Assembly: GCA_937930175.1 (NCBI GenBank)
Contig: CALGLP010000022.1
Location: 66,585 to 130,584, forward strand
Length of the DNA stretch: 64,000 nucleotides
Origin: an uncultured bacterium
Lineage (GTDB): Bacteria; Omnitrophota; Gorgyraeia; Zapsychrales; Aceulaceae
Direction of reading: 5' to 3'
Below the pieces are notes generated by a model, which was given only the letters and a program-made list of their open reading frames with translations, was not told where the DNA came from and searched no databases. The position numbers and the translations under genes were made by a program. Of the stretch, positions 1 to 64,000 are shown piece by piece (within the stretch, counting starts at the first letter, position 1; the number at the start of each line of letters is the position of its first letter).

Positions 1-68
1 TACGAGGTTCTTTTTTTAAAACGGGAACGGCAAGGACCTTTAAGTCTAGACGGTCTCAACGTGGGAGA

Positions 69-2051
69 ATGGCGACATTTAACCGAGCCAGAAGTGCAGA
101 ATATCAAGAACCTATGATTACGATTACGAATCTTTCAAAAAATTTTACCAATCGGACGCTTTTTGAAGGCGTTTCTTTAAGTGTTTATCGCAATGAGAAA
201 ATTGGGTTGGCTGGTCCTAATGGCGCTGGAAAGACAACGCTTTTTTCTATTATTCGCGGGGAGATGCAGTCAACGGCGGGAGAGGTCCAAATCCAAAAAG
301 GAATCAACATCGGCTATCTTCCCCAGGAAAGCTCTTTTCTTTCGCAGCGAACTGTGATGGATGAGCTGACCTCGGGTGATGATCGCATTGTTAAGCTCAA
401 GGAAGAAAAGCATAAGCTTGAAGATGAAAACAAAGCAGGCTCGATGCGTTATGGCGATGTGTTGGCTGAGCTTGAACATCTGGGGATTTATGAACTTGAG
501 CATCGGGCTGAAAAGATTTTAAGCGGGCTTGGGTTTCGTGAGCGTGATATTCATCGTCCGATTGCCCATTTAAGCGGTGGCTGGCAGATGCGCACGCTCT
601 TGGCCAAATTGCTCACGTATCAGTATGACCTTCTCTTGCTCGACGAACCTACCAATTATTTGGATTTGAACGCGACGTTGTGGCTGAAGGACTTTTTAGC
701 GGGTTATCAGGGCACGTTTATTATTATTTCGCATGATAAGATTTTTCTTGATGATGTTACCAACTATACGATTTTGCTTGAGAATAGCCGTATGGTGAAG
801 GTGAAGGGAAGCTATAGCCGTTATGAAGAACAAAAAGCCGTGGATAAGCTTTCGCTTGAAAAGCGTCAGAAAATTATTGAAAAAAAGAAAGAACAGCTCG
901 AGCGTTTTTGCGAGCGCTTCCACGCCCAGCCCAATCGTGCTGCGGCCGTACGCAATAAGCGTAAAATGATTGAGCGTATGGAGGATATTGAGATCCAGGG
1001 CCATCGGCGTAGCATGAAAGATTTTGAATTCCCTGAGACCGTGCGAAGCGGCCACCATGTTCTGACCCTCGAGAATATGTGCAAGTCTTACGGCCAAGTG
1101 AAGGTTTATGAGCATGCGCAGCTTGAAATCACGCGTGGACAAAGAATGTGCTTAGTCGGAGAAAATGGCGCTGGAAAATCAACACTTTTGAAAATTCTTG
1201 CTGGCGTTATTGACATGGATCAAGGGGTTCGGCGTCTAGGGCATAATGTGGATCTTGGATATTTTTCCCAAGCCCGTCTGGATGTCTTGAATCCTCAGAA
1301 AACAGTCTTAGAAGAGGTCTGTTCGGCTAAGCAAGGGGTCCGCGCACAAGACGCGCGTACGCTTTTAGGACTTTTTAATTTTCATGATGATGATGTTTTT
1401 AAGTCAATTAAGATCTTGTCTGGAGGAGAAAAGAGCCGTGTTATTTTAGCTAAGCTGTTGATCAATCCGCCCAATTTTATCCTGCTTGATGAGCCTACAA
1501 CGCATTTGGACATTGACGGGGTGGAAGCCCTAACGAATGCGTTTAAGAAATATGAAGGGACGCTGTGTTTTATTAGCCACGATTTGTTCTTTGTGAAAGA
1601 AATCGCCAATCATATTGTGGAAGTGGATACTGGAAAGCTGACGCATTATTACGGCAATTTGGATTATTATCTGGAGAAGCGTCAGGCCAAGGATACCCAG
1701 TATGCCCAAGAGCAGAAAATCCTTAAGCAGCGATTAAAAAAAGAAAAACAAGATGACAAAGAGAAGCAAGGGATAAATCCCGGCATTGAAAAACTTCATG
1801 AACAACATAAGGAAGCCTTGCGTACCATCGTTCAAAATAAAGATATTATTGGAAAGCTTGATCGTGAAAAGAAAGAATTAGAAACCGAGAGTTATGTCAA
1901 AGCGCGCGTTCTTTCAGGTTCAAGTGTTTCGCGCGACGAAAACACCCTTAAAGAGTATGGCCAGAGGCTCAAGTTTATCCAGCATCGTATTCGACAGATT
2001 GAAAGTGAAATCGACCGTTTGAGGGAGGAAAATCGGCAGATTAAGAAATAG
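69..2051 (+). CDS. ABC-F family ATPase (Uup/YheS/EttA-like): two tandem ABC domains plus a C-terminal K/E-rich coiled-coil extension
   Basis: Two Walker A motifs (GPNGAGKTT, GENGAGKSTL) and two ABC signature motifs (LSGGWQMR, LSGGEKSRV); no membrane domain; charged C-terminal tail typical of Uup-type ABC-F. Confidence 0.9.
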   Translation: MATFNRARSAEYQEPMITITNLSKNFTNRTLFEGVSLSVYRNEKIGLAGPNGAGKTTLFSIIRGEMQSTAGEVQIQKGINIGYLPQESSFLSQRTVMDELTSGDDRIVKLKEEKHKLEDENKAGSMRYGDVLAELEHLGIYELEHRAEKILSGLGFRERDIHRPIAHLSGGWQMRTLLAKLLTYQYDLLLLDEPTNYLDLNATLWLKDFLAGYQGTFIIISHDKIFLDDVTNYTILLENSRMVKVKGSYSRYEEQKAVDKLSLEKRQKIIEKKKEQLERFCERFHAQPNRAAAVRNKRKMIERMEDIEIQGHRRSMKDFEFPETVRSGHHVLTLENMCKSYGQVKVYEHAQLEITRGQRMCLVGENGAGKSTLLKILAGVIDMDQGVRRLGHNVDLGYFSQARLDVLNPQKTVLEEVCSAKQGVRAQDARTLLGLFNFHDDDVFKSIKILSGGEKSRVILAKLLINPPNFILLDEPTTHLDIDGVEALTNAFKKYEGTLCFISHDLFFVKEIANHIVEVDTGKLTHYYGNLDYYLEKRQAKDTQYAQEQKILKQRLKKEKQDDKEKQGINPGIEKLHEQHKEALRTIVQNKDIIGKLDREKKELETESYVKARVLSGSSVSRDENTLKEYGQRLKFIQHRIRQIESEIDRLREENRQIKK

Positions 2052-2056
2052 GGAAG

Positions 2057-2077
2057 CTCCGCCAAGAAATGGCGGAG
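2057..2077. repeat. Short GC hairpin CTCCGCCAAGA-aat-GGCGGAG just after the ABC-F stop; the same 11-mer arm and hairpin recur at 57648-57667
   Basis: 7-bp inverted repeat read directly. A near-identical copy lies upstream of radA. Possible terminator or REP-like element, but there is no following T-run. Confidence 0.35.
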
Positions 2078-2121
2078 TAAATTCAGCCAGAAAGTTTACG
2101 AGCGCTAAGGCTCCGTAAGCC

Positions 2122-2385
2122 ATGGCTTCATTTATGAGCAATCTTAAGCTTGACTTGCATAATATTTATAGCAATGACCGCGCTATCGAGCAGGCCTTGA
2201 CCTCGGTCATGCGCGAGGCGATTGAAAAGAAAGCTCGATGTGTGGAAATTATCCCTGGCAAGGGGTCGGGCCAGCTTAAAAAACATGTCTTGCGATTTTT
2301 AGAAAAAGGGTATAAAAAGAGTTATCACCGCATCGAGAAAGACGATAAGAATTTTGGGCGTATTTTTGTGCATTTTCGCTGGTAA
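2122..2385 (+). CDS. Smr (small MutS-related) domain protein
   Basis: LDLHN...(A)IEQAL....EAIEKKARCVEIIPGKGSG matches the Smr domain signature (LDLHG..v.eA...l.....G.G). Confidence 0.65.
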   Translation: MASFMSNLKLDLHNIYSNDRAIEQALTSVMREAIEKKARCVEIIPGKGSGQLKKHVLRFLEKGYKKSYHRIEKDDKNFGRIFVHFRW

Positions 2386-2399
2386 GGCAAGGGAGGCGT

Positions 2400-2774
2400 A
2401 TGAAAGAAATTCTTTTAATCGTTTTATGTTCCTGCTTCTTAGGTTGTAGCTTGTGTCATGTGAGTGAAATTAGAAAAATCCAGGCTGTCGGCGCTAGTGC
2501 GGACGAACAGCAGCGTTATGTGGCGCAAAAAAATAAAAAATTTGAAGAACTCCTCGCGGTCATTCAAGCTGACCAGATGTCTCGCTATACAACCCAACAA
2601 GATTTTTTAAAAGCTTTTGGTGAGCCTATTTTCGAAAAAACCCTTGAGAAGAATCAGGGGGCCGCCCAGATGTGGCTTTATCGCTATTGTGAAAAAATGC
2701 GTGGGTCTGAAAAGATGTATCTTTATTTTGATGCCTCAGGAAAGCTTTTGAAATGGGAATACTTGCCCCGTTAA
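2400..2774 (+). CDS. Putative lipoprotein (signal peptide with lipobox-like FLGC)
   Basis: N-terminal hydrophobic segment MKEILLIVLCSCFLGC followed by a hydrophilic domain; GGGAGG ribosome-binding site 6 nt upstream. Confidence 0.5.
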   Translation: MKEILLIVLCSCFLGCSLCHVSEIRKIQAVGASADEQQRYVAQKNKKFEELLAVIQADQMSRYTTQQDFLKAFGEPIFEKTLEKNQGAAQMWLYRYCEKMRGSEKMYLYFDASGKLLKWEYLPR

Positions 2775-3565
2775 AGAAAAGATACCATGGTTATGTCAGT
2801 CAGGGGGATAAGAGAACAGTTGTTTTACGCGGTCGCAATCGTTGCAATGGTGCTGCGGGATACGTTTCTCTAACGGGGCAAGCCTGCCGAGTCAAAGCAG
2901 CTAAGGCCTCATTGCTCAAAAAGATTTATAACGTTCTTTTGTGTTCGTTGGGGCCTCAGCATTGGTGGCCTGCGCAAACACCCTTTGAGGTCATGGTAGG
3001 CGCTATTTTAGTACAAAATACCAACTGGACAAATGTTGAGCGCGTTATTAGCCATCTGAAGGCAAGGCGCTTATTAACGGCAAAGAAGTTGAATGCCTTA
3101 GACGTGGAAAGGTTAGCTTTGCTTATTCGGCCCGCGGGTTATTTTAACGTCAAGGCCCAGAGGCTTAAACATTTTCTCACCTTTTTTTGTGATCACTATG
3201 ACGCCGATGTTCGCAGGATGAAGCTTCGCGATGGGGCGCAGTTGCGCCAAGAGCTCCTGGGCGTTCACGGCATTGGCCCTGAGACCGCGGATTCGATCCT
3301 GCTGTACGCCCTTGACAAACCGTTTTTTGTTATCGATAATTATACTCAGCGCATTTTTGCGCGGCATAAAATTCTCAATCACGATACATGTTATCAGGAC
3401 GCGCAGCAATTTTTTCATCGTCATCTGTCCCGCGATGTTAAGGTGTACAATGAATATCATGCGCTGTTGGTCAGGCTGGCTAAGGATTTTTGCCGGAAAA
3501 AACCCTTGTGCGTCCAATGCCCTTTGCAAAGTTTGCCAAAGACAAGGTGCGTCAATAATAATTAA
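2753..3565 (+). CDS. HhH-GPD superfamily base-excision DNA glycosylase (endonuclease III-like); start uncertain (ATG 2753 overlaps the upstream gene by 22 nt; a TTG near 2918 is possible)
   Basis: Helix-hairpin-helix LLGVHGIGPETADSILLYAL followed by the catalytic D (...LDKPFFVIDNYTQRI); C-terminal Cys cluster C-x5-C-x2-C-x9-C resembles the endonuclease III [4Fe-4S] loop. Confidence 0.75.
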   Translation: MGILAPLKKRYHGYVSQGDKRTVVLRGRNRCNGAAGYVSLTGQACRVKAAKASLLKKIYNVLLCSLGPQHWWPAQTPFEVMVGAILVQNTNWTNVERVISHLKARRLLTAKKLNALDVERLALLIRPAGYFNVKAQRLKHFLTFFCDHYDADVRRMKLRDGAQLRQELLGVHGIGPETADSILLYALDKPFFVIDNYTQRIFARHKILNHDTCYQDAQQFFHRHLSRDVKVYNEYHALLVRLAKDFCRKKPLCVQCPLQSLPKTRCVNNN

Positions 3566-3595
3566 CAAGAGGGGATTGAAAGAAAGGAGGCCGGG

Positions 3596-4222
3596 ATGAT
3601 GTATCGTAACATTTCTTTTAACAAGGTTTTGTTTTTTGTGCTCTTAGCTTTCTTTTTTGTTAAGACTCTCGCCCTTGCGCAAGAGGATGCCACGATTGCA
3701 GGCCTTAAGGGACAGATCGAGGCTTTGCAGAAGAGGGTGGAGGAGCTGGAGGCGCAGAAGCGTGCGGACCAGGCTGTTTTGCCGCAGGGACAAGGGGTTC
3801 CTTCGGCCGCAGCATGGGATCCTTTTGATGAAATCAAGCGCATGCAGGATGAAATGAACCTCATGTTTCAGGGCGCCATGGGTCGCTCAGGTGGTCGTCG
3901 GGGAATTTTTAGTAGTGATATGAGTTTTGAAGAGCAGCTTGATCTTAAAGAGACCGATCAGGGATATGAAATTGTTTTTGATATGAAGGGGTTGGATAAA
4001 AATAAGATTGATGTCCAGGTGGATGCTCATTCCGTAACGGTTAAGGGCGAATCCGTGCGGCAAGAAGAACAGAAAACCCCGCAACAGTATTATCAGGCGC
4101 ATAGCGTTGGTTCGTTTATGAAAACGATCCCGCTGCCTATGGATGCGGATACCTCCAAGGTTAAAACTGAAAAACAAGGAGAGAGTCTTGTTATCCGATT
4201 GCCTAAGAAAACTAATAAGTAG
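3596..4222 (+). CDS. Hsp20/alpha-crystallin family small heat-shock protein with N-terminal signal peptide and coiled-coil linker
   Basis: Cleavable-looking signal peptide MMYRNISFNKVLFFVLLAFFFVKTLALA|QE; alpha-crystallin core (YEIVFDMKGLDKNKIDVQVDAHSVTVKGE...GSFMKTIPLP); strong AGGAGG ribosome-binding site. Confidence 0.75.
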   Translation: MMYRNISFNKVLFFVLLAFFFVKTLALAQEDATIAGLKGQIEALQKRVEELEAQKRADQAVLPQGQGVPSAAAWDPFDEIKRMQDEMNLMFQGAMGRSGGRRGIFSSDMSFEEQLDLKETDQGYEIVFDMKGLDKNKIDVQVDAHSVTVKGESVRQEEQKTPQQYYQAHSVGSFMKTIPLPMDADTSKVKTEKQGESLVIRLPKKTNK

Positions 4223-5246
4223 GATAGCCTTTATTTTTCTATTACTGGTTTCAGGGCCTGAGGCTGCTCAGAGCGTCTTGCAACCCGAAGAACAAGCTAC
4301 AATTGAGATTTTTGAGCGTGTTTCACCGTCGGTTGCGTTTATCAAGAACGCGTCGCTGCAGTGGGATTGGTTTTCAACGTATATCTATGAGATTCCCCAG
4401 GGCGCGGGGTCGGGATTCGTCTGGGATACCCAGGGGCACATTGTCACAAATTTTCATGTCGTGTGCCAAGCGGACAAGATCGAAGTGGTTTTATCCAAGC
4501 AGCAATCGTATGAAGCGCAGGTTATTGGTATTTCGCCAGAGCACGATCTGGCGGTTTTGGAGATTAAAGCTCCGGAAGAGGTGCTTAAGCCCATTCCGTT
4601 GGGCCATTCAAACACCTTGAAGGTAGGGCAAAAGGTGGTCTCGATTGGCAATCCTTTTGGTCTGGATTATTCGTTGACAACGGGAGTCGTGAGCGCCTTG
4701 GGTCGAACCATGCGTTCGATTGGTGGCAAAAAGATACAGGATGTGATTCAAACCGATGCCGCCATTAATCCAGGGAATTCCGGAGGGCCTTTGTTGGATT
4801 CTTCAGGAAAACTGATTGGGGTTTCGACGATGATCTATAGCCCGTCCGGGGCTTCGGCGGGGATCGGCTTTGCGATTCCAGTTGATACTGTTCAGAAAAT
4901 TGTTCCGCAGCTAATTGCCCACGGTGTTATCAAAAAGGTCGGATTAGGGATTGTCCTGGTCCCGGATCATATCCGTGAGCGCCTGGGGCTTCAGGGGGCG
5001 CTGATCTTGGAGGTGCCTCGAGGGTCGGCAGCTGATCGATCGGGATTAAGAGGCACGCGTAGAAATTCTTTGGGGGATGTGATTTATGGTGATATGATTA
5101 CAGCTATTGATGATGTTTTGATCGAAGACAACGAGAGCCTCATGGCAGTTTTTGACAATAAAAAAGCTCAGGATAAGGCTGATGTCCGTTTTTTGCGGGA
5201 TGGCAAAGAATACGGAACAACCGTGATCCTGCAAGAATTACGTTAA
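4143..5246 (+). CDS. htrA: HtrA/DegP/DegQ-family periplasmic serine protease (trypsin-like domain plus PDZ); true start may be TTG 4188
   Basis: Catalytic-triad motifs TNFHVV (His), GNSGGPL (Ser) and DAAINPGNSGGP; C-terminal PDZ-like region; signal-like N-terminus IAFIFLLLVSGPEAAQS. Confidence 0.9.
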   Translation: MRIPPRLKLKNKERVLLSDCLRKLISRIAFIFLLLVSGPEAAQSVLQPEEQATIEIFERVSPSVAFIKNASLQWDWFSTYIYEIPQGAGSGFVWDTQGHIVTNFHVVCQADKIEVVLSKQQSYEAQVIGISPEHDLAVLEIKAPEEVLKPIPLGHSNTLKVGQKVVSIGNPFGLDYSLTTGVVSALGRTMRSIGGKKIQDVIQTDAAINPGNSGGPLLDSSGKLIGVSTMIYSPSGASAGIGFAIPVDTVQKIVPQLIAHGVIKKVGLGIVLVPDHIRERLGLQGALILEVPRGSAADRSGLRGTRRNSLGDVIYGDMITAIDDVLIEDNESLMAVFDNKKAQDKADVRFLRDGKEYGTTVILQELR

Positions 5247-5285
5247 GATGTTTATTCATCAATCACTATAAAAAAGGGAGGGAAT

Positions 5286-5441
5286 ATGAAGTGTCCGATA
5301 ATGAGCGGTTACAGTTGTGATCCGTTTTCGGCGATGCTTGCACTTAAGATGTTTATCGCGATATGGGTTGCCGTTGTTCCTTTGATGTTTTTAAAGCGTT
5401 TAGATAAGTTGTTGAAGATTTTGGAAGATAAAAAGAAATAG
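5286..5441 (+). CDS. Small (51-aa) hydrophobic protein MKCPIMSGYSCDPFSAMLALKMFIAIWVAVVPLMFLKRLDKLLKILEDKKK; not in the ORF track
   Basis: ATG 5286 is preceded by a strong ribosome-binding site (AAGGGAGGGAAT); one predicted membrane helix; ends 15 nt before the dinB ATG. Confidence 0.45.
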   Translation: MKCPIMSGYSCDPFSAMLALKMFIAIWVAVVPLMFLKRLDKLLKILEDKKK

Positions 5442-5456
5442 TCGACAGCTTTTGCC

Positions 5457-6617
5457 ATGACAGAGAAAATTATTGCCCATGTGGACATGGATGCTTTTTT
5501 TGCTTCCATTGAACAGCGGGACAATCCCTTGCTTATGGGCAAACCTGTTATTGTGGGAGCTGATCCTAAAGAAGGTCGTGGTCGTGGCGTGGTGTCCACC
5601 TGCTCCTACGAAGCTCGTCGTTATGGCATTCATTCCGCGATGCCGATTTCAGAGGCCTATCGCAAATGCCCCCAGGCTGCCTTTCTTCCTGTGCGGATGG
5701 CGCATTATGGAGACGTGTCGCATCACATTTTTCTTTTGCTCAATCAATTCACACCGGATGTTGAACCTGTAAGCGTTGATGAGGCTTTTTTAGATTTAAG
5801 CGGGACAACCATGTTGCACGGCACACCTCTTGAGGCAGCGGCTAAGATTAAGCAACGGATTCATGACGAATTACATTTAACGGCCTCCATTGGGATTGCG
5901 TCCGTTAAGATGGTCGCGAAGATTGCCTCAGATCTTTGCAAACCTGACGGGCTTCTTGAGGTTAAAAAAGAGAATGTCCTGAGTTTTTTATGGCCTTTGG
6001 ATGTCGGTAAACTTTGGGGCGTGGGGCCGAAAACAAAATCTTTTCTAAATGAGCAAAAGATTTTTACGATCGGAGATTTGGCGAAAATAGATCAGGGCAA
6101 GCTTTATGATATGTTCGGCGAGCATGGATTGAATCTTTATGCGCTTTCGCATGGGATTGATGAGCGCGTGATCGAGGAAGGACAGGAAGCACAAAGTGTT
6201 AGCCATGAACATACCTTTGAGCGCGATACCGCGGATCGCGCAATGCTTCTTAAGGTTTTGCTTATGTTAAGTGAGAAGGTGTCGCGGCGGCTGCGGCTGG
6301 ATGATTTTAAGGGGCGCACGATTAGCATTAAAGTTCGGCTGGAAGGTTTTAAGACGTATACCCGTGCCGTCACGCTGCCAGAGTCAACGAATTTTGTGGA
6401 TGACATTTTTATGCATGTAAAAATGCTTTTCGAGAATCTTTATATTTGTGGTTCAAAGGTACGTCTTTTGGGCGTTCGGGTTTCTGGTTTTGGGAACCAG
6501 TATATGCAGGAGAGCTTGTTTGAGGATAAGAAAAAAGATAAAAAGGAGCAGGTTCATAAGGCGGTGGATTTGATCAAAGATAAATTTGGGGAGACGTCGA
6601 TTCATCGCGCGAGTTAA
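5457..6617 (+). CDS. dinB: DNA polymerase IV (Y-family translesion polymerase)
   Basis: N-terminus IAHVDMDAFFASIEQRDNP...PVIVGA, SxCSYEAR.YGI and the little-finger region match DinB/UmuC family hallmarks. Confidence 0.9.
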   Translation: MTEKIIAHVDMDAFFASIEQRDNPLLMGKPVIVGADPKEGRGRGVVSTCSYEARRYGIHSAMPISEAYRKCPQAAFLPVRMAHYGDVSHHIFLLLNQFTPDVEPVSVDEAFLDLSGTTMLHGTPLEAAAKIKQRIHDELHLTASIGIASVKMVAKIASDLCKPDGLLEVKKENVLSFLWPLDVGKLWGVGPKTKSFLNEQKIFTIGDLAKIDQGKLYDMFGEHGLNLYALSHGIDERVIEEGQEAQSVSHEHTFERDTADRAMLLKVLLMLSEKVSRRLRLDDFKGRTISIKVRLEGFKTYTRAVTLPESTNFVDDIFMHVKMLFENLYICGSKVRLLGVRVSGFGNQYMQESLFEDKKKDKKEQVHKAVDLIKDKFGETSIHRAS

Positions 6618-6629
6618 ATGCCCTTGAAA

Positions 6630-6744
6630 GGATTCTTAGTCTTGTCCTTGCGCGAGCTCTGCAGGCCTCAGATTTTATTAAATATTACTTTGCAGAACCT
6701 CTGAGGCCGAAGCCTGTTTGAGCGAAGGGCAAGACTAAGAATCC
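6630..6744. repeat. Copy 1 of a paralogous ~100-115-nt imperfect-hairpin element; ends are GGATTCTTAGTCTTG / CAAGACTAAGAATCC (15-bp inverted repeat) with an inner GCCTCAG/CTGAGGC stem
   Basis: Inverted repeats read directly. Colinear homology to 23842-23940, with compensatory changes in the outer stem (see findings). Confidence 0.5.
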
Positions 6745-7049
6745 TCTGAAGAAGCTTAAGTCTGTTGCAGGATATAAAAGATTGTTTTGACCATTCCAGG
6801 AACGCTCGCTTTTCCCCAGCGTGGAAAAGCTCGCTCGGCGTTTCGGTTTCGCTTTGTTGCCAGCAGCGAAACCTGGTTCGATTTCCACTAACGATATTTT
6901 TAGGAGAATCGAGCCATTTCAGCTTCATCTAAATTAAAACTAGGAAAACTGAAAAGGACAACGTCCTGTTTGGATCAAAACAATCTTTATTCGCCTAAGC
7001 GCTTTAAAATTCTTTGCAAAAAGGGGTTGTTGGCGATACTATATAAAGG

Positions 7050-7430
7050 ATGAAGAACATCGTGATTGACATCGATAACCTGCAGATTCGTGCTAAGCTC
7101 AACGGATCGCAAACCGCGGGGCAAGTCTGGGATGCCTTACCTATCACATCCTTCACAAGTCTTTGGGGCGATGAGGTGTATTTTCAGATTCCTGTGAAGG
7201 CCGAGATTGAGAAAGGATTCTCGTCTGAAACGGCCGAAATCGGGGATTTAGGTTATTGGCCCGAGGGGCAATGTTTTTGTATTTTTTTTGGGCCAACGCC
7301 GGTGAGTAAGCCAGGAGAAATTCGTCCAGCCAGCGCGGTCAATCTGATTGGTAAAATGGAAACTGATTGGCAGGCCTTAAAAACAGTACGTGAGAATCAA
7401 AAAGTAATAATGAAGGAAGATAAGGGTTAG
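7050..7430 (+). CDS. Conserved hypothetical protein (no confident family assignment; possibly a cyclophilin-like fold)
   Basis: 126-aa ORF with good coding appearance, tightly followed by rmuC; no recognisable catalytic motif. Confidence 0.4.
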   Translation: MKNIVIDIDNLQIRAKLNGSQTAGQVWDALPITSFTSLWGDEVYFQIPVKAEIEKGFSSETAEIGDLGYWPEGQCFCIFFGPTPVSKPGEIRPASAVNLIGKMETDWQALKTVRENQKVIMKEDKG

Positions 7431-7433
7431 GAT

Positions 7434-8510
7434 ATGAGTATTTCTTTAGGGGTTTTCTTAGGCGCTATCGTGGCCTTTGGCCTTTTTTTGGGCGTGGCGA
7501 TTTTTCTTCTCAAAGAAATTGTGCGTAAGGAAGTCCGTCAGGAATTCGAGTTTTCTAGGACGCAAATGCAGGAAAAGTCTGTGGCGGAGCTTGCGCGGCA
7601 AAAGGATGCGGTTCAGAATTCTGTCCAGAGCCTTAAACAAGACATTGAGCGCTACGGTCGGCTTGTTCATGATTTTGAAAAAGACCGTGATACCAAATAT
7701 GGCCATTTGGCTAATGAATTAAAAACAGCATCCCAGGCCACGAGCAAGTTGCAAGAAACAACCAGTCATTTGACGAGTATTCTTGCGAATGTCAAAAAGC
7801 GTGGCGAATGGGGCGAACGTATGGCGGAAGATATTATTCAGCTTTGCGGGCTTAAAGAAGGCATCAATTATCGTAAACAAAAGCAAGGGGAGGCCGGCTC
7901 GAAGCCGGATTATACCTTCCTTTTGCCCGATGACCATATCGTTAACATGGATGTGAAATTTCCTTTGAATAATTATCTCAATATGGTTAATGCGGCGGAA
8001 ATCGCGCAGAAGGATATGTTTTTAAAGCAATTCTCAGGGGATGTCCGTCGTCGTATCAAAGAAATCCAGAACCGGGATTATATTAGCCCGGCGGATGGTA
8101 CGCTCGATTTTGTTCTTTTGTTTATTCCTAATGAACAAGTTTTCGGTTTTATTCAAGAGACGGATGCGGGGGTCATGGATGAGGCTTTAAAGCAAAAGGT
8201 TGTCCTGTGCTCGCCGTTTACACTCTATGCGACTTTAAGCATTATTCGTCAGGCCTTTGATAATTTTCATTATGAAAAAGCGACTAAAGAGATCGTCAAA
8301 ACCATTGAGATGTTCTCGCGCACCTATGATATTTTTAAGGAGCGTTTTATGAAGCTTGAAGATACAATCAATATTGTCTCAGCGAAATATCATGAGATTC
8401 AAAGCACAAGCTTTAAAGAGCTTGATACAAAGATTCGCAAGATCCAAGATCTCAAAAAAGGGCAGGGGGTTAGCCTCCCTGAAGACAAGGACCTCTTGTC
8501 TTCAGGATAA
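7434..8510 (+). CDS. rmuC: DNA recombination protein RmuC
   Basis: N-terminal transmembrane helix, long coiled coil, then C-terminal RmuC core (GSKPDYTFLLPDDHIVNMDVKFPLNNY...DFVLLFIPNEQVF). Confidence 0.8.
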   Translation: MSISLGVFLGAIVAFGLFLGVAIFLLKEIVRKEVRQEFEFSRTQMQEKSVAELARQKDAVQNSVQSLKQDIERYGRLVHDFEKDRDTKYGHLANELKTASQATSKLQETTSHLTSILANVKKRGEWGERMAEDIIQLCGLKEGINYRKQKQGEAGSKPDYTFLLPDDHIVNMDVKFPLNNYLNMVNAAEIAQKDMFLKQFSGDVRRRIKEIQNRDYISPADGTLDFVLLFIPNEQVFGFIQETDAGVMDEALKQKVVLCSPFTLYATLSIIRQAFDNFHYEKATKEIVKTIEMFSRTYDIFKERFMKLEDTINIVSAKYHEIQSTSFKELDTKIRKIQDLKKGQGVSLPEDKDLLSSG

Positions 8511-8530
8511 GCTTTATCGGGAGTTAAGTG

Positions 8531-9265
8531 ATGTCACATAAAGAATATTTTAGAAATCATATTTTTGATTTTACGCCATTTCTAGGAAAAGAGATATTGG
8601 CGTTTACAACAGATGCGTCGATCGATTTTGCGCTTTCGAGTAGTGCGCCTTTTTTAAGCTTTGCGCAGCGAGATTTATTCAAGGATCAGTCACAGTCTTC
8701 GTGGTCTAAGGTTTTTAATATTCGTCAAGTTCATGGGAATAAAATCGTTATTGCCACAGCCAAACTTTATAAAGAGAGTAACGCGATCGTTCAAGCGGAT
8801 GGAATTGTCACCCAAGATGCGGATGTGCCCATTGCGGTTCGTACCGCGGATTGCCTCCCGGTTTTTATGTATGATCCTAAACAAAAAGTGGTTGCGATCA
8901 CGCATGCCGGATGGCGATCGACACACAAGAGGATTGTGGAAGGGACCTTAAAGAAAATGAAAAGCAAGTTTAAAACCAGGCCTCAGGATGTCAAGATTGC
9001 CTTTGGTCCAGGCTTGCGTTCGTGTTGTTATGTGGTGACAGACGAATTCCTCAAATATTTTCCGCAAGAGACCAAACGCCAAGGGGATCATTTGGTGTTT
9101 GATCTGGCCTTGGCTAACCGGCGTCAACTTTTGTCCGCAGGCGTTCTTGCGCGTAATATCTTTGACGCAAAAATGTGCACGTTTTGCACGCAGAAATGCT
9201 ATTCTCACCGACGAGACCAAGAGCGCGCAGGCCGCATGCTGTCTGTTATCATGCTCAAGGGCTAA
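8531..9265 (+). CDS. pgeF: YfiH/PgeF family (DUF152) purine-nucleoside phosphorylase / peptidoglycan editing factor
   Basis: Conserved motifs QVHGNKIV, ADGIVTQDADVPIAVRTADCLPV, AITHAGWRS and GPGLRSCCYVV (Cys/His metal ligands of YfiH). The ORF track begins at GTG 8528. Confidence 0.85.
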   Translation: MSHKEYFRNHIFDFTPFLGKEILAFTTDASIDFALSSSAPFLSFAQRDLFKDQSQSSWSKVFNIRQVHGNKIVIATAKLYKESNAIVQADGIVTQDADVPIAVRTADCLPVFMYDPKQKVVAITHAGWRSTHKRIVEGTLKKMKSKFKTRPQDVKIAFGPGLRSCCYVVTDEFLKYFPQETKRQGDHLVFDLALANRRQLLSAGVLARNIFDAKMCTFCTQKCYSHRRDQERAGRMLSVIMLKG

Positions 9266-9341
9266 AGAAAATACGAAATCATCTTGTCAAAGCTTAACTT
9301 TAAGCTAAAATAACCCAAACGTTCAAGGGAGATTTCTTAAC

Positions 9342-9659
9342 ATGAATATGATTGTTTTGGTCACAGCCCAAAATAGTTCCCAGGCCAAAAGAATAGGCCA
9401 AGCCCTCCTGGAAGCTCATGTGATTGCCTGTGTCAACATTGTCCCCGGTGTCCAGTCACTTTTTTGGTGGCAGGGGAAAGTCGATTCGTCCAAAGAAGTT
9501 CTTATGGTCATGAAAACACAGAAACGGTGTTTTAATAAAATTGTAACGATTGTTAAGCGTCTTCATAGCTATCAAACGCCCGAGATTGTTGCGTTGCCGA
9601 TTGTCCTTGGCGAGCGAGCGTATATGCAGTGGCTAGAGGCATCGTGTTCATCCCGCTAG
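9342..9659 (+). CDS. cutA: Divalent-cation tolerance protein CutA
   Basis: ~105 aa; VIACVNIVPGVQSLFWWQGKVDSSKEVLMVMKT...YQTPEIVALPIV is the CutA1 signature. Confidence 0.85.
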   Translation: MNMIVLVTAQNSSQAKRIGQALLEAHVIACVNIVPGVQSLFWWQGKVDSSKEVLMVMKTQKRCFNKIVTIVKRLHSYQTPEIVALPIVLGERAYMQWLEASCSSR

Positions 9660-9777
9660 GGGACTGTTCTGGAAAAGTCTTTTGCTTTTGGGCGTGGCGC
9701 GACAAACTAAATTTTACCGTTAGAGTTAGCCATTGGTGGAGTCGGTTTTCTAACGAGGCAAGGGAAAGGGTTTAAAC

Positions 9778-10290
9778 ATGAAGATTGTTGGACGGGTTGT
9801 TTTGATTGTGCTTGTTTTTTTGTTTGTGTTTGGGCTTTCACGAAGCCGCGCTCAGCTATTTACCTTTGGCGGCAGTCCTTTAGAGGGAAAGTCCGCGCCT
9901 GATTTTACATTATCAACGTTGACCAAGGGGCCTACGACCTTAAGCGCTTACCGCGGTAATCAGGCTGCGATTATTTTTTTCTGGGCCACGTGGTGTCCGC
10001 ATTGCCGCACAGCGCTGGAAGACCTTAATGCCCGCGCCCAAGAAATTCAAAGCCAAGGAATTAAAATCATTGTTGTTGATGTGGGAGAGTCTAAGGTTCA
10101 AGTACAAAACTATATTGATGAGCGTAACGTGACTTTGGATGTTTTTCTTGATGAAGAGTCGTTGGTTTCAAGCGATTATGCGGTCGTTGGCGTTCCAACC
10201 TTTGTTTTGATTGATAAAGAGGGAATGGTTAAGAGCGTTAAGCATGCCCTATCAGATGATTATCAGAAACTTCTTGATACAAGTAATTAA
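9778..10290 (+). CDS. TlpA/ResA-like periplasmic thiol-disulfide oxidoreductase (thioredoxin fold)
   Basis: Signal peptide/anchor followed by a WATWCPHC (CxxC) active site and the thioredoxin-fold motif VVGVPTFVLID. Confidence 0.85.
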   Translation: MKIVGRVVLIVLVFLFVFGLSRSRAQLFTFGGSPLEGKSAPDFTLSTLTKGPTTLSAYRGNQAAIIFFWATWCPHCRTALEDLNARAQEIQSQGIKIIVVDVGESKVQVQNYIDERNVTLDVFLDEESLVSSDYAVVGVPTFVLIDKEGMVKSVKHALSDDYQKLLDTSN

Positions 10291-11780
10291 TTCGCCATCG
10301 ATTCTTGTTGCGATCTGGTGATATTGTCAACGAGCTTTGCTTTTTGGCGAAGCCCTGCTAAAAAGTTGGTAAATGCTTGTTCGCGTAGCTTTGCGATCAA
10401 GCGATCCTTAAGAACAGCTTTTTCCTTTTCAAATTTCTCCTTGTCAGCTTCGAGGAACGCCCCTAAATACAGAAGCACAACCCCATTATTGATGTCCACA
10501 GGAGCGCTTAAGGGATTTTCTTGGGTCAAGCTAAAGGCGGCTTGATGAAATTGCGCTGAGGGTCCTACCTTGGGCAAATATTGCGCGCGATTAAACTCTG
10601 GCGTCTTTTCGATTTTTAGGTTCATCTTTTTGGCAATGGCTTCCAAGTCTTCCGTTGGATTTTTGATAAGCTCTTGATGGATTTGTTCGCGGGTTTGTTT
10701 GGCTTTTTCCTGCGCAAGTTTTTTAGACTCGGCCTGCACAACCGCGGCGCGCACTCTTTCCTGGGCTTCGTCAAAACTTAAAAGACGTTCCTCTTGGGTT
10801 TCTTTAAGGGATAAAACATAAAAACCTTTTGATGGGCTCGAGACGATTTCTAATTTACCCTTTTTAAGGCTTAAGGCTTTTTGGAAAACTTCAAGCGGCC
10901 ATCCAAGGCTCAGATTCGGGGCATCAATGCTAAAAAATCCACTTTCCTTGACGGGTAGTTTAAATTTCTCAGAAAGTTGCTTGAGATCAAAGGTGTTGGT
11001 TTCAATCGCTTTTGTTATTTCTTGTGCGGTTGACAATAAGGTGTCGTTTTTTTCTTGGGAAGAATCGCTTGGGTATTCTAGCGCAAGATAGCTAATGTTG
11101 ATCATCGGGGGGAGGCGAAACATCCCTTGGTTTTGGTCATAATAGGCGCGAAGGCTTTCTTCAGAGGCAACCACATCCTTGGCCTGTTCCGCAAAAGGAA
11201 AAAGAACATAATCGATCTGGACTTTCTCGTTTTCTGTCTGATAGGCCTTCAAGACTTGTTCATCGGTGGCGTCAACCGCGAGCGTTTCTTGGTTGTAAAT
11301 CTTTTCAAAGATGAGGGATTCGCGGATACCTTCTTCAAAATCACGCGGCGTGCAGCGAAAGACATATTGCGTGATTTGATCGTAGAGTTGTTTATCAAAG
11401 GTGCCATTTCGCTGGAAAAACGAAAACTTTTTGACCGCCGCAACGACTTCGGCATTGGAGACAGTGATTTTTCTTTTTTTCGCTTCAGCAAGTAAGATTA
11501 GCCGATCCCAGGTTTCGCTTTCAAGGTTAAGTTGGCTTTCGATTTTATTGAAGTTTTCTCCATAACGCAAGATCGCTTGGATTCTGACATGTTGTAAGGC
11601 GTCTTCAAAGTCTCTGAGTGAAACCGTGCGGCCGAAAATCTTGCCTGCAAAGGACGCTGTCTTTTGATCGCGCGTGAGTGATGTTTGAATGCCAAAAAAG
11701 ACAAAGGACACTGTGATCATGACAGCCAAAATCCAAAGGATTTTCTTAGCAACACCTTTTTTTCTTAAAATTCTAAGCAT
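10287..11780 (-). CDS. PpiD/SurA-like periplasmic chaperone (membrane-anchored, PPIase-associated); the only minus-strand gene
   Basis: N-terminal transmembrane helix ILWILAVMITVSFVFFGI, SurA-N-like domain, ~500 aa; AGGAGG ribosome-binding site before ATG at 11780. Its stop overlaps the convergent tlpA-like stop (TTAA at 10287-10290). Confidence 0.65.
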   Translation of the reverse strand: MLRILRKKGVAKKILWILAVMITVSFVFFGIQTSLTRDQKTASFAGKIFGRTVSLRDFEDALQHVRIQAILRYGENFNKIESQLNLESETWDRLILLAEAKKRKITVSNAEVVAAVKKFSFFQRNGTFDKQLYDQITQYVFRCTPRDFEEGIRESLIFEKIYNQETLAVDATDEQVLKAYQTENEKVQIDYVLFPFAEQAKDVVASEESLRAYYDQNQGMFRLPPMINISYLALEYPSDSSQEKNDTLLSTAQEITKAIETNTFDLKQLSEKFKLPVKESGFFSIDAPNLSLGWPLEVFQKALSLKKGKLEIVSSPSKGFYVLSLKETQEERLLSFDEAQERVRAAVVQAESKKLAQEKAKQTREQIHQELIKNPTEDLEAIAKKMNLKIEKTPEFNRAQYLPKVGPSAQFHQAAFSLTQENPLSAPVDINNGVVLLYLGAFLEADKEKFEKEKAVLKDRLIAKLREQAFTNFLAGLRQKAKLVDNITRSQQESMAN

Positions 11781-12050
11781 GGACCCTCCTGAAAGTTTAT
11801 TCGTTGTGTGAAATTTAAATGATTATAACGACAAAATTTTCAGTTGGCAAGCTCCGTTAGCAATATCATGAGTGCTTCGGTTTTCCTTAATTCGGGATCA
11901 GCGCAAACCGATACGTCCTATTTTTATCTGAATTCGGCATGAGGGAGAATTGGGGCGTGATGCGTTGTTTCTGGCAGGCCCAGGGTTTTCGGGCAAACCT
12001 GTAAAACACATGCTATACTTTCCACTAACTCAACCTTTTTATATAAATAT

Positions 12051-15000
12051 ATGTTTTATTTATTGCAAAAACGATTTAAGACCTTTTTAAAGACTACAAG
12101 CTTAATCTTAGCTTTTGTCTTTGCGCAGGGGGTCTTTTTGCCTTTTCCAGCTTATGCCCAGGCTGTTTTTCCTCAAGCAGGACAGATCATTTCTTTAAGC
12201 TCTGCATTTACACCTACGATTGTTCGTGGAATCCGCATTTATCCTGATAATCCTTTAAAATTTGACTTTATTGTTGACGGTGGGGACGCTGACTTAAAAG
12301 GGGATGAGTTAAAGAGCGAAAGCGAAAAACTTATCCGCTACTTCCTGGCAAGTCTTACTCTTCCAGAGAATGATCTCTGGGTCAACCTTTCTCCCTATGA
12401 AAAAGACCGCATCGTTCCAGCAGAGCTTGGGACTACCGAGATGGGTATTGATATGCTTGCCCAAGACTATCTCTTAAAGCAAATAACTGCCTCTTTAACC
12501 AATCCTGATAGTGATCTTGGTAAAGAATTCTGGCAAAAGATTTACAAGCAATCCTATGAGAAATTCGGGACAACGAACGTTCCTGTCGACACCTTTAACA
12601 AGGTCTGGATCATGCCCGATAAGGCTGAAGTCTACGTTCAAGAGGATAAGGCCTTTGTCGTTGAATCGCGATTAAAAGTGATGCTGGAAAGTGATTATTT
12701 AGCAAGAGAGAAAAGTAAAGAAGATAGAAGGGAGAAGATAGAAGATGGAAAAAACAACGACAAGACAACAGCGAATAAAAGTCCTGATTCCCTAGATTCT
12801 AAGACTTTTCCATCTTCCATTGTCCATTCTCCATCTTCTGATATCTCTTCTAGTATTGTGCGTGAGGTCTTCATCCCTGTCCTTGAGAAAGAGGTGAATG
12901 AAGGCAAGAACTTTGCCCAGCTAAGGCAGATCTACAATAGCATTATCTTAAGCTACTGGTATAAGACCAATCTCAAGAACTCCATTCTTAATAAGGTGTA
13001 CGCGGATAAAAGAAAGGTTAAAGGACTAGAAGTCGTGAATAGTGAAAAGTATCTAGTATCTAGCCAAAAAAGCAATGAAGAGTCGTTAGAAAATGGCGAA
13101 GAAAAGCACCAGATACCAGATACTAGATACCCTTCACAGGTTCAAAGTAATTCTTTGCCAGATACTATTCACTCTTCACCAGATACTGTTCAGATTATCT
13201 ACCAACAATACCTCCAAACTTTTAAAAAAGGCGTCTGCAACATGATGAAGGTGGAGTATGACCCTTACACCAAAAAGAACATCCCCCGAAAATACTTTGC
13301 GGGAGGGGTGGTGTGGGATGTTGCACCAATTCTAGGCTATTTCTCAACGATCATCGGGCCTATGCCGCAGTGGGTTTTAACGTCCACGCTCGAAGATCCT
13401 TTGATGATGATCGAGTTTAATTCTGTGCCTGTAACAGAAGAGGTCTTCAACTCCGAAAAAGTTCGTGCGCAGGGGGTTGCGCAGGGAAGTTCTGAGCCCA
13501 TAACGATCAGCAGTAGCCTGAGGCCGTTATCCGATGAAACAAAAGCGCAGCTCGGCAAGCTTTTAAATGAATATGTGAAATGGGGTGGGACCACGGTGGT
13601 TGGAAAAACAGGTTTTTTTGCTTTTCTCAAAGCAAAATGGGGATGCGACGATCAAGTGCTTTCAGAGATCTTGGGCGTTAAGAGGAAATTTGCGAAATCT
13701 CTTGTCGAGGCGCGACAGGCGGGAGGGATTAGCGTTAGAAATATTTATGCATTTGTAGAAAGGTTTGGGTTTACGGGTAATGACGAGACAATTTTTTTTG
13801 GTCTTGCAAAACCTAAAAAAGATGTAAAGTTTTTGTCAGAGAATATGTTTAATTTGTTTGTTGAGATTAAGGTCGCAATGCCAAAGGTATTGTATCTTGG
13901 CATACCTGATAATTCCCCTAAAGAAGATCAAGGTTTTTTTGTGCCCAATCCAAATGGGTCGGGGGACACCTATGTTCCGCTGATAAGAAGAGTTTCCTTC
14001 GCCTCGTCAAATATTACAGGAGAGAATGATCTTCCTTTGAGCCCGCTCACGGGAAAACCGGATCTGCGTTCCCGCAAAGGTGATCCGGACACCTTAGAGC
14101 AGAAGATGGACGCATTAAAAAAAGCTATTCAAGGCGGTTATCCCTACGGGATTCGTTATGGCGTAAATAGACTTTTAGCAGCGGCGATTAATTCTCAAGC
14201 GAATCCCAGTCAAAGAATTCAGGCCTTAGAGTTTCTTGCTCAGCTACAGCTTCCTCAGAAGTTTATTGATCAGTTTTTATTCGAGAAATCCAAAGGCGAC
14301 AAAGAGCGCTGGTTGGCACAGGTGGCTGGGGATCGAGAAGCTAACCCTCGCCTGCGGGAGCTATGCATCCAGGTTCTGGCAGTTTTATCGCAACAGCTTG
14401 GTAGTCGCTGGAACTATGACCTGCTGGAGGAAGTTATCACTCGGGATAAGAAAAGGGATATCTCGGGGCTTCCGCTTGCTTCTACAGGCAAGCCCAACTT
14501 GCATCATCGCACAGGCCCTCACAGTACTCTTCGCCAGCTGATTGCTGATTTGCCGAGGCCTGGAAAAACTCCTGGAGGGATCCGCCATACCGTGAATGGT
14601 CTCTTGAGCATCGCGATCAATACAGAAAATTCTTCAGATAGGATCCTGGCTCTTCAAACGATTGCAGAATTAAAAATTGATCAAAAATATATCGATCAAT
14701 TTTTATTTGAGAAATCTAAAGGCGACAAAGAGCGCTGGCTGGTTGAGGTGGCAGAAGATCTGCAGGCTGAGCCGCATCTGAGGGCATTAAGTATCCAAAC
14801 CTTGTGGGTGCTGGCTCGGCAGTTCGGCAGTCCTTGGGCGTATAATTTGCTTGAAGATCTTGCTCATCCTAAAGCCGCGGGAGCGAACGCTCCCCAGGAA
14901 GTACAAGAGGCCTTGGATAGCTACGCAGGATATCTTAATTTTATTACAGATGCGGATTTGGTAATGACAGACCGTATTTTACCATCGGCACTCATTTATC

Positions 15001-18000
15001 ATATTTTTGGTGAGAACATTATTGAAATGTTTATGGCCTGGGGCAAGGTTGTAGATCCGCAACTTCCAGCTGCTGCTCGCCAAGAGAATGTGCAGCGCTT
15101 GATTGCTATTGCAAGGGGTGAGGGGGTGGAATATCAAGGCACGGATTTTCAAGCCGAAGCGCATAGCATATTGCTGCAGATGTCCACGACCACAAAGAGA
15201 GCTCTGCATCCAAAATTCCGGTACATGGCCCAGAAGTATATCGACAAAGCTCCGCCTAAGCCTTTGATGACCATATTGCGAAATCCTGATCCCAAGAAAC
15301 AAGAGACCTCTTCAAGCCTTGTTCAAAAACTTCAGGCAGAGCTTGAGGCATTCAAGGAAGTTGATTTTTCTGCACAAGCCCAAGAGTTAAAGAGCCACTA
15401 TAAAAGTTTTCTTCCCCGCAAGCGGCCAGAAGACCGTAAAAAACTTCAACAGGAGATCGAGAGTTTTTTGGGAGCGCTCAGGGATCTTCTTTCACAACAT
15501 CCGTTGCTCGCACGTTCAATGCGCTTGGCCCGCTATGATGTTTTAGGACGCGTTCAGAGGGTTTCCGATTGGCTGTCGTCGCATGCGCCATCCCCACCGG
15601 CATCCACCAGGGATCGTCTTAGCCTGGAAGCGGATCTGAACAAAGCGATCCGGATTTTGTCGATTCTGCAAAATAGTGCCTATGGACTCATGGATCTTAA
15701 GGTCTTGCCTCAACCCGGTCAAGAGAAGATTTTTTATTTAGAGGTATTTAGCGATGCGGTGATCCTTGCGAGCCTTGAAAACCAGAAAGACTGGAAGCCT
15801 GAGTATAAAGCGTGCTTCAGGGAGTTTCAAAAGATCATTGGTTCGGAAGCTGTTGTTGAAGCCTTTGCCTTGGGGCGCCGGGATTATGCTGTTTGTCTTT
15901 TGCAGATCCTGATTTCGTGGCAGGATTATCGACGAATCATGGAGGATCTGATTGAGCGGATCCCTGCAGAGAGCCTTGGTCGCGCCTTTGTCCGGGACAC
16001 ACAATCATTCTTGGGGGCTGTGCGGAAAATGGATCTGGCCATCAAAGAAAGCGGTGAGGCGATTTATGTGGACCGCTATCCGTTGACGATCGACCGCTTT
16101 CTTCAAAGATTTCCCGACCTTGCTTCAGTCTTTGGTGAGAGTTGTGGACAGAATTTCGGTTCTTTTGTTAACAGCATCGAAACACTTGCCGAGCGCGAAT
16201 CCCGCGATAAGCATCTTGAGGCGCATCTGGACGCCTTGGAGAGATTGTTTGTGCGAGTCTTTCCCCAGGTAAAAGACCGGCAACGCGCTGTCCGCGAACA
16301 TTTTCTGAATCTCGTTAATTTATCGCGTCAGGCTGTCCGCAGTGATCAGGCGTTCTGGGGTCTTGTGGAGTTGATCGGCGCTGATGCGCTCAGAGAAGAT
16401 TTCTTCTCTGACGACAATCGAGTGCTCGAACACCTGAATATTATCCTGCCAGCATGGTCCGGACTTGTTTCGGCGTTATCTGATCCTTCGCGTGATCTTG
16501 CCAAGCCGACAATAGCGTTCTTAGCCGCCTGGGTTGAGAACGCAAAAATGCCCGTTTCCAACGGGAAAAAGGTCTCCTCAAGCTCTCTGGAGAGTATTTT
16601 ACGAGATGAATTATCAGCATTCAGGGCTACGGATCTGGCTGTGCGTGCCAAGAGACTTAAAGCGCGCTATCAAAAAATGGCCAAAAAGATAGAGGGCAAA
16701 GAATATCCGGATGCAAAAGAAGCTGTACTTATTGAGAAATACGGAAAGAAACTTTTAAAGGATATGAGGACCTTTTTTAAGGACAAAACTCTTTTGTGTT
16801 CGACTGTTGAGCAGGCTGCGATCTTGCCAGAGTTGGCAGTCTTTAATCCCATGACTGATTTTCTTGCTGGTTTTTTACAGGTTAAGATCAAGATGAAATC
16901 GCCTCAGGATGTAATCGCCGTGCAGCGTGGAGCCATCGTGCAAGTGGAAAAGGTCTTAAGCGCGCTTCAAAATGGCCATTATGCCCAAGAAAATATCAAA
17001 GAGACGAAAGCTAAGTCTACCGGGGAAATTATTCAATATGTTGATCTTTTTGGGTTGGGGATGCGCGGGAAGAAGATGAACAGTTTTGTTGTGGAGAAAT
17101 CAGGCTTTAAGAAGTTCTCTGAGGGTTTTCAAATAAAGCCTGAGTTGATTTCTTTGCTCCAGGGCCTTCGCCATCTGCACGAAGAGAATCCAGGCTTGTA
17201 TTTGGAATTAGAAAAAGCCGCGCTTGATCCGGCGTATCAAATCCCTGAAACGATGCAAAATTCCGCGCATGCTCAGACCGTCGGTCTTTTTGATAAAGAT
17301 GGCGCAATGAAGCCCTTAGCTCGGATAACTCTTGTGGAAACTTTTAATGGGCCCGAGATGAGAAAACAATGGGCCGAAAATATCCGCATCCGGGAAACCG
17401 GCCAGGTTACGATTAGTTTTGATCGAAATGGCAAGGTCTTATCCGTAAGCCAGGGGGATATGGGTCAAAAAAGGCCAGCAAGCATCGGCAACGAGTATGT
17501 TCTTCTTAATGTTGATGTCACGAGTCGCGGTAACGAGCTTTATCTCGTAGAGAGTTCTTTTAAGTCTTTGCCGTATGTGGTAAGGAGAAGCTTGATGTGG
17601 CTTGCGTCAGGAGGCTTGTGGATCCGCGAGGATATTCCTTGTGACCTTGACCCAGAGACTGCCGCCTTAAGCCCCGAAAGGATCAGGGAAACGTTTTTGC
17701 ACCAGCCTAAGCCGAAAAGCTTGTCTGCGTATTTTGTTTCTCAGAAGGAAGCGATCCGCCGGGCCTATGCCGCCTACCTTGAGGACAAGAAACCCAAAAC
17801 AGCCAAAGATTTTGCCACCTTCGAGGAGCTGTACGCGCATGTAAACGCTGTATTGTTCTATGAAGGCATGTATTTTGAGCGAAGAGGGTTGGAATATTTT
17901 GAGGAATATTTCCATGAGGTGTCGGCCCAGATTAAAGAATTTGAGGATCTTTTTAGCGGGAATATCGATCTGGAGAAATTGTCCGCTTTTGAACTTTTCA

Positions 18001-21000
18001 TGAAGACGCTGGGTTTGGCTGATCTTAAAAGCCGGAGTGACCGCTATTATTATCAGGCGCGAGACTATTATTCCCGGATCCTTTATGGCAAACATTTCTG
18101 GGAAATGTATGCCGATCAAAAAGAAAGCTTAAGCGAGGCCCAGAAAAGCATCGTCCGGATCTCGATCGATTTCTTTCCGGGCCGCTACGATGAGGAGTGG
18201 GATGCTTGGCAGCAAAGATTTCAGGCCGAGCTCAATAGAAGAAAAACGCAAGGTCCGAAGTTTGCCCTAGAGGTCATTGCGGGCCTAAAATCTAAGGGCA
18301 TCAATCTGCAAGAGTTTGGGATGAGCCGGTTGATCGATCAAGTGCTGGGCTTAGGGGGCGAACGTTTGGCTCCTTCCGTTTACGCGGATGAACAATCTGT
18401 GCAGGATGGGACGGATTATTATCTCACTGACCAGATTCTGGAACGGCTTGACCTTAAGGCCTCGGATGTGTTCTATGATCTTGGCTCAGGACACGGGAGG
18501 GTTATTTTCTGGACGGCGTTTTCTACTGCGATCGGCAAAGCGGTCGGCATTGAATATGTTTCTGAATGGGCCAATCGTGCTAGCGACTTGGCTCTTAAGC
18601 ATAATATCTCGGATAGGGCGGTCTTTATTAATTCCAAGGTCCAGAATGTTGACTTCAGCGATGGCACGGTTTTCTTTCTTTATAATCCTTTCCAGGCTTC
18701 TACCCTTGCGCGCGTCACGGAAAAACTGCAGGCGATCGCCCGCCAGAAGAAAATCCGCGTGATTAGTGTAGGGGGTTGCAATGAACATTTCCTTTTACAA
18801 GGGACTTGGCTTAAAGTTGCGGAGATGATCAAAGGTAGCAGGGATGAGAGCGCTATCATTTTTGAGTCGACCATCGACTCCCCATCGGCGGCCGCGGGCC
18901 CTGCGGGCGATCAGCCGTCGGTGGGGAATCTGCCTCCTGATGTAAAGAATGCTATGTATTTCATCTTAGACTCAGATGGCGTTATTCTAAGGATCCCCGA
19001 GATTGATAAAGAACATGTTGCTTTTGTGTACGCTATGATGAAAAAGGAGATCACCGACCCTCAAGGGTTTGTTCCCAGCGAAGTGGATATGCAAGAAGGT
19101 CGTCAATTCAAAGAAAAGTATCCTGGCCACACAACCAAGGTAATCTTAAGGGAACTTTTAACTTCGTCCTTTGCTGACCGATTTAAAGGATTGGATACTG
19201 AAGAGCTTGTTTCGAAATTTGATCAAATTTATCGAGACCGAAAAAATGCTGAGGTTGATGAGATACTAAATCTTCCCCTGGAAGAAGCTGAAAAAAGATT
19301 GCTTATGCCCGGGGTTAAGAAATTTTTACAAGACAAGGTTAATCAAGGGGCTGTCTTGCGGGTCCTTTCTGGCGGGAGAGAAAGCGAAAAGCGGCGTATT
19401 TTTGAAAAACTTGGATTGATGGGTTTTTTTCAGGATGTCCAATTCGCAGGTACTAGAGAGAAGAAAATCGAAATCTTTGAAGACATGATCGCCAATATTG
19501 ACCATAAGGAGAATATTGTTATCGTGGATGATTCTCTTGAGAATATTGATGAGTATAGAAATGTCATCAGCCAGGGTCAAAAGCGTTCCGGGAAGTCTTT
19601 TCTTATCGGCTTGGCGAACAAAGAGCAAGAGGATCGCATGAAGCCGCACGCGGATTATGTGATTGAGGACTTAAGCGGCTTGGTAGCATCGTCGGCTAGT
19701 AAACTTGGTGATGAGGGGAAGGCGGGGGAGGGAAGCGCCGCCTCGACAAAAAATCTCAAGCGCATTGAAAATGTCCATGATTGGTTGGTCACTCCTGAGC
19801 GTGTTAAGGAAGTGACTCGTCGGGCTGTGGCCTTGGGGTGGAAAGAAGTTAGCAAGAAAACAGCGGATGATATACTTGATAAATTGAGAACTTACGGAAA
19901 TCGATATCCTTTAGATAAATATTCAACAGAGCGCGATCCTGGCAAAACCGTCATGATCAATTGGTGCGTCGATCAAGCTGTGAGGAAGCAGAGGGATCTT
20001 TTTTTTACGCAGGAAGGGTTGATATTCTTGGTCGCGGATCTTATGGATAAAAGTAAGGATTTGGCCAGGAGATTTCTGATTGACCTGGGAAATCTTGATG
20101 ATGCAAAGTTTAATAAAATACTTGAAAACGAGCTAAGGCCTAAGGCCATGAGCCATAGTAATTTCGCACCTGAGCGCATTGACGCCGTTGTTCATTGGCT
20201 GGCGCGTCCGGATAAAGAGTTTTTTCCAGTGAAGAAGAAAATGATTGATTCGCTCCTCAAGGCAGGGATGGAAGAGCTAGCCCAGATTTCTTATAAAAGC
20301 TTATATCTGCCTGACCGCCAATTAGGAGAGATTCAGCTTAATGATGACCAATACTGGATATTGTCCCAAATGAATTTTAAGGTTCTTCTTTTAGATTTGA
20401 TTTATCAAGATCCGGTTGCAGCCCAAGCACTGCTTGATCCCTTACTAGCGTCGATGGATAGCGAAAAAGAGATACTTAGCGCAAAATCGTATATCAATTT
20501 TGGAATTAAACAGATCGCAGGGATCCAGGGCGTGGTTGAGGAATATGTGCGGGATTATTTTGTTACTGTCGATGGATCAGCAAAAGAGACGTCTTCTTAT
20601 TCTGTCAGGATTGCGGGTATCATGCGTTCCTATATTCTGGAAGCATGGGAGAAATTGGCGGAGGATCATCTTGATGTTAGTACCACTGCTTATACGAAGA
20701 AAAAGAATCTTGTTGTTAATCTCTCGGGGGAAGATCTGGAGAGGTGTATTACGGCTATCAATACTTTCTTGAGAATGCATTTTGAAGATAAGTTGTTTAG
20801 TTTTTCCCTTGACGAAGGAGACCTTAGTATTTCGGTTTTAGATCAGCTAGAGGAGGATGCTGGCAGCAATCCTCAAGCTCAAGAGCTCCGTGATCTTGGA
20901 ATTCCTCCCGATGTTGGTGCGCAGGCTAAGGAAAAGGAAGGCATCTTCAGCCCTGTGGGCGAACAGCCGTCGGCGGGGGGAAAGGCTGTGCATTTGGAGG

Positions 21001-23612
21001 ACCGCGCTGTCCTTCAGGGCGATCTGCCGATTTCAGATGCCGAACGGGCGTCTTTGACTTTCATCAGGACAGTGCTAGAACGGGAAAGATGGCCAAAACG
21101 TAATGATATTTTTCTTCGGGATGCTGGAACTATCTTCGAGGGCCTGCTTCAAGGTGCCGCTGCTGTTTTATTTAAAAGGCTGTTGGTTGAGTTGCTTGGT
21201 AATGCATGGGACTATGGCGCTATAGATTCGCCAGACAGGAGTGTGCCCTGGGTTGTGGATCTTTATCAAAATGCTCAGAGTCAATATTTTTTAAAAGTAA
21301 TGATTTTCCAAGACCATATTTCGAAAGATGACTTGATGAGCCTGTTGTCGCATCAAGGTCTTTCTGCAAGGGATATTCTACAAGAGCAAAGCGTGATCGG
21401 GAAGGGCCTGGCTAAAAAAGGGCACGGGGCTTTTGAATCTTTCGCGCTTTTATCCAAAAAGGGCATTCCTTTGACATTAGAGTATTCCAGGGAGGGCAAG
21501 GGGTTAAAGACGGTTTTATGGGCCGGGATTTCTTCTCAAGCAGGCCAGGCGAAAGGACAACCTACCTTGGGATACGGCCAAGACTATTTGCAGACCACCA
21601 AGACGCAGGCAGGCTTGCCTAATCCAAACGAGCAGGGCGATCAGCTGCAAGCGGGGAAGGGAAGCAGTGCCAGCCCCATATTTCAGAAGACGCACAAAGC
21701 TGATCTTTATCAAAAAGCTAAAAAACTTTTAGATGAGATCTTCCCCCAGATACTCGAGGATTTTACCAAAGACCCGGGCAAGAAAGGATTTGAGGGGCCT
21801 GATGGTCTGATCGCCTTTATACGTCAAGAATTGGAAAAAAGGCTTGGGGAAAAGCTTTCAGATCCTCTCCTTGGTCAATTGCTGGGATTTGATAGCAAAA
21901 CTCTACGCGCAAAACTCAATAGCGTCGAAGGTTTGAGCCCTCTTCAAGACATCAAGATTCAAAAGCTTGTTGATCGGTATCCTTCCTTAAAAGATGAGGA
22001 AGCACGTCTGCGGGCCATTAATCAGGAAGTTTCTTTTGAGCAGGCTAAGATGGTGCTCAAGAGAATATTTAAGACAGCCCTTCGAGAATATGTTGAAGTC
22101 AAAGAAGGAACGACGTTCTGGGGTCCTGAGGGTTTCGCTCTGTTCTTGAAAAAGAAACTTGAATCAGAACTTGGTGTCAAGGAGATAACAAAGGGATTTT
22201 TTGGGAATCTACTTGGTTTTAGTGCGAATCGCTTAGAAGAACGGGGTGCCCAAAGCCTTTTGCCTAAAAACCAAGCCCAGCTTATGGATGAGCACGATTT
22301 GGATGATGTCGAACGAGAATATTTATCTGAGATTTGTGGCGGGAAAGAAATAGAAGTAGTCTTTCAACCTGAACCTGATTTTCCGAGAGTGGCCAGGCGG
22401 ACCTTGAAAGCATATCGGAAACAAGGGGGCACAAGGCTTTCAGGTAGCGACGGGTATTTTCGTTATCTTTTTGATAGAGTCGGCATGAAGGGCGTTAAAA
22501 AGATAGGTTATGATTTTAACGGGGCAGTAAGTAAACAAGCCGTTTGGTCATGGCTATCCGGCCACACCCCTTCAAAGGTGTTGCTGGAAAAAGTCGTTTA
22601 TGAGGCCTTCGCGACACTTACCCCGCTATTCAAAAAGTCAATGTTAAAAAGCTTGCTCGAGCTTCGCACAATGGAGATCGAAGCCGCCAAAAGCGCTATG
22701 CCACATTCCGAGCACACGGACGAAATTGAGGGTTCTTCTGATCCGGCGGGGGAGAGGGCGGATTTGGCAAACAAAGCAAGCAAAGACGAACGCTTTATTT
22801 TTACTGACATTATCGCAGAGGGCTGGATAGTTAATACCCAGTATTACAACAAGATCGTTGAATATGCTAATCAACGACTTAAGTATTTATTAAGCCAGAC
22901 TGAAAATGCTCAGAAACTTGAAGGGATTTATTTGGAAATCAGGAAAAAGGCGAAGAGTAAAAATTTGGTACTTGATATTAAGATTGATAAAAATCAAAAA
23001 GAAGATATTGGGGTGGTTGTGTTGACGCCGCAAATGGAGAATTTAGATCTTCAGGCGAGTAATATTGATATCGATGACACAGATTTTAAACACAGGCGAT
23101 TAGGAAGAAGTATTTATATTGCAGTGAACGATGCGCTTGGTTTTTATGGGCAAGGGGTTATTACAAGCAAGGGATTTTTTCTAGAAAGCAAGGGCATCTC
23201 ACCAGGAAAGAATTTATGGGAAAGTCTTGTTCGCGATGGATATGCTGAAAAGATTCTGGGAGCTGGTTACAGAATGCTTTCTTCCAGCAAAAGTCCAGAT
23301 GGTGTTGCTCCTTCGTCTTCGTTTGGGAATAATACACCAGAAGGGAAGAAATTGGGAGGGATTGATTTTAACGCCAAGAATATGAACGTTACGGCCACAG
23401 GTTCATCGTCTGTCGATTTTACCTTGCCTGAGGGCATCACGGCAGAGGGCCTGATGAACGCTCAAGGATTTGTGCCTGTTATTATTAGTATCACCCCGGT
23501 TGCGAATATCTGGACCTTGATGGGCCTCAATCGAGAGGACGCGCAAGAACTACAGCGTGTTCAAGGCCTGGGGGAGGCCATGGAGCCGGAAAAGATAAGT
23601 TTGGCAAGGTAG
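12051..23612 (+). CDS. Giant secreted multidomain protein (3853 aa): signal peptide; low-complexity S/E/K-rich region; HEAT-like repeats with a 142-aa tandem duplication; DOT1-like SAM methyltransferase domain; HAD-like hydrolase domain; GHKL (histidine-kinase/Hsp90-type) ATPase-like domain; C-terminal repeated ~95-aa modules
   Basis: Single uninterrupted ORF. Signal peptide MFYLL...FPAYAQA. Motifs DLGSGHG...GIE...VFFLYNPF (class I methyltransferase); ILDSDGVI...IVIVDDSLENI (HAD motifs I and III/IV); LLVELLGNAWDYGA (HATPase N-box). Confidence 0.85.
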   Translation: MFYLLQKRFKTFLKTTSLILAFVFAQGVFLPFPAYAQAVFPQAGQIISLSSAFTPTIVRGIRIYPDNPLKFDFIVDGGDADLKGDELKSESEKLIRYFLASLTLPENDLWVNLSPYEKDRIVPAELGTTEMGIDMLAQDYLLKQITASLTNPDSDLGKEFWQKIYKQSYEKFGTTNVPVDTFNKVWIMPDKAEVYVQEDKAFVVESRLKVMLESDYLAREKSKEDRREKIEDGKNNDKTTANKSPDSLDSKTFPSSIVHSPSSDISSSIVREVFIPVLEKEVNEGKNFAQLRQIYNSIILSYWYKTNLKNSILNKVYADKRKVKGLEVVNSEKYLVSSQKSNEESLENGEEKHQIPDTRYPSQVQSNSLPDTIHSSPDTVQIIYQQYLQTFKKGVCNMMKVEYDPYTKKNIPRKYFAGGVVWDVAPILGYFSTIIGPMPQWVLTSTLEDPLMMIEFNSVPVTEEVFNSEKVRAQGVAQGSSEPITISSSLRPLSDETKAQLGKLLNEYVKWGGTTVVGKTGFFAFLKAKWGCDDQVLSEILGVKRKFAKSLVEARQAGGISVRNIYAFVERFGFTGNDETIFFGLAKPKKDVKFLSENMFNLFVEIKVAMPKVLYLGIPDNSPKEDQGFFVPNPNGSGDTYVPLIRRVSFASSNITGENDLPLSPLTGKPDLRSRKGDPDTLEQKMDALKKAIQGGYPYGIRYGVNRLLAAAINSQANPSQRIQALEFLAQLQLPQKFIDQFLFEKSKGDKERWLAQVAGDREANPRLRELCIQVLAVLSQQLGSRWNYDLLEEVITRDKKRDISGLPLASTGKPNLHHRTGPHSTLRQLIADLPRPGKTPGGIRHTVNGLLSIAINTENSSDRILALQTIAELKIDQKYIDQFLFEKSKGDKERWLVEVAEDLQAEPHLRALSIQTLWVLARQFGSPWAYNLLEDLAHPKAAGANAPQEVQEALDSYAGYLNFITDADLVMTDRILPSALIYHIFGENIIEMFMAWGKVVDPQLPAAARQENVQRLIAIARGEGVEYQGTDFQAEAHSILLQMSTTTKRALHPKFRYMAQKYIDKAPPKPLMTILRNPDPKKQETSSSLVQKLQAELEAFKEVDFSAQAQELKSHYKSFLPRKRPEDRKKLQQEIESFLGALRDLLSQHPLLARSMRLARYDVLGRVQRVSDWLSSHAPSPPASTRDRLSLEADLNKAIRILSILQNSAYGLMDLKVLPQPGQEKIFYLEVFSDAVILASLENQKDWKPEYKACFREFQKIIGSEAVVEAFALGRRDYAVCLLQILISWQDYRRIMEDLIERIPAESLGRAFVRDTQSFLGAVRKMDLAIKESGEAIYVDRYPLTIDRFLQRFPDLASVFGESCGQNFGSFVNSIETLAERESRDKHLEAHLDALERLFVRVFPQVKDRQRAVREHFLNLVNLSRQAVRSDQAFWGLVELIGADALREDFFSDDNRVLEHLNIILPAWSGLVSALSDPSRDLAKPTIAFLAAWVENAKMPVSNGKKVSSSSLESILRDELSAFRATDLAVRAKRLKARYQKMAKKIEGKEYPDAKEAVLIEKYGKKLLKDMRTFFKDKTLLCSTVEQAAILPELAVFNPMTDFLAGFLQVKIKMKSPQDVIAVQRGAIVQVEKVLSALQNGHYAQENIKETKAKSTGEIIQYVDLFGLGMRGKKMNSFVVEKSGFKKFSEGFQIKPELISLLQGLRHLHEENPGLYLELEKAALDPAYQIPETMQNSAHAQTVGLFDKDGAMKPLARITLVETFNGPEMRKQWAENIRIRETGQVTISFDRNGKVLSVSQGDMGQKRPASIGNEYVLLNVDVTSRGNELYLVESSFKSLPYVVRRSLMWLASGGLWIREDIPCDLDPETAALSPERIRETFLHQPKPKSLSAYFVSQKEAIRRAYAAYLEDKKPKTAKDFATFEELYAHVNAVLFYEGMYFERRGLEYFEEYFHEVSAQIKEFEDLFSGNIDLEKLSAFELFMKTLGLADLKSRSDRYYYQARDYYSRILYGKHFWEMYADQKESLSEAQKSIVRISIDFFPGRYDEEWDAWQQRFQAELNRRKTQGPKFALEVIAGLKSKGINLQEFGMSRLIDQVLGLGGERLAPSVYADEQSVQDGTDYYLTDQILERLDLKASDVFYDLGSGHGRVIFWTAFSTAIGKAVGIEYVSEWANRASDLALKHNISDRAVFINSKVQNVDFSDGTVFFLYNPFQASTLARVTEKLQAIARQKKIRVISVGGCNEHFLLQGTWLKVAEMIKGSRDESAIIFESTIDSPSAAAGPAGDQPSVGNLPPDVKNAMYFILDSDGVILRIPEIDKEHVAFVYAMMKKEITDPQGFVPSEVDMQEGRQFKEKYPGHTTKVILRELLTSSFADRFKGLDTEELVSKFDQIYRDRKNAEVDEILNLPLEEAEKRLLMPGVKKFLQDKVNQGAVLRVLSGGRESEKRRIFEKLGLMGFFQDVQFAGTREKKIEIFEDMIANIDHKENIVIVDDSLENIDEYRNVISQGQKRSGKSFLIGLANKEQEDRMKPHADYVIEDLSGLVASSASKLGDEGKAGEGSAASTKNLKRIENVHDWLVTPERVKEVTRRAVALGWKEVSKKTADDILDKLRTYGNRYPLDKYSTERDPGKTVMINWCVDQAVRKQRDLFFTQEGLIFLVADLMDKSKDLARRFLIDLGNLDDAKFNKILENELRPKAMSHSNFAPERIDAVVHWLARPDKEFFPVKKKMIDSLLKAGMEELAQISYKSLYLPDRQLGEIQLNDDQYWILSQMNFKVLLLDLIYQDPVAAQALLDPLLASMDSEKEILSAKSYINFGIKQIAGIQGVVEEYVRDYFVTVDGSAKETSSYSVRIAGIMRSYILEAWEKLAEDHLDVSTTAYTKKKNLVVNLSGEDLERCITAINTFLRMHFEDKLFSFSLDEGDLSISVLDQLEEDAGSNPQAQELRDLGIPPDVGAQAKEKEGIFSPVGEQPSAGGKAVHLEDRAVLQGDLPISDAERASLTFIRTVLERERWPKRNDIFLRDAGTIFEGLLQGAAAVLFKRLLVELLGNAWDYGAIDSPDRSVPWVVDLYQNAQSQYFLKVMIFQDHISKDDLMSLLSHQGLSARDILQEQSVIGKGLAKKGHGAFESFALLSKKGIPLTLEYSREGKGLKTVLWAGISSQAGQAKGQPTLGYGQDYLQTTKTQAGLPNPNEQGDQLQAGKGSSASPIFQKTHKADLYQKAKKLLDEIFPQILEDFTKDPGKKGFEGPDGLIAFIRQELEKRLGEKLSDPLLGQLLGFDSKTLRAKLNSVEGLSPLQDIKIQKLVDRYPSLKDEEARLRAINQEVSFEQAKMVLKRIFKTALREYVEVKEGTTFWGPEGFALFLKKKLESELGVKEITKGFFGNLLGFSANRLEERGAQSLLPKNQAQLMDEHDLDDVEREYLSEICGGKEIEVVFQPEPDFPRVARRTLKAYRKQGGTRLSGSDGYFRYLFDRVGMKGVKKIGYDFNGAVSKQAVWSWLSGHTPSKVLLEKVVYEAFATLTPLFKKSMLKSLLELRTMEIEAAKSAMPHSEHTDEIEGSSDPAGERADLANKASKDERFIFTDIIAEGWIVNTQYYNKIVEYANQRLKYLLSQTENAQKLEGIYLEIRKKAKSKNLVLDIKIDKNQKEDIGVVVLTPQMENLDLQASNIDIDDTDFKHRRLGRSIYIAVNDALGFYGQGVITSKGFFLESKGISPGKNLWESLVRDGYAEKILGAGYRMLSSSKSPDGVAPSSSFGNNTPEGKKLGGIDFNAKNMNVTATGSSSVDFTLPEGITAEGLMNAQGFVPVIISITPVANIWTLMGLNREDAQELQRVQGLGEAMEPEKISLAR
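14040..14891. repeat. In-frame tandem duplication (2 x ~426 nt) inside the giant gene, encoding two HEAT-like 142-aa units (..IDQFLFEKSKGDKERWL..)
   Basis: TTTTTATT(C/T)GAGAAATC(C/T)AAAGGCGACAAAGAGCGCTGG occurs at 14274 and 14700 (period 426 nt); the protein units are ~60% identical. Confidence 0.8.
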
Positions 23613-23841
23613 TTTTTTTCTTGATCGATAGGATTGCCTTCTTCTTCTCAAAAGAGCCCAATCAGCCTTGCTTGAGCTTGTCTGGGTTTTTTCCGGAACG
23701 CTCGCTCCGCCCCTGTCACTCCAAACTTTTCTCGATTCTCGGCTTCGCTCTCCCTAGCGGGAGCCGTGCCCGCTCATCCTCGAAACGTCCGTCAAAAGCC
23801 CAGCCAAGCTCTTTTAACGGGTGGATTTAGAAAGGCGCGTT

Positions 23842-23940
23842 GGCATTGTCCTCTCGCGAGTTTTGCAGGCTTCAAGTTTCCTTGAATTTTAAATTTAGAT
23901 AAAGTTGGGGCCGAAGGATGTCTGAGCGAAGGACAATACC
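23842..23940. repeat. Copy 2 of the paralogous hairpin element (GGCATTGTCC ... GGACAATACC ends), homologous to 6630-6744
   Basis: Colinear alignment with copy 1; shared blocks TTGTCCT..GCGAG.T.TGCAGGC.TCA and GGCCGAAG..TGT.TGAGCGAAGG.CAA.AC. Confidence 0.5.
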
Positions 23941-24122
23941 GGCACGCCTATAAGCAACAGTATCGCCTGAGTAATTTTTGCTCAAATTATCTAAGTGCTC
24001 CTGCAAGGAGAAGACAATCTCTGCGCTTTCCCTTTACAACCAATTTCCCTAAATGTATAATGCGTTTTCTTAATTTTCTGTTATAATGAAAAAAATTATT
24101 AATAATCATGGGGATAAAAGTG

Positions 24123-24998
24123 ATGAAAAAATTAAAGTTAGGATTACCTAAGGGAAGCCTTCAGGAAGCAACGTTTAACCTTTTTGAACGCGCGGGCTTT
24201 AAGGTGCGCGTTTCTAGTCGCTCCTATTTTCCTACGATTGACGACGAGGATGTGGAAGTGGTTTTGTTGCGTGCCCAAGAGATGTCGCGTTACGTCGAGG
24301 ATGAGGCTTTGGATTGTGGGATTACGGGTGCTGATTGGATCGAGGAAAATGGCTCACGGGTTGAACGTTTGGCAGATTTGATGTACGCCAAGCAAAGCAC
24401 GTCCAAGGTGCGTTGGGTTTTGGCGGTGCCGGAAGAGTCTTCGATGAAGTCGGTGAAAGATTTGAAGGGAAAGCGCATTGCCACCGAGCTTGCCAGTGTG
24501 ACTAAGAAATATTTAAAGAAAAATAAGGTCAGCGCTGAAGTGGAATTTTCTTGGGGCGCGACCGAAGCCAAGGTGGCCTCCGGGTTAGTGGACGCGGTTG
24601 TGGAGTTGACGGAAACCGGCAGCAGTCTACGCGCCAATAAATTACGTATTATAGCAACGGTGTGCGAGTCGACGACCCAATTTATTGCGAATAAGAAAGC
24701 CTGTGCTGATCCTTGGAAGCGTAAGAAAATGGAGCAGTTTATCTTGCTCTTAAAGGGCGCCTTGGAAGCCGAAAATATGGTGGGTCTTAAAATGAACGCA
24801 AAGGAAAAAGATTTGGAAAAGGTCTTAAGCGTTCTTCCTGCCTTGCAAAATCCAACCATTGCGCCTTTGGCGCAAGAGGGATGGGTAGCCATTGAAACCG
24901 TGATTAACGAAGGTGTTGTCAGGACCTTAATCCCACGACTCAAAGATGCAGGGGCGCAGGGGATTATTGAGTATGCGCTCAATAAGTTGATTTACTAG
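24123..24998 (+). CDS. hisG: ATP phosphoribosyltransferase, long form with C-terminal regulatory domain
   Basis: [15 protein letters not shown]...FERAG...; ~290 aa long-form HisG. An upstream ATG at 24108 is also possible. Sigma70-like promoters TTACAA-16-TATAAT and an extended -10 TGTTATAAT (24079-24090) lie just upstream. Confidence 0.9.
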
Positions 24999-25012
24999 AA
25001 AGGATAGAGACT

Positions 25013-25111
25013 ATGCCGTGTGGAAAAAAGCGAAAGCGAAGGAAGATCTCGACGCATAAGAGAAAAAAACTTCGCAAGGCAAAACGTCATTTGAAGAAGA
25101 GAGATCATTAG
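25013..25111 (+). CDS. 32-aa highly basic protein MPCGKKRKRRKISTHKRKKLRKAKRHLKKRDH, likely ribosomal protein bS22 family; absent from the ORF track
   Basis: ATG with a GGATAGAGA ribosome-binding-site-like stretch upstream; lysine/arginine-rich composition and the KKRKR..HKRKKLR pattern recalled for bS22-type small ribosomal proteins. Confidence 0.55.
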   Translation: MPCGKKRKRRKISTHKRKKLRKAKRHLKKRDH

Positions 25112-25117
25112 TCTTCT

Positions 25118-25206
25118 CCCGCCGGTGGCGGGACGAACTTAACTTCGCCTCTTTGATGTGAAGTTAGATGAGCTTGCTTGGGCACATTCTTGCGAATGTG
25201 CCCAAG
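25118..25206 (+). terminator. Series of stem-loops between the bS22-like ORF and the TPR gene: CCCGCCggtgGCGGG; TAACTTC...GAAGTTA; and a perfect 13-bp hairpin CTTGGGCACATTCttgcGAATGTGCCCAAG
   Basis: Inverted repeats read directly; none is followed by a clean T-run, so they may be regulatory or RNA-stability elements rather than intrinsic terminators. Confidence 0.4.
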
Positions 25207-25245
25207 TCTTCATTCTAAAAACAATCCGAGGGATTTGCTGCTGCT

Positions 25246-26265
25246 ATGAATACCCTTACACAAAAAGTTTTCACCAAGGTGATTGCCTTTTGCTTGCTAG
25301 GCCTTTTTTATTTTTCTCATCAGGGCTTTGCCCTGGACGAGGCCAATGCCAAGGCTCAGGCCCTGGCGCATTACACCATGGGTCTTTCTCATGACTGGAA
25401 CGGTCTTCCTGATGAAGCCCTGGCGGAGTATGAGAAAGCTGTTGGACTTGATCCGAATAATTATGTGATCCACTTGAAACTTGGCGTGGCTTACGCGCGA
25501 GCCCAAAAGCTTGATAAGGCTACCGAAGAGCTAAAGAAGGCCTCAGAGCTTAATCCTAAAGATATCGAAGCGCATTATCTTTTGGCCATGATCTATGCGT
25601 CGCAGTCTAAAGAAGACAAGGCGAACAATGAATACGAGCTTATTTTAAACAAGTTGGCCCAAGATAATCCCAGTAGCGTTGAGGCCTTAGCCTTGTTAGG
25701 CCAACTTTATTATTCTCAAGGAAAGATGGCGCAAGCCATTGAACAATTTGAGAAGATTCTTCTTCAAGAACCTGAAAATAGTGAAACATTGTCAATTTTA
25801 GGCTCGCTGTATCTTGACCTCCCCAATCGCGCCAAGGCAGTTGAGTATTTCAAGAAGTCAATCGCCATTGATCCGCAAAACGATGGAAGTTTAAATTCTT
25901 TAGGTTATATTTATGCGGAAGACAATAAAAATTTGGAGGAGGCCTTTGGGTTGATTCAGCGTGCCCTAGAAATTGATCCAGAGAATGGCGCGTATCTTGA
26001 CAGTATGGGATGGGTCTATTATCAAAAAGGGGATTATGAAAAGGCACGTCTTTTTTTAGAAAAGGCCAGCGAGTTTGTTAAGGATCCTATTGTTTATGAT
26101 CATTTGGGGGATACGGCTTTTAAAGTAAAAAATTTTCCGGCGGCTTTACGTTATTGGGAAAAATCTTTAGAACTGGATCCAACCCAGGGTAATGTTTTAA
26201 GAAAACTAGAGATGCTTAAGAAGCAGCCGTTTATGCCAAAAGTGAATCAGACGCCAGCACCCTAG
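25246..26265 (+). CDS. TPR-repeat protein with signal peptide
   Basis: N-terminal signal sequence; at least 8 tandem 34-aa tetratricopeptide repeats (W-LG-Y...A...F..A...P patterns). Confidence 0.85.
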   Translation: MNTLTQKVFTKVIAFCLLGLFYFSHQGFALDEANAKAQALAHYTMGLSHDWNGLPDEALAEYEKAVGLDPNNYVIHLKLGVAYARAQKLDKATEELKKASELNPKDIEAHYLLAMIYASQSKEDKANNEYELILNKLAQDNPSSVEALALLGQLYYSQGKMAQAIEQFEKILLQEPENSETLSILGSLYLDLPNRAKAVEYFKKSIAIDPQNDGSLNSLGYIYAEDNKNLEEAFGLIQRALEIDPENGAYLDSMGWVYYQKGDYEKARLFLEKASEFVKDPIVYDHLGDTAFKVKNFPAALRYWEKSLELDPTQGNVLRKLEMLKKQPFMPKVNQTPAP

Positions 26266-26273
26266 CGTACGTT

Positions 26274-27245
26274 ATGAAAAATATTCATCTTCAGTCTCCC
26301 GCAAAATTAAATCTTTCTTTAAAAGTCCTTGGAAAAAGACCTGACGGTTACCATAACCTTTCAACGCTTTTTGAAAAAATCAATCTTTATGATGACATTT
26401 ATTTACGACGTAGTCGCACGGGGAAGATCCGCATTTTTTGTACTCATCCGCAAGTCCCCAAGGGAGCTAAGAATTTAGCTTATCAAGCGGCTCGCATGCT
26501 TCAAGACGATTTCGCGCTAGCGAATGGTGTTGATATTAAAATTGTTAAGCGCATTCCTGTCGCGGCTGGCCTTGCTGGAGGCTCAAGTAATGCCGCTATG
26601 GTCCTTTTAGGCCTTAATGCCATTTGGCGGCTTGATTTGAATTTTGCACAGCTTTTGGCCTATGCCAAGCGTCTTGGCAGTGATGTGCCTTTATTTCTTT
26701 ATAAGGATATTTTTTGTCATGGAACTGAGCGCGGAGATAGGATTAAAGGCCTTAAAATCAATAGAAAATACTGGCATATTGTGGTTACGCCTCGCCTGAA
26801 AGTTTATTCAGCTAAGGTGTTTAAAGCCCTTATCGACATTTGCTCAGCTAAAGGCAATAAGGTAGTCGACATAAGGTCTTTTCCTAGAAGACAAAAGTCG
26901 TTATATCGGTCTTCTTTAGCTACTTTTGACATGGAAAAGACCGATAAAATGGGGTTGACAAAAACAAACGATAATGTTAATATCCTGACTTGCGCTTTAA
27001 GGAAGAATGATTTGGCTAAGGCTAGTCAGCTTCTTTTAAATGATTTGGAGACAGCTATTGTGCGTGTCCATCCACAGCTCCTTACAATAAAGAATAATAT
27101 TAAGACTATAAGTGGGCTTGATATTTGCTTTTCGGGAAGCGGGCCCTCACTTTTTGGGTTGGTGTCAACGCAATCTAAGGCCAAAAAGATCGCAGGTCTT
27201 TTAGCGAAACACTATGCCCGAGTTTTTGTGGTGCGGACAGGTTAG
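26274..27245 (+). CDS. ispE: 4-diphosphocytidyl-2-C-methyl-D-erythritol kinase
   Basis: N-terminus PAKLNLSLKVLGKRPDGYH and the GHMP-kinase motif PVAAGLAGGSSNAA. It is ~40 aa longer than typical IspE owing to an insertion near residue 200. Confidence 0.85.
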   Translation: MKNIHLQSPAKLNLSLKVLGKRPDGYHNLSTLFEKINLYDDIYLRRSRTGKIRIFCTHPQVPKGAKNLAYQAARMLQDDFALANGVDIKIVKRIPVAAGLAGGSSNAAMVLLGLNAIWRLDLNFAQLLAYAKRLGSDVPLFLYKDIFCHGTERGDRIKGLKINRKYWHIVVTPRLKVYSAKVFKALIDICSAKGNKVVDIRSFPRRQKSLYRSSLATFDMEKTDKMGLTKTNDNVNILTCALRKNDLAKASQLLLNDLETAIVRVHPQLLTIKNNIKTISGLDICFSGSGPSLFGLVSTQSKAKKIAGLLAKHYARVFVVRTG

Positions 27246-27263
27246 ATGAAGGAGGAAGCAGCT

Positions 27264-27713
27264 ATGGAAATTACAGAGATCAGGGTTTTTTTAAAAGATG
27301 GCCAGGATAAAAAACTTAAAGCTTATGCGACGGTAACATTTGACAATTGTTTTGTTGTGAGAAATATCAAGGTCATTCATTCGGCCAATGGTTTTTTTAT
27401 GGCGATGCCGTCTCGGAAAACAAAATTTTCTTGTCCAAAATGCAATTTTAAGAATGAAGCTGGTAGTAAATTTTGCAACTATTGTGGGGCAAAGTTGCCT
27501 TTGCAGGAGCCATCGGTTAAGCCTAAAGATGCCAAGGCTGATCATCGGGATATTGCGCATCCGGTGACTAAAGAATTTCGTGATTATTTGCAGAAAAAGG
27601 TTCTAGAAGCCTATGAACAGCAAGCCGCCAAGGGAGAATCATCTCCTGTGGAAGTCTCTGGGGTTGAGGAGATTCATGATGCTGGCGATATTGCGGATGA
27701 TGATGTTTTGTAA
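27264..27713 (+). CDS. spoVG: SpoVG-family protein with a zinc-ribbon insertion and C-terminal acidic tail
   Basis: MEITEIRVFL...YATVTFDNCFVVRNIKVI..NGFFMAMPSRKT...DIAHPVT is the canonical SpoVG core; GGAGG ribosome-binding site 8 nt upstream of ATG 27264. The ORF track begins at ATG 27246 (MKEEAA...). Confidence 0.85.
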   Translation: MEITEIRVFLKDGQDKKLKAYATVTFDNCFVVRNIKVIHSANGFFMAMPSRKTKFSCPKCNFKNEAGSKFCNYCGAKLPLQEPSVKPKDAKADHRDIAHPVTKEFRDYLQKKVLEAYEQQAAKGESSPVEVSGVEEIHDAGDIADDDVL

Positions 27714-27722
27714 ATGATTTAT

Positions 27723-27794
27723 TGCCCGGTGGTGTAATCGGCAACACAGCAGAATTTGGATCTGCTTTTCCAGGTTCGAGTCCTGGCTGGGCAG
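27723..27794 (+). tRNA. tRNA-Gln (anticodon UUG)
   Basis: Manual fold: 7-bp acceptor stem (U1:A71, one G.U), D-stem GTGT/ACAC, anticodon stem GCAGA/TCTGC with loop A-T-TTG-G-A, 4-nt variable loop, T-stem CCAGG/CCTGG with loop TTCGAGT, discriminator G; CCA not encoded. Confidence 0.85.
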
Positions 27795-27812
27795 TTAATA
27801 TTTAGGGCGGGG

Positions 27813-29075
27813 ATGATGGCGCAACCACGAGTGATTATTTTAGCCGCAGGCAAGGGGACGCGGATGAAATCCGATATGCCCAAGGTGTTGCATCCTCTAT
27901 GCGGCAAGGCCATGATCGATTATGTGTTGGATGTTGCACGCTCAAGTAGTTCTTTGATATATGTGGTGTTAGGGCATCAAAGCCAGGCTGTGAAGGCACA
28001 TCTATCTGCGCAAGTAATGGTTATTTATCAGAAAAAGCTTTTAGGCACGGCCGATGCTATCAGGGCTGTTGCGTCAAAATTAAAAGGCTACCGTGGCGAT
28101 GTTGTTATTTTGTCTGGGGATGCGCCGTTGCTCAGAAAAGAAAGTCTCAAGTGCTTGGTGCGCACGCATCAGCAATCCAAGGCTGCATGCACGGTTGTAA
28201 CGGTTGAGCTTAAAAATCCAACTGGTTATGGCCGTGTGATGCGCGATTCCCGTGGTGATCCAAAAGCGATTTGTGAAGAAAAAGACGCGAGCGTTAATGA
28301 AAAACGCATTCAAGAAATTAATACAGGGATTTATTGCTTTAAGGCTCAGGCTTTGCTGGGTGGCTTAAAAAAGATTTCGTTAAATGCCAAGAAAAAAGAA
28401 TATTATTTAACCGATATCATTGCGATTTTGGTAAATCAGGGACAGAAGATTTCTGCGATGATGCTCAAAGATGTTGAGGAAGGGCTTGGCATTAATACGC
28501 GAAAAGATTTAGCCATGGCTGATGCGGTTATGCGCGGGCGTATTTTAGATCGATTGATGCAGGAGGGCGTAAGCATTGTTGATCCGCAAACAACATATAT
28601 TGATGCGAACGTTAAGATTGGCCGAGATACGGTTATTCGTCCCTGTACCGTGATTGAAAGCAATGTAGTCATTGGTCGAAGATGTTCAATTGGCCCGTTT
28701 TGCCACTTGCGTCCCAAGACGCACATCAAGGATGAGGCGTGTGTTGGTAATTTTGCTGAAGTTTCGCGTTCTACTCTTGGGCCTAGAAGCTTGATGAAGC
28801 ATTTTAGTTTTTTAGGTGATGCGACCGTGGGTCCGGATGTCAATATTGGCGCAGGTGTTGTGACCGCCAATTATGATGGGAAAAATAAAAACAAGACTAT
28901 GATTGCCCAGGGAGCCTTTATCGGGTCGGATTCGATTTTGGTTGCTCCTGTGACGATTGGGGAAAAGGCTGTGACGGGTGCTGGCTGTGTCGTGACAAAA
29001 GGGAAAAGAGTTCCTAAGGGTCAAATCATCTTAGGAGTGCCAGGAAAAATATTAAAAAGAGGGAAGCGTTTATGA
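27813..29075 (+). CDS. glmU: Bifunctional UDP-N-acetylglucosamine pyrophosphorylase / glucosamine-1-phosphate N-acetyltransferase
   Basis: N-terminal LAAGKGTRMKS nucleotidyltransferase motif and C-terminal left-handed beta-helix hexapeptide repeats. The ORF-track start at 27756 would overlap the tRNA, so the start is placed at MMAQPRV. Confidence 0.9.
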   Translation: MMAQPRVIILAAGKGTRMKSDMPKVLHPLCGKAMIDYVLDVARSSSSLIYVVLGHQSQAVKAHLSAQVMVIYQKKLLGTADAIRAVASKLKGYRGDVVILSGDAPLLRKESLKCLVRTHQQSKAACTVVTVELKNPTGYGRVMRDSRGDPKAICEEKDASVNEKRIQEINTGIYCFKAQALLGGLKKISLNAKKKEYYLTDIIAILVNQGQKISAMMLKDVEEGLGINTRKDLAMADAVMRGRILDRLMQEGVSIVDPQTTYIDANVKIGRDTVIRPCTVIESNVVIGRRCSIGPFCHLRPKTHIKDEACVGNFAEVSRSTLGPRSLMKHFSFLGDATVGPDVNIGAGVVTANYDGKNKNKTMIAQGAFIGSDSILVAPVTIGEKAVTGAGCVVTKGKRVPKGQIILGVPGKILKRGKRL

Positions 29076-30010
29076 GCGAAATATCTATTATTACCGGTAA
29101 TGCGAATCCTCTGTTAGCGAAAGAAATTTGTGATCAGCTTGGCATTAAGTTGACGGAAGCCTTAGTGAGTCGTTTTAGTGAAGGGGAAATCCGTGTCAAG
29201 GTTGAGGGCAATGTGCGCGGCAAAGATGTTTTTATTATTCAGCCGACTTGTCGACCGGTGAATGATAATTTTATGGAGCTTCTTATTTTGATTGACGCCG
29301 TCAAAAGGGCATCGGCAAGGCGTGTGACTGCGGTGATCCCTTATTATGGATATGCGCGTCAAGATAGAAAAGATCAACCCCGTGTTCCGATCACGGCGAA
29401 GCTTGTGGCGAATCTCATTACATCGGCAGGGGCGAATCGTGTTTTGACCATGGATTTGCACGCGAGCCAGATCCAAGGGTTTTTTGATATTCCGGTAGAT
29501 CATTTGTATGCAATTAATACGATTTGTGAATATTTTTCAGAAAAGCAGATGAAGGATCTCGTTGTTGCTTCGCCTGATGCTGGTGGCATTCGGATGGCGC
29601 GCGCGTATGCAAAAAAATTATCAGCAGGGCTTGCAATTGTTGATAAAAGGCGCGATAGTCCCGAGAAGACGGAGGTCATGCATATTTTGGGTGATGTTAA
29701 GGGTAAGCATGTTATCCTTGTGGACGATATTATTGCGACAGGGAGCTCTGTGATGGAGGCGATTGAAGAATTAAAAAAGCGTGGTGCAAACGATGTCTAT
29801 GCAGCGGTAAGCCATGGCGTTCTTTCGGGGAATGCGCTTGAAAAGATCAGTAGTTCTAAAGCTTTAAAAGAAGTGGTGATCACAAACAGCATTCCGCTTC
29901 CGGAACCTGAGAAAAATACAAAAATTAAAGTTTTAAGCATTGCCTCGTTGTTGGCAGAGGCGATTAAGCGTATTCACGAAGAAAAATCGATCAGTTGTTT
30001 ATTTTTCTAG
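29072..30010 (+). CDS. prs: Ribose-phosphate pyrophosphokinase
   Basis: ITGNANPLLAKEI..., the PRPP-binding motif VILVDDIIATGSS, and ~312 aa length. Confidence 0.95.
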   Translation: MSEISIITGNANPLLAKEICDQLGIKLTEALVSRFSEGEIRVKVEGNVRGKDVFIIQPTCRPVNDNFMELLILIDAVKRASARRVTAVIPYYGYARQDRKDQPRVPITAKLVANLITSAGANRVLTMDLHASQIQGFFDIPVDHLYAINTICEYFSEKQMKDLVVASPDAGGIRMARAYAKKLSAGLAIVDKRRDSPEKTEVMHILGDVKGKHVILVDDIIATGSSVMEAIEELKKRGANDVYAAVSHGVLSGNALEKISSSKALKEVVITNSIPLPEPEKNTKIKVLSIASLLAEAIKRIHEEKSISCLFF

Positions 30011-30058
30011 TGAAGCAAATGACACGAACCATCAATCAAAGAAGGTAGGCATTACATC

Positions 30059-30757
30059 ATGGAAGAAATTAAACTCGATGTTCAGGTCCGATCAGAACTC
30101 GGAAAATCAGGAGCACAAAAAGTCCGTCTCGCTAATGGGATCCCGGGAATTGTTTATGGTGGAAAATTGAAACCAACCACAGTAACGATTGATCGTAAGA
30201 CGTTTGAGAAGATCATGCGCGTTCATCACGGGGAGAGCCTTATTTTTCATATCGCGGTGATGGAAAAAGAAAAAGCAGCGCAAGATTTCTTTGCGGTCAT
30301 CAAGGAGCTTCAGCATGATCCGGTTGGCGATCACGTGACCCATGTTGATTTTGTACGTATTTCTCTTAAGGAAAAAATTGAAGTTAAGGTTCCTGTGATG
30401 GCCCAAGGAGAACCGTTGGGTGTTAAAAAAGACGGAGGATCTCTTGAGCATCACCTGTGGGAGCTTAAGATCGTTTGTTTGCCTACGCAGATTCCGCAGC
30501 ATATCGATGTGGATGTCTCGGCGCTTGAGATCAACCAATCCGTTTTAGTGAAAGACCTTGTGTTGCCTGAGGGTGTTATGGCGCATCATGATCCAGAAAC
30601 GATCGTGCTGACTGTTGTTCCGCCGATGAAAGAAGAATCGGCTAAGCCGGCCGAAGAAGCAGGCCCTCAAGAGCCTGAAGTCACCAAGGAGAAGAAAGAA
30701 AAGAAGGAAGAGGCTGCTCCAGCAGCGGAAGCGCCAGCTGCCAAGAAAAAAGATTAA
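30059..30757 (+). CDS. rplY: 50S ribosomal protein L25 / general stress protein Ctc
   Basis: Ctc-type L25 with two beta-barrel domains and a K/E/A-rich C-terminal tail. Confidence 0.9.
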   Translation: MEEIKLDVQVRSELGKSGAQKVRLANGIPGIVYGGKLKPTTVTIDRKTFEKIMRVHHGESLIFHIAVMEKEKAAQDFFAVIKELQHDPVGDHVTHVDFVRISLKEKIEVKVPVMAQGEPLGVKKDGGSLEHHLWELKIVCLPTQIPQHIDVDVSALEINQSVLVKDLVLPEGVMAHHDPETIVLTVVPPMKEESAKPAEEAGPQEPEVTKEKKEKKEEAAPAAEAPAAKKKD

Positions 30758-30772
30758 CGAAAGTGCTTCGTT

Positions 30773-31372
30773 TTGGTTAATGATTATTTGTTGGTAGGCT
30801 TAGGGAATCCTGGAAAAGAGTACGTGGGCACGCGGCATAATTTTGGTTTTTTGGCTGTGTCCCATTTTGCAGATCTTTATCAAATTGAGTTCGTAAAGAG
30901 CGCTAAATATCATGGGTTGGTGGGCTCTGGGACGGTCGAAGGAAAGAAAGTTTATCTTCTTTTGCCCTTAACGTATATGAATGTTTCTGGCGTTGCGGTT
31001 TGTGCCATGGTTAAAGATAAAGGTATTCCGCTTGCGAACGTGCTTGTTTTGTGTGATGATTTTCATCTTGATTTTGGCGAGATCCGTATCCGTCCCCAGG
31101 GAAGCTCTGGCGGGCACAATGGATTGACCTCTGTTTTTGAGCATTTGGGTAGCAAGGAGATCGCTCGTTTGAGGCTAGGAATTGGGGCGCCTCAAGAGAA
31201 AAGTCAAGTTACGGATTTTGTTCTTTCAGGATTTAAAGCCGGAGAAAGGAAGAGGCTTCCCGAAGTTGTTGCAGAAGCTGCAGATTGTTGCCACGTTTTC
31301 TTGAAAGAGGGGATTAGTCAAGCAATGACGCGTTTTAACAAAAGGAGTAAAAAAGAGGAAGAAAAAGAATGA
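30773..31372 (+). CDS. pth: Peptidyl-tRNA hydrolase (start is a TTG; 30773, 30788 and 30791 are all candidates)
   Basis: LLVGLGNPGKEY..TRHNFGF and the later HNG motif are classic Pth signatures. Confidence 0.9.
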   Translation: MVNDYLLVGLGNPGKEYVGTRHNFGFLAVSHFADLYQIEFVKSAKYHGLVGSGTVEGKKVYLLLPLTYMNVSGVAVCAMVKDKGIPLANVLVLCDDFHLDFGEIRIRPQGSSGGHNGLTSVFEHLGSKEIARLRLGIGAPQEKSQVTDFVLSGFKAGERKRLPEVVAEAADCCHVFLKEGISQAMTRFNKRSKKEEEKE

Positions 31373-31656
31373 GAAAATATGAATTGGTTGTGATCGTGGA
31401 TGCTTTACCCACAAAGGAAGAAAAAGATGTGATTATGAAAAAGGCGACCGATGCCATTATTAAGAGTGGTGGTAAGGTGATTAATAACCAGCTATGGCTT
31501 GCTAAGCAAAAGTTTGCCTTCAAGATCAAGCGCCGGACGGAAGGAACGTATTATGTTGTGAATATTGAGGCTGAGCCAAGCGCTGTCTTGAAGATTCGCC
31601 AAGCCTTAGGCCTCGTGGAAGAAGTTCTTCGTTTTGAAGTGATTAAAATTGATTAG
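31369..31656 (+). CDS. rpsF: 30S ribosomal protein S6
   Basis: MRKYELVVIVD...; 95 aa; synteny rpsF-ssb-rpsR. Confidence 0.9.
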   Translation: MRKYELVVIVDALPTKEEKDVIMKKATDAIIKSGGKVINNQLWLAKQKFAFKIKRRTEGTYYVVNIEAEPSAVLKIRQALGLVEEVLRFEVIKID

Positions 31657-31686
31657 AAGAAAGATTTAGGAAGGAGTAACAAAATT

Positions 31687-32121
31687 ATGGCGAGTTTAAA
31701 TAAAGTTTTGTTGATCGGGAATTTAACTAAAGATCCTGAGTTGCGCTACACCCCCAATGGTATTGCTGTGGTCAATTTACGTATTGCAGTGAATCGTCGC
31801 TTTCGTGATCGCGCGTCAGGCGAACTTAAAGAAGAAACTTGTTTTATTACAGTGACAGCGTGGGATAAGCAAGCGGAGGCGTGCAATCAATATTTAAAAA
31901 AAGGGAGCCCGATTTTTGTCGAAGGGACATTGCAATCACGTTCGTGGGAGACCCAAGATAAGCAGAAGCGAAGCACGATCGAAGTGAGGGCCGAACGCGT
32001 TCAGTTTTTAGGATCGTCCAAAGACTCTTCAGCTAAGACGGTTGAGGATGTTGGAGGCGTTGTTGAGGAGAGTGCAAAGCCTGAGAATATTTCTTGGGAT
32101 GAAGAAGAAAACGTTGCTTAA
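31687..32121 (+). CDS. ssb: Single-stranded DNA-binding protein
   Basis: OB-fold N-terminus NKVLLIGNLTKDPELRYTPNG.AV and an acidic C-terminal tail ending DEEENVA. Confidence 0.9.
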   Translation: MASLNKVLLIGNLTKDPELRYTPNGIAVVNLRIAVNRRFRDRASGELKEETCFITVTAWDKQAEACNQYLKKGSPIFVEGTLQSRSWETQDKQKRSTIEVRAERVQFLGSSKDSSAKTVEDVGGVVEESAKPENISWDEEENVA

Positions 32122-32139
32122 CAAAGGATAGGAAAGAAT

Positions 32140-32406
32140 ATGCGAGAAAAAAGAAAATATGATAAAAAAGATAAAGAACGAAAACCGCGAAGAACGCATA
32201 CGCGACCGCCACCCTTGACGCCAGAAATCAAGATTGATTATAAAAACCTAGAGTTGCTGCATAAAGTGATGGCGCCCAATGGGCGCATTTTGTCTCAGCG
32301 TTTTACCGGGGCAACATGCAAGCAGCAGCGCGAACTGACTCAGGCGATTAAAAGGGCTAAATATCTGGCCTTGTTGTCCGTTGGGTCTTCAAGAAAGAGG
32401 TTTTAG
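32140..32406 (+). CDS. rpsR: 30S ribosomal protein S18
   Basis: IDYKNLELLHKVMAPNGRILSQRFTG...QRELTQAIKRAKYLALL. Confidence 0.9.
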   Translation: MREKRKYDKKDKERKPRRTHTRPPPLTPEIKIDYKNLELLHKVMAPNGRILSQRFTGATCKQQRELTQAIKRAKYLALLSVGSSRKRF

Positions 32407-32408
32407 TT

Positions 32409-32852
32409 ATGAAAGTTATTTTATCGCAAGATGTTCCTAAAGTGGGAAAGATTGGTGATGTGGTGACCGTAAAAGAGGGGTTTGCGAGAAACTTTTTGCT
32501 TCCCCAGAAAAAGGCGTATGTTGCCAGCGCTGATAATTTAAAGCGGATTGATCAGCTCAAGGCGAAACAAAAAATAGAGGCGGATCGTGTTAAAAAAGAA
32601 GCGGAAGATTTTGCCAAGAAGCTTTCCGCGGTTTCCTGTACAGTGAGCGTGGAAGTCAATGATCTTGAAAAGCTTTATGGTGCGGTGAGTGAAGCTGAGA
32701 TTATCAAAGCACTCAAGGATGAAGGTTTTGATATTGATAAAAAGATGCTTGTCATCGACAAGCCTTTGGAAGAATTAGGCATTTTTGAAGTTGGCGTTAA
32801 GGTTCATGCAGACGTGATAGCTAAGATCAAAGTATGGGTGACCAAGAAATAA
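32409..32852 (+). CDS. rplI: 50S ribosomal protein L9
   Basis: MKVILSQDVPKVGKIGDVVTVKEGFARNFL; 147 aa. Confidence 0.9.
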   Translation: MKVILSQDVPKVGKIGDVVTVKEGFARNFLLPQKKAYVASADNLKRIDQLKAKQKIEADRVKKEAEDFAKKLSAVSCTVSVEVNDLEKLYGAVSEAEIIKALKDEGFDIDKKMLVIDKPLEELGIFEVGVKVHADVIAKIKVWVTKK

Positions 32853-34216
32853 AGTTCGCCGCTAGGCCGAAGGATGCTCCGCTACTTGATTATGAAGGAA
32901 AAGTTGCTCCTCAGAATCTTGAAGCGGAAAAATCTGTTTTGGGATCTATGATCATTGATCAGGATGCTATCGGCGTTGCTGTTGAGATTTTAGATGAACA
33001 TTGTTTTTATACGTCTGTTCATCAGAAAATCTTTTTTGTGATCTTGAAGCTTTATAATGATCGTAAAAACGTTGATTTGATTACGCTTTCTGACGAACTT
33101 AAGACACAAGGGATCCTGGATGATGTTGGTGGCGTTAGTTATTTAACGTTGTTGATCGATCTTGTTCCTTCGGCGGCCAATGTCGAATATTACGCGGGCA
33201 TTGTTAAAGAAAAAAGTATTCAGCGTCAGCTGATCCGTAATGCAACCCAGATTTTAAATGAAAGCTATAACCCGGGTGCTGATGTTGACGAACTCGTGGA
33301 CAGCGCGGAAAATCTTATTTTTCAGATTGCCACGGCCCGCGAGCGCCAAAAAGCTGTTCACATTAAAGAGCTTATTAAGCAAACCATTCAGACGATCGAC
33401 ACGCTTTATCAGAAGAAAGAATATGTTACGGGGATCTCAACGGGGTTTATTGAGTTTGATAAGATCACCTCAGGGCTTCAGAAGTCCGATCTGATTATTG
33501 TGGCTGGCCGTCCATCCATGGGAAAAAGCTCTTGGGCTATGAACGTCGCAGAATACGCGGCCATTGAACACAAGTCGAGCGTGGCGATCTTTAGTCTTGA
33601 AATGTCCAAAGAGCAACTTGTTCAGCGCATGCTTTGTTCCCATGCTCGCGTGGATGCCCATAAGGTCCGTACAGGATTTTTGCTTCCTTCAGATTGGCCA
33701 AAGTTGACCGCTGCGGCAGGAAAACTTTCTGCGGCTCCGGTGTTTATTGATGATACGCCCGCGATTTCGGTTTTGGAGTTGCGCACCAAAGCGCGACGAT
33801 TAAAAGCAGCCCATGATATTGATCTTGTCATTGTTGATTATTTGCAGCTGATGCGCGGTCCGCAACGTACCGATAATCGTCAGCAGGAAATTTCTGATAT
33901 CTCGCGCTCGCTTAAGGCTTTGGCGCGCGAGATCCAAGTTCCCATTATTGCGATTAGCCAGTTGTCTCGTGCTGTGGAAAGTCGCCAGGACCATCGTCCG
34001 CAACTATCGGATCTGCGTGAGTCTGGGGCCATTGAGCAGGATGCGGATTTAGTTGTGTTGTTGATGCGTGAAGAATATTATTTTCCAACCGAAGAAAACA
34101 AAGGTATTGCGGAGTTGATTATCGCAAAGCAGCGCAACGGTCCGACGGGAAACATCAAAACAACATTTATCAAAGAATATATGAAGTTTGAAAACCTATC
34201 ACGCAGCTCAGAATAA
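32834..34216 (+). CDS. dnaB: Replicative DNA helicase
   Basis: DnaB N-terminal domain (PQNLEAEKSVLGSMI), Walker A GRPSMGKSSWAMN, Walker B LVIVDYLQLM and the arginine finger region. Confidence 0.95.
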   Translation: MGDQEIKFAARPKDAPLLDYEGKVAPQNLEAEKSVLGSMIIDQDAIGVAVEILDEHCFYTSVHQKIFFVILKLYNDRKNVDLITLSDELKTQGILDDVGGVSYLTLLIDLVPSAANVEYYAGIVKEKSIQRQLIRNATQILNESYNPGADVDELVDSAENLIFQIATARERQKAVHIKELIKQTIQTIDTLYQKKEYVTGISTGFIEFDKITSGLQKSDLIIVAGRPSMGKSSWAMNVAEYAAIEHKSSVAIFSLEMSKEQLVQRMLCSHARVDAHKVRTGFLLPSDWPKLTAAAGKLSAAPVFIDDTPAISVLELRTKARRLKAAHDIDLVIVDYLQLMRGPQRTDNRQQEISDISRSLKALAREIQVPIIAISQLSRAVESRQDHRPQLSDLRESGAIEQDADLVVLLMREEYYFPTEENKGIAELIIAKQRNGPTGNIKTTFIKEYMKFENLSRSSE

Positions 34217-34229
34217 AAAGGGAGAGACT

Positions 34230-36668
34230 ATGAAGAAGATTTGGCTTGTCATGGTGTGTTGTTTAGGATTGAGTGTTGCATCGCTTGGGTTTGCGCAAGA
34301 ACAAATCTCTGCCGATCAGGATGCCCTTGAGCCGCAAGCGGTGTCAGAGTCTCAGACCACAGTTCCATTAGCTACGCAAGGCGAAGTCCCTGAGCCCCAA
34401 AAGACATCGATTAAACCTGCCTTGACCGCCGAGGTTTTTCGTTCTGAATCTGGAAAGATTGTTAAGGTGATTGATGTTACAGGGAACAAGACAATTGGAA
34501 TGCCTGCGATTCTTGCCAAGATCAAGACACGGGTTGGGGATATCTATTCGTCTAATGTGATTAGTGATGATATCAAGCGTCTTTATAATACGGGGTATTT
34601 TGATGATGTTACCGTGGAGAGCGAAGATGTGGAAGGGGGGCTTAAGGTCAAGGTTAATTTAGTTGAGAAATCTGTTATTAAGAAACTGACCTTTACTAAG
34701 ACGCGTTATTATAGTGAACGAGCGCTGACATTAAAGATTAAAAGTAAAAAGGGAAGATTTTTTGATCGTCGTAATCTGAAGGAAGATGAAAATATTATTA
34801 AAGATCTATATGCGAAGAAGGGTTTGACGAACGCGATGGTTCAAATTGAGACTGAAAAAGATGAAGTCAATAATGGTATTAATCTTCATTATATCATTAG
34901 CGAGGGAGAGCGGATTAAAATTAAAAAGGTTCAGTTTGCAGGTAATGCAGCGTTTCCTTATAAGAAGCTTATAAAAGTGATTAAGACGCGACCGGATAGT
35001 CTTTTTACCTCTGGGTATTTAAAACAGGATATTCTTGATGAGGATATGGATCGTCTAAAGGTTTTTTATGCTAACGAAGGATTCTTGGATGCCCGGGTAA
35101 GCTATAATCTTGAGCAAGCATCAGAAGCGAAGCTTTTTGTGAACATTCAAATCATTGAAGGAAAGCGTTATTATTTAGGACGCTTGGATATTGCGGGAAA
35201 CGATAAAGTCTTTTCCCAAGAAGAAATTCGTAAGGTTATTACAAGATTAAAGAGTGATGCGACCTTTACTCCTGAAAAACTTGAGAAAGACATTGCTGAC
35301 ATTAATTCGCTCTATTTTGATAAAGGCTATATTTTTGCATCGATTAAAGATTCTACGTCGATTAATGCGCAGACAGGTAAGGTGGATGTCCGTTTGAACA
35401 TTGTTGAGGGTGAGATTGCCTATGTTAATAAGGTTAAGGTTGAAGGAAATACGCGGACTCGTGATATTGTTATCCGCCGAGAAGTCCGTTTGAATCCTGG
35501 CGATACGTTTGATGGGACGAAGTTGCGCCGCACCAAGGAGCGTTTAAAGAATTTAGGGTATTTTGAAGAAGTGAATTATGATATTCAAGATACAAGCATA
35601 GAAAATAAAAAAGATCTCGTTGTGCAGGTCAAGGAAGCCAAGACAGGAAGTCTAAGCTTTGGGGGTGGATATAGCACAGTGGATCAGCTTGTCGGGTTTG
35701 TTGAGATCCAGCAAAAGAATTTTGATTTTACCAATTGGCCAAGCTTTACTGGTGGGGGGCAAAATTTGACGGCCCGAGGGGAAATAGGATCTACGCATAA
35801 CAATGGTACCTTGAGTTTTACGGAGCCATGGATCTTTGACATGCCGATTTCCGGAGGATTTGATCTTTATCACAATGAAATTTATCGGGAAGAAGACAAC
35901 GGTTATCCTTATGATGAAGTCCGCACCGGTTTTGATCTTCGTTTTGGCAAAGAGCTCCGAGAGTATTTGTCTGGCGGGATTGTGTATCGATTAGAAGAAA
36001 TTGAGCTAAGTGATTTTGCGTCTGATGTGAGTAGTGAGTTGAGGCGGGAAGAGGGAACAAATAACATTAGTAGTCTGAGTTTTAATCTGACCTATGACTC
36101 TCGCGATGATGTTTTTAATCCCAGCCGTGGGTTGGTTTTAGGTGGGACATTTGATATTGCTGGAGGGCTTTTAGGTGGTGATAAGGACTATTACCGCTTT
36201 AAAACAAAGACAAGCTATGATGTTCCGCTTATCGCAGGTTCTGTTTTGGAATTTCGCTTGCGCACAGGATTGATGGATTCTTACGATGATTCAACGTATG
36301 TTCCCGTCTATGAGCGTTTTTATGCAGGAGGTGCTTATACGATCCGCGGATACGATGAGCGTATGGTTGGCCCTCTGGATTCTCAGTCAAGAGATCCCAT
36401 TGGTGGTAACAGCATGGTGATTGGAAACATTGAGTATACGATCCCTGTTGTTGATTTTATTAAGCTGGCCGCTTTTTTTGATGTAGGTAATGTGTGGGCT
36501 GATATGAATGACTTTGGCCAGGGAGATTATAAGTCAGGCGCTGGGTTTGGGCTAAGGATCAAGACACCGATTGGTCCGATTAACCTTGATTATGGTTTTC
36601 CGTTTAATGATATTCCAGGAGAAGATAAAACAGGTAAATTTTATTTTAGTATTAGTCGGTCATTTTAA
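34230..36668 (+). CDS. bamA: Outer-membrane protein assembly factor BamA (POTRA repeats plus a 16-strand beta-barrel)
   Basis: Signal peptide; POTRA-like repeats; C-terminal barrel ending ...KFYFSISRSF (aromatic C-terminal residue). Ribosome-binding site AAGGGAGAG before ATG 34230; the ORF track begins at TTG 34188 inside the dnaB tail. Confidence 0.9.
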   Translation: MKKIWLVMVCCLGLSVASLGFAQEQISADQDALEPQAVSESQTTVPLATQGEVPEPQKTSIKPALTAEVFRSESGKIVKVIDVTGNKTIGMPAILAKIKTRVGDIYSSNVISDDIKRLYNTGYFDDVTVESEDVEGGLKVKVNLVEKSVIKKLTFTKTRYYSERALTLKIKSKKGRFFDRRNLKEDENIIKDLYAKKGLTNAMVQIETEKDEVNNGINLHYIISEGERIKIKKVQFAGNAAFPYKKLIKVIKTRPDSLFTSGYLKQDILDEDMDRLKVFYANEGFLDARVSYNLEQASEAKLFVNIQIIEGKRYYLGRLDIAGNDKVFSQEEIRKVITRLKSDATFTPEKLEKDIADINSLYFDKGYIFASIKDSTSINAQTGKVDVRLNIVEGEIAYVNKVKVEGNTRTRDIVIRREVRLNPGDTFDGTKLRRTKERLKNLGYFEEVNYDIQDTSIENKKDLVVQVKEAKTGSLSFGGGYSTVDQLVGFVEIQQKNFDFTNWPSFTGGGQNLTARGEIGSTHNNGTLSFTEPWIFDMPISGGFDLYHNEIYREEDNGYPYDEVRTGFDLRFGKELREYLSGGIVYRLEEIELSDFASDVSSELRREEGTNNISSLSFNLTYDSRDDVFNPSRGLVLGGTFDIAGGLLGGDKDYYRFKTKTSYDVPLIAGSVLEFRLRTGLMDSYDDSTYVPVYERFYAGGAYTIRGYDERMVGPLDSQSRDPIGGNSMVIGNIEYTIPVVDFIKLAAFFDVGNVWADMNDFGQGDYKSGAGFGLRIKTPIGPINLDYGFPFNDIPGEDKTGKFYFSISRSF

Positions 36669-36686
36669 CAATTTTAAGGAGGACGT

Positions 36687-37193
36687 ATGAAGAATAAATT
36701 TTTTACAGTTTGTTTAGTGACGTTTTTTATGTTTTGTTTGCCTGGGTCAATCTTTGCGCAGACGCCTTTGAAGATTGGATATGTGGGCCTAACGCGGGTG
36801 TTTGATCAATATAAGAAAACCGTTGATTATGATAAGGTTCTTGAGCAAAAAAGCACGGAATACAAAAAGCAGCTCAATGATATGGTTGCTAAAATTCAAG
36901 AAGCTGAGCGTAAGCTAACGCTTCTAAAAGAAGTTGAGCGTGCTAAGCTTGCGGAGCAGATGGAAAAAGACAAGGAAGCATTAAAGCAGTTTATGCAGAA
37001 GAATGAAACAGATTTGCGTAAAGATCGAGACGATAAAATTCGGGAGATTTTGCTTGAAATTGAAGGCGTTGTTAAAAATTATGCCCAAAAAGAAAAATAC
37101 GATATCATTTTAAATGATCGCGTTCTTATTTATGGCGCAGACACCCTTGACCTAACGCAAAAGATTCTTGATTTACTTAATGTTAAGAAATAA
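36687..37193 (+). CDS. skp: OmpH/Skp periplasmic chaperone
   Basis: Signal peptide followed by a ~150-aa coiled-coil protein, in the conserved position between bamA and lpxD. Confidence 0.8.
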
Positions 37194-37204
37194 TTCTTCT
37201 TTTT

Positions 37205-38239
37205 ATGCATAAAAAGCTTTGGGAAATCGCAGCACATCTTAAGGGTCAAGTTCAAGGCGATGATAACATCGTGATTACTGGTATTTCCGGCATCAAGGAG
37301 GCAGGGCCCGGGGACATCACGTTTGTTGCCAATGCTAAATATTTCCCTTTGGTAGAATCCACGAAAGCTTCAGCGATTATTGTGCCTCGTGATATTGGGG
37401 CTAGCGCAAGAAATTTTATTCTTGTTGATAACCCTTCGCTTGCATTTGCTCAAATTGCCGCATTTGTTTTAGGTGAGCAAGAGCACCAGCTCAAAGGTAT
37501 TCATCCAACGGCTGTGATTGCCCAAGATGTAAGCATAGGAACAAATGTTCGTATCGGTGCCCATACGGTTATTGAAGGCAAGGCTGTGATCGGCGATGAT
37601 ACGGTTATTTACAGTGGTTGTTTTGTTGGGCATGAGACGTCTATTGGTTCGAAATGTTTGGTTTATCCTAATGTTACAATTCGTGAGCGTTTATCCATTG
37701 GTCATCGTGTGATTATTCATTCGGGGACTGTGATTGGTTCAGATGGTTTTGGTTTTGCTCAGGTTGAAGGCGTTCATCACAAAATTCCTCAGGTGGGTAC
37801 CGTGGTGATTGAAGATGATGTCGAGATTGGAGCCAATGTCACGATTGATCGGGCACGGTTTGATAAAACAGTGATCGGTCAAGGAACCAAGATCGACAAT
37901 CTTGTGCAGATTGCGCATAATGTTGTTATTGGGCGACATTGTATTATTGTTGCTCAGACGGGCATTTCAGGAAGTGTTGAGATCAAAGAAGGTGCTATCT
38001 TAGCCGGTCAGTCTGGTATTGCCGGGCATCTGACTATTGGCGAAGGCGCGATTGTTGGGGCTCAGGCGGGTGTGACAAAATCTGTTGCGGCTAAGACCTT
38101 TGTTTCTGGGTACCCGGCTAAGCCGCATGAGAAGGCAAAGAAAGTCAATGCCGCCTTGCAGCGATTACCTGAACAGATTAAAACGATTAACGCGCTGAAA
38201 GCCAAAGTGGCTATGCTTGAAGAAAGACTTAAGGTTTAA
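37205..38239 (+). CDS. lpxD: UDP-3-O-(3-hydroxyacyl)glucosamine N-acyltransferase
   Basis: LpxD N-terminal domain followed by hexapeptide left-handed beta-helix repeats; synteny skp-lpxD-fabZ-lpxA. Confidence 0.9.
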
Positions 38240-38243
38240 CAAT

Positions 38244-39575
38244 ATGAATGCTAAACAAAAAACGATTCAGCAGGAAATTTCAGTCCAGGGCAAAGGGCTT
38301 CATTTAGGAAAAGAGGCTAAGGTTGTTTTTAAGCCAGCCCAAGAAAATAGCGGGATTTGTTTTATGCGCGTTGATCTTCCTGGGAAACCAACGGTTAAAG
38401 CGGAATACACGAATATTTTACATCAAGAGGCCCTGTCGCGTTGTACTTCGATTAAGGACGGTGAGGCGGTTGTTCATACCGTTGAGCACGTGATGGCTGT
38501 TTTGTGTGGGCTTCAGATTGATAATCTTCTTATTGAAATTAATGCCGAAGAGCTGCCTGGGCTTGATGGCAGCGGAAGGGATTATTATCAAGCCCTTAAA
38601 AAAGGTGTTGTTGCGCAAAGAGCGGAAAGGAAGTTTATTGATATCAAGGAGCCTATTTGTCTTGAAGATGGCGATTCGTCTCTTTTTGCAACGCCCGCGA
38701 CAGAGCTCAAGGTTTCCTATTTGCTTGATTATCAGCATCCTGTTTTGAATGCTCAATTCTTTAGCCGAGAAATAAATGAACAGGTTTTTGAAAAGGAAAT
38801 TTCTTCATCGAGGACATTTTGTCTTGAAAGCGAAGCGCAAGCGCTTCAAGGTCAGGGCTTGGGCAAAGGTGCTAACCATACCAACACCCTTGTTGTGACC
38901 GATTCTGGCGTCAAAGAAAATACACTTCGTTTTCCAGATGAATTTGTTCGTCATAAAGTTCTTGATCTTGTTGGCGATCTTTATCTTTTAGGTCGGCCTG
39001 TCCGTGGTCATATTTTTGGCATGAAAAGCGGACATCGGCTTAATCGACGATTGCTTCAAAGAATTGTTGAGCAAAATGAAAAATATGAAAAGATTTTCAC
39101 CCCGAAAGCCTTCGAGCATGTGGGCAAGACTGTTCTTGATATTAATGCGATCCGAGACATTTTGCCGCATCGCTATCCTTTTTTGTTTGTTGATCGGGTG
39201 ATTGAGCTTACGCCTGGCAAGCGTGCGGTTGCCGTTAAGAATGTGACGGCGAATGAGCCTTTTTTTCAAGGTCATTTTCCAGACAAGCCTGTGATGCCAG
39301 GGGTTTTGATGATTGAGGCCATGGCGCAGGTAGGGGGCATCGCGGTTTTAACAGATCCTGAGAACAAGGATAAGCTTGCGTTATTTATGGCCATTGATAA
39401 TGTAAAATTCCGTAAAGTCGTTGAGCCTGGCGATCAATTGGTTTTTGAGGTAGATGTTCTAAGATGCAAATCACGTTTTGCTCAGGTGAAGGGTCTTGCG
39501 AAAGTTGATGATAAGGTTGTGGTTGAGGCGGACTTAATGTTTTCTTTTACTGATTTATCTTATTTGCGAAGCTAG
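38244..39575 (+). CDS. lpxC/fabZ: Bifunctional UDP-3-O-acyl-GlcNAc deacetylase / 3-hydroxyacyl-ACP dehydratase (LpxC-FabZ fusion)
   Basis: N-terminal ~280 aa of LpxC (TIQQEISVQGKGLHLGK..., HTVEHV, HKVLDLVGDL); C-terminal ~150 aa hot-dog FabZ (LPHRYPFLFVDRV, GHFP..PVMPGVL). Confidence 0.9.
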   Translation: MNAKQKTIQQEISVQGKGLHLGKEAKVVFKPAQENSGICFMRVDLPGKPTVKAEYTNILHQEALSRCTSIKDGEAVVHTVEHVMAVLCGLQIDNLLIEINAEELPGLDGSGRDYYQALKKGVVAQRAERKFIDIKEPICLEDGDSSLFATPATELKVSYLLDYQHPVLNAQFFSREINEQVFEKEISSSRTFCLESEAQALQGQGLGKGANHTNTLVVTDSGVKENTLRFPDEFVRHKVLDLVGDLYLLGRPVRGHIFGMKSGHRLNRRLLQRIVEQNEKYEKIFTPKAFEHVGKTVLDINAIRDILPHRYPFLFVDRVIELTPGKRAVAVKNVTANEPFFQGHFPDKPVMPGVLMIEAMAQVGGIAVLTDPENKDKLALFMAIDNVKFRKVVEPGDQLVFEVDVLRCKSRFAQVKGLAKVDDKVVVEADLMFSFTDLSYLRS

Positions 39576-39581
39576 AACAAA

Positions 39582-40355
39582 ATGAGTATTCATAAAACAG
39601 CGATAATTCATGCAAGTGCTAAGATCGCCGATGATGTTGTGATTGGGCCCTATAGCGTGATTGGCAAGGGCGTGTCCTTGGCCAAGGGCGTCAAGATCGC
39701 GAGCCATTGTGTTGTGGAGGGCCGCACATCCATTGGTCCTTATACGGAAGTTTTTACCGGCGCGGTTATTGGTAGTATTCCACAAGATCGAAAATTTAAG
39801 AAAGAAGAAAAAACGTATCTTGAGATTGGTGCTAATAATATTATTCGTGAATATGTTACCATCAATCCAGGTACTGGTGAAGGTGGCAAGACGATCGTCG
39901 GGAATGATAATCTTTTTATGGCCTATTCCCATATTGCGCACGATTGCATTGTGGGCAATGATTGCACGATCGCTAACGTTGGCACCTTGGCAGGTCATGT
40001 CACGCTTGAAGACCATGTGGTGATTGGGGGCTTAACAGCGATTCATCAGTTTGTCCGCTTAGGTCGCTTTGCGATTATTGGCGGTTGTTCTAAAGTTGTT
40101 CAAGATATTCCTCCGTTTTCAACTTGTGATGGGCACCCCGCGCGAGTTTATGGACTCAATCTTGTGGGTCTGAAGCGTGCCGGTTTTAGCAGTCAAACTC
40201 TTCGTGAGTTGAAAAAGGCCTTTAAGATCTTATTTTTTTCAGAATTGACAAAATCAACTGCCGTTGAAGAAATCAAGAAACAAATCTCTCTGAATCCTGA
40301 CATTGAGCATCTTTTGCATTTTGTGCAAACTTCTCAAAGGGGACTTTGTAGCTAA
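39582..40355 (+). CDS. lpxA: Acyl-ACP--UDP-N-acetylglucosamine O-acyltransferase
   Basis: MSIHKTAIIHASAKIADDVVIGPY...; hexapeptide repeats plus the C-terminal helical domain typical of LpxA. Confidence 0.9.
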   Translation: MSIHKTAIIHASAKIADDVVIGPYSVIGKGVSLAKGVKIASHCVVEGRTSIGPYTEVFTGAVIGSIPQDRKFKKEEKTYLEIGANNIIREYVTINPGTGEGGKTIVGNDNLFMAYSHIAHDCIVGNDCTIANVGTLAGHVTLEDHVVIGGLTAIHQFVRLGRFAIIGGCSKVVQDIPPFSTCDGHPARVYGLNLVGLKRAGFSSQTLRELKKAFKILFFSELTKSTAVEEIKKQISLNPDIEHLLHFVQTSQRGLCS

Positions 40356-41170
40356 TGTCGCAAGACAAGCCAATCCTGGGACTCATCGCCGGTAATGGTA
40401 AATTTCCATTTCTTTTTGCGCACCAAGCGCGTCGTCAACATTTTAAAGTTGTGGCTGTTGCGATCAAAGGGGATACCTCTTTTTTCTTGCAAGGGGCAGT
40501 TGATCAAATGATCTGGGTCGGGCCCGGAGAGTTGGCTAAGCTCTTTTCGTTTTTTAAAGCCCAAGGCGTGACCAAGGTGATCATGGCAGGCCAAGTAAGT
40601 CCAAGCAATCTTTTTAATGAGCGTTTGGCCTTAGATGATGAATTTAAGAAGTTATTTCAGGCCCTCAAAGATCGTAAGGCCGATACAATTTTTTCTGCGG
40701 TTGCAGATAAACTCAAAAGCCATGGTATGGAGCTTTTAAACTCTACATTTCTTCTTTCTAACCATATGGCGCCTAAAGGAACCCTAACAAAGAGAGATCC
40801 AAGCTCGCAAGAGCTTGCGGATATTACTTTTGGTTGTGTTATCGCGAAGCTGATGGGCGGTATTGACGTCGGACAGACTGTTGTGGTCAAAGATAAAGCC
40901 ATTGTGGCCATTGAGGCCATGGAAGGCACAGATAAAACTATTGTGCGTGGGGGTGCGATTGCGCGTCAAGGGGCTGTGGTTATTAAAACGAGTAAGCCAA
41001 GTCAAGACGTGCGTTTTGATATTCCGGTCGTAGGTCCACGGACGATTAAACATATGATACAAGTTAAAGCATCATGCTTGGCCATAGAAGCTGGAAAAAC
41101 TTTGATGATTGATCGGGATACCTGCGTGCGGCTTGCCGATCAATACAAAATATGTATAGTCGGCGTGTGA
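40355..41170 (+). CDS. lpxI: LpxI-family (DUF1009) UDP-2,3-diacylglucosamine hydrolase
   Basis: ILGLIAGNGKFP N-terminus and GQTVVVKDKAIVAIEAMEGTDKTIVRGG match LpxI conservation; located directly after lpxA. Confidence 0.75.
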   Translation: MSQDKPILGLIAGNGKFPFLFAHQARRQHFKVVAVAIKGDTSFFLQGAVDQMIWVGPGELAKLFSFFKAQGVTKVIMAGQVSPSNLFNERLALDDEFKKLFQALKDRKADTIFSAVADKLKSHGMELLNSTFLLSNHMAPKGTLTKRDPSSQELADITFGCVIAKLMGGIDVGQTVVVKDKAIVAIEAMEGTDKTIVRGGAIARQGAVVIKTSKPSQDVRFDIPVVGPRTIKHMIQVKASCLAIEAGKTLMIDRDTCVRLADQYKICIVGV

Positions 41171-41183
41171 GAAATGAGTTGCC

Positions 41184-42518
41184 ATGCAAATCTTTGAGAA
41201 AATTTTAGCTGATTTAAGCAACATGGTTTGGGGGCCAGCCATGCTATTTTTTCTTTTCGGCACCCATCTTTTTTTAACCTTCCGTTTAAAAGTGATCCAG
41301 CGTTATCTTGGCAAGGCCATCAAGCTTTCTTTGGAAAGGGGCCATGAAGGCGAGGGCGACGTGAGCCATTTTGGCGCGCTCACCACAGCCTTGGCCGCCA
41401 CAGTGGGGACGGGAAATATTATTGGTGTTGCCACAGCGATTGCGGCGGGTGGGCCGGGCGCTGTTTTATGGATGTGGCTCACAGGCGTCTTTGGCATTGC
41501 CACAAAATATGCCGAAGCGTTGCTGTCTGTTAAATTTCGCGTGCGCAACAAAAAGGGACAAATGGCTGGCGGGCCAATGTATGTTTTAGAAAAAGGAATG
41601 AAAAATAAAGGACTGGCGATCGCGTTCGCGGCGTTTACAGCTGTTGCCGCGTTTGGTATTGGCAACATGGTTCAGGCCAATTCGATTGCCGCCTTGATGA
41701 AGGAAACGTTTGGCGCATCGCCTTGGATCACGGGTATCGCGATTACGGTTTTTACAGGATGTGTTATTTTAGGCGGAATTACGTCGATTGCCCGCACATG
41801 TGAAAAGTTTGTTCCCTTGATGATGATGTTTTACATTTTAGGATGCGTCATTTTGCTTTGTATGAAGTGGCAAACAGTGCCACAAACACTAGGGCTCATT
41901 TTTACAAGCGCGTTTACAGGTCAGGCAGCATTGGGCGGATTCTTGGGCGCCGGCATGAAGGAAGCCATGCGTTTTGGTGTTGCGCGAGGCCTCTTTTCGA
42001 ATGAGGCTGGCATGGGAAGCGCGCCCATCGTCGCCGCCGCTGCAAGAACAAGCAATCCTGTCCGTCAGGCCCTTGTTTCATCAACGGGAGTTTTTTGGGA
42101 TACGGTGGTGACTTGTGCGCTCACGGGACTTGTGCTTGTGAATTCAGGATTTTGGAGGCAAGGCTTAAAAGGTGCTGCATTAACCAAGGCTGCGTTTAGT
42201 GATTTGACATGGATTGGGCCTGTGATGTTAACTATTGGGCTTCTAACCTTTGTTTTGTCAACGATTCTTGGTTGGTCTTATTATGGAGAAAAGGCTGTGG
42301 AGTATCTTTGGGGGGAGCGGGCGATTTTTCCTTATCGCTATTTATGGGTCGTGGCTGTTATGGTTGGATCGGTTGTGACGTTGCCGATGGTTTGGTCCTT
42401 TGCGGATATCGCGAATGCGTTGATGGCGATTCCTAATCTTGTGGCCCTTTGGGCCTTGAATGGTATTTTGGTGGAAGAAACACGTATGCATTTGTGGTGC
42501 GAAAAGCGTCCTGCATAA
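41184..42518 (+). CDS. Sodium:alanine (amino acid:cation) symporter, AGCS family
   Basis: ~11 transmembrane segments; conserved ALTTALAATVGTGNIIGVATAI and GWSYYGEKA motifs of AGCS transporters. Confidence 0.9.
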   Translation: MQIFEKILADLSNMVWGPAMLFFLFGTHLFLTFRLKVIQRYLGKAIKLSLERGHEGEGDVSHFGALTTALAATVGTGNIIGVATAIAAGGPGAVLWMWLTGVFGIATKYAEALLSVKFRVRNKKGQMAGGPMYVLEKGMKNKGLAIAFAAFTAVAAFGIGNMVQANSIAALMKETFGASPWITGIAITVFTGCVILGGITSIARTCEKFVPLMMMFYILGCVILLCMKWQTVPQTLGLIFTSAFTGQAALGGFLGAGMKEAMRFGVARGLFSNEAGMGSAPIVAAAARTSNPVRQALVSSTGVFWDTVVTCALTGLVLVNSGFWRQGLKGAALTKAAFSDLTWIGPVMLTIGLLTFVLSTILGWSYYGEKAVEYLWGERAIFPYRYLWVVAVMVGSVVTLPMVWSFADIANALMAIPNLVALWALNGILVEETRMHLWCEKRPA

Positions 42519-42623
42519 GTCTTACAGTTATTAAAATCTATCGAATATTCTATTGCTTGCATTTTTGTTTTAGGCTTTTTATAATAAAACTTCAAAAAGA
42601 TAACTAAAATAACAAGGTTGGCG

Positions 42624-44186
42624 ATGTCTTCGTTTAATGCAAAAAAAGTTTTTTTCTCCGGCAATGAAGCCTTGGCTCAAGGCGCGTACGAAGCTGGGGT
42701 CAAGGTTGCCGCGGCCTACCCGGGAACACCATCGACGGAAATCCTGCAAGCTATTTCCCGTTTTAACGAAATTGACAGCCAGTGGTCTGTGAATGAAAAG
42801 GTGGCCTTTGAGGTCGCTTTAGGAGCCGCGATTGGTGGGGCAAGGGCGTTGTATGCCTCGAAACATGTTGGCATCAACGTCGCTATGGACCCAATGATGA
42901 CTTCGGCGTATACAGGCATTAATGCTGGGTTTGTGATTGTGTGTTGTGACGATCCCGGGCTTCATTCTTCTCAAAATGAGCAAGATAATCGCATTTTGGC
43001 GCAGGCAGCCAAGATTCCTCTTTTAGAACCTTCGTCGGCGCAAGAAGCGTATTTTTTTGTTCAAGAGGCTTTTCGCTTGAGCGAAGAGTTTGACACGCCT
43101 GTGTTTTTGCGCATGACCACGCGTATTTGCCATGCCAAAGAAGATATTTTGATTGACAAAAGAAAAGAAGTGCTAGCCAAATCCTTTAACATGGATGTGG
43201 CGAAATATGTCATGGTTCCTGGCAATGCCTATCGTCGGCACATTGTTCTTGAACAGCGTTTGGAAGAGCTTAAGAAGTTTTCCAACGCATCGAGTTTAAA
43301 TGTTGTTGAAATGAAAGACACTAAGATTGGTGTGATTACAAACGGATCAGCTTATCTTTATGTTAAGGAAATGATGCCGCAGATGTCGATTTTAAAATTG
43401 GGCATGAGCTTTCCTTTTCCTGACGATGTGGTGAAAACATTTGCTTCAAAAGTGGAAAAAGTTCTTGTGATCGAAGAGCTTGATTCTTTTATTGAAGACA
43501 AAGTCAAAGCGCTTGGCATTCCATGCACAGGAAAAGATAGATCTTTTTGTATTGGCGAATTAAGGCCTGAACATATTCCTCTTATTATTGAAGGAAAAAC
43601 AAGGGAGCCAGAGGTGTTTGCTGGCCGTAAGCCATCGCTTTGTCCAGGGTGTGGGCATCGCATGGTTTTTAATGTCTTAAAAGAGCTTCAAGTGACTGTT
43701 TCCGGCGACATTGGTTGCTATACTCTGGGAGTTTTGCCACCTTTTAGCAGTATTCATACGTGCGTTTGCATGGGTGCTGGCATCACGATGTTTGAAGGTC
43801 TCAGGCGCGCCCAAAACAATAATGTAGTCGGCGTTATTGGAGACTCGACTTTTGTTCACTCAGGAATCACAGGGCTCATCAACGCCGCGTATAATAAAAT
43901 GACAGGTGTGATTATTGTTTTGGACAATAGCATTACTGCCATGACTGGTGGGCAGCCTCATCCAGGCGTTGGCTTGACGCTTAAGGGCGAGAAGACAAAG
44001 ACATTGAGCCTTGAAAAGATTGTTCAAGCTAGTGGCGCGGATCATGTGGATGTGATGGATCCAGCATTGATGAATGATTTCAAAAAATTATTAAAGAAGC
44101 GTATGCGTCAGAAAAAGCTTTCTGTTATCATTGCGCGAAGGCCGTGTAAGCTTTTAATGGACAAACAGAAGAAAACAAAATTGTAG
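42624..44186 (+). CDS. iorA: Indolepyruvate:ferredoxin oxidoreductase alpha subunit (TPP enzyme), short form without a C-terminal ferredoxin domain
   Basis: GNEALAQGAYEAGVKVAAAYPGTPSTEI N-terminus and the CPGCGH TPP-binding region; pairs with iorB downstream. The ORF-track start is TTG 42618. Confidence 0.85.
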   Translation: MSSFNAKKVFFSGNEALAQGAYEAGVKVAAAYPGTPSTEILQAISRFNEIDSQWSVNEKVAFEVALGAAIGGARALYASKHVGINVAMDPMMTSAYTGINAGFVIVCCDDPGLHSSQNEQDNRILAQAAKIPLLEPSSAQEAYFFVQEAFRLSEEFDTPVFLRMTTRICHAKEDILIDKRKEVLAKSFNMDVAKYVMVPGNAYRRHIVLEQRLEELKKFSNASSLNVVEMKDTKIGVITNGSAYLYVKEMMPQMSILKLGMSFPFPDDVVKTFASKVEKVLVIEELDSFIEDKVKALGIPCTGKDRSFCIGELRPEHIPLIIEGKTREPEVFAGRKPSLCPGCGHRMVFNVLKELQVTVSGDIGCYTLGVLPPFSSIHTCVCMGAGITMFEGLRRAQNNNVVGVIGDSTFVHSGITGLINAAYNKMTGVIIVLDNSITAMTGGQPHPGVGLTLKGEKTKTLSLEKIVQASGADHVDVMDPALMNDFKKLLKKRMRQKKLSVIIARRPCKLLMDKQKKTKL

Positions 44187-44190
44187 ATTG

Positions 44191-44691
44191 ATGACATCAA
44201 ACGTTCAAAATAATACCAACATCATTTTTTATGGCATCGGAGGCCAGGGAGTCTTAAAGGCTTCGGAGGCTTGCAGCGTGGCGGCGCTTGTGGCAGGATA
44301 TCGCGTGAAAAAGACGGAGATTCATGGCATGTCTCAGCGTGGTGGCTCTGTTGAATCATCAGTGCGTTTTGGTAAAGATGTTATTTCCCCGTTGATCCCA
44401 AAAGGTGAAGCGGATTTTATGATTTGCCTGCATCCGGAAGAACATAAAAACCCAGAAGGATTGCTAAGGGCTCAGGGGATAGATCTGATTGCCTATACGC
44501 ATAAGGCATATGAGGTTTTGGCCGACAATAAGATATTTGTGAACAGTTTTTTGCTAGGAGTTCTTTCAGGGTATTTAATGATGTCCGAGGACCATTGGAT
44601 CAAGGCGCTTAAAAATGTTTTCGGTGAAAAGAGACAAAAAGAAAATCTAACCTTTTTCAAGGAAGGTCGAGCATGGGCCAAACGACTATGA
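44191..44691 (+). CDS. iorB: Indolepyruvate oxidoreductase beta subunit
   Basis: IIFYGIGGQGVLKASE...; ~165 aa; immediately follows iorA. The ORF-track start is TTG 44188. Confidence 0.85.
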   Translation: MTSNVQNNTNIIFYGIGGQGVLKASEACSVAALVAGYRVKKTEIHGMSQRGGSVESSVRFGKDVISPLIPKGEADFMICLHPEEHKNPEGLLRAQGIDLIAYTHKAYEVLADNKIFVNSFLLGVLSGYLMMSEDHWIKALKNVFGEKRQKENLTFFKEGRAWAKRL

Positions 44692-45989
44692 TTTGGAATG
44701 AAAAAGTAGAATGCATGAAGCTGGAAGATCTCAAAAATCTTCAAAGCGAGCGGTTTGCGAAATTGGTGAGCTATGCCAACGAGCATTCGCAGTTTTATCG
44801 TTCTAAATTTCATCACGTGGGTATTAATCTAAAAAGTATTCGCACTATTGATGATATTTTGAAACTGCCTTTGACGACCAAGGATGAGCTAAGAGAACAG
44901 TATCCTTTTGGTCTTAAGGCGACATCGATCGATCGCATTTTAGAGACCCATGTCACCAGTGGAACAACGGGTAATCCTGTGGCTATTGGATATACACGCG
45001 CGGATCTTGATCTTTGGGCTGAGGTTGTGGCACGAGCGCTTTGTTGTAGCGGAGCGGTTCCTGGAAACATGATCCAGGTGGCCTACGGTTATGGGCTTTT
45101 TACAGGAGGATTAGGACTTCATTATGGGGCGCAGAAGTTGGGGCTCACCGTGATCCCTTGCTCGTCGGGCCAAACCAAACGTCAATTGAAGCTCATGAGA
45201 GATTTTAAACCACAGATCTTGGCCTGTACGCCGTCGTATGCTCTTTATATGGTTGAAGGGGCGTTGGAAGAGAAAATGGATCCATCGGAGAGTTCTTGGA
45301 AGATTGGTATTTTTGGCGCAGAACCTTGGAGTGAGGCGATGCGCACGCAAATCGAAAAGACATGGGGCATGGTGGCAACAGATATTTATGGTCTCTGCGA
45401 AATCATTGGCCCTGGTGTTGCTCAGGAATGCCATCACAAAAAGGGGCTGCATCTTTTTTCTGATGTGTTTTATCCAGAAGTTTTGGATCCTGAGACCAGT
45501 AAGCCGGTTGGGGAGGGAGAAAGCGGGGTTCTTGTTTTAACGACGTTGACCAAAGAAGGTATGCCGCTTATTCGTTATGTAACGCGAGATATTGTGACGA
45601 TGACAAGCCAGAAATGTCCTTGTGGACGGACATCACCCCGTATTAGCAAAATTAAAGGCCGTACCGATGATATGATCATTGTGCGCGGGATCAATGTTTT
45701 TCCATCGCAGATCGAGCATATTCTTTTGAATATCGAAGAAACGCATCCGCATTATCAGATTATTGTTGATCGCGAGATAAGAGGCCTTGATCAAGTGGAA
45801 GTCATGGTGGAGATCAAGGAGGAATTTTTCTCAGATGAGATTAAAAAGTTAAGTAGTATTCAGGAGCGTATCGAGAAACGTATTGAATCGAATTTGGGGA
45901 TTTCCGCCAAGGTCCGTTTGGTGGAACCGCAAACCATTGCGCGCAGTGAAGGTAAGGCGAAGCGCGTCATTGATCGACGGCAATTATAA
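44673..45989 (+). CDS. paaK: Phenylacetate--CoA ligase (adenylate-forming enzyme)
   Basis: AMP-binding motif TSGTTGNP, YGLTE-like YGLCE and ~435 aa length typical of PaaK. Confidence 0.85.
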   Translation: MGQTTMIWNEKVECMKLEDLKNLQSERFAKLVSYANEHSQFYRSKFHHVGINLKSIRTIDDILKLPLTTKDELREQYPFGLKATSIDRILETHVTSGTTGNPVAIGYTRADLDLWAEVVARALCCSGAVPGNMIQVAYGYGLFTGGLGLHYGAQKLGLTVIPCSSGQTKRQLKLMRDFKPQILACTPSYALYMVEGALEEKMDPSESSWKIGIFGAEPWSEAMRTQIEKTWGMVATDIYGLCEIIGPGVAQECHHKKGLHLFSDVFYPEVLDPETSKPVGEGESGVLVLTTLTKEGMPLIRYVTRDIVTMTSQKCPCGRTSPRISKIKGRTDDMIIVRGINVFPSQIEHILLNIEETHPHYQIIVDREIRGLDQVEVMVEIKEEFFSDEIKKLSSIQERIEKRIESNLGISAKVRLVEPQTIARSEGKAKRVIDRRQL

Positions 45990-46000
45990 GGGAGGGTCAA

Positions 46001-46432
46001 ATGAAGATAACACAGATTTCTATTTTTCTCGAAAATAAACGTGGGCGGCTTTGCGAGGTGGCAGAGTTGCTAGGGAAGAACAATATTAACATTCGTGCGC
46101 TGACGATTGCCGATGCCAAGGATTTTGGTGTCTTGCGTATTGTTGTGGATAAGCCTCAGGAGGCGGTCGGGATTTTGAAAGAGCACAAGATGGTTGCGAC
46201 CTTGACGGATATTGTGGTCACGGAGGTTGGGGATCAGCCTGGTGGACTCGCAAGCGTGTTGCGGCTTTTGGATGACAACAAGATCAACGTTGAATATATG
46301 TATGGATTTGTTGAAAAGTTTTCAGACAAGGCACTGATGGTCTTTCGTTTTGATAATACAGATGAAGCGATCAAGCTTCTGCAAAAAAATAATTTTAAAG
46401 TGATCAAAGAAGAAGAAATTAAAAGTCTTTAG
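46001..46432 (+). CDS. ACT-domain protein (two ACT repeats)
   Basis: Two beta-alpha-beta-beta-alpha-beta ACT-like units (ITQISIFLENKRGRL..., TLTDIVVTEVGDQPGGL...); commonly co-located with paaK/iorAB. Confidence 0.75.
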   Translation: MKITQISIFLENKRGRLCEVAELLGKNNINIRALTIADAKDFGVLRIVVDKPQEAVGILKEHKMVATLTDIVVTEVGDQPGGLASVLRLLDDNKINVEYMYGFVEKFSDKALMVFRFDNTDEAIKLLQKNNFKVIKEEEIKSL

Positions 46433-46440
46433 AGATTTCA

Positions 46441-46475
46441 GGGGCCCCAAGGCAAGTGCCTTGGGGCCCTTTGAA
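46441..46475 (+). terminator. Rho-independent terminator after the ACT gene: GGGGCCCCAAGG-caagtg-CCTTGGGGCCC followed by TTTG
   Basis: 12-bp GC-rich perfect stem followed by a short T tract. Confidence 0.7.
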
Positions 46476-46527
46476 GAAAAAGATTAATTATTTCTTAAAG
46501 GGATTTTAGAATAGGAGGGGTTAAATT

Positions 46528-47493
46528 ATGTTTTCGTTACAGTTTCGTTTGTGGCTGATGATGACCGTGCTCTTTGCCTTGATTTACGCGGTTGTTGTGG
46601 TGGCTGGCCGTTATATGGGCATTAGTAATTTTTATTTTTACCTAGGGATATCCGCCGCCATCATGTTTTTTCAGTATTTGATCGGCCCTAAAATGGTGGA
46701 ATGGTCCATGGGCGTTAAATATGTCACCCGTCAGGAATATCCGAAGCTTTTTCAGATGGTGGAAGATCAAGCTCGACGAGCGCAGATCCCAACGCCTAAA
46801 ATTGGTGTCTCGCAGATGGCAATCCCTAACGCCTTTGCCTTTGGCCGTGGACGAGGCGATGGCCGCATTTGCGTGACCCAGGGGATCATGCATTTGCTTA
46901 ATGATAATGAACTCAAGGCTGTCATTGGCCATGAAATGTCACATATAAAGAATCGTGATGTCTTAACGATCATGCTTTTGTCTATTATCCCGATGATCCT
47001 TTATCGCGTTGCTTTTAATTTTCTTTTTTTTGGCAATCGCAGAAGTTCGCGCGATAGCGGAGCCAATACCATGTTGATCGGCTTAGCAGCTTTTATCTTT
47101 TATTTTATTACGAATCTTTTGGTGCTTTATGCTTCGCGTATCCGTGAGTATTTTGCGGATCAAGGCTCGGTTGAGCTTGGTAACCGTCCAGAGGTTATGG
47201 CTACGGCGCTCTACAAACTTGTTTATGGCTCAGCGCGTATGTCTAAAGATGATTTAAAAGAATCCGAAGGCATGAAAGCATTTTTTGTTAATGATCCTTC
47301 GCACGCCAGGGGTGAGATCAGAGAGCTTAGCCAGCTTGATTTGGATAAAAGCGGAACCATTGATCGTAGCGAACTCAATTTGCTTCAGCGAGGTGGCATT
47401 AAGCTCAAAGCCTCAGACAAGATGATGGAGTTGTTGAGTACGCATCCGAATATGCTTAAGCGTATTCGTCATCTGTCGCAGTTAAGTGTTTAG
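46528..47493 (+). CDS. htpX: HtpX-family M48 zinc metalloprotease with a C-terminal EF-hand-like Ca-binding loop
   Basis: HEMSHIKNRD (HExxH) and a downstream E in a membrane-helix context; four transmembrane segments; C-terminal DLDKSGTIDRSE matches the 12-residue EF-hand loop consensus. Confidence 0.8.
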   Translation: MFSLQFRLWLMMTVLFALIYAVVVVAGRYMGISNFYFYLGISAAIMFFQYLIGPKMVEWSMGVKYVTRQEYPKLFQMVEDQARRAQIPTPKIGVSQMAIPNAFAFGRGRGDGRICVTQGIMHLLNDNELKAVIGHEMSHIKNRDVLTIMLLSIIPMILYRVAFNFLFFGNRRSSRDSGANTMLIGLAAFIFYFITNLLVLYASRIREYFADQGSVELGNRPEVMATALYKLVYGSARMSKDDLKESEGMKAFFVNDPSHARGEIRELSQLDLDKSGTIDRSELNLLQRGGIKLKASDKMMELLSTHPNMLKRIRHLSQLSV

Positions 47494-47517
47494 AGTAAAT
47501 CTGTTGAAATATTTTTT

Positions 47518-47550
47518 GGCCCTGCCTTTTGCAGGGCCGATTTTTTTTGC
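47518..47550 (+). terminator. Rho-independent terminator after htpX: GGCCCTGCC-ttt-GGCAGGGCC followed by a T8 run
   Basis: 9-bp GC stem plus a TTTTTTTT tract. Confidence 0.75.
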
Positions 47551-47567
47551 CATTTATTTAAATTTTC

Positions 47568-47597
47568 TTGACAATCCACACAAGCGTGTGGTAAATT
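47568..47597 (+). promoter_or_regulatory. lexA promoter (TTGACA -35; 18-nt spacer; extended -10 TGgTAAATT) with an embedded palindrome CCACAC-AAGC-GTGTGG (47576-47591), a candidate LexA operator; the -10 ends 6 nt before the ATG, implying a leaderless mRNA
   Basis: Motifs read directly. The operator lies between -35 and -10, as expected for autoregulation; no ribosome-binding site. Confidence 0.5.
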
Positions 47598-47603
47598 AAA
47601 TTC

Positions 47604-48197
47604 ATGATAAAAAATCTTACAGAAAAACAACGAAATGTTCTCCACTTTATTTTTAACAAGATCAAAAATGAGCATATGCCACCGACGATTCGTGAGATTG
47701 CCGAAGAATTTGGATTTTCTTCTACGGGCACAGTTCGGGATTATTTAAAGGCTTTGGTGGATAAAGGCTATATCAAGGTGAGCGAAGGAAAGGCTAGGGC
47801 TATTGAGCTTGTGAAAGAAGCTTTTCGCTTGCCGATTTTAGGCGCTGTTGCTGCTGGTAATCCGACCTTAGCTGTAGAAGATATTGAAGGGTATGTTGAG
47901 CTTGATGATTTGTTCTTTTCCGATGCCGAAATTTTTGCTCTTCGCGTCAAGGGCGACAGCATGATTGACGCTGGGATTATGCCTGATGATTTGGTTCTCG
48001 TTCGTCGACAGCAGGCTGCTGAAATAGGTGACATTGTCGTTGCCTTGATTGGCGAAGAGGCCACGGTCAAACGTCTTGTCAAAGAAGGGAACAATTTCTT
48101 CCTCCAGCCAGCCAATGATTTATATCAGCCTATCCTTGTTAATGAAGACGTAATCCTAGCCGGCAAAGTCATTACAAGTATTCGGAAATACCTTTAG
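47604..48197 (+). CDS. lexA: LexA repressor (winged helix plus S24 peptidase)
   Basis: N-terminal wHTH (MPPTIREIAEEFGFSS..TVRDYLKAL), AAG cleavage site (GAVAAGNP), catalytic S in VKGDSM and K in TVKRL. Confidence 0.9.
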   Translation: MIKNLTEKQRNVLHFIFNKIKNEHMPPTIREIAEEFGFSSTGTVRDYLKALVDKGYIKVSEGKARAIELVKEAFRLPILGAVAAGNPTLAVEDIEGYVELDDLFFSDAEIFALRVKGDSMIDAGIMPDDLVLVRRQQAAEIGDIVVALIGEEATVKRLVKEGNNFFLQPANDLYQPILVNEDVILAGKVITSIRKYL

Positions 48198-48237
48198 TTT
48201 TTATATATAATCGTGTTTGTTTCGCCGTCCCTTCTGA

Positions 48238-48266
48238 TTGACACCCCTACTCTTTTTCACTATAAT
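48238..48266 (+). promoter_or_regulatory. Consensus sigma70-type promoter for lysS: TTGACA - 17 nt - TATAAT
   Basis: Perfect -35 and -10 hexamers with 17-bp spacing, ~36 nt upstream of GTG 48303, which has an AGGAGA ribosome-binding site. Confidence 0.6.
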
Positions 48267-48302
48267 AAGCTACTTAATATTAATATAAATAGGAGACTGA
48301 TC

Positions 48303-49775
48303 GTGGAAATTCATGAAATCAAGCAGATTCGTATTGAAAAAGCAAAACTTTTGGCTAGCAAAGGCCTTAAGCCTTATGGCGGTAAATTTTTACGTACCAC
48401 AACGATTGCTGACGCGCTTTTACATTTTGAAGAAGAGAAAGAAATTGTTTTAGCCGGCCGCATTATGGCTAATCGTGCCCATGGCAAGGTGATGTTTTTG
48501 GATCTTATGGATCAAAGCAGCAAGATACAACTCTTTGTCAAAGTGGATAATGTCGGTGAGGAACTTTTTACGATCATCCAGCATCAGGTGGATATCGGTG
48601 ACATTGCAGGGGTGAAAGGAAAACTGTTTACGACAAAGACGGGCCAGCAAAGCGTGCGCGTTTTAGAGTTTAAGCTTTTATCCAAGTCGTTGATGTGCTT
48701 GCCGGAAAAGTGGCATGGATTAAAAGATGTTGAAATTCGTTATCGTCAGCGCTACGTTGATCTTTTAGTCAATAAAGATGTGAGAGATGTCTTTATCAAG
48801 CGCAGCAAGATCGTTAGTTTTATTCGCTCTTTTTTGGATAAAAAAGGATTTCTTGAGGTGGAAACCCCTATGCTTCAGCCCATGGCGGGTGGCGCCAGAG
48901 GCAGGCCTTTTAAAAGCCTTCATAATACTTACGAGATGGATGTTTTCTTGCGCATCGCACCGGAACTTTATTTAAAAAGGCTTCTTGTGGGAGGTTTAGA
49001 AAAAGTTTATGAGCTTAATCGTAATTTTCGAAACGAAGGTATCTCCACGCGGCACAATCCTGAATTTACTATGCTTGAAGTTTATGAATCCTATGCCGAT
49101 TATGAAGACATGATGACCATGACGGAAGATTTAGTGAGCTCGCTTGTTCAAGAGTTGACCGGTGGGTATAAGATCATTTATCAGGGCAAGGAAATTGATT
49201 TTACGCCACCTTGGGAGAGGCGTTCGTTTGCTAAGATCGTGAAAGAGAAGTTTGATATTGATCCTAGCGATGATGTCAAAGCGATGCTTGCGAAGGTGCA
49301 AGTCAAAAAACGTGTGGCCACTGATGAGGTCCTGACGCGTTCAGGTGTGATGAAACTCGTAGAAGATTTTCTGGATGAAGAGGCCACGAATAATCCGATT
49401 TTTTTAATCGATTATTTTACATTCTTATCACCGTTGGCTAAGGCGAAGGAGGACAACCCCTTGTTGGCACAGCGATTCGAATGTTTTATCGCAGGGCTTG
49501 AGGTAGGCAATGCGTATTCCGAGCTTAATGATCCCACCGAGCAGCGCGCGCGTCTCTTAGAAGACTTGAAGGACGATACCGAAACAGGTTTGCGTAGCAT
49601 TGATGAAGATTTTGTGAACGCCCTAGAGTATGGTATGCCGCCTGCTGGGGGATTAGGGATAGGGATCGATCGCCTTGTGATGATCTTGAGCGATGCTTCT
49701 TCTATTCGTGATGTCATTTTGTTTCCGCTTCTCAAACCTCATGGCAAGAAAGAAGACGGTCATCATGACGTATGA
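48303..49775 (+). CDS. lysS: Lysine--tRNA ligase (class II)
   Basis: OB-fold anticodon-binding N-terminal domain and class II motifs (...FRNEGIS.RHNPEFTMLE..., GGLGIGIDRLVM). The start is reassigned to GTG 48303 because the ORF-track GTG 48213 lies upstream of the promoter. Confidence 0.9.
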   Translation: MEIHEIKQIRIEKAKLLASKGLKPYGGKFLRTTTIADALLHFEEEKEIVLAGRIMANRAHGKVMFLDLMDQSSKIQLFVKVDNVGEELFTIIQHQVDIGDIAGVKGKLFTTKTGQQSVRVLEFKLLSKSLMCLPEKWHGLKDVEIRYRQRYVDLLVNKDVRDVFIKRSKIVSFIRSFLDKKGFLEVETPMLQPMAGGARGRPFKSLHNTYEMDVFLRIAPELYLKRLLVGGLEKVYELNRNFRNEGISTRHNPEFTMLEVYESYADYEDMMTMTEDLVSSLVQELTGGYKIIYQGKEIDFTPPWERRSFAKIVKEKFDIDPSDDVKAMLAKVQVKKRVATDEVLTRSGVMKLVEDFLDEEATNNPIFLIDYFTFLSPLAKAKEDNPLLAQRFECFIAGLEVGNAYSELNDPTEQRARLLEDLKDDTETGLRSIDEDFVNALEYGMPPAGGLGIGIDRLVMILSDASSIRDVILFPLLKPHGKKEDGHHDV

Positions 49776-50964
49776 AGGTTGGATAGGTCTTCGTTATTTG
49801 ATAGCTAAAAAAGAACCGTTTTTGGCGGTGATTAATTTTGTCGCGGTTGCTGGTGTGGCCATTGGGGTGGCGGCGTTGATCGTGGTGATTGCCGTGATGA
49901 CAGGCTTTGACAATGATTTGCGGGATAAGATTATTGGCACCAATGCCCATATTGTTGTAGAAAAAGAAGTTGGGATCAACAATTTTCAACAAGTTCAAGG
50001 CGATATCATGAAGGTCGAGGGCGTCAAGGCAACGACGCCCTATGTCCAGGGGCCTTTATTTATTGAATATGATGGTCAGTCGATGGGTGTTATGGGGCGG
50101 GGGATCGATCCTAAGACCGAACCTCAGGTAACCAAGGCCAAGGAGTATCTTAAAGAAGGACGACTTGAGGATTTAGATATCAATGGTATTGTGATCGGAA
50201 GCGAGCTTTCGATTTATTTGGGCAAACACCTAGGGGACAAGGTGACCTTGATTGCACCAGCCTCAGGGCTTTCTGGTGGAGGATGGAGGCGAGAGTTAAC
50301 GATTGTGGGCATTTTCACCTCAGGGATGTATGACTATGACATGAATTTATTGCTTCTTCATTTAGCGAAAGCGCAGGAGATTTTTCAGCTTTCTCCAGAT
50401 GCCGTGACAGGCATTGCGGTTAAGATAGACAATATTTATGATGCGCCAAAAATAAAGAAAATGCTTTATAAGGCCTTGGGCTATAGTTTTCTTGTTAAAA
50501 CGTGGATTGATTCTAATAAAAATTTTTTTGCAGCTCTTAAGCTTGAAAAGTTTGCGATGTTTATTATTTTAACGCTGATTGTCTTGGTTGCTTCGTTTAA
50601 TATTGTGAGCACGTTAATTGTGACAGTGACGACCAAGGTTAAAGATATTGGGATTTTAAAAGCGATCGGGGTTCCGCGCCAGTCGATTGAGCGCATTTTT
50701 ACGCTTAAGGGTTTGTCGATTGGTTTGATGGGAACTTTTTGGGGATGTGTCGGAGGGGTGGGCATTAGCATGATCTTAAAGAAATATCAGTTTATTAAAC
50801 TCCCGCAAGATATTTATTATATTGATAGGCTTCCCGTGTTGTTAGAGCTGGGTGATCTTTTGATGATTGCTGGAGCCGCGATGTTGATCAGTTATTTAGC
50901 AACGATTTATCCGGCTAAGAAGGCTGGACAACTTGAGCCGGTGGAGGCCTTGCGGTACGAATAA
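49768..50964 (+). CDS. lolC: Lipoprotein-releasing system permease (LolC/LolE, FtsX-like)
   Basis: N-terminal transmembrane helix, large periplasmic domain and three C-terminal transmembrane helices (FtsX); start MTYEGWIGLRYL overlaps the lysS stop by 8 nt (ATGACGTATGA). Confidence 0.8.
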   Translation, partial: TYEGWIGLRYLIAKKEPFLAVINFVAVAGVAIGVAALIVVIAVMTGFDNDLRDKIIGTNAHIVVEKEVGINNFQQVQGDIMKVEGVKATTPYVQGPLFIEYDGQSMGVMGRGIDPKTEPQVTKAKEYLKEGRLEDLDINGIVIGSELSIYLGKHLGDKVTLIAPASGLSGGGWRRELTIVGIFTSGMYDYDMNLLLLHLAKAQEIFQLSPDAVTGIAVKIDNIYDAPKIKKMLYKALGYSFLVKTWIDSNKNFFAALKLEKFAMFIILTLIVLVASFNIVSTLIVTVTTKVKDIGILKAIGVPRQSIERIFTLKGLSIGLMGTFWGCVGGVGISMILKKYQFIKLPQDIYYIDRLPVLLELGDLLMIAGAAMLISYLATIYPAKKAGQLEPVEALRYE

Positions 50965-51629
50965 TGTTAATTGCAAAGAATATTTTTAAGACATATACGG
51001 AAATTGGCGCACCGCTTGAAGTCCTCAAGGGCGTGAATCTTTCCATTGAATCAGGCGAGTTTGTGAGCCTTGTGGGGCCGTCGGGTGCAGGCAAATCAAC
51101 GTTTTTGCATATTTTGGGTGGTTTGGATAGTCCGACGCAAGGGCAGGTCTTTTTAGATCAGGAAGATATTTATCAAATGACCGATAGCCGTCGGGCCGTT
51201 GTCCGCAACACAAAGATTGGATTTGTGTTTCAGTTTTATTATCTTCTGCCGGAATTTAATGCCCTTGAGAATGTTGTTTTGCCGGCTTTGATCAAAGAAG
51301 GATTTTCTTCAAAGAAAGAGCTCGAGCGCAAAGGATTTGATTTGCTTGAGAGGGTTGGGATGAGTCAGCGTGCGTTGCATAAGCCTAAACAGCTTTCCGG
51401 CGGAGAGCAGCAGCGTTTGGCGATTGCCCGTGCGCTTATCAACAATCCGAAGATTATTTTTTGTGATGAACCAACGGGTAATTTGGATTCCCAGTCTGGG
51501 GAAAATATTATGGCGTTGTTGTTACAATTAAATAAGGATCATGGCCAGGCGGTTGTGATGGTCACTCATGATCTGCACCTTGCCAAGCAGGCAAAGCGAT
51601 CTGTGCATATGCAAGATGGAAGAATTTAA
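50964..51629 (+). CDS. lolD: Lipoprotein-releasing system ATP-binding protein
   Basis: Walker [10 protein letters not shown], signature LSGGEQQR, Walker B IIFCDEPT; start overlaps the lolC stop. Confidence 0.85.
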
Positions 51630-51657
51630 AACATTCATTAAACAAAGGGGATTGCCG

Positions 51658-52521
51658 ATGAAAGTGTATCTCAATGGAAGGCTCGTAGAAAAGAAAGATG
51701 CCAAGGTATCTGTGTTTGATCATGGACTTCTTTACGGTGATGGTGTTTTTGAGGGTATCCGAACGTATAAGCGTAATGTTTTTAAGCTTCGCGAGCACAT
51801 CGAGCGGCTTTATGAATCTGCGCATACGCTGATGCTTAAAATACCCCTGACTAAGGTGCAGATGGCTGACGCTATTGTAAAAACCCTTAAGGCTAATAAT
51901 CTCTCCGATGGCTATATCCGTGTGATCGTTAGTCGTGGGGAAGGTGATTTAGGCCTTGATCCGCGTAAGTGTAAGGGAGAGGGGACCGTGATTATTATTA
52001 CGGATAAAATTACACTTTATCCTGAAGACCTTTATCGTAACGGCATGGAGATTATTACCGTGCCAACAGTGAGAAATCTTAACGAGGCAGTGAATCCTCA
52101 GCTGAAGTCGTTAAATTACCTTAATAATATTTTAGCGAAAATTGAAGCTACGAATTCTGGCTATGCGGAAGCTCTGATGATGGATGCTCAAGGTTATGTG
52201 GCTGAATGCACGGGGGATAATGTTTTTATTATCAAAAGAGGTGAACTTTTGACGCCACCGAATGCGCGTTTGTGCGGGATTACGCGCAATGCCGTCATGG
52301 CGTTGGCTCAAAAGGCGAAGATCCCAACCTATGAAAAACTCATCACGCGGCATGAAGTTTTTACTGCCGATGAATGTTTTTTAACCGGAACAGCGGCGGA
52401 GATTATTCCGGTGGTCAAGGTGGATAGCCGTGTTATTGCTAGCGGCAAGCCCGGCGCGATGACATTAAAATTGATTAAAGCGTTTCGCGCGATTACAGCT
52501 AAGGATGGCGTTCAGTATTAA
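51658..52521 (+). CDS. ilvE: Class IV PLP aminotransferase (branched-chain amino acid / D-amino acid aminotransferase)
   Basis: MKVYLNGRLVEKKDAKVSVFDHGLLYGDGVFEGIR, then EA-type motifs (..ECTGDNVFIIK..); ~288 aa. Confidence 0.8.
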   Translation: MKVYLNGRLVEKKDAKVSVFDHGLLYGDGVFEGIRTYKRNVFKLREHIERLYESAHTLMLKIPLTKVQMADAIVKTLKANNLSDGYIRVIVSRGEGDLGLDPRKCKGEGTVIIITDKITLYPEDLYRNGMEIITVPTVRNLNEAVNPQLKSLNYLNNILAKIEATNSGYAEALMMDAQGYVAECTGDNVFIIKRGELLTPPNARLCGITRNAVMALAQKAKIPTYEKLITRHEVFTADECFLTGTAAEIIPVVKVDSRVIASGKPGAMTLKLIKAFRAITAKDGVQY

Positions 52522-52545
52522 GCGTATTTTAAAACAGGGGGTTTT

Positions 52546-53085
52546 ATGATCTGTGATGTATGTAAGAAGAAAAAAGCCTCGGTGCATTTAACGGAAATTG
52601 TGGACGGCAAGATGGCAGAAATGCATATCTGCGAAGATTGCGCACGGGAGCGTAGCGTTCAGATGGAGCAACAATTTGGGCTCGCGGATCTTTTAGCTGG
52701 GCTCTCGGATTTTGGCAAGCAGATTAAGACTGAAGACAAGGTCAAATTGCAGTGCGCTAACTGCGGTCTGGGCTATGATGATTTTAGGAAGTTTGGCCGC
52801 TTAGGTTGCAGTGAATGTTACAATGCGTTCCGAACGCATCTTGCGTCGCTGCTTAAGAAAATTCATGGATCGAATCAGCATTTAGGCAAGCATCCTGTTG
52901 GGCGCGTTACGCCCCCTAGTGCAGCGGCTAAGAAAGAAGCCAAAGCTGTCAAGGAGGCCAAAGAAGATTCGCTGCAGGAACTTAAGAATCAATTACAGCA
53001 AGCTGTGTTGTCAGAGCGTTTTGAGCAGGCAGCTATTTTAAGAGATAAAATTCGTATTTTAGAAAAGAAGGAAAAAGCCGTATGA
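52546..53085 (+). CDS. mcsA: McsA-like protein-arginine kinase activator (zinc fingers plus UVR motif)
   Basis: Four CxxC pairs (CDVC, CEDC, CANC, CSEC) and a C-terminal UvrB/C-like motif LQQAVLSERFEQAAILRDKI; directly upstream of mcsB-clpC. Confidence 0.8.
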   Translation: MICDVCKKKKASVHLTEIVDGKMAEMHICEDCARERSVQMEQQFGLADLLAGLSDFGKQIKTEDKVKLQCANCGLGYDDFRKFGRLGCSECYNAFRTHLASLLKKIHGSNQHLGKHPVGRVTPPSAAAKKEAKAVKEAKEDSLQELKNQLQQAVLSERFEQAAILRDKIRILEKKEKAV

Positions 53086-54131
53086 CCATTGACGAATTGA
53101 TTAATCACACCGGAGAATGGCTCAAAGGAACAGGTCCGCAATCGCATATTGTGATGTCGTCGCGTGTTCGTTTGGCACGCAATGTTGAGCGTATTCCTTT
53201 TCCCGCTAAGGCGAGTAAAAAAGAATTGGTTGAGATTATCAAGATTGCCAAGGAGGCTTTTGATGCTTCGGAGTATTTTAAAGATGCGATGTTCTTAAAG
53301 ATCAACGAGATGGACACTTTAGATCAGCAATTCTTGATTGAGCGACATTTGATGAGTCACGATCATGCGGCTACAAGCGAGGGGCGAGCGATTTTGGTTT
53401 CTAAAGAAGAAGTTCTTTCGATTATGGTCAATGAAGAAGATCATCTGCGTATCCAAGTAATGCAGTCAGGGTCGCAACTGGCGGAAACTTGGAAGATCAT
53501 CAACATGATCGATGATATTTTGTCGAATAAAATTCCCTATGCCTATGATGCCAGCTGGGGATATCTCACGGCCTGCCCTACGAATACCGGGACGGGGATT
53601 CGCGGCTCTGTGATGTTGCATCTGCCGGCATTGGTTATGACCAAGCAAATCAACAAAGTTTTGGAAGCGATTGCAAAGTTGAGTTTTACTTCTCGTGGAT
53701 TTTATGGCGAAGGTACGCAGGCGACGGGAAATTTTTTCCAGATCTCGAATCAGGTTTCCTTGGGTCACAGCGAAGAAGATGTTTTGCAAAATATGAATGG
53801 TTTGGTGGGGCAGATCGTGGAGCAGGAAGAACAGGCTAGGCAGGCGTTGTTACTTCAGAATCGATCGATTTTAGAAGATAAAATTTGTCGTTCGCATGGT
53901 ATTTTAAAGAACGCGCATATTATTTCAAGTCAGGAAACGGTTGATCTCCTCTCTATGGTGCGCCTGGGGATCGATGTCGGTGTGATCAAGGATATCAAGA
54001 AGCAAACGATCAATGAGCTTTTTATTATGATTCAGCCAGCGCATTTGCAAAAGCTTGAGCGCAAAAAACTTAATACGCTTGAGCGTGATGTGAAAAGGGC
54101 CAGTGTGATTCGAAGTAAGTTGGGATTATAA
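53082..54131 (+). CDS. mcsB: Protein arginine kinase McsB (ATP:guanido phosphotransferase fold)
   Basis: Phosphagen-kinase active-site motif CPTNTGTGIRGSVMLHLP; ~350 aa. Confidence 0.9.
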   Translation: MTIDELINHTGEWLKGTGPQSHIVMSSRVRLARNVERIPFPAKASKKELVEIIKIAKEAFDASEYFKDAMFLKINEMDTLDQQFLIERHLMSHDHAATSEGRAILVSKEEVLSIMVNEEDHLRIQVMQSGSQLAETWKIINMIDDILSNKIPYAYDASWGYLTACPTNTGTGIRGSVMLHLPALVMTKQINKVLEAIAKLSFTSRGFYGEGTQATGNFFQISNQVSLGHSEEDVLQNMNGLVGQIVEQEEQARQALLLQNRSILEDKICRSHGILKNAHIISSQETVDLLSMVRLGIDVGVIKDIKKQTINELFIMIQPAHLQKLERKKLNTLERDVKRASVIRSKLGL

Positions 54132-54158
54132 ATACGTTAATTAATAATAGGAGGAGTT

Positions 54159-56582
54159 ATGTTTAATCGATTTACGGAACGCGCACGCAAAGTTATTGTT
54201 TTGGCGAAAGAGGAAGCCAAGCGATTTAATCATGATTATATTGGTACCGAGCATTTGTTGCTTGGGTTGATCCGCGAGGGCGAAGGCGTGGCAGCGGCTG
54301 TTTTGCAGAAGCTTGGACTTGATTTAGAATCGATCCGCATTGAAGTAGAAAAAGTTGTGCAAGCTGGACCTCAAACCCAGGTGATGGGAGATATTCCGTT
54401 CACGCCACGCAGCAAAAAAGCTCTTGAACTGGCAGCGGAAGAGGCCAGAGCTTTGGGGCATAACTATATCGGGACTGAACATTTATTGCTTGGGTTGATC
54501 CGTGAAGGAGAAGGCGTGGCGTATCGTGTTTTTTTGAATATGGGTGTTGATCTTGAGCGTGTTCGTAACGAGGTGATGGAATTGTTGGGATCGGGAATCC
54601 CTGGTTTTGGAAACCAAGAGCAAGCGAAAAAAGGTAAAACACCAGCGATTGACGCTTATGGACGAAATCTTAATAAACTCGCCAGAGAAGGAAAGCTTGA
54701 TCCTGTGATCGGGCGAAAAGGTGAGATTGAGCGTATTGTTCAGATTTTGACACGACGCACAAAAAATAATCCTGTTTTGATTGGTGAAGCAGGTGTTGGG
54801 AAAACCGCGATTGTGGAAGGCTTGGCCCAGCTTGTGGTAAGCGGGGATGTGCCAGAAAATCTTCGGGAAAAGAATATTATTGTTCTTGATTTGGCGATGA
54901 TGATCGCAGGAACCAAATATCGCGGCCAGTTTGAAGAACGCATTAAAGCAGTGATGGATGAAATTAAACGCTCTAAGAAAATTGTTCTTTTTATTGATGA
55001 AATTCATACCTTGGTTGGCGCCGGAGCTGCGGAGGGCGCGATTGACGCTGCCAATATCTTAAAACCTGCCTTGGCGCGCGGTGAAATTCAATGCATTGGA
55101 GCCACGACCATTGACGAATATCGTAAGAATATTGAAAAAGATGCAGCTCTTGAGCGCCGTTTTCAAACTATTACGGTTGAGCCTCCGTCTGTTGATGAAA
55201 CAATTCAGATTTTAAAAGGATTGCGGGATAAATATGAAGCCCATCATCGTGTTAAATATTCAGATGAAGCCCTGGAGGCAGCAACAAAGCTTACCGATCG
55301 CTATGTCACGGGACGCTTCTTGCCGGATAAAGCTGTTGACATTTTAGATGAAACTGGAGCCAGGGCAAGCTTGAAGGTGATGGCTGTTCCTGATGATATC
55401 AAGAAGAAGGAAGAGGAGATTGAAGAGCTTCGGGAAGAAAAAGAAACGCATATCAAAAGTCAAGATTTTGAGAAAGCCGCGCAAATGCGTGATAAAGAGC
55501 GCGAGGCGCGTGAACAGCTTGAGCAAAAACGACGCGAGTGGCTTCAGAAGCGTGATTCGGTTGTTCAGGTGATCTCTGAGGAAGATATTGCACGTGTTAT
55601 TTCGCAGTGGACTAAGATTCCGCTGATTCGTCTTGAGCAGAAAGAAAGCGAGAAACTTCTTAAGCTTGAGGAAAATCTTTCTAAATCTGTGATCGGTCAG
55701 GAAGAGGCGATCAGCGCGATTGCGCGCGCAGTTCGCCGTTCGCGCGCGGGGATTAAAAATCCTTTGCGTCCGATTGGATCGTTTATGTTTTTAGGGCCAA
55801 CGGGTGTAGGAAAAACTCTTTTGGCGCGGGTTCTTTCGGAATTTATGTTTGGGGATGAGAACGCGATCATTCAAATTGATATGTCTGAATATATGGACAA
55901 GTTTAACGTGTCACGATTGATTGGCGCTCCTCCCGGATATGTTGGGTATGAAGAGGGCGGACAGCTGACGGAAAAAGTGCGTCGTCGTCCCTATTCGGTT
56001 GTTCTTTTGGATGAAATTGAGAAGGCCCATCAGGATGTTTTTAATTTGCTTCTTCAGGTTCTTGAAGATGGCCGCTTAACCGATAGCTTGGGCCGGCGCA
56101 TTGATTTTCGTAATACGATTATTATTATGACTTCTAATGTGGGTGCGGAAATTTTGCGACAAAAAGGTTCTTTAGGTTTTGCCTCGCAAGACATGGAAGT
56201 GACCTATAAGGATATGAAGCAGCGCTTGCTTGATGAGGTCAAGAAAACATTTAAGCCAGAATTTCTCAACCGTTTAGATGACACAATTGTTTTTCAATCG
56301 CTCACGAGAGAAAATCTTGAACGCATTGTGAGCTTGGAGATGAAGGAAGTCGCAGATCGACTTAAAGATCGTAATATTTCAATACAGCTGTCACCCGAGG
56401 CTCTTGAGTTTTTTGTGCATAAGGGGTTTGACCCGACTTTTGGGGCAAGGCCTCTGAAGCGAACCATTCAACGTTATTTAGAAGATCCTTTGGCAGAAGA
56501 AATCATCACGGGACGTTTTACCGACGGAAGTACGATTAATATTAAGTATGATGTGCAAAAAGATATTTTAACTTTTGCATGA
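54159..56582 (+). CDS. clpC: ATP-dependent Clp protease ATP-binding subunit ClpC
   Basis: Tandem Clp-N repeats, UVR linker, two AAA+ modules (GEAGVGKT; GPTGVGKT) and the ClpP-docking loop region. Confidence 0.95.
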
Positions 56583-57553
56583 TGATCAAGCCAAGGTGCT
56601 TTATTTTTATTGTTGTTTTTTTTCTTTGGGGGGCCTCGCTTTCGTTTGGTGAGTTGTTATGTTCTTTTAGCGGTTCTTGGGATTTTGCCAAGAAAGAACT
56701 TGATCTTATTTTTGAGCCCGTGTCAGGTGGGCGCATTGGTTTCCAGGTCGCAGAGCAGAAAGCGCAGACAGTTGATTTTCAAGTTGATCTTGCAGGGATT
56801 AAGCTTTTGCTGTTTGATATTACCGCAGAAATGATGGGGACAGCCAAGGTCGTTGACCTTTTAGGCTCTGATCCTGTGATAGAGGGCGTTATGGATGATG
56901 GGGGTGGGGCGCTTTTAGGCTATAATTCTCATCGTCTTATCAAAGGAGGATTTAAGCTCAAAGAGGACAAAATTTTTTTAGAGAATTGCTTATGGGAGGG
57001 TCTACAGCTGCAGGGATATTGTTCGCTTGTGTTGCCTTTTGAAGTTGATTTATCTCTTAAGGCGCAGCATGTTTTGCTTGTTGATCTTCTTTCTTGGTTA
57101 GGTCAAGAAGGCAATGATGCTCAGGGTGAAGTTTCAGGGGAAATTCATTTTTCAGGGTTCTTGGATTGTTTGGCGATGAAGGGCAAGCTTTTTTCTTCAG
57201 GTCAAATTGGAGATTTTCGTTACGATAGTATTGTTGCGAGCTTTCAAGGATTTTATCCTAAGGTTAAGTTGATGGATACAAGTGTCACCCAAGAAGGGGG
57301 AATAAGTTTCTTCTTGGAAGGTAATATTGATTTATCGAAGGATTTTAAGAATTTTTCTGAGCAGTTAGCCAAGATGAAAATGTTACCGTTGATCCGACAG
57401 ACTGACGTTGATAGGGAGTGGACGATTCGTCGCGAGACGCAGGACAAGAAGTCAGGAGAGACAGAGTTTAAGTATCGGCTAAGAAAAGAGCGTGAATTTT
57501 CTGGGGTTGGAGAAGGCGGGATGCTTACGATTCAACGCAGTATCAAGTTTTAA
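56579..57553 (+). CDS. Hypothetical secreted protein (signal peptide), inserted between clpC and radA
   Basis: N-terminal hydrophobic segment IFIVVFFLWGASLSFG; no recognisable domain; start overlaps the clpC stop. Confidence 0.5.
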   Translation: MMIKPRCFIFIVVFFLWGASLSFGELLCSFSGSWDFAKKELDLIFEPVSGGRIGFQVAEQKAQTVDFQVDLAGIKLLLFDITAEMMGTAKVVDLLGSDPVIEGVMDDGGGALLGYNSHRLIKGGFKLKEDKIFLENCLWEGLQLQGYCSLVLPFEVDLSLKAQHVLLVDLLSWLGQEGNDAQGEVSGEIHFSGFLDCLAMKGKLFSSGQIGDFRYDSIVASFQGFYPKVKLMDTSVTQEGGISFFLEGNIDLSKDFKNFSEQLAKMKMLPLIRQTDVDREWTIRRETQDKKSGETEFKYRLRKEREFSGVGEGGMLTIQRSIKF

Positions 57554-57582
57554 ATGGCTTGCCTTTGCCAAAAAAAGGTAAA

Positions 57583-57812
57583 GGGTATCCGCAAAAAGCG
57601 GACCCGTTTTTAGCGAGAATTCGGACAGTGATTTTATGATTATTTGTCTCCGCCAAGAGCGGCGGAGGGTATCTGCAAAGAGCGGACCCGCCTCTGGCGG
57701 GAATTCGGTCGAACAATTTAGGTTCCTTGTGTAATTTGAAGTTTTGTTTAAGGAAACCCCGCGTCGCTTGTGCTCCTGGGGTAAATTCGCACAGTGATTT
57801 ATGATCACTGTG
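57583..57812. repeat. Repeat/palindrome-rich radA upstream region: ~55-nt direct-repeat units (GGGTATC(C/T)GCAAA(A/G)AGCGGACCCG...GAATTCGG...), a CTCCGCCAAGAgcGGCGGAG hairpin (57648-57667), and palindromes ACAGTGAT-ttatg-ATCACTGT and CATAAAT-n9-ATTTATG
   Basis: Direct and inverted repeats read directly from sequence; the ACAGTGATTT(T)ATGAT motif occurs twice (about 57624 and 57791). Confidence 0.5.
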
Positions 57813-57835
57813 TTCCATAAATCACGTGCTCATTT

Positions 57836-59194
57836 ATGAAAACAAAAACACTCTTTATTTGTCAAGAATGTGGAACGCAGTCTTCTGGATGGCTCGGTCG
57901 TTGTCCAGGGTGTCAGAGCTGGAATACCTTGGTGGAAGAGCTTTTAGAGCCTCAAACGACCGCGACGCGTCCAGCGCTTGTTTTAAAAGAGCAACCGGTC
58001 TTGCTGCATGATGTTTTAAGTGATGAGGAGCGAAGGTTTCAGACGGCTAACGGAGAACTTGATCGTGTTTTGGGCGGTGGGATTGTGCCAGGGTCCGTGG
58101 TGCTTTTAGGTGGGGATCCAGGGATTGGCAAATCAACGCTCGCGCTTCAGGCGGGATGCTTATTGGCGCAAAAAGGGCTCAAGGTTTTTTATGTTAGCGG
58201 TGAGGAGTCTGTCAAGCAGACTAAGATGCGCGCGAATCGTCTTGTGGAGAATAATCACCATAAGCTTTATATTGTGAATCAGGTTGACTTGGATACGATT
58301 TTTCAACAAATGGATGAGCTCAAGCCAGATCTTGTGATCATTGATTCGATCCAGGTGGTTTTTCAGAAAAATATTTCTTCGTCTCCTGGCAGCGTGAGCC
58401 AGGTGCGCGAATGCGCGTCACTCCTGACTCAGTTTGCCAAGGCCAAAGGTATTGCGTTAATGATTATTGGTCATGTGACCAAGGAAGGGATGCTCGCTGG
58501 TCCTCGCGTGCTTGAGCACTTAGTTGATACTGTTTTGTATTTTGAAGGTGAGCGTTATTCGATGTATCGAGTTCTACGCGCGACGAAGAATCGCTTTGGC
58601 TCTACCAATGAAATCGGTGTTTTCGAAATGACTGCCACTGGCTTGAAAGAGGTAAAGAACCCTTCGGAAATCTTTTTGTCCGAAAGGCCAGCCAATGCCC
58701 CGGGGTCCGTGGTTGTCCCGATCCTCGAGGGCACAAGGCCATTTTTGGTGGAAATCCAAGGGCTGGTGAGCCGTGCAAATTTTGGGATGGCGCGACAAAA
58801 AGCACAAGGCTTTGACGCAAACCGTTTGGCACTTTTAGCCGCAGTCCTGGAAAAGAAGCTAGGACTTGCTTTACAAGATAAAGATATCTTTTTAAATGTT
58901 GTTGGAGGCGTCAGGGTGATGGATCCCGCAGCAGATTTAGCCGTATCCTTAGCTGTGGCATCAGCCCTGCTAGACAAAAAGATGGCTTGGGATATTGTAG
59001 TTTTAGGAGAGGTCGGGCTTTCCTCGGAGGTCAGGAGTGTCAGTCATGTGGCTGTGCGGATCAATGAAGCGCAGCGGCTTGGGTTTAAGCGCTGTATTTT
59101 ACCAAAGAATAATTTGAAAGGAAAAGAAATTAAGAAAGAGAAAATCGAGCTCATCGCTGTTGAGTCGGTTAGGGAAGCTCTGGATGCTCTGTAA
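57836..59194 (+). CDS. radA: DNA repair protein RadA/Sms
   Basis: N-terminal C4 zinc finger (CQECG...CPGC), RecA-like Walker A GDPGIGKST, KNRFG motif and a Lon-protease-like C-terminal domain. Confidence 0.95.
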   Translation: MKTKTLFICQECGTQSSGWLGRCPGCQSWNTLVEELLEPQTTATRPALVLKEQPVLLHDVLSDEERRFQTANGELDRVLGGGIVPGSVVLLGGDPGIGKSTLALQAGCLLAQKGLKVFYVSGEESVKQTKMRANRLVENNHHKLYIVNQVDLDTIFQQMDELKPDLVIIDSIQVVFQKNISSSPGSVSQVRECASLLTQFAKAKGIALMIIGHVTKEGMLAGPRVLEHLVDTVLYFEGERYSMYRVLRATKNRFGSTNEIGVFEMTATGLKEVKNPSEIFLSERPANAPGSVVVPILEGTRPFLVEIQGLVSRANFGMARQKAQGFDANRLALLAAVLEKKLGLALQDKDIFLNVVGGVRVMDPAADLAVSLAVASALLDKKMAWDIVVLGEVGLSSEVRSVSHVAVRINEAQRLGFKRCILPKNNLKGKEIKKEKIELIAVESVREALDAL

Positions 59195-59218
59195 TCGTTA
59201 TTATTTAAAGGAGAGGCT

Positions 59219-60196
59219 ATGACATTATTTATTGTTCGTTTGTTTTTTCTCATCATTAGCGCAACAGTGGGTTATCAGATCGGTGATATTTCAGGCTGGG
59301 GCACGACAGGAATTTTAGGAGGTGCGGCTTTTGGGTTAACACTTATTTTTCTTGAGACAAAAATGTATCGCGTTTCTCTTCGCGGTTTGTCGAGTATGGT
59401 TTTTGGTTTGATCTTAGGAATGGCCATTGCAAAGCTTGTGACTGATATTCTTGCTCTTCTGCCTCTAGGAGAGTATCTTCTTTCGCTCTCTCGCGTTATT
59501 TTAACAATTATATTTTGTTATCTAGCGATTACCATGGCCTTGCGCGGGAAAGATGATTTTAACTTGATCATTCCTTATGTGCGGTTTCGTAAAGAAAACT
59601 TTTTTGAAAATGTTGTTATCTTGGATACCAGCGCGATCATTGATGGCCGCATCATGGATGTTTGCAAGACAGATTTCTTTCAGGCGCGCTTGGTTGTGCC
59701 GCGATTTGTTTTAAAAGAGTTGCAAACATTGTCAGACTCTAAGGATGCGATCAAGCGTGAACGTGGCCGACGAGGTATGGAGATCTTACGCGTGATGCAA
59801 AAAGATGCGGCCATCGACGTAAAAGTCCATGAGGATGATTTTGCGGATTTGAGCGATGTTGATGACAAACTTTTGCATTTGGCTAAGCGTATCGAGGCGC
59901 GCATTTGCACCACGGATTTTAATCTTAATCGTAATGCGGGCATTCAAGGTATTAAGATTCTTAACTTAAATGAGCTTGTTAATGCGGTTAAGCCTGTTGT
60001 TTTTCCTGGAGATCGCATTAGCATTAAGCTTGTGAAAGAAGGAACGGAACATCAGCAAGCGGTGGGCTATCTGAGCGATGGGACCATGATCGTTGTTGCC
60101 GATGCCAGGCATTTGATTGGCCAGGATGTTTCAGTGGAGATCACTTCTGCGATTCAAACCCAGGCCGGACGGATGATTTTTGGAAAAATTAAATAA
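59219..60196 (+). CDS. YacL-like membrane protein with PIN and TRAM domains
   Basis: Four N-terminal transmembrane helices, a PIN domain (VILDTSAIIDGRI...), and a C-terminal TRAM-like beta-barrel (GQDVSVEITSAIQTQAGRMIFGK); Bacillus-type position after radA. Confidence 0.8.
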   Translation: MTLFIVRLFFLIISATVGYQIGDISGWGTTGILGGAAFGLTLIFLETKMYRVSLRGLSSMVFGLILGMAIAKLVTDILALLPLGEYLLSLSRVILTIIFCYLAITMALRGKDDFNLIIPYVRFRKENFFENVVILDTSAIIDGRIMDVCKTDFFQARLVVPRFVLKELQTLSDSKDAIKRERGRRGMEILRVMQKDAAIDVKVHEDDFADLSDVDDKLLHLAKRIEARICTTDFNLNRNAGIQGIKILNLNELVNAVKPVVFPGDRISIKLVKEGTEHQQAVGYLSDGTMIVVADARHLIGQDVSVEITSAIQTQAGRMIFGKIK

Positions 60197-60876
60197 TGAA
60201 AATTCAAGCCATCATTGCAGCAGCAGGGCTGGGAACAAGACTTAAGGCTTCAGACCCTAAGCCGCTGATCGTGATGAATCAGAAACCGTTATTGGTTTAC
60301 AGCCTTGAGGTTTTTGAACAATGTTCTTTGGTTGATAGCGTCATTGTTGTGGTTCCTCAAGATTCAATGATGAGCTTTGAACAAGCCGTTAAAGATTTTC
60401 ATGGCAAGAAAAAAATCAAGTGTGTTGTGGGTGGCTCAAGGCGCTGTGATTCTGTGGCCAACGGCTTAAAGGCATTGGATCAGGATACACAATTTGTTGT
60501 GGTACATGACGGAGCTAGGCCTTTTTTGATGGGGGAGCTTCTTGCTCAATGCATCGTGGCCGCTCAAGAAAATAAAGCCGCGATCGTGGCCGTGCCGGTC
60601 AAGCCAACGGTCAAGTGTGTTAATTTAAAATCTTTAACCGTTGAAAGCACGCTTAAGCGCGAGGAACTGTGGGAGATCCAGACGCCGCAAGTTTTTGAGA
60701 AAGGCATTCTTCTGAAGGCGTATGAGGGTTTAGGTTCTGCAACACCCACCGATGATGCTGAATTAGTTGAGCGTTTAGGGATTAGACCCAAGGTTGTGAT
60801 GGGGAGTTATCAGAATATTAAAATTACAACCCAGGAAGACCTGGCGTTTGCCGAGTTTCTTTTAACCAAAGGATAA
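60196..60876 (+). CDS. ispD: 2-C-methyl-D-erythritol 4-phosphate cytidylyltransferase
   Basis: [12 protein letters not shown]-terminal motif and the VVVHDGARP region; ~226 aa. Confidence 0.9.
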
Positions 60877-60877
60877 T

Positions 60878-61354
60878 ATGAAGCGTATTGGCATAGGATA
60901 TGATATTCATCGCCTTGTTGAGGGGCGCAAGCTTGTTTTAGGGGGACTAGAGATCCCATACCCTAAAGGACTTTTAGGGCATTCGGATGCGGATGCCTTG
61001 ACACATGCGATTTGTGACGCTTTGCTTGGTGCCTTAGGTCAGGGAGACATTGGCGAACATTTTCCAGATACCGATGCGCGTTACAAACAGATTTCGAGTT
61101 TGATTTTGCTCAAAAGCGTCAAGAAGCTCGTCGATCAAGAGGGCTATAGCATTGTGAATGTTGATACGATTGTGATCGCGGAAAAACCTAATCTGAAGCC
61201 TTATAAGCCAAAAATGCGCACGTTGCTGGCTGAGTGCTTAGGGATTCAACCCGAGACGATCAACATCAAGGCCAAGACCCAAGAAGGGCTAGGTTTTGGC
61301 GCTTATGGGGAAGAGGCCATCGCGGCCCATGCGATTGTTTTGTTGTCGAAATAA
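60878..61354 (+). CDS. ispF: 2-C-methyl-D-erythritol 2,4-cyclodiphosphate synthase
   Basis: [10 protein letters not shown]...[16 protein letters not shown] canonical IspF motifs; 158 aa. Confidence 0.9.
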
Positions 61355-61471
61355 GCTGTTGGGTAGGCTTATAAGGGGTCATAGTTTTTTGTGAGTGGTG
61401 GAGCAAGTTTTCGACATCCAACTTGCGAGCATTTTGCTTCGTAAGTGCTGTCGTTATTGAAGGAGAAAAGC

Positions 61472-62152
61472 ATGTTACTATTTCTTTTAAACATTGTTTT
61501 AGTTTTATTAGTTTGGTATTTTTTTGTTTTGGCCATATTTTCAGAAGAAATTAAATCGGCACAAGACCGTGATCCTGCCGCTAAAGGCAACGTTCAGATT
61601 ATTTTTCTCTCGAGCGGCCTCCACGCGATTGTTGTTTATCGGCTTTCGCATCTTTTGTGGAAGCAGGGCATTCCATTTTTTCCGCGTCTCGTTTCTCAGC
61701 TTGGCCGTTTTTTGACAGGTATTGAAATTCATCCTGGGGCCGAGATTGGCCGAGGGCTTTTTATTGATCACGGCATGGGCGTTGTCGTCGGCGAAACAGC
61801 CATTATTGGAAACAATGTTACGCTTTTTCAAGGTGTCACCTTAGGCGGCACAGGCAAGGAAACAGGGAAGCGACATCCGACTTTAGGCGATCATATTGTT
61901 GTGGGAGCCGGGGCTAAGATCTTGGGAAATATTACCATTGGAAGCAATTCCTACATTGGCGCTAATGCGGTTGTGCTCAAAGACGTCCCACCCAATACAA
62001 CCGTTGTTGGGGTTCCAGGCCATGTGACTAAACAAGATGGAAAGAAAATTGATCGCGCCATGGATCATATCAACGTTTTGGATCCCGTGATGCAGCAGCT
62101 TGAGGAATTAAAGAAGCGTATTGATGAGCTTGAAAGTAAGGAGCAGAAATAA
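61472..62152 (+). CDS. cysE: Serine O-acetyltransferase with an unusual N-terminal hydrophobic segment and a C-terminal coiled-coil tail; start ambiguous (ATG 61472 with AAGGAG ribosome-binding site; a TTG at 61529 would give a Bacillus-length N-terminus)
   Basis: DRDPAA...GLHAI..YRL.H.LW and the hexapeptide region [28 protein letters not shown] align closely with short-form CysE. Confidence 0.85.
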
Positions 62153-62156
62153 GCCC

Positions 62157-63551
62157 GTGGATATCCATATTTATAATTCGTTGGGAAATAAAAAGCAAGT
62201 TCTTACGCCGATCAAGGGGAAAGCGCTTAATATTTATTCCTGTGGGGTTACAGTCTATGATCGTTGCCACCTAGGACATGCGCGCAGTCTGTATGTCTTT
62301 GATATGATCCGTCGGTATTTGTGTTATCGAGGTTACACGGTGCGGTTTATCCGCAATATCACGGACATTGATGACAAGATTATTCATCGCGCAAAGGAAC
62401 TACACAAAGATTGGCGCGAGATTGTGGATGAGAATATTGTAGCCTATCGTCGTGATTTAAAGTCATTAGGGATTTTAGATGCCGATGTTGAGCCGCGGGC
62501 CACGGAACATATTCCTGAGATTATCGCACACATCGAAGGTCTGATCGCTAAAGATTATGCCTATGTTCAAGATGGAGATGTGTATTTTAGCGTGCGTCAG
62601 TTTAAAGATTATGGCAAGCTTTCGGGTCAGAGCATTGAAAAAATGCAAGAGGCCGTCCGCATTGAAAAAGATGACAAGAAGAAGGATCCTCTGGATTTTG
62701 CCCTGTGGAAGAAATCAAAAGAGGGTGAACCCTTCTGGGATAGTCCCTGGGGAGCGGGTCGTCCAGGCTGGCATATTGAATGCTCAGCCATGAGCATGAA
62801 GTGCGCTCATGCCAAGACCCTTGATATTCATGCCGGCGGGAGAGATCTCATTTTTCCGCACCATGAAAATGAGGTGGCTCAAAGCGAAGCCCTAACAGGA
62901 AAGCCCTTTGCCCAGTATTGGATCCACCATGGCCTTTTGACGATTAACAGTCAGAAGATGGCAAAATCGCTAAAGAATTTTATCACCATCGAGGAGGCTT
63001 TAAAGAAATATACACCCGACGAGCTTAAGCTTTTCTTTCTTTCCTCGCATTATGGTAGCAGTCTTGATTTTAATGATGAGAAGATGCAGGAAGTGCGTAA
63101 GAATATTGGACGCTTCTCTATTTTTTTCTTTGAAGCAGAAAATTTAAAGAAGGAAAGCCAAGATAATGTAGCTGATTTTCCATCAGCAATCGAAAAGCAT
63201 AAGCAAGAATTCTTAAAAGCCATGGATGATGATTTTAATAGTCCGCGGGCCTTGGCCGCTCTTTTTGAAATGATCACAGAGACCTACAAGCTTAAGGGCG
63301 TGGAAGATTATGCTGGTCTTTTTGGTCGCGTGGCGGCGTTGATCCGCAGTTTCGGTCAGGAGATTTTTGGACTTTCGATGCAGTTTGCTTTGCTTGATCT
63401 GAGCGCTCATGAAGCCTTGCTTCTTGATGCGCGCAAAGTGGCAAGGGCGCAGAAAGATTTTAAACGTTCGGATGAGCTTCGAGATGAATTGAAGGGTTGT
63501 GGCATCATTGTCGAGGACGGCCCGGGGGGACAAAGATGGCGAAGAGGGTAA
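62157..63551 (+). CDS. cysS: Cysteine--tRNA ligase (start reassigned to GTG 62157 with GGAG ribosome-binding site; the ORF track begins at TTG 62121 inside the cysE tail)
   Basis: HIGH motif (CHLGHARS), Zn ligands, and the KMSKS motif (KMAKSL); N-terminus (M)[12 protein letters not shown] aligns with canonical CysS starts. Confidence 0.9.
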
Positions 63552-64000
63552 GAGGGATTTTTATTACTTTTGAAGGTTCTGAAGGATGCGGGAAAAGCAC
63601 GCAGGCCAAGTTGTTGTGTGATTTCTTGAAGAAAGAAAAGAAGGATGTGCTACATATCCGTGAGCCTGGGGGAATCAAGATTAGTGAACAGATTCGCAAG
63701 ATTTTGTTGGATGAGAATAATAAAGAAATGGTTAAGTCGTGCGAAGTCTTGTTGTATATGGCGGCCCGCGCGCAATTGGTTGATGAGAAAATTCTTCCTG
63801 CGTTAAAAAAAGGTAGCATTATTATTTGCGACCGTTTTCAAGACTCGACTGTTGCCTATCAAGGCTATGGTTGCGGCGTGGATATCCGTTTTATTCAGGA
63901 GATTGGCCGCTATGTGACAGAAAATGTGCGGCCCGATCTAACGTTTCTTCTTGACCTGCCAACTCATAAGGGCCTCTCGCGTATCCAAGCGCCCAAAGAT
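63536..64000 (+). CDS. tmk: Thymidylate kinase (5' portion; continues beyond the window)
   Basis: [27 protein letters not shown] (P-loop) and the DRF/LID region CDRFQDSTVAYQG; not in the ORF track because there is no in-window stop. Confidence 0.85.
   Translation, partial: MAKRVRGIFITFEGSEGCGKSTQAKLLCDFLKKEKKDVLHIREPGGIKISEQIRKILLDENNKEMVKSCEVLLYMAARAQLVDEKILPALKKGSIIICDRFQDSTVAYQGYGCGVDIRFIQEIGRYVTENVRPDLTFLLDLPTHKGLSRIQAPKD

Follow-up and report, generated by a model that had tools for sequence, protein, structure and literature searches.

We find that two intergenic hairpins in a 64,000-nt stretch of DNA from an uncultured Omnitrophota bacterium (hereafter the window), together with a second structured module that accompanies each of them, probably belong to a new family of hairpin repeats that is lineage-restricted, mosaic, and insertion-polymorphic and that resembles the REPIN, ERIC, and BOX elements; we would put the probability of this reading at about 65%. 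We denote the hairpin HP and its companion module M2. The family is previously undescribed and of a familiar kind, and is not a new kind of RNA gene. Its members are inserted at sites that stand empty in related genomes, are dispersed, are combined into mosaics, and have had their structure maintained. Comparable repeat families have been described in many bacteria. The Omnitrophota are uncultivated, with very small cells, compact genomes, and giant genes, and our literature search found no publication on their repeat content.

The window has a GC content of 44% and its plus-strand genes are tightly packed. The gene settings of both HP copies are given here by window position:

5457-6617 (stop codon 6615-6617): dinB, the upstream neighbour of HP copy 1
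6618-7007, no strand assigned: insertion block of locus 1, about 390 bp, from the dinB stop codon to the promoter-like sequence of the next gene, delimited by gap comparison
6623-6751, plus strand: HP1, hairpin copy 1; inverted repeat, MFE -59.8 kcal/mol (z -7.7), nhmmer E 4e-32, covariance model (CM) 120 bits
6777-6988, plus strand: M2a, a copy of M2 of the long subtype; inverted repeat 6777-6801 against 6964-6988, nhmmer E 5e-26
7014-7047, plus strand: promoter-like sequence of the cyclophilin-like gene (TTGCAA, 17 nt, TACTAT/TATATAAA), intact directly past the insertion
7050-7430: cyclophilin-like gene, the downstream neighbour of HP copy 1
12051-23612: giant ORF of 3853 aa, the upstream neighbour of HP copy 2, whose downstream neighbour is hisG
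23623-24026, no strand assigned: insertion block of locus 2, about 400 bp, from the giant-gene stop codon and a T-run to the conserved hisG promoter
23674-23811, plus strand: M2b, a short, diverged copy of M2; nhmmer E 4e-23, closing stem GAGCTTGTCTGGG.../...CCCAGCCAAGCTC
23826-23950, plus strand: HP2, hairpin copy 2; MFE -40.1 kcal/mol (z -3.7), nhmmer E 1e-35, CM 119 bits
24033-24061, plus strand: hisG promoter-like site (TTTACA, 17 nt, TATAAT) with 11 of 12 consensus matches, adjoining the end of the insertion

An earlier note, made from the letters of the window, had described the two hairpins as paralogous copies that align colinearly with roughly 65% identity, and this is borne out. They are colinear over about 125 nt, with 65% identity across the hairpin core in a MAFFT alignment and 71% identity over 111 nt in blastn (E 1.5e-12). 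The shared blocks that the note had listed are found in both copies (TTGTCCT, CGCGAG, TGCAGGC, GGCCGAAG, and TGAGCGAAGG). Copy 1 does carry the perfect 15-bp inverted arms ascribed to it, GGATTCTTAGTCTTG (6630-6644) and CAAGACTAAGAATCC (6730-6744), and its inverted repeat reaches 27 nt at 89% complementarity (6623-6649 against 6725-6751). Compared with dinucleotide shuffles, both sequences form much more stable folds (z -7.7 in copy 1, z -3.7 in copy 2). That neither gap holds a credible ORF also proved correct: the sole ORF is one of 86 aa on the minus strand (6668-6928), with no Pfam hit and no conservation across the other copies. The second shared module is present at both loci as proposed, is larger than had been claimed (6777-6988 and 23674-23811), and differs in its order relative to the hairpin, with HP followed by M2 at locus 1 and M2 followed by HP at locus 2.

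A search for further copies, which the note had recommended, recovered five more HP copies in related contigs (given here as L numbers), with nhmmer E values of 1e-23 to 1e-42. This brings HP to seven copies and M2 to six, spread over 6-7 loci with different gene contexts, and a covariance model applied to 308 kb of sequence returns exactly these seven HP copies. Within the 64-kb window itself, blastn, nhmmer, and the covariance model found no third copy of either HP or M2. One copy occupies the gap downstream of dinB in L005; in L011 HP lies upstream of a UvrD-like helicase gene, in L015 downstream of another gene, and in L012 upstream of a putative dtd (D-aminoacyl-tRNA deacylase) gene, as read by eye from its N-terminal sequence. 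The L022 contig comes from NCBI assembly GCA_036722365.1. Its sequence is found in Logan run ERR7850083, which also carries the exact dinB of the window, so L022 probably represents the same population; the HP copies known for this genome number two, and probably three. Copies of HP are 52-86% identical to one another, and the closest pair, L005 and L015 (86%), are at different loci.

The pattern GGCCGAAGNNTGTNTGAGCGAAGG had no matches in species-representative genomes or metagenome contigs. A looser two-block pattern gave five matches among metagenome contigs, three of them real (L011, L012, and L015); the other two, L013 and L014, were rejected as chance matches in sequence of 61% GC. Both patterns had zero matches among 185,579 species-representative genomes, a set that does not include the host genome, and no family match was found among viral contigs, plasmids, and phages. 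The homologues of DinB, HisG, and the helicase all come from Candidatus Omnitrophota MAGs. Under our preferred reading, HP and M2 are confined to a small clade within Candidatus Omnitrophota.

Comparison of the copies separates what is constant in each module from what varies. HP has four parts: its outer stem spans 19-27 bp, next come a short helix (UCGC/GCGA) that is conserved and internal-loop blocks that are invariant, and a variable apical stem topped by an AU-rich loop completes the hairpin. Its most conserved nucleotides are not at the tips but in the sub-terminal internal-loop blocks (TTGTC, CGCGAG, and TGTnTGAnCGAAnG). The invariant CGCGAG lies opposite UGUnUGAnCGAA, and from their letters these internal-loop blocks could pair as tandem G-A. 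The arms share the TTGTC..CGCGAG and TGTnTGAnCGAAnG blocks and are not self-palindromic. HP2 has the typical family outer stem (GGCGCGTTGGCATTGTCC/GGACAATACCGGCACGCC) and is 74% identical to the L011 copy, while HP1 is an outlier subtype: the six other copies carry the outer stem GGCGTGTTGGCR.../...YGCCAAYAYGCC, from which the outer 12 bp of HP1 depart at six positions, all six of them compensated. The 15-bp arms of copy 1, which the note calls terminal inverted repeats, are therefore not conserved as such in the family.

In M2 a long stem closes the fold, and within it are a conserved helix, CAGGAACG/CGTCCUG, and 2-4 internal hairpins. It occurs as a short subtype of 125-140 nt and a long subtype of 212-220 nt with two extra hairpins, the latter common to M2a and the L022 copy, which are about 80% identical. 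M2a has a closing stem of 17-25 bp, then CAGGAACG/CGTCCTG, then the internal hairpins, with the two extra ones at about 6877-6955. The closing stems differ in every copy of M2, and loops such as CCAGCGY are conserved. M2 stands directly before HP at five loci (L011, L012, L015, L022, and window locus 2); the reverse order is seen at window locus 1 alone, and L005 has HP without M2. The L012 copy of M2 carries a different insert of about 80 nt within a hairpin loop. A third, nested module was considered and rejected: the extras of about 80 nt in two M2 copies share the 10-mer TTTCCACTAA (window 6882-6891; L012 936-945), and this 10-mer is also found at the conserved promoter region of the giant gene (12019-12028). 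Allowing one mismatch, it is no commoner in the window than expected by chance, so the sharing is probably coincidental, and the extra of M2a is a subtype feature that L022 has too, not a nested third module. Two independent Logan short-read assemblies of the dinB locus, L003 (1881-1932) and L004 (1423-1474), end at the identical base within M2a (...CAGCGTGGAAAAG). Such ends are expected where a repeat breaks an assembly, and they are consistent with near-identical M2 copies elsewhere in the window population.

Compared with close relatives, the window carries an insertion at each of the two loci. Gene order is kept in the relatives at both sites, and the gaps are far shorter. The gap between dinB and the cyclophilin-like gene measures 432 bp in the window, 174 bp in L005 (DinB 82% identical), and 42 bp in both L006 (78%) and L009/L010 (69%). 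In L006 and L009 the dinB stop codon directly abuts AATTCTTTGCAAAA...TACTATATA...ATG, and the sequence from AATTCTTTGCAAAA to the ATG is conserved among the window and its relatives. At the second site, the gap between the giant gene and hisG is about 510 bp in the window, 107 bp in L016/L017 (HisG 93% identical), and 112 bp in L018/L019 (91%), while in L020/L021 (88%) it is 248 bp and consists of unrelated filler; the hisG promoter-like site is kept in L016, L018, and L020. Because the gaps of the relatives are much shorter and the next promoter is intact, the window loci are insertions, of about 390 and 400 bp. A third site, between a small gene and the UvrD-like helicase gene, spans 465 bp in L022 and at most 52 bp in L024, L025, and L026 (helicase identity 78-80%, and 89% for L011). 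It holds M2 and HP in L022, holds them in the opposite orientation in L011, and is empty in L024, L025, and L026. The motif TTAAA is present on both flanks of the locus-1 block, where the sequence is AT-rich, of low complexity, and overlaps the stop codon; at locus 2, comparison of the block flanks with relatives revealed no target-site duplication.

Several smaller observations concern these same sites. The gap between the giant gene and hisG in L020 (8727-8974), like that in L021, holds about 140 bp of unrelated filler sequence with its own inverted repeats (e.g. CCGAAAC...GTTTCGG), and other hairpin inserts apparently turn over at this site. The empty helicase site of L024 contains (9952-9990) a perfect 12-bp hairpin, TTAGGGGTCAGA-GTCGCAA-TCTGACCCCTAA. 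Its stem is similar to the HP stem base found in L022 and L012 (GGGTTAGA / GGTCAGAG), and the hairpin may have been the target at the outset, may be a footprint left by excision, or may be there by coincidence. The promoter-like sequence of the cyclophilin-like gene (TTGCAA-17-TACTAT, 7014-7042) scores below the threshold of our consensus scan. In the window as in the relatives, the -10-like TACTATATAAA (window 7037-7052) ends 2-5 nt ahead of the ATG of this gene (7050), which suggests a leaderless transcript or a later true start; an alternative call, with a GTG start at 7062, gives 122 aa.

HP is found in either orientation, with five copies sense and two antisense to their flanking genes. 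The L005 gap contains an HP member in reverse orientation (nhmmer E 1.5e-32), and at both of the orthologous sites that are occupied in two genomes the element is inverted between them (window against L005; L022 against L011). The opposite orientations would reflect either insertion hot spots or inversion in situ, and the occupied sites could also go back to one ancestral insertion that was then rearranged, instead of to repeated mobility. A solo HP arm with its flank (GGATAATGCCRGYACRCCTA...TCGCTCAAA) adjoins the full M2+HP unit in L011 (9888-9935) and in L022 (about 9582-9625). In L022 the solo arm runs opposite to the full element, and inverted solo arms could act as mediators of orientation flips between genomes.

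We then considered what the compensatory changes in the stems can say about the nature of these elements. The covariation cited in the earlier note is present, with C-G in copy 1 and A-T in copy 2 at the matching stem position (alignment columns 38/131), and in a larger alignment of six to seven copies the signal is real and stronger. The stem covariation is genuine in both modules. For HP (six copies), 84.7% of stem cells are paired and 12 pairs are changed on both sides, against 5.2 +/- 1.7 in shuffles, none of 500 reaching 12, and 2-3 such pairs in slid controls. For M2 (five copies), 88.3% of stem cells are paired and 13 pairs are changed on both sides (shuffles 4.9 +/- 1.4, 0 of 500 reaching 13; slid controls 1-10), with covariation extending into the internal hairpins. 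The further step that the note had taken, from covariation to a conserved RNA structure "rather than simple sequence repetition", fails on three counts. REPINs share this signature, compensatory changes on both sides of the hairpin being common in them (PMC3116915). Template switching during replication can create and repair perfect stems in single events, without selection at the RNA level (PMC8794818), and this fits the fully compensated outer stem of copy 1 with no need for such selection. Finally, the strand signals are inconsistent. The strand in the HP orientation folds 7-25 kcal/mol better than its complement in six of the seven HP copies, and G-U cells outnumber A-C cells by 13 to 4, an excess that comes mostly from one inherited column; for M2, the opposite strand folds better in all six copies, and G-U and A-C cells number nine each. 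The G-U/A-C counts and the MFE asymmetry point opposite ways for HP and M2, and the covariation identifies no transcribed strand.

A rival hypothesis is that HP and M2 are cis-acting structured RNAs, selected for their RNA fold as parts of the 3' UTRs of upstream genes or of the leaders of downstream genes, in which they would serve as transcript-stabilising stem-loops, non-canonical terminators, or insulators between neighbouring transcription units. All three copies of the window population are sense to co-oriented flanking genes and occupy exactly the stretch from a stop codon to the next promoter, their stems covary, and the HP strand has the better fold and the G-U excess described above; in addition, BOX, REP, and ERIC repeats are believed to act on genes transcribed along with them (PMC3049150). 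However, close relatives have the same gene pairs without the element, L005 and L011 carry it antisense at the very same sites, the strand preference of M2 is opposite (6/6, with G-U and A-C equal at nine), the G-U excess of HP is largely that of one inherited column, and neither hairpin has a U-tract. We consider this hypothesis rather unlikely as an account of what the elements are, and a cis-acting RNA role is compatible with a mobile origin. The covariation of the internal hairpins of M2, together with the strand preference of HP, would also fit a transcribed functional RNA.

A more speculative proposal, which we regard as unlikely, is that HP and M2 are folded single-strand recognition modules of a structure-dependent mobility or maintenance system so far undescribed in Omnitrophota (HUH/RAYT-like, IS200/IS605-like, or RNA-mediated), or else a new class of structured RNA multiplied in this lineage. 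Under a related sub-hypothesis, the variable yet complementary outer stems might result from insertion into the loops of pre-existing hairpins, for which the 12-bp hairpin of L024 may be compared.

It is also conceivable, and in our judgement quite improbable, that the modules constitute an independent family of trans-acting small-RNA or ribozyme genes with their own promoters, M2 forming a multi-hairpin junction and HP a long hairpin whose tandem G-A internal loop is conserved. Such a family would account for the architecture of M2, with its closing stem, 2-4 internal hairpins, covariation in each helix, and conserved loops, and for the invariance of the internal-loop blocks of HP. Since HP and M2 are missing from Rfam, any such RNA would be undescribed. 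Against it, a consensus scan detected no promoter-like site within or just upstream of HP or M2, the paralogues in one genome are only 50-65% identical, and the two sequence patterns went unmatched in all 185,579 species-representative genomes. Presence or absence among near relatives, variable orientation, and truncated or solo fragments are likewise unlike conserved RNA genes. A resemblance due to chance, or to one local segmental duplication within the window and no family at all, would agree with the window holding two copies only and is refuted by the blastn E value of 1.5e-12 between them, the five further copies elsewhere (nhmmer E 1e-23 to 1e-42), and flanking genes that differ at each locus.

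Known classes of element were also tested and rejected. At the Rfam gathering threshold the whole window yields one tRNA only, with no family for HP or M2, and permissive scans of both gaps gave nothing beyond sub-threshold chance matches (E 0.4-6), so a known Rfam RNA was set aside at either threshold. Intrinsic terminators were rejected, there being no U-tract after either hairpin; a canonical terminator at 46440-46472 shows the form that these take in this genome. It belongs to a stretch (46002-46472) that comprises an ORF of about 143 aa, below the 150-aa cut-off of the ORF list and ACT-domain-like by eye, followed by a textbook intrinsic terminator (AGGGGCCCCAAGGCAAGTGCCTTGGGGCCCTTT). The sole extra match of the HP covariance model (46430-46479) is weak and is this ordinary terminator 3' of the small ORF. 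A 6S-like or other housekeeping RNA does not fit elements that are not syntenic and are missing from relatives, and a type I toxin or small ORF does not fit modules with no conserved ORF. Integron attC sites need conserved R''/R' core sites (RYYYAAC/GTTRRRY), a variable interior, and cassette arrays next to intI. HP is not an attC site because its interior is conserved and its outer stem variable, and because it has housekeeping neighbours, no array, and no integrase.

The alternatives that the earlier note had offered were a structured RNA and a MITE-like repeat. Of these, the repeat stands, the elements being dispersed, insertion-polymorphic, present in both orientations, and clustered with M2, while covariation as proof of an RNA does not. 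The preferred reading, a family of hairpin repeats, can be compared with the known systems one by one. ERIC/IRU elements are imperfect palindromes of about 127 bp that occur in transcribed intergenic regions in either orientation and whose presence varies among related genomes. HP resembles them in palindrome size, in its occurrence in either orientation, and in its presence/absence variation, but its sequence is unrelated, it lies outside Enterobacteriaceae and Vibrio, and its outer stem is much more variable. REP sequences are short palindromes whose core 16-mer is invariant; their copies number in the tens to hundreds, and the genome has a REP-flanked RAYT gene. REPINs are mobilised by RAYT transposases and are known in Pseudomonas and E. 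coli. REPINs are inverted REP doublets predicted to fold as single-stranded DNA or mRNA (PMC3116915). Like REPINs, HP is an extragenic hairpin of about 100 nt in which two inverted, conserved arms and a spacer form a hairpin with compensatory changes, and singlets or remnants occur beside higher-order clusters (PMC3116915). The arms of HP are not, however, short self-palindromic REPs with a conserved 16-mer, and its best-conserved blocks are internal loops.

The BOX elements of Streptococcus pneumoniae are modular, cluster with other repeat families, and occur in one species group (PMC3049150). With their boxA-boxB(n)-boxC architecture, and alongside RUP and SPRITE, they have paired end modules, a variable number of internal hairpins, and low current mobility (PMC3049150). 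The short and long subtypes of M2 and the clustering of HP with M2 fit the BOX pattern, although there is no sequence relationship and the phylum is another one. BOX and RUP also carry target-site duplications and defined terminal inverted repeats, and neither feature is demonstrable for HP or M2. As MITEs are defined (PMC3049150), HP and M2 agree in being short and non-coding (HP about 125 nt, M2 125-220 nt, with no conserved ORF or Pfam hit) and in being dispersed and insertion-polymorphic, with three orthologous sites empty in relatives. They do not have sequence-conserved terminal inverted repeats, as the outer stem of HP1 and all M2 closing stems illustrate. They are like MITE/Correia elements (IS-derived, with terminal inverted repeats and target-site duplications) in being small, non-coding, highly base-paired, and insertion-polymorphic, and unlike them in that terminal sequences vary between copies, target-site duplication is not demonstrable, no cognate IS was found at the loci examined, and the elements are not AT-rich (43-53% GC, against 44% for the genome).

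Several points argue against the repeat reading. No transposase, RAYT, or IS with matching ends was found among the called genes of the roughly 345 kb examined, only two or probably three HP copies are known for this genome, no clear target-site duplication was found, and the termini, unlike classical MITE inverted repeats, are not conserved in sequence. The fit to a transcribed functional RNA and the possible single ancestral insertion, both noted above, count on the same side. If HP and M2 are indeed repeats, they would build up into mosaic blocks of about 400 bp at the few sites that a very compact genome leaves open, each such site lying past a stop codon and ahead of the promoter that serves the next gene. 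It would be a single-stranded fold that is propagated or maintained, and the elements themselves would be non-autonomous. A trans-acting enzyme might handle the DNA hairpin, as RAYT-type transposases do for REPINs; alternatively, replication template switching may keep the hairpin perfect. Once inserted and co-transcribed with the upstream gene, the elements would probably behave like REP, ERIC, or BOX sequences, as stable 3' stem-loops or insulators. Any such effect of these elements on adjacent transcription units would be secondary to their origin. For BOX elements, the influence on co-transcribed genes is believed to be exerted through secondary structure (PMC3049150).

The HP/M2 family opens no long-standing question. 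It could provide strain-typing markers, explain assembly breaks in these MAGs, and offer a clean demonstration that covarying stems are not enough to tell RNA genes from mobile DNA hairpins. It could also serve as a natural experiment on how a folded insert of 400 bp, placed past a stop codon and ahead of the next promoter, affects the adjacent genes of a compact genome.

Other parts of the window hold repeats of their own. A 282-bp gap between two plus-strand genes (57554-57835), in which nothing reaches the Rfam gathering threshold, contains a 43-nt motif twice (57582-57624 and 57666-57708; 84% identical; AGGGTATCYGCAAARAGCGGACCCG...GAATTCGG) and, near 57791-57813, a separate inverted repeat, CACAGTGATT/AATCACTGTG. 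The upstream region of the giant gene (11781-12050; GGGTTTTCGGGCAAA...TATACTTTCCACTAAC) is conserved at 16190-16250 of L009, the relative with 69% DinB identity, and the giant ORF itself has internal repeats 426 nt apart (14236-14371 and 14662-14797) that are 72% identical.

Follow-up and report, generated by a model that had tools for sequence, protein, structure and literature searches.

Members of the Omnitrophota are widespread, uncultivated and ultra-small bacteria with a presumed life as episymbionts or predators of other microbes, and the giant genes they carry are known as a puzzle. Published accounts of these giants, in the parts drawn on here, include methyltransferases (one type with a 5BXY-like fold), HAD, HATPase_c and HEAT domains (10.1101/2023.11.21.568195; 10.64898/2026.06.07.730766), and extracellular or host-directed roles have been proposed. 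The 'Archaeovorins' exceed 30,000 aa and carry numerous TM helices and SecA_DEAD; as far as the passages used here describe them, their loci have a T2SS/T4P-like locus and a Rotamase_2 PPIase before the giant gene and pilZ after it (West-Roberts et al., 2023, 10.1101/2023.11.21.568195). In the part consulted, the same source reports that a Rotamase_2 PPIase is conserved in the neighbourhood of giant genes in this phylum.

Here we describe a giant gene in a stretch of 64,000 nucleotides (the window) from a contig of an Omnitrophota bacterium related to Ca. Aceula, an origin that agrees with the uncultivated, host-associated lineage with giant genes that had been suspected from the sequence. The encoded protein is very probably a long member of a multi-copy, apparently Omnitrophota-specific bracketed-cargo family with the layout signal peptide, N-domain, cargo and C-module (Table 1). 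The original prediction had missed what defines the protein, namely that ~420 aa at the N-terminus and ~85 aa at the C-terminus are paralogous family ends that bracket exchangeable cargo. It had also not recognised the domain combination as a known family, whereas methyltransferase, HAD, HATPase_c and HEAT together are already published for giant proteins of the Omnitrophota. The bracket itself is not described in the passages searched of the two sources (10.1101/2023.11.21.568195; 10.64898/2026.06.07.730766), and in the literature as far as searched the family is undescribed.

Comparison with described systems

Judged from the parts of those sources consulted, the protein shares with the Archaeovorins and the 'multi-enzyme / Module 1' class the phylum, the domain vocabulary (5BXY-like methyltransferase, HAD_2, HEAT), signal peptides, a mostly unannotatable length, poor sequence conservation, a Rotamase_2 PPIase gene nearby and the same contradiction between predicted export and enzymes of cytoplasmic type. 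In contrast to the proteins of those catalogues, which start at 10,000 aa or lie above 30,000 aa, it has 3853 aa, and unlike the Archaeovorins as described there it has no TM helices, SecA_DEAD, C39, adjacent T2SS/T4P locus or pilZ, and HisG lies downstream. At this length, and with no internal TM-grade segment and no SecA or C39 match, it is not of the Archaeovorin type.

Polymorphic toxins (MafB, CdiA, Rhs; Zhang et al., 2012, PMC3482391) resemble the family in coupling a conserved trafficking end to a hypervariable, recombining payload, in the presence of tandem arrays and of numerous paralogues within one genome, and in payloads that differ between close relatives at one locus. They differ in that here both ends are conserved around a variable middle, and in that the payloads here are multi-domain, with metabolic enzymes in place of nucleases or deaminases. 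None of the known polymorphic-toxin trafficking domains was detected in the giant protein with Pfam or NCBIfam, and PADLOC gave a weak match in the methyltransferase region only. With a conserved C-terminus, no toxin domain in Pfam and hisG downstream, the gene was not classed as a polymorphic toxin system.

Type IX secretion cargo (Bacteroidota CTD) likewise combines a Sec signal peptide, variable cargo and a conserved C-terminal element of ~60–90 aa. The conserved Gln after the predicted cleavage site recalls the Bacteroidetes 'Q-rule'. Unlike the Type IX element, the C-module is not modelled as a compact beta-sandwich, and a 380-aa N-domain is obligatory here. Searches of aa 3684–3853 against NCBIfam and Pfam, sorting-signal models included, returned no match at E≤10, and on these models the protein was not classed as T9SS CTD cargo.

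Table 1. Features of the giant gene and its upstream neighbour (positions in the window).
Feature	Position (nt)	Strand	Remarks
PpiD/SurA-like periplasmic chaperone gene	10287..11780	-	SurA_N_3 + Rotamase_2 (Pfam); divergent, syntenic, possibly related
Sec-type signal peptide (predicted)	12051..12158	+	aa 1-36, MFYLLQKRFKTFLKTTSLILAFVFAQGVFLPFPAYA then QA
Family N-domain	12159..13307	+	aa 37-419, QAVFPQAGQIISLS through RKYFAGG
WVNLSPYE motif of N-domain	12378-12401	+	from sequence
Low-complexity loops inside N-domain	12705-12854, 13032-13193	+	aa 219-268, 328-381
Post-N segment	13308..13850	+	aa 420-600, common to nearest relatives only
Tandem 142-aa helical module	14031..14861	+	aa 661-795 and 807-937; possibly HEAT-like
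Orphan region	14862..17597	+	aa 938-1849
DOT1/aKMT-like class I SAM methyltransferase unit (predicted)	17598..18875	+	helical N-extension aa ~1850-2122, core aa 2123-2275
Methyltransferase motif I VFYDLGSGHGRV	18468-18503	+	from sequence
Methyltransferase NPF motif	18672-18692	+	from sequence
HAD-superfamily hydrolase domain (predicted)	18963..19562	+	aa 2305-2504
Second orphan region	19728..21713	+	aa 2560-3221; includes supposed GHKL N-box
Three ~109-aa helical modules	21714..22700	+	A aa 3222-3330, B 3331-3440, C 3441-3550 (weak)
Pre-C region	22701..23354	+	aa 3551-3768, partly common to Aceula-clade relatives
Family C-module	23355..23609	+	aa 3769-3853: GGIDFNAKNM, ~38 aa, GFVPVIISITPVANIWTLMGL, acidic linker, terminal KISLAR

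The gene and its surroundings

The ORF at 12051–23612 (+) is a genuine gene. In an ORF scan of the window it forms a single frame with an ATG start and 3853 aa, the second-longest ORF has 826 aa, and off-frame ORFs across the window reach at most 230 aa. The prediction of a single uninterrupted gene for a multi-enzyme protein with a signal peptide thus holds, the frame being stop-free from its ATG. GC is 0.455 and GC3 is 0.464, along its length codon usage and GC stay even and resemble those of the window's other genes, and every 1200-nt segment lies inside the GC range of the other 44 genes, which removes the suggested compositional mosaic. A Shine–Dalgarno sequence is indeed absent upstream, as had been pointed out; this is unremarkable because 15 of the 34 ATG-start genes likewise have none. 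The long hairpin reported downstream exists (~23832–23950), but its description as paralogous is not confirmed: a search of the window for the hairpin arm, allowing ≤3 mismatches, turned up no second copy.

HisG is the downstream neighbour, and there is no immunity-like gene there. The order RmuC-CuOx4-AhpC-PpiD-[N-domain gene]-HisG is common to three relatives, L001, L008 and L012; in L001 and L008 the PpiD-like gene directly adjoins the N-domain gene, and in L012 it lies close by. No dedicated secretion genes were found beside family members and no conserved neighbour was found across family loci; the 12 kb upstream of the giant gene hold no T2SS, gsp or pil genes.

A conserved head and tail around exchanged cargo

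The N-domain has 1668 protein matches at E≤1e-3, the named ones nearly all from Omnitrophota; the best 120 of the 1668 have E-values of 7e-156 to 2e-101 and 41–71% identity. Species-representative genomes contain at least 598 matches to the N-domain pattern, with at least 593 loci confirmed. Individual genomes gave 3–5 copies among the 80 loci retained, and tandem arrays of family genes occur at 12 of 79 loci. Alignments show ~56–57 invariant columns, all of which are present in the giant protein, as are the signature motifs WVNLSPYE, DYLLKQ, FNKVWI.P, EKEVNEGKNF and the closing [RK]xYF[SA]GG, the last of which lies at aa 413–419 here and recurs in 111 of 120 relatives. An AF2 model of the family member P0069 has pLDDT >90 for most of ~aa 40–290. 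No match to the N-domain was found in Pfam, NCBIfam, PDB sequences or PDB folds. What had been read as an S/E/K/D spacer is low in complexity, as stated, but consists of two loops inserted in this conserved domain.

The C-terminal region, for which no recognisable motif had been claimed, ends in the C-module. Its consensus is GGIDx, 38–44 aa, PVIINIxP..LLG, an acidic linker or tail and a terminal hSxh, over a length of ~65–85 aa. The distance from GGID to PVII is 38–44 aa in all 36 C-modules measured, and the giant protein falls inside this family range; of 22 tails, 15 carry the terminal hSxh, where shuffled sequences average 1.9. The module terminates 44 of 62 complete N-domain ORFs; conversely, 65 ORFs end in a C-module and all but approximately three split or masked genes among them start with an N-domain. 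The PVIINI part is of low confidence in the P0069 model. The longest complete relative has 3523 aa, and in seven others the frame leaves the sequence examined at >3190 aa, so that 3.85 kAA is long yet unexceptional within the family.

Between these ends the cargo is exchanged in its entirety, even where the chromosomal locus is the same. The syntenic L008 (1845 aa) aligns to the giant protein at the two ends only, and its cargo includes a different methyltransferase; in L001, also syntenic, giant aa 1–583 align at 55% identity and there is no homology beyond. Among 38 members the cargo comprises 52 Pfam families, including PGK (complete, 359.6 bits), PGI + PGM (PGI at 662 bits), SNF2, Pkinase, PP2C and methyltransferases, and true HEAT_2 cargo is carried by other members. 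The N-domain and the C-module are the parts under family-wide selection.

The cargo of the giant protein

Profile and structure-database comparisons confirm the predicted DOT1-type methyltransferase domain. PF08123 matches aa 2123–2203 at 33.3 bits against a gathering threshold of 23, the match spanning only profile positions 28–106 of 205, and the PDB relatives are 5bxy (top, E 1e-6), aKMT 5fa8 (E 4e-6) and 5jwj; the DOT1-like class I SAM assignment made earlier is borne out by both. Motif I (YDLGSGHGR, aa 2142–2150) and the acidic post-I residue in GIEY (aa 2166–2169) are aligned to 5bxy and 5fa8. Like DOT1/aKMT (PF08123; 5fa8, 5jwj), the domain appears to have a class I Rossmann core with DLGSGHG, GIEY and an NPF at the position of the DOT1 'NNF'; unlike them, it sits in a 3.85-kAA predicted exported protein and has a conserved helical N-extension of ~270 aa. 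Identity with the archaeal aKMT equivalog is not supported: the NCBIfam model NF041081 gave 38.2 bits, where its cut-off is 200. A query with aa 2050–3130 retrieved 361 representatives at E≤1e-10, those listed lying nearly all on the methyltransferase domain, and several of these relatives are multi-kAA N-domain proteins. In a search of 3085 Omnitrophota proteins and ORFs, the relatives' coverage extends back to aa ~1850.

The HAD phosphatase-like domain that had been proposed next to it is supported as a predicted phosphatase with intact catalytic motifs: I, FILDSDGVIL (aa 2304–2313); II, RVLSGG (aa 2437–2442); and IV, VIVDDSLENI (aa 2490–2499). The profile scores fall just under their cut-offs (PF00702, 24.9 bits vs 26.4; HAD_2, PF13419, 21.2 vs 23.8), and the domain is 45% identical to aa 1555–1815 of P0122, a region that itself scores above the PF00702 cut-off at 33.6 bits.

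The GHKL ATPase is not supported. HATPase_c gave no match at E≤1 in a whole-protein Pfam scan, the isolated segment matched no Pfam family at all at E≤1, and a custom profile of HATPase_c, made from 14 domains found in Omnitrophota loci and related proteins, gave no alignment to aa 3000–3150 with filters off; a positive control, P0123, scored 37.4 bits for HATPase_c. An N-box-like ELLGNAWD is present (aa 3047–3054; ELLGNAWDYG, nt 21186–21218), the G1 box DxGxG with its glycines is absent (the position reads FQDHISKDD), and G2 is partial (GKGLAKKGHG). The AF2 model, effectively single-sequence there, has pLDDT 35–60, and Foldseek against the PDB returned nothing at E≤0.001.

The remaining cargo consists of repeats and orphan stretches. 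The in-frame duplication noted earlier is real: aa 661–795 and 807–937 are 55% identical (E 2e-39) and share an exact 17-aa repeat, IDQFLFEKSKGDKERWL, at aa 739 and 881, with a corresponding DNA repeat, D1 (14236–14371 and 14662–14797; 72% identical, 426-nt spacing). The HEAT/PBS-lyase label attached to it is less secure than the repeat itself, HEAT_2 matching copy 2 only and below threshold (17.8 bits vs 27.7, E 0.004). For aa 938–1849, no Pfam match was better than E 0.02 and phmmer found no match among the 3085 Omnitrophota proteins and ORFs; a weak internal repeat links aa 1083–1118 to 1506–1541 (42% identity, E 6e-4). Further on, two to three copies of a ~95-aa module had been proposed. 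The repetition is upheld by modules A and B (SW 95 against a shuffle null of 28.6 ± 5.3; z = 12.4), the period is 109 aa, and the third copy is weak (B against C, z = 3.2). AF2 models A (pLDDT 86–95) and B (75–84) as all helical. A related ~109-aa module occurs in P0122, and the post-N segment holds a weak copy (aa ~488–600; SW z = 4.9 to B and C). That segment also contains a PLPQWV stretch found in P0122 and a faint Xre-like-HTH match (E 0.19). Near the tail, the pre-C region (aa 3551–3768) has no Pfam match; aa 3687–3844 align to L003 (30% identity, E 6e-15) and aa 3728–3827 to L004.

Signal peptide and topology

The predicted signal peptide has four K/R in its n-region, a hydrophobic core at aa 12–36 (Kyte–Doolittle maximum 1.81), AYA at −3 to −1 and then QA, and this layout with a nearly invariant terminal 'AQ' recurs across the family members inspected or aligned. 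The public gene call, P0121, begins at codon 30 of the ORF and therefore lacks the signal peptide, so that automated annotation conceals this feature. The sole internal segment reaching 1.6 (Kyte–Doolittle, 19-aa window) is aa 3806–3826 (1.67), which lies within the C-terminal motif; apart from this exception, the claim of a signal peptide with no later TM segment is upheld, and no convincing internal membrane helix is predicted. An N-terminal hydrophobic segment is present in 38 of 40 family members, and a TM-like segment directly follows the N-domain in 8 of the 40 and in none of the other 32. The organism is diderm, with BamA, Skp and Lpx genes within the window. The charged n-region and the AxA-Q site predict either an N-in/C-out orientation or cleavage, which would place the downstream chain outside, and from these features we infer that the giant protein is exported by Sec.

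Where the protein may act

Our best explanation, to which we assign a probability of roughly one half as a whole, is that this member of the bracketed-cargo family is Sec-exported and acts outside the producer's cytoplasm, both the export and the site being predictions. Sec would translocate the protein, possibly aided by the adjacent PpiD-like chaperone, and the signal peptide would be cleaved before the conserved Gln. The conserved N-domain and C-module would most likely be handles for common machinery that exports, anchors or delivers, and the protein would then act at the cell surface or within an attached host or prey cell. The cargo presented in this way would be the 142-aa repeat, ~900 aa of orphan sequence, the methyltransferase, the HAD domain, ~660 orphan residues and two or three 109-aa modules. 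Of these sites, only the interior of a host cell would supply the methyltransferase with SAM. Cytoplasmic-type cargo that needs ATP or SAM is awkward for a periplasmic or extracellular site and is explained only by a putative delivery step. Of the original description as a secreted multi-enzyme effector or surface giant, the multi-enzyme character and the signal peptide are retained, and export is predicted from sequence rules.

That the ORF is an artefact, produced by chimeric assembly or representing genes that are fused or in decay rather than a single functional protein, is highly improbable. The cargo is known from one assembly, the only database match over aa 2050–3130 being the identical P0121; JGI metagenome contigs gave no close cargo relative, and ~60% of the protein's length has no detectable homologue. 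Against this reading stand 3853 stop-free sense codons where off-frame ORFs end by 230 aa, a family N-domain at the start and a family C-module at the end in the same frame, as in 44 of 62 complete relatives, GC and codon usage that are even and match other genes, and relatives of similar length (complete at 3333 and 3523 aa, and >3700 aa where the frame runs off the sequence examined).

Two further readings accept the gene and place its product elsewhere; we regard both as rather unlikely. The protein might be a membrane-tethered cytoplasmic enzyme scaffold, in which the N-terminal segment, perhaps with the C-module stretch, is an inner-membrane anchor and the cargo serves the cell's own metabolism or regulation. 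The ATP- or SAM-dependent, cytoplasmic character of the cargo (PGK, PGI, PGM, SNF2, kinases, methyltransferases) fits such a role, which is preferred, in the part of that source consulted, for TM-only giants with the same Pfam modules (Nielsen and Lui, 2026, 10.64898/2026.06.07.730766); some predicted extracellular localisations are also called 'highly unlikely' in a passage of West-Roberts et al. (10.1101/2023.11.21.568195). However, the positively charged n-region and the conserved AxA-Q site predict the opposite topology or cleavage, in 32 of 40 members the N-domain is followed by no second TM-like segment that could return the chain inside, and so strongly conserved an N-domain would require a periplasmic or cytoplasmic partner. 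Alternatively, the protein could reside in the periplasm or envelope and act on the cell's own envelope or on imported substrates rather than being delivered to another cell, its ends tethering it to the inner or outer membrane or to peptidoglycan. The signal peptide with no recognisable secretion-system partner, the housekeeping neighbourhood beside a PpiD-like periplasmic chaperone in a conserved arrangement, and the ability of HAD phosphatases to work in the periplasm are consistent with this placement, but the periplasm has no known cofactor supply or substrate (DNA) for methyltransferases, PGK, kinases and SNF2 helicases, and cargo that is exchanged completely from one close relative to the next is a pattern more typical of proteins that face other organisms.

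Within the preferred reading of action outside the producer's cytoplasm, we advance tentatively, as a possibility short of an even chance, that the N-domain and the C-module constitute a phylum-specific export/delivery or surface-tethering system that brings dozens of different enzymes of cytoplasmic type (methyltransferases, HAD phosphatases, kinases, SNF2 helicases and even PGK and PGI/PGM) out of these ultra-small cells and into or onto hosts, with the giant protein as a multi-payload effector. The signal peptide, head and tail provide a searchable signature that marks hundreds to thousands of proteins with swapped middles, among them enzymes expected to work only within a cell. Should head and tail act as export or delivery signals, the family would amount to the effector repertoire of the phylum, and the secretion route could be found via the partners of these two ends; if the cargo stays inside the cell, signal-peptide and topology rules would fail systematically for the Omnitrophota.

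Conserved ends and exchangeable cargo

The first ~420 and the last ~85 residues of the giant protein place it in a very large family that is conserved at both ends and whose members join a signal peptide and an N-domain of ~380 residues to a variable cargo and a closing C-module (hereafter the bracket family). The N-terminal 460 residues matched 1668 database proteins, nearly all of the named ones from Candidatus Omnitrophota. The N-domain follows directly on the signal peptide with a conserved Gln as its first residue, carries the motifs WVNLSPYE, DYLLKQ, FNKVWI.P and EKEVNEGKNF, and ends in [R/K]xYF[S/A]GG in 111 of the 120 best database matches; the S/E/K/D stretch that the original prediction had read as a low-complexity spacer is two variable loops inside it. 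The C-terminal region, previously described as lacking any recognisable motif, closes with the C-module, in which GGID[LF], a spacer of 38–44 residues, PVIINIxP..LLG and an acidic linker follow one another, with a terminal hSxh in 15 of 22 longer tails (shuffle mean 1.9). This module was characterised from genome loci (numbered L), and a word-index search with the C-terminal 170 residues gave two matches only.

Scanned with one genome for each species, the species-representative set gave at least 598 pattern matches, at least 593 of them confirmed. The best 80 loci were kept, and all of these belong to MAGs of Omnitrophota or to MAGs that carry the label 'Planctomycetales'. Many MAGs with the family (L001, L002, L004 and others) are titled 'uncultured Planctomycetales bacterium' in public records; these are probably Omnitrophota bins under a wrong taxonomic name. 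Individual genomes hold three to five copies within this best-80 set. The C-module closes 44 of 62 complete N-domain ORFs, and the 65 ORFs ending in a C-module at these loci all start with an N-domain, with about three exceptions in which the gene is split or masked; the coupling between the two ends is thus strict. Members range from ~400 to 3523 aa, with seven more of >3190 aa running past the DNA examined, and the giant protein is long for the family and no outlier. At 12 of 79 loci, N-domain genes form tandem arrays of two or three. In L007, L017/L026, L033, L076 and eight more, the arrayed genes share one strand, follow each other head-to-tail and differ in cargo, which suggests local duplication followed by cargo replacement. 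In the database proteins P0042 (aa ~400–430), P0069 (aa ~355–385) and P0001, a second signal-peptide-like segment stands straight after the N-domain, that of P0042 resembling a twin-arginine signal (GRREFLKAAVIATASALV); in such members the N-domain appears to have been fused upstream of a complete exported gene.

The short complete member P0069 (564 aa) was modelled with AF2 from a 45-sequence alignment. The predicted N-domain is a mixed alpha/beta fold in which three beta-hairpins are combined with long helices (most of ~aa 40–290 has pLDDT >90); for the C-module, pLDDT was 80–89 in the first half. Foldseek of the N-domain against PDB returned nothing better than E 0.11, a bracket-family profile found no relative of the N-domain by sequence among solved structures, and neither end matched Pfam or NCBIfam, C-terminal sorting-signal models included.

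Between these ends, the cargo sequences of different members are unrelated. L001, which is the nearest relative, aligns with aa 1–583 of the giant protein at 55% identity and with nothing beyond. The syntenic protein of Ca. Aceula lacicola (L008, 1845 aa) aligns at the N-domain and the last ~90 residues, with otherwise few short weak matches (E ≥ 7e-5), and its cargo methyltransferase is a different one, Methyltransf_11. The cargo of 38 complete members contains 52 Pfam families, including a full-length phosphoglycerate kinase (PGK; 359.6 bits), phosphoglucose isomerase (PGI; 662 bits) together with phosphoglucomutase (PGM), SNF2 helicases, a protein kinase, PP2C, PPDK_N, HMGL-like, GDSL lipase, HEAT and several methyltransferases. 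When aa 2050–3130 of the giant protein were used in an exhaustive HMMER search, 361 representatives matched at E ≤ 1e-10, and among those listed nearly every match lies on the DOT1-like unit; because of these relatives, the outcome of a word-index search with the same segment (8000 candidates, none significant) is a limit of that method. Eight long relatives of the segment carry the N-domain, the giant protein's own database copy included. Among the relatives, P0122 (4783 aa) has a related HAD domain and resembles the giant protein closely at its C-terminus, P0123 (2433 aa) combines two DOT1-like units with a genuine HATPase_c, and the only protein to match across the whole segment is P0121, an identical sequence whose start is placed at codon 30. 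No close cargo relatives were found in JGI metagenome contigs.

The giant gene and its domains

The giant ORF and most of the features first described for it are real. The frame runs without a break, and the second-longest ORF of the window has 826 aa, off-frame ORFs reaching at most 230 aa. A Kyte–Doolittle scan (19-aa window, threshold 1.6) marked two hydrophobic segments only. Four K/R residues stand before the N-terminal one and AYA|QA after it, a signal-peptide-like layout; the other, which scores 1.67 and lies inside the conserved C-terminal motif, is the one exception to the claim that no later transmembrane segment exists. The public copy P0121 (3824 aa) starts at an internal TTG that drops the signal peptide, and automated annotation would therefore label the protein non-secreted. 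Exact-sequence look-up with either start codon gave no record.

Coordinates of the features discussed (window positions in nt; aa numbers refer to the giant protein; L-numbered rows are other bracket-family loci)
Feature	Location	Strand	Remarks
PpiD/SurA-like chaperone gene	window 10287-11780	-	divergent, directly upstream of giant gene
Giant gene	window 12051..23612	+	ATG start, 3853 codons
Start of P0121	window 12138		TTG, codon 30
Signal-peptide-like hydrophobic segment	aa 12-36
N-domain	aa 37-419
Second hydrophobic segment	aa 3806-3826
C-module	aa 3769-3853
Near-identical DNA repeats	window 18898-18926, 20950-20978, 21635-21658		90% over 29 nt, spacing 2052 nt
Giant gene–hisG spacer	window 23613-24107		495 nt
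Imperfect hairpin	window 23832-23950		long
SpoVG homologue	window 27246-27713		zinc-ribbon at aa 60-85
Member with complete PGK	L051:3614-9226		Pfam; housekeeping-type enzyme
Member with complete PGI + PGM	L053:3172-9399		Pfam; housekeeping-type enzymes
Member with complete SNF2 helicase	L046:10001-16729		Pfam; housekeeping-type enzyme

A suspected compositional mosaic was not borne out, because all 1200-nt segments of the gene (GC 0.455, GC3 0.464) stay within the range of the other 44 genes (GC 0.443, GC3 0.441) and its codon-usage distance never exceeds the null maximum; composition thus gives no support to a recent transfer. A phage or mobile-element origin was likewise rejected: a search of 2.9 million viral contigs gave 3 matches, and two of these fall where the contig ends. 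The AT-rich leader lacking a Shine–Dalgarno sequence is genuine, though 15 of the 34 ATG-start genes of the window also lack an SD-like tetramer.

The predicted DOT1-type methyltransferase domain is confirmed: DOT1 (PF08123) reaches 33.3 bits (gathering threshold 23), the closest matches among solved structures are 5bxy and aKMT, a lysine methyltransferase of Crenarchaeota (5fa8, 5jwj), and the sequence has SAM motif I as well as an acidic residue at the post-I position; the NCBIfam aKMT equivalog lies far under its cut-off (38 vs 200). The HAD hydrolase scores slightly under threshold (24.9 vs 26.4 bits) and is upheld by intact motifs I, II and IV and by 45% identity to the P0122 domain, which passes it. 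In the region of the proposed HEAT-like repeats, a 142-aa module is genuinely duplicated in tandem, and the sole HEAT_2 match there is sub-threshold (17.8 vs 27.7 bits). For the supposed two to three ~95-aa modules, copies A and B show a clear relationship (z = 12.4) with a period of 109 aa and are modelled by AF2 as small helical domains (pLDDT 86–95 and 75–84), and further copies are weak. The GHKL ATPase found no support in any test: no Pfam match was obtained with the whole protein or the isolated segment, a HATPase_c profile built from 14 domains of the collected Omnitrophota loci and related proteins gave none with filters off, the G1 box is without its glycines, and the AF2 model is of low confidence there and has no Foldseek match. 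Approximately 60% of the protein (aa ~600–1850, 2560–3220, 3440–3700) has no relative in Pfam or among 3085 local Omnitrophota sequences. Three near-identical DNA repeats encode short P/G/Q-rich linkers (PAGDQPSVG, PVGEQPSAG, GDQLQAGKG) at domain boundaries, after the methyltransferase and before and after the 'GHKL-like' segment, and these may be module junctions.

Genomic neighbourhood

The neighbours of the giant gene are housekeeping genes, namely RmuC, a Cu-oxidase_4 protein and an AhpC-like redoxin, with HisG downstream. BamA, Skp, LpxD, LpxC-FabZ, LpxA and LpxI lie further along the window, and the organism is therefore diderm. The order RmuC, CuOx4, AhpC, PpiD (-), N-domain gene, HisG is kept in the species-representative genomes of L001 and L008, with HisG 80% identical at the syntenic locus, and in rearranged form in L012. 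The PpiD/SurA-like gene adjoins or lies near the N-domain gene in all three, and no T2SS/T4P genes are nearby here. It matches the Rotamase_2 PPIase which West-Roberts et al. (2023) list among the conserved neighbours of giant Omnitrophota genes. Clustering of 649 flanking ORFs across the family gave scattered response regulators only, with no common neighbour or dedicated transporter and no linked secretion genes.

The unusually long spacer between the giant gene and hisG (~155 nt at the syntenic locus of L008) holds a long imperfect hairpin with arms ~GGCGCGTTGGCATTGTCCTCTCGC / GCGAAGGACAATACCGGCACGCC. The 348-nt region folds at z = -2.1. The description of the hairpin as paralogous found no support, no second arm copy being found in the window at ≤3 mismatches; Rfam matched only tRNA-Gln in the window. 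Further on, a SpoVG homologue has, unusually, a zinc-ribbon (Pfam Zn_Ribbon_1 / DZR) inserted in its SpoVG domain.

Relation to known systems and possible mode of action

Three studies have documented giant genes in Omnitrophota (Seymour et al., 2023, PMC10066038; West-Roberts et al., 2023; Nielsen & Lui, 2026), and the giant protein is a long member of this known multi-enzyme phenomenon. In two of these papers, giant proteins are described with HEAT_2, HATPase_c, HAD_2 and a methyltransferase fold like 5BXY (West-Roberts et al., 2023, bioRxiv 10.1101/2023.11.21.568195) and with a Pfam module in which methyltransferase, HATPase_c, GNAT, HAD and HD co-occur (Nielsen & Lui, 2026, bioRxiv 10.64898/2026.06.07.730766), so that the domain combination is not new; both also discuss the localisation paradox. 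Unlike the published giants, this protein is below their size thresholds and is without their TM helices, SecA or C39 domains. The N-domain/C-module bracket was not found in the available text of the three papers or by full-text search, in which journal coverage is incomplete, and the family, which is sharply defined and very large, is apparently undescribed. Its bracket logic is like that of polymorphic toxins and of T9SS cargo, whereas the defining features of either system are absent here.

Across the family, a signal-peptide-like N-terminus accompanies two coupled conserved ends and exchangeable cargo, and in the giant protein the methyltransferase and HAD motifs are intact. We infer that Sec would translocate the protein, with the adjoining PpiD-like chaperone as a plausible helper, that a common machinery may recognise the N-domain and C-module for anchoring, secretion or delivery, and that the cargo would work outside the producer's cytoplasm. 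We know of no cofactor supply in the periplasm or medium for SAM- and ATP-dependent cargo, and the most coherent version of this reading is therefore delivery to an attached host or prey cell, either onto its surface or into it, in keeping with the life as predators or episymbionts that has been proposed for Omnitrophota. Delivery is weakened as an explanation by the lack of linked secretion genes and by PGK and PGI, which would be odd effectors. The main rival, that the protein is membrane-tethered and its cargo stays cytoplasmic, seems less likely to us, since it contradicts the positive-inside rule and 32 of 40 members have no second TM-like segment after the N-domain; a helix there that could return the cargo to the cytoplasm is seen only in the other 8 and was rejected as a general solution. 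With cytoplasmic enzymes as cargo between ends that have no known fold or family, the bracket family makes the question of localisation and delivery in Omnitrophota directly testable.

Follow-up and report, generated by a model that had tools for sequence, protein, structure and literature searches.

A DOT1/aKMT-family methyltransferase domain within a giant, predicted exported protein of the Omnitrophota

The stretch of DNA that was analysed here (64,000 nucleotides, further called the window) encodes a giant protein of 3,853 amino acids (aa), and within this protein lies an intact methyltransferase domain that belongs to the DOT1/aKMT family. In our reading, to which we assign a probability of roughly 55%, the region of aa ~1945-2271 is a competent DOT1/aKMT methyltransferase of the compact, broad-specificity type, probably acting on protein lysines, that is exported and functions in the cytoplasm of a host or prey cell. 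The kind of enzyme is already known, and DOT1 has been flagged on the giant protein by public Pfam annotation; the giant represents a new architectural variant. In the Omnitrophota, long and giant proteins are for the most part without annotation. A small, confidently folded and by prediction cofactor-competent module, which can be excised and assayed, offers a concrete experimental entry point.

The methyltransferase domain

The reading frame and the elements of the methyltransferase unit are the following (nucleotide positions in the window, strand).
12051..23612, plus: giant open reading frame of 3,853 aa, host of the methyltransferase domain (from the list of open reading frames and the translation)
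17883..18374, plus: pre-domain, about aa 1945-2108, conserved together with the catalytic core (from the starts of BLAST matches)
18375..18863, plus: catalytic core, DOT1/aKMT-like class I SAM methyltransferase, aa 2109-2271
18465..18497, plus: motif I, DVFYDLGSGHG, the SAM-binding glycine loop, aa 2139-2149 (D, G, G and G in 142-144 of 144 relatives)
18546..18554, plus: G-I-E with the acidic residue that ends strand beta2, aa 2166-2168 (E kept in 139 of 144 relatives)
18651..18692, plus: DFSDGTVFFLYNPF, DFSDG...NPF, aa 2201-2214, comprising the adenine-side D-F, strand beta4 and the N-P-F loop after beta4

An earlier note had recognised a DOT1-like domain at 18380-18800 on basis of the peptide DVFYDLGSGHGRVIFWTAFSTAIGKAVGIEYVSEWANRASDLALKHNISDRAVFINSKVQNVDFSDGTVFFLYNPF, which is an exact, in-frame match in the 3,853-aa reading frame. 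Most of the catalytic core lies within this span, which ends, however, before strands beta6-beta7. At the other side, the BLAST matches to long relatives start at aa 1886-1959 and those to a stand-alone family of ~300-aa proteins at about aa 2021, so that inclusion of the pre-domain moves the upstream border of the unit to about aa 1945-2021. The motif I, beta2 acid and motif IV-like segment named in the note were all recovered, and the first two are near-invariant in the 144 relatives. In fact, motif I (with DLGSGHG at aa 2143-2149), the beta2-end acid and the NPF after beta4 are the top-conserved positions of the family. The acid is E2168, a position that we take to contact the ribose hydroxyls, as in class I methyltransferases. 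Within DFSDGTVFFLYNPF the conservation is 119 (D), 117 (D), 141 (F), 105 (N), 133 (P) and 138 (F) out of 144. Judged from the alignments, N-P-F would be the active-site or gate loop, equivalent to loop-8/J or 'D2' of DOT1: Y-N-P-F would fill the place of VNNFAF in DOT1L and of INSSTL in LpDot1, with a HMMER register to the LpDot1 Asn that is off by one. The D1/loop-EF lid segment reads V-Q-D-G-T-D-Y, as compared to Y-G-E-T in DOT1L and Y-V-P-T in aKMT. The lid Thr is present in the giant (T in 89 relatives), whereas the Tyr has been replaced by Gln (Y in 65 relatives, Q in 7), which counts against our reading. Since the residues of the cofactor site and the active-site loop are conserved in the 144 relatives and intact here, the domain is probably catalytically competent. 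The predicted fold comprises the full Rossmann-type SAM-binding core that had been proposed as a check, with all seven strands of the sheet and the beta6-beta7 hairpin at its end; the model is of low confidence across the first 10 core residues.

The assignment to the family was consistent between searches, and the similarity greatly exceeds what chance would produce. Pfam DOT1 (PF08123) was matched with an E-value of 4.7e-8 by the whole protein and of 1.2e-9 by the excised domain, and both exceed the gathering score (33.3 bits for the whole protein, 38.4 and 36.7 bits for excised pieces, cutoff 23). It was the sole Pfam family above threshold; generic and small-molecule methyltransferase models stayed below, the runner-up Methyltransf_25 scoring 13.7-18.2 bits (cutoff 27). 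A profile of the family searched against the PDB sequences returned 21 aKMT/DOT1 sequences (E 2e-19 to 1e-8) before any other methyltransferase, with 5BXY, aKMT, LpDot1, DOT1L and TbDOT1A as best sequence/profile matches. Thus the DOT1-like call was supported, with aKMT/DOT1 lysine methyltransferases on top in sequence, profile and two structure comparisons; the two outcomes that the earlier note had named as refuting were checked, and neither occurred. The alternative of an arginine methyltransferase became unlikely: CARM1 appeared only at E 0.07-0.12, no PRMT-type model reached threshold and no PRMT-type Pfam model was found at E <= 1. The top match in NCBIfam was an archaeal protein-lysine methyltransferase. 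However, the archaeal aKMT equivalog NF041081 was matched with 38.2-42.7 bits against a cutoff of 200 and the DOT1 match is limited to positions 27-107 of a profile of 205, and both observations speak against our reading. At the sequence level the domain is a homologue of aKMT and not an orthologue. An exhaustive search among 1.84 billion representatives yielded 2,464 homologues of the domain.

We infer the lysine specificity from homology to aKMT, DOT1 and LpDot1. The substrate class is readily changed among class I methyltransferases, and a DOT1/aKMT-like fold may have been recruited for a non-protein acceptor such as RNA, a lipid, a cell-wall component or a small molecule. The nearest solved structure, 5BXY, was deposited as 'RNA methyltransferase', which counts against our reading, and the equivalent fold in Omnitrophota giants has been called homologous to the SAM-dependent RNA methyltransferase 5BXY (West-Roberts et al., 10.1101/2023.11.21.568195). 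The unmatched C-terminal half of the DOT1 profile and a weak PADLOC match to mad2 (17 bits, E 5e-4) point in the same direction; a role in a defence system, for which this match is the one indication, was rejected. Nevertheless, the label of 5BXY is a depositor's name that comes without a cited assay in these sources, and Pfam recognised no RNA-binding domain beside the methyltransferase. Moreover, the characterised relatives encountered in this analysis all act on protein lysine: aKMT4, for which methylation of many proteins by a Dot1-type core was reported (PMC4639711), LpDot1 and DOT1L (10.64898/2026.01.11.698932), and Rv2067c, according to its citation in 10.64898/2026.01.11.698932. A non-protein acceptor therefore appears quite unlikely to us.

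The giant protein and its family

Outside the methyltransferase unit three further parts of the giant could be delineated.
12159..13400, plus: conserved N-terminal module of an Omnitrophota-wide family, about aa 37-450
18963..19547, plus: HAD-superfamily hydrolase-like domain, aa 2305-2499, after a Pro/Ala/Gly-rich linker (Pfam, sub-threshold)
23316..23549, plus: conserved C-terminal module, aa 3756-3833 (GGIDF...MNV...PVIISITPVANI...LMGL; HMM match E 8.6e-29)

The giant is a member of a large, unannotated Omnitrophota family that is newly defined here. Its layout consists of a signal peptide with an AxA|Q junction, an N-module of ~400 aa, a variable enzyme cargo that differs between members, and a C-module of ~75 aa. 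The N-module is 41-71% identical to at least 1,807 proteins. The C-module HMM, made from 13 members, matches 28 of 120 N-module proteins as well as protein P0251, always at 1-27 aa from the C-terminus; no Pfam or NCBIfam model matches this module, and neither end module has a known fold. P0251 has the same architecture of N-module and C-module as the giant and carries two copies of the methyltransferase. More generally, the methyltransferase module is embedded in proteins of 800-7,085 aa in the Omnitrophota, Auribacterota and Elusimicrobiota, several of which have hydrophobic leaders, and host-dependent lineages are overrepresented among the closest relatives of the domain. The scanned GTDB species representatives did not include the source genome of the window.

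Within the gene of 11.6 kb, DOT1 and HAD are the only domains recognised by Pfam. The HAD-like domain scores just below the cutoffs (Hydrolase 24.9-25.7 bits, cutoff 26.4; HAD_2 21.2-23.4 bits, cutoff 23.8), its DSDGV and VDDS motifs are readable, and it is not conserved together with the methyltransferase among the relatives. Visual inspection suggested a GHKL N-box near aa 3090 (LVELLGNAWDYG) and, near aa 3680, a GNAT-like motif; neither was supported by Pfam on overlapping pieces or by phmmer against the PDB. A recent insertion of the methyltransferase domain was rejected, as both GC and GC3 stay level over the length of the gene. The near-copies offer no variation for a test of purifying selection: the locus L004 differs by 1 nt in 16,335, and the proteins P0250 and P0407 equal the giant except for the start codon and one residue. 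P0104, considered as a paralogue on the same contig, sits on a different assembly and was discarded.

Predicted export of the giant protein

The start of the giant gene and its upstream neighbour contain the following features.
12051..12158, plus: predicted Sec signal peptide, aa 1-36 (n-region KRFKTFLK, hydrophobic core, site PAYA|Q)
12138..12140, plus: alternative TTG start of the public gene calls (AGGGGG Shine-Dalgarno-like motif 5 nt upstream)
10287..11780, minus: PpiD-like periplasmic chaperone, divergently transcribed (membrane anchor, SurA_N_3 and Rotamase_2, Pfam)

The hydropathy of the N-terminus peaks at aa 12-36, and the same leader layout is found in 84 of the 87 family members with a complete N-terminus. 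At the predicted cleavage site the residue at -1 is A in 82 of 82 members, Q follows at +1 in 81 of 82, and a small residue occupies -3 in 80 of 82. The positive-inside rule places the bulk of the giant outside, and hydropathy revealed no internal transmembrane segment. A cleavable Sec signal peptide implies that the giant chain would be exported across the inner membrane. The claim of the earlier note that the protein is exported is thus well supported by a predicted signal-peptidase I site that is present throughout the family, with the restriction that the public TTG start would remove the leader.

The giant protein is also found in ENA and NCBI assemblies, where it counts 3,824 aa from the internal TTG, and all public calls for it begin there and hence cut off the signal peptide. 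The public gene calls likewise use another start codon for HisG of the window; the TPR protein gene that neighbours the giant in the window was found in the public data. Initiation at nt 12138 would yield a leaderless, cytoplasmic multi-enzyme scaffold with a housekeeping or regulatory role, in which the cell's own proteins are methylated as by aKMT in Sulfolobus. The TTG is preceded by a good Shine-Dalgarno motif, whereas the region before the ATG has none, and this counts against our reading. SAM occurs in the cytoplasm, as do the phosphorylated substrates that a HAD-type enzyme would be expected to use, and a 2026 preprint interprets a methyltransferase/HATPase/GNAT/HAD 'Module 1' of long Omnitrophota proteins as compatible with the cytoplasmic face. 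In addition, the homologues of the domain are mostly small and leaderless, most of those of the Chloroflexota, Bacteroidota and Patescibacteria presumably being cytoplasmic, which again speaks against our reading. On the other hand, the reading frame stays open over the 29 codons before the TTG, which specify a textbook n-h-c signal peptide, and an AxA|Q junction shared by 82 of the 87 family members is hard to square with an untranslated region. The outside placement by the positive-inside rule and the adjoining gene for the PpiD-like chaperone likewise disagree with a cytoplasmic location, which we consider unlikely.

Export raises the question of the cofactor, as SAM is unexpected outside the cytoplasm. 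One answer would be that the giant is a coat protein or is displayed on the surface, with the methyltransferase fold as a non-catalytic binding or structural module, e.g. for adenosine-containing ligands, and the replacement of the lid Tyr by Gln would fit with this. However, the cofactor-contacting motifs are all intact and strongly conserved in the embedded copies, whereas pseudo-enzymes usually are without the motif I glycines or the beta2 acid, and the adjacent HAD-like domain also retains readable catalytic motifs. A structural role is therefore very improbable. In the reading that we prefer, the methyltransferase is active only upon reaching a compartment that contains SAM. The methyltransferase and the following HAD-like hydrolase would form at least two enzyme modules strung between the conserved end modules; the Sec signal peptide would be cleaved while the chain crosses the inner membrane, and the PpiD-like chaperone encoded next door, which has an N-terminal hydrophobic anchor, may assist in this. 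The SAM-containing compartment would be the cytoplasm of a host or prey cell to which the bacterium is attached, and there lysines of target proteins would become methylated.

Delivery into another cell, and the presence of targets there, would be in line with the proposal of a predatory or parasitic lifestyle for many Omnitrophota (PMC10066038). Since the N-module has no known fold, any route of delivery is conjecture. A domain for translocation, pore formation or autoprocessing was not recognised in the giant (Pfam, NCBIfam, PADLOC) and the window is without secretion-system, type II secretion, pilus or PilZ genes, and both results count against our reading. A more far-reaching option, possible though doubtful, is that the proteins with N-module and C-module constitute a phylum-specific, Sec-dependent platform for the delivery of enzymes of the cytoplasmic type into prokaryotic prey or hosts to which the cell is attached, with the methyltransferase as an inter-prokaryotic effector that methylates lysines of prey proteins, for instance archaeal chromatin proteins or translation factors. 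It would then be the first protein-lysine methyltransferase effector between prokaryotes. More in general, activity on the proteins of a partner cell would extend lysine methylation from the eukaryote-directed cases (LpDot1, Rv2067c) to predator-prey biology among prokaryotes.

Comparison with known systems

The closest structures are those of aKMT/aKMT4 of Sulfolobus islandicus (5FA8, 5FAD, 5JWJ) and 5BXY of Salinibacter ruber, with which the domain shares a compact core of ~160 aa without substrate-recognition extensions. They were matched by the profile with E 2e-19 (5BXY) and 4e-16 (aKMT) and were the top Foldseek matches (TM 0.74-0.79), although the structural alignments show only 22-25% identity. 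The common layout comprises DxGxGxG, GxE and VD(I/F)S(E/D)(A/G)TV before beta4 and, less certainly, the Y/x-x-T lid; the residue-level catalytic comparison with aKMT derives from alignments alone. Unlike aKMT, the domain of the giant has an invariant NPF after beta4 and a conserved pre-domain of about 90-160 aa. Moreover, aKMT is a free cytoplasmic enzyme of archaea, whereas the domain described here is embedded at residue ~2100 of a bacterial protein of 3,853 aa that is predicted to be exported.

Human DOT1L (KMT4, which methylates histone H3K79) was matched with a profile E-value of 1e-10 over the D1 loop, motif I and beta2, in an alignment that ends at profile position 76. The 273-286 loop and the 319-331 helix, which together with F131 and W305 serve in nucleosome and ubiquitin binding, have no counterpart in the giant's domain. 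There is no room for such elements. The core stops at aa 2271, once beta7 is complete, and the Pro/Ala/Gly linker comes directly behind it. The substrate of eukaryotic DOT1 is the nucleosome, and the partner cells of the giant possibly have none. The domain resembles the compact aKMT/5BXY type of prokaryotes more closely than it does eukaryotic DOT1. The stand-alone family of ~300-aa prokaryotic DOT1-like proteins (Chloroflexota, Bacteroidota, Fibrobacteria and others) is 31-43% identical over aa ~2021-2273 of the giant; all its members have PF08123 and conserved motifs identical to those of the giant. They are single-domain, mostly leaderless proteins of free-living bacteria, whereas in the giant the module is cargo of a multi-domain protein with predicted export.

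Multi-effector toxins of the MARTX type have conserved N- and C-terminal regions around a variable string of enzyme modules of the cytoplasmic type. As an analogy only, the family of the giant likewise has conserved end modules and variable cargo. RTX repeats, a cysteine protease domain or a type I secretion signal were not detected in the giant with Pfam and NCBIfam and, unlike in MARTX, export would proceed via a predicted Sec leader, with end modules that lack a known fold.

The Archaeovorin-type giants (10.1101/2023.11.21.568195) share the phylum, the methyltransferase/HAD vocabulary and a nearby gene for a Rotamase_2 PPIase, which is conserved near giant genes of the Omnitrophota (10.1101/2023.11.21.568195). 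Archaeovorin genes exceed 90 kb and encode many transmembrane helices, glycosyl transferases and hydrolases, peptidases, NUDIX and SecA-like domains (10.1101/2023.11.21.568195). The giant is ten times smaller and is without internal transmembrane helix or Archaeovorin-defining domains, and no type II secretion or PilZ genes adjoin it. The occurrence of a 5BXY-like methyltransferase fold in Omnitrophota giants is thus already published, in a paper that does not mention DOT1 (West-Roberts et al., 10.1101/2023.11.21.568195).

LpDot1 of Legionella pneumophila (9NE1) is a secreted DOT1-like effector with a non-histone target, K518 of SFPQ, in the cell of another organism (10.64898/2026.01.11.698932). 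This bacterial enzyme of the DOT1 family is without nucleosome-binding elements, as is the giant's domain, and the DFSDGTVFFLYNPF loop aligns with its INSSTL region in a register that is uncertain by one residue. LpDot1 is a stand-alone protein of 25.7 kDa that falls in a cluster with eukaryotic DOT1, and its acquisition from protists has been proposed (10.64898/2026.01.11.698932), whereas the Omnitrophota domain groups with prokaryotic aKMT/5BXY-like sequences and resides inside a giant with a Sec leader. The partners would differ as well: macrophages or amoebae for LpDot1, and likely prokaryotes for the giant. By analogy, LpDot1 may nevertheless serve as the functional precedent for an exported DOT1-like methyltransferase that acts as an effector in another cell.

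The methyltransferase domain and its family

The giant protein has the following features (aa, residues of the protein; nt, positions in the window):

nt 12051-23612, + strand: open reading frame of 3,853 codons
nt 14031-14435 (aa 661-795) and nt 14469-14861 (aa 807-937): internal tandem duplication of ~135 aa
nt 18375-18863 (aa 2109-2271): catalytic core of the methyltransferase, 163 aa
aa 2139-2149: motif I, DVFYDLGSGHG
aa 2166-2168: GIE
aa 2201-2214: DFSDG...NPF
nt 18963-19547 (aa 2305-2499): HAD-superfamily hydrolase-like domain, directly after the methyltransferase

The peptide on which the earlier note based a DOT1-like domain is an exact, in-frame match in the translation. The interval then proposed (18380-18800) includes most of the catalytic core and leaves the last two strands outside; the core ends directly into a Pro/Ala/Gly-rich linker.

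DOT1 (PF08123) was the sole Pfam family over its curated threshold (cutoff 23), with 33.3 bits (E 4.7e-8) for the whole protein and 38.4 bits for the excised residues 2051-2300, the match being limited to profile positions 27-107 of 205. Generic Pfam methyltransferase models stayed well under their cutoffs on both the protein and its pieces. The region was thus neither drawn to a small-molecule family nor left without a methyltransferase match. The top NCBIfam match was the archaeal protein-lysine N-methyltransferase NF041081, of which the domain is a homologue rather than an orthologue, since it scores 42.7 bits versus an equivalog cutoff of 200. A single-sequence search of the PDB sequences returned 5BXY (3e-8) and Sulfolobus aKMT (1e-7), with the DOT1 enzymes after these. 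A profile of 13 sequences of the domain family gave 5BXY at 2e-19, aKMT at 4e-16, Legionella LpDot1 at 1e-12, human DOT1L at 1e-10 and Trypanosoma DOT1A at 1e-8, and 21 distinct aKMT/DOT1 sequences came ahead of RebM (9e-8), the best-scoring methyltransferase from outside this group. PRMT-type matches were insignificant in Pfam and in the PDB sequence search, which argues against the arginine methyltransferase once offered as an alternative.

The AlphaFold2 model of the core (pLDDT 90.6, pTM 0.88) has the canonical seven-strand class I topology, and hence the Rossmann SAM-binding core. Foldseek ranked aKMT (5fa8, E 3.8e-10, TM 0.76-0.79), 5BXY, 5fad, 5jwj and LpDot1 (9ne1) at the top. The class I motifs reported earlier (motif I, GIE and NPF) are present. 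Among 144 aligned relatives, 105-144 keep each of these positions: Asp and three Gly of motif I, Glu of beta2, the D-F/D pair ahead of beta4, Phe of beta4, and N-P-F behind it. All are intact in the giant's copy, which deviates only in the lid aligned to the DOT1 D1 loop/loop-EF, where Gln replaces the usual Tyr. The NPF loop takes the position, with a register uncertain by one residue, of the LpDot1 gate loop-8/J (INSSTL) and of VNNFAF in DOT1L. With the cofactor motifs intact, a methyltransferase fold serving as a non-catalytic surface module is improbable. The module is a cofactor-competent methyltransferase of the DOT1/aKMT type and a recurrent cargo of long leader-bearing proteins.

Its substrate is probably protein lysine, since the relatives characterised in the cited papers are lysine methyltransferases: aKMT4 has a broad specificity without recognition domains (PMC4639711), LpDot1 methylates SFPQ K518 inside host cells (bioRxiv 10.64898/2026.01.11.698932), and H3K79 is methylated by DOT1L and Rv2067c (the latter as cited in that preprint). 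A non-protein substrate, to which the label 'RNA methyltransferase' of 5BXY would point, is unlikely.

Recurrence in long proteins

Queried with the domain's own sequence alone, a word-indexed search yielded 13 short homologues only; with the profile it yielded at least 2,109, mostly stand-alone PF08123 proteins of ~300 aa from Chloroflexota, Bacteroidota, Fibrobacteria and others. The exhaustive search gave 2,464 homologues, with many long proteins among the closest. Long homologues include P0251 (2,433 aa, two domain copies), P0253 (2,735 aa), P0256 (2,882 aa), P0261 (5,070 aa), P0264 (3,918 aa), P0361 (7,085 aa) and several others of 800-1,260 aa; those named are encoded in MAGs of Omnitrophota, Auribacterota and Elusimicrobiota. 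All five long homologues scanned passed the Pfam DOT1 threshold, and among the domains that accompany DOT1 in them are HATPase_c, HD, TPR and Methyltransf_28. One protein, P0252, carries the methyltransferase domain together with Methyltransf_28 (PF02636).

In the long relatives the similarity already sets in 150-200 residues before the core, so that a pre-domain (about aa 1945-2108) and the core together form the conserved unit. The closest relatives in species-representative genomes share 38-47% identity and are enriched in Patescibacteria/CPR, Omnitrophota, Auribacterota, Planctomycetes and Elusimicrobia, with a Bacteriovoracaceae MAG and a DPANN Diapherotrites archaeon also among them. These lineages, Planctomycetes aside, are host-dependent or predatory ones. 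Long open reading frames among the closest relatives start with a hydrophobic leader, and such leaders are present in several of the genome-scan loci L011-L090 (L012, L014, L015, L020, L023 and L026).

Architecture and predicted export of the giant protein

The first 480 aa match at least 1,807 proteins at 41-71% identity, almost all named Omnitrophota, and no Pfam model covers this region in any of them. Proteins sharing this conserved N-terminus (the N-module, ~400 aa) differ in their C-terminal Pfam domains: HATPase_c, several class I methyltransferases, HAD, ankyrin, proline dehydrogenase and NTP transferase. The final ~75 residues (the C-module) are common to N-module family members of 560-830 aa; an HMM of them matches 28 of 120 family members, the giant protein and P0251, always 1-27 residues from the C-terminus. 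The HAD-like domain scores just below the Pfam gathering cutoffs, has a readable DSDGV (motif I) and VDDS (motif IV), and shows no co-conservation with the methyltransferase among related long proteins. The tandem repeats are 55% identical (E 2e-39), contain a repeated IDQFLFEKSKGDKERWL motif and were assigned to no family. Two likenesses seen by eye, a GHKL ATPase N-box LVELLGNAWDYG (aa ~3090, window ~21300) and a GNAT loop RRLGRS (aa ~3680, window ~23090), were rejected, finding support neither from Pfam on overlapping pieces nor from PDB sequences. About 85% of the protein is without any recognisable domain.

The hydropathy profile has one N-terminal hydrophobic peak and a weak C-terminal one, with no internal TM segment. 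A basic n-region and a hydrophobic core occur in 84 of the 87 family members whose N-termini are complete, and the junction (Ala at -1 in 82/82, Gln at +1 in 81/82, a small residue at -3 in 80/82; PAYA|Q in the giant protein) follows the (-3, -1) rule of signal peptidase I. The export suggested in the earlier note is thus predicted from a leader kept across the family. In public gene calls the protein has 3,824 aa and its start is placed at a TTG (12138-12140), 29 codons downstream of the ATG at 12051 and preceded by a Shine-Dalgarno-like AGGGGG; this choice of start removes the signal peptide. Translated from there, the protein would be a leaderless cytoplasmic scaffold, a rather unlikely reading; the conservation of the leader favours the ATG as the probable start. 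Topology surveys using the TTG-start calls could misclassify the protein as leaderless.

Since SAM is cytoplasmic, an exported methyltransferase would make sense only inside a partner cell, where it may act; a predator or parasite lifestyle has been inferred for many Omnitrophota (PMC10066038). Action in another cell is the weakest step of this putative mechanism, because no delivery device is recognisable in the protein or its neighbourhood.

Gene neighbourhood and relation to known systems

nt 10287-11780, - strand: PpiD-like chaperone (N-terminal membrane anchor, SurA_N_3, Rotamase_2), divergent from the giant gene
nt 27246-27713, + strand: SpoVG homologue with a ~40-aa insertion bearing a zinc ribbon
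nt 38217-39575, + strand: LpxC (residues 14-284) and FabA/FabZ-like dehydratase (residues 316-438) in a single open reading frame

The LpxC fusion adjoins LpxD and BamA, and the organism is a diderm, as these three are encoded. In the SpoVG homologue the Pfam SpoVG profile, which has 82 positions, is matched across residues 7-125, and Zn_Ribbon_1 lies within this stretch at residues 63-84; the arrangement is also found in the organism's public gene calls. The other neighbours are housekeeping genes, with no secretion-system or pilus genes among them in the window. The PpiD-like neighbour matches the Rotamase_2 PPIase reported to be conserved near Omnitrophota giant genes (West-Roberts et al., 10.1101/2023.11.21.568195).

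The same study described a predicted fold homologous to 5BXY in giant 'Archaeovorin' proteins and listed methyltransferase and HAD domains, and a 2026 preprint described a methyltransferase/HATPase/GNAT/HAD module in long Omnitrophota proteins; DOT1 is mentioned in neither. PF08123 is already placed on the giant protein in public precomputed Pfam annotation, and an exclusively prokaryotic clade among DOT1 homologues has been noted (PMC10117894). New here is that four independent methods assign the module to the protein-lysine aKMT/DOT1 family and that it recurs, pre-domain included, as cargo; also new is a defined leader/N-module/C-module family as its carrier. DOT1L has a nucleosome- and ubiquitin-binding loop and helix, whereas the giant's domain is too compact for either. 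The methyltransferase is a known kind of enzyme in a new architecture.
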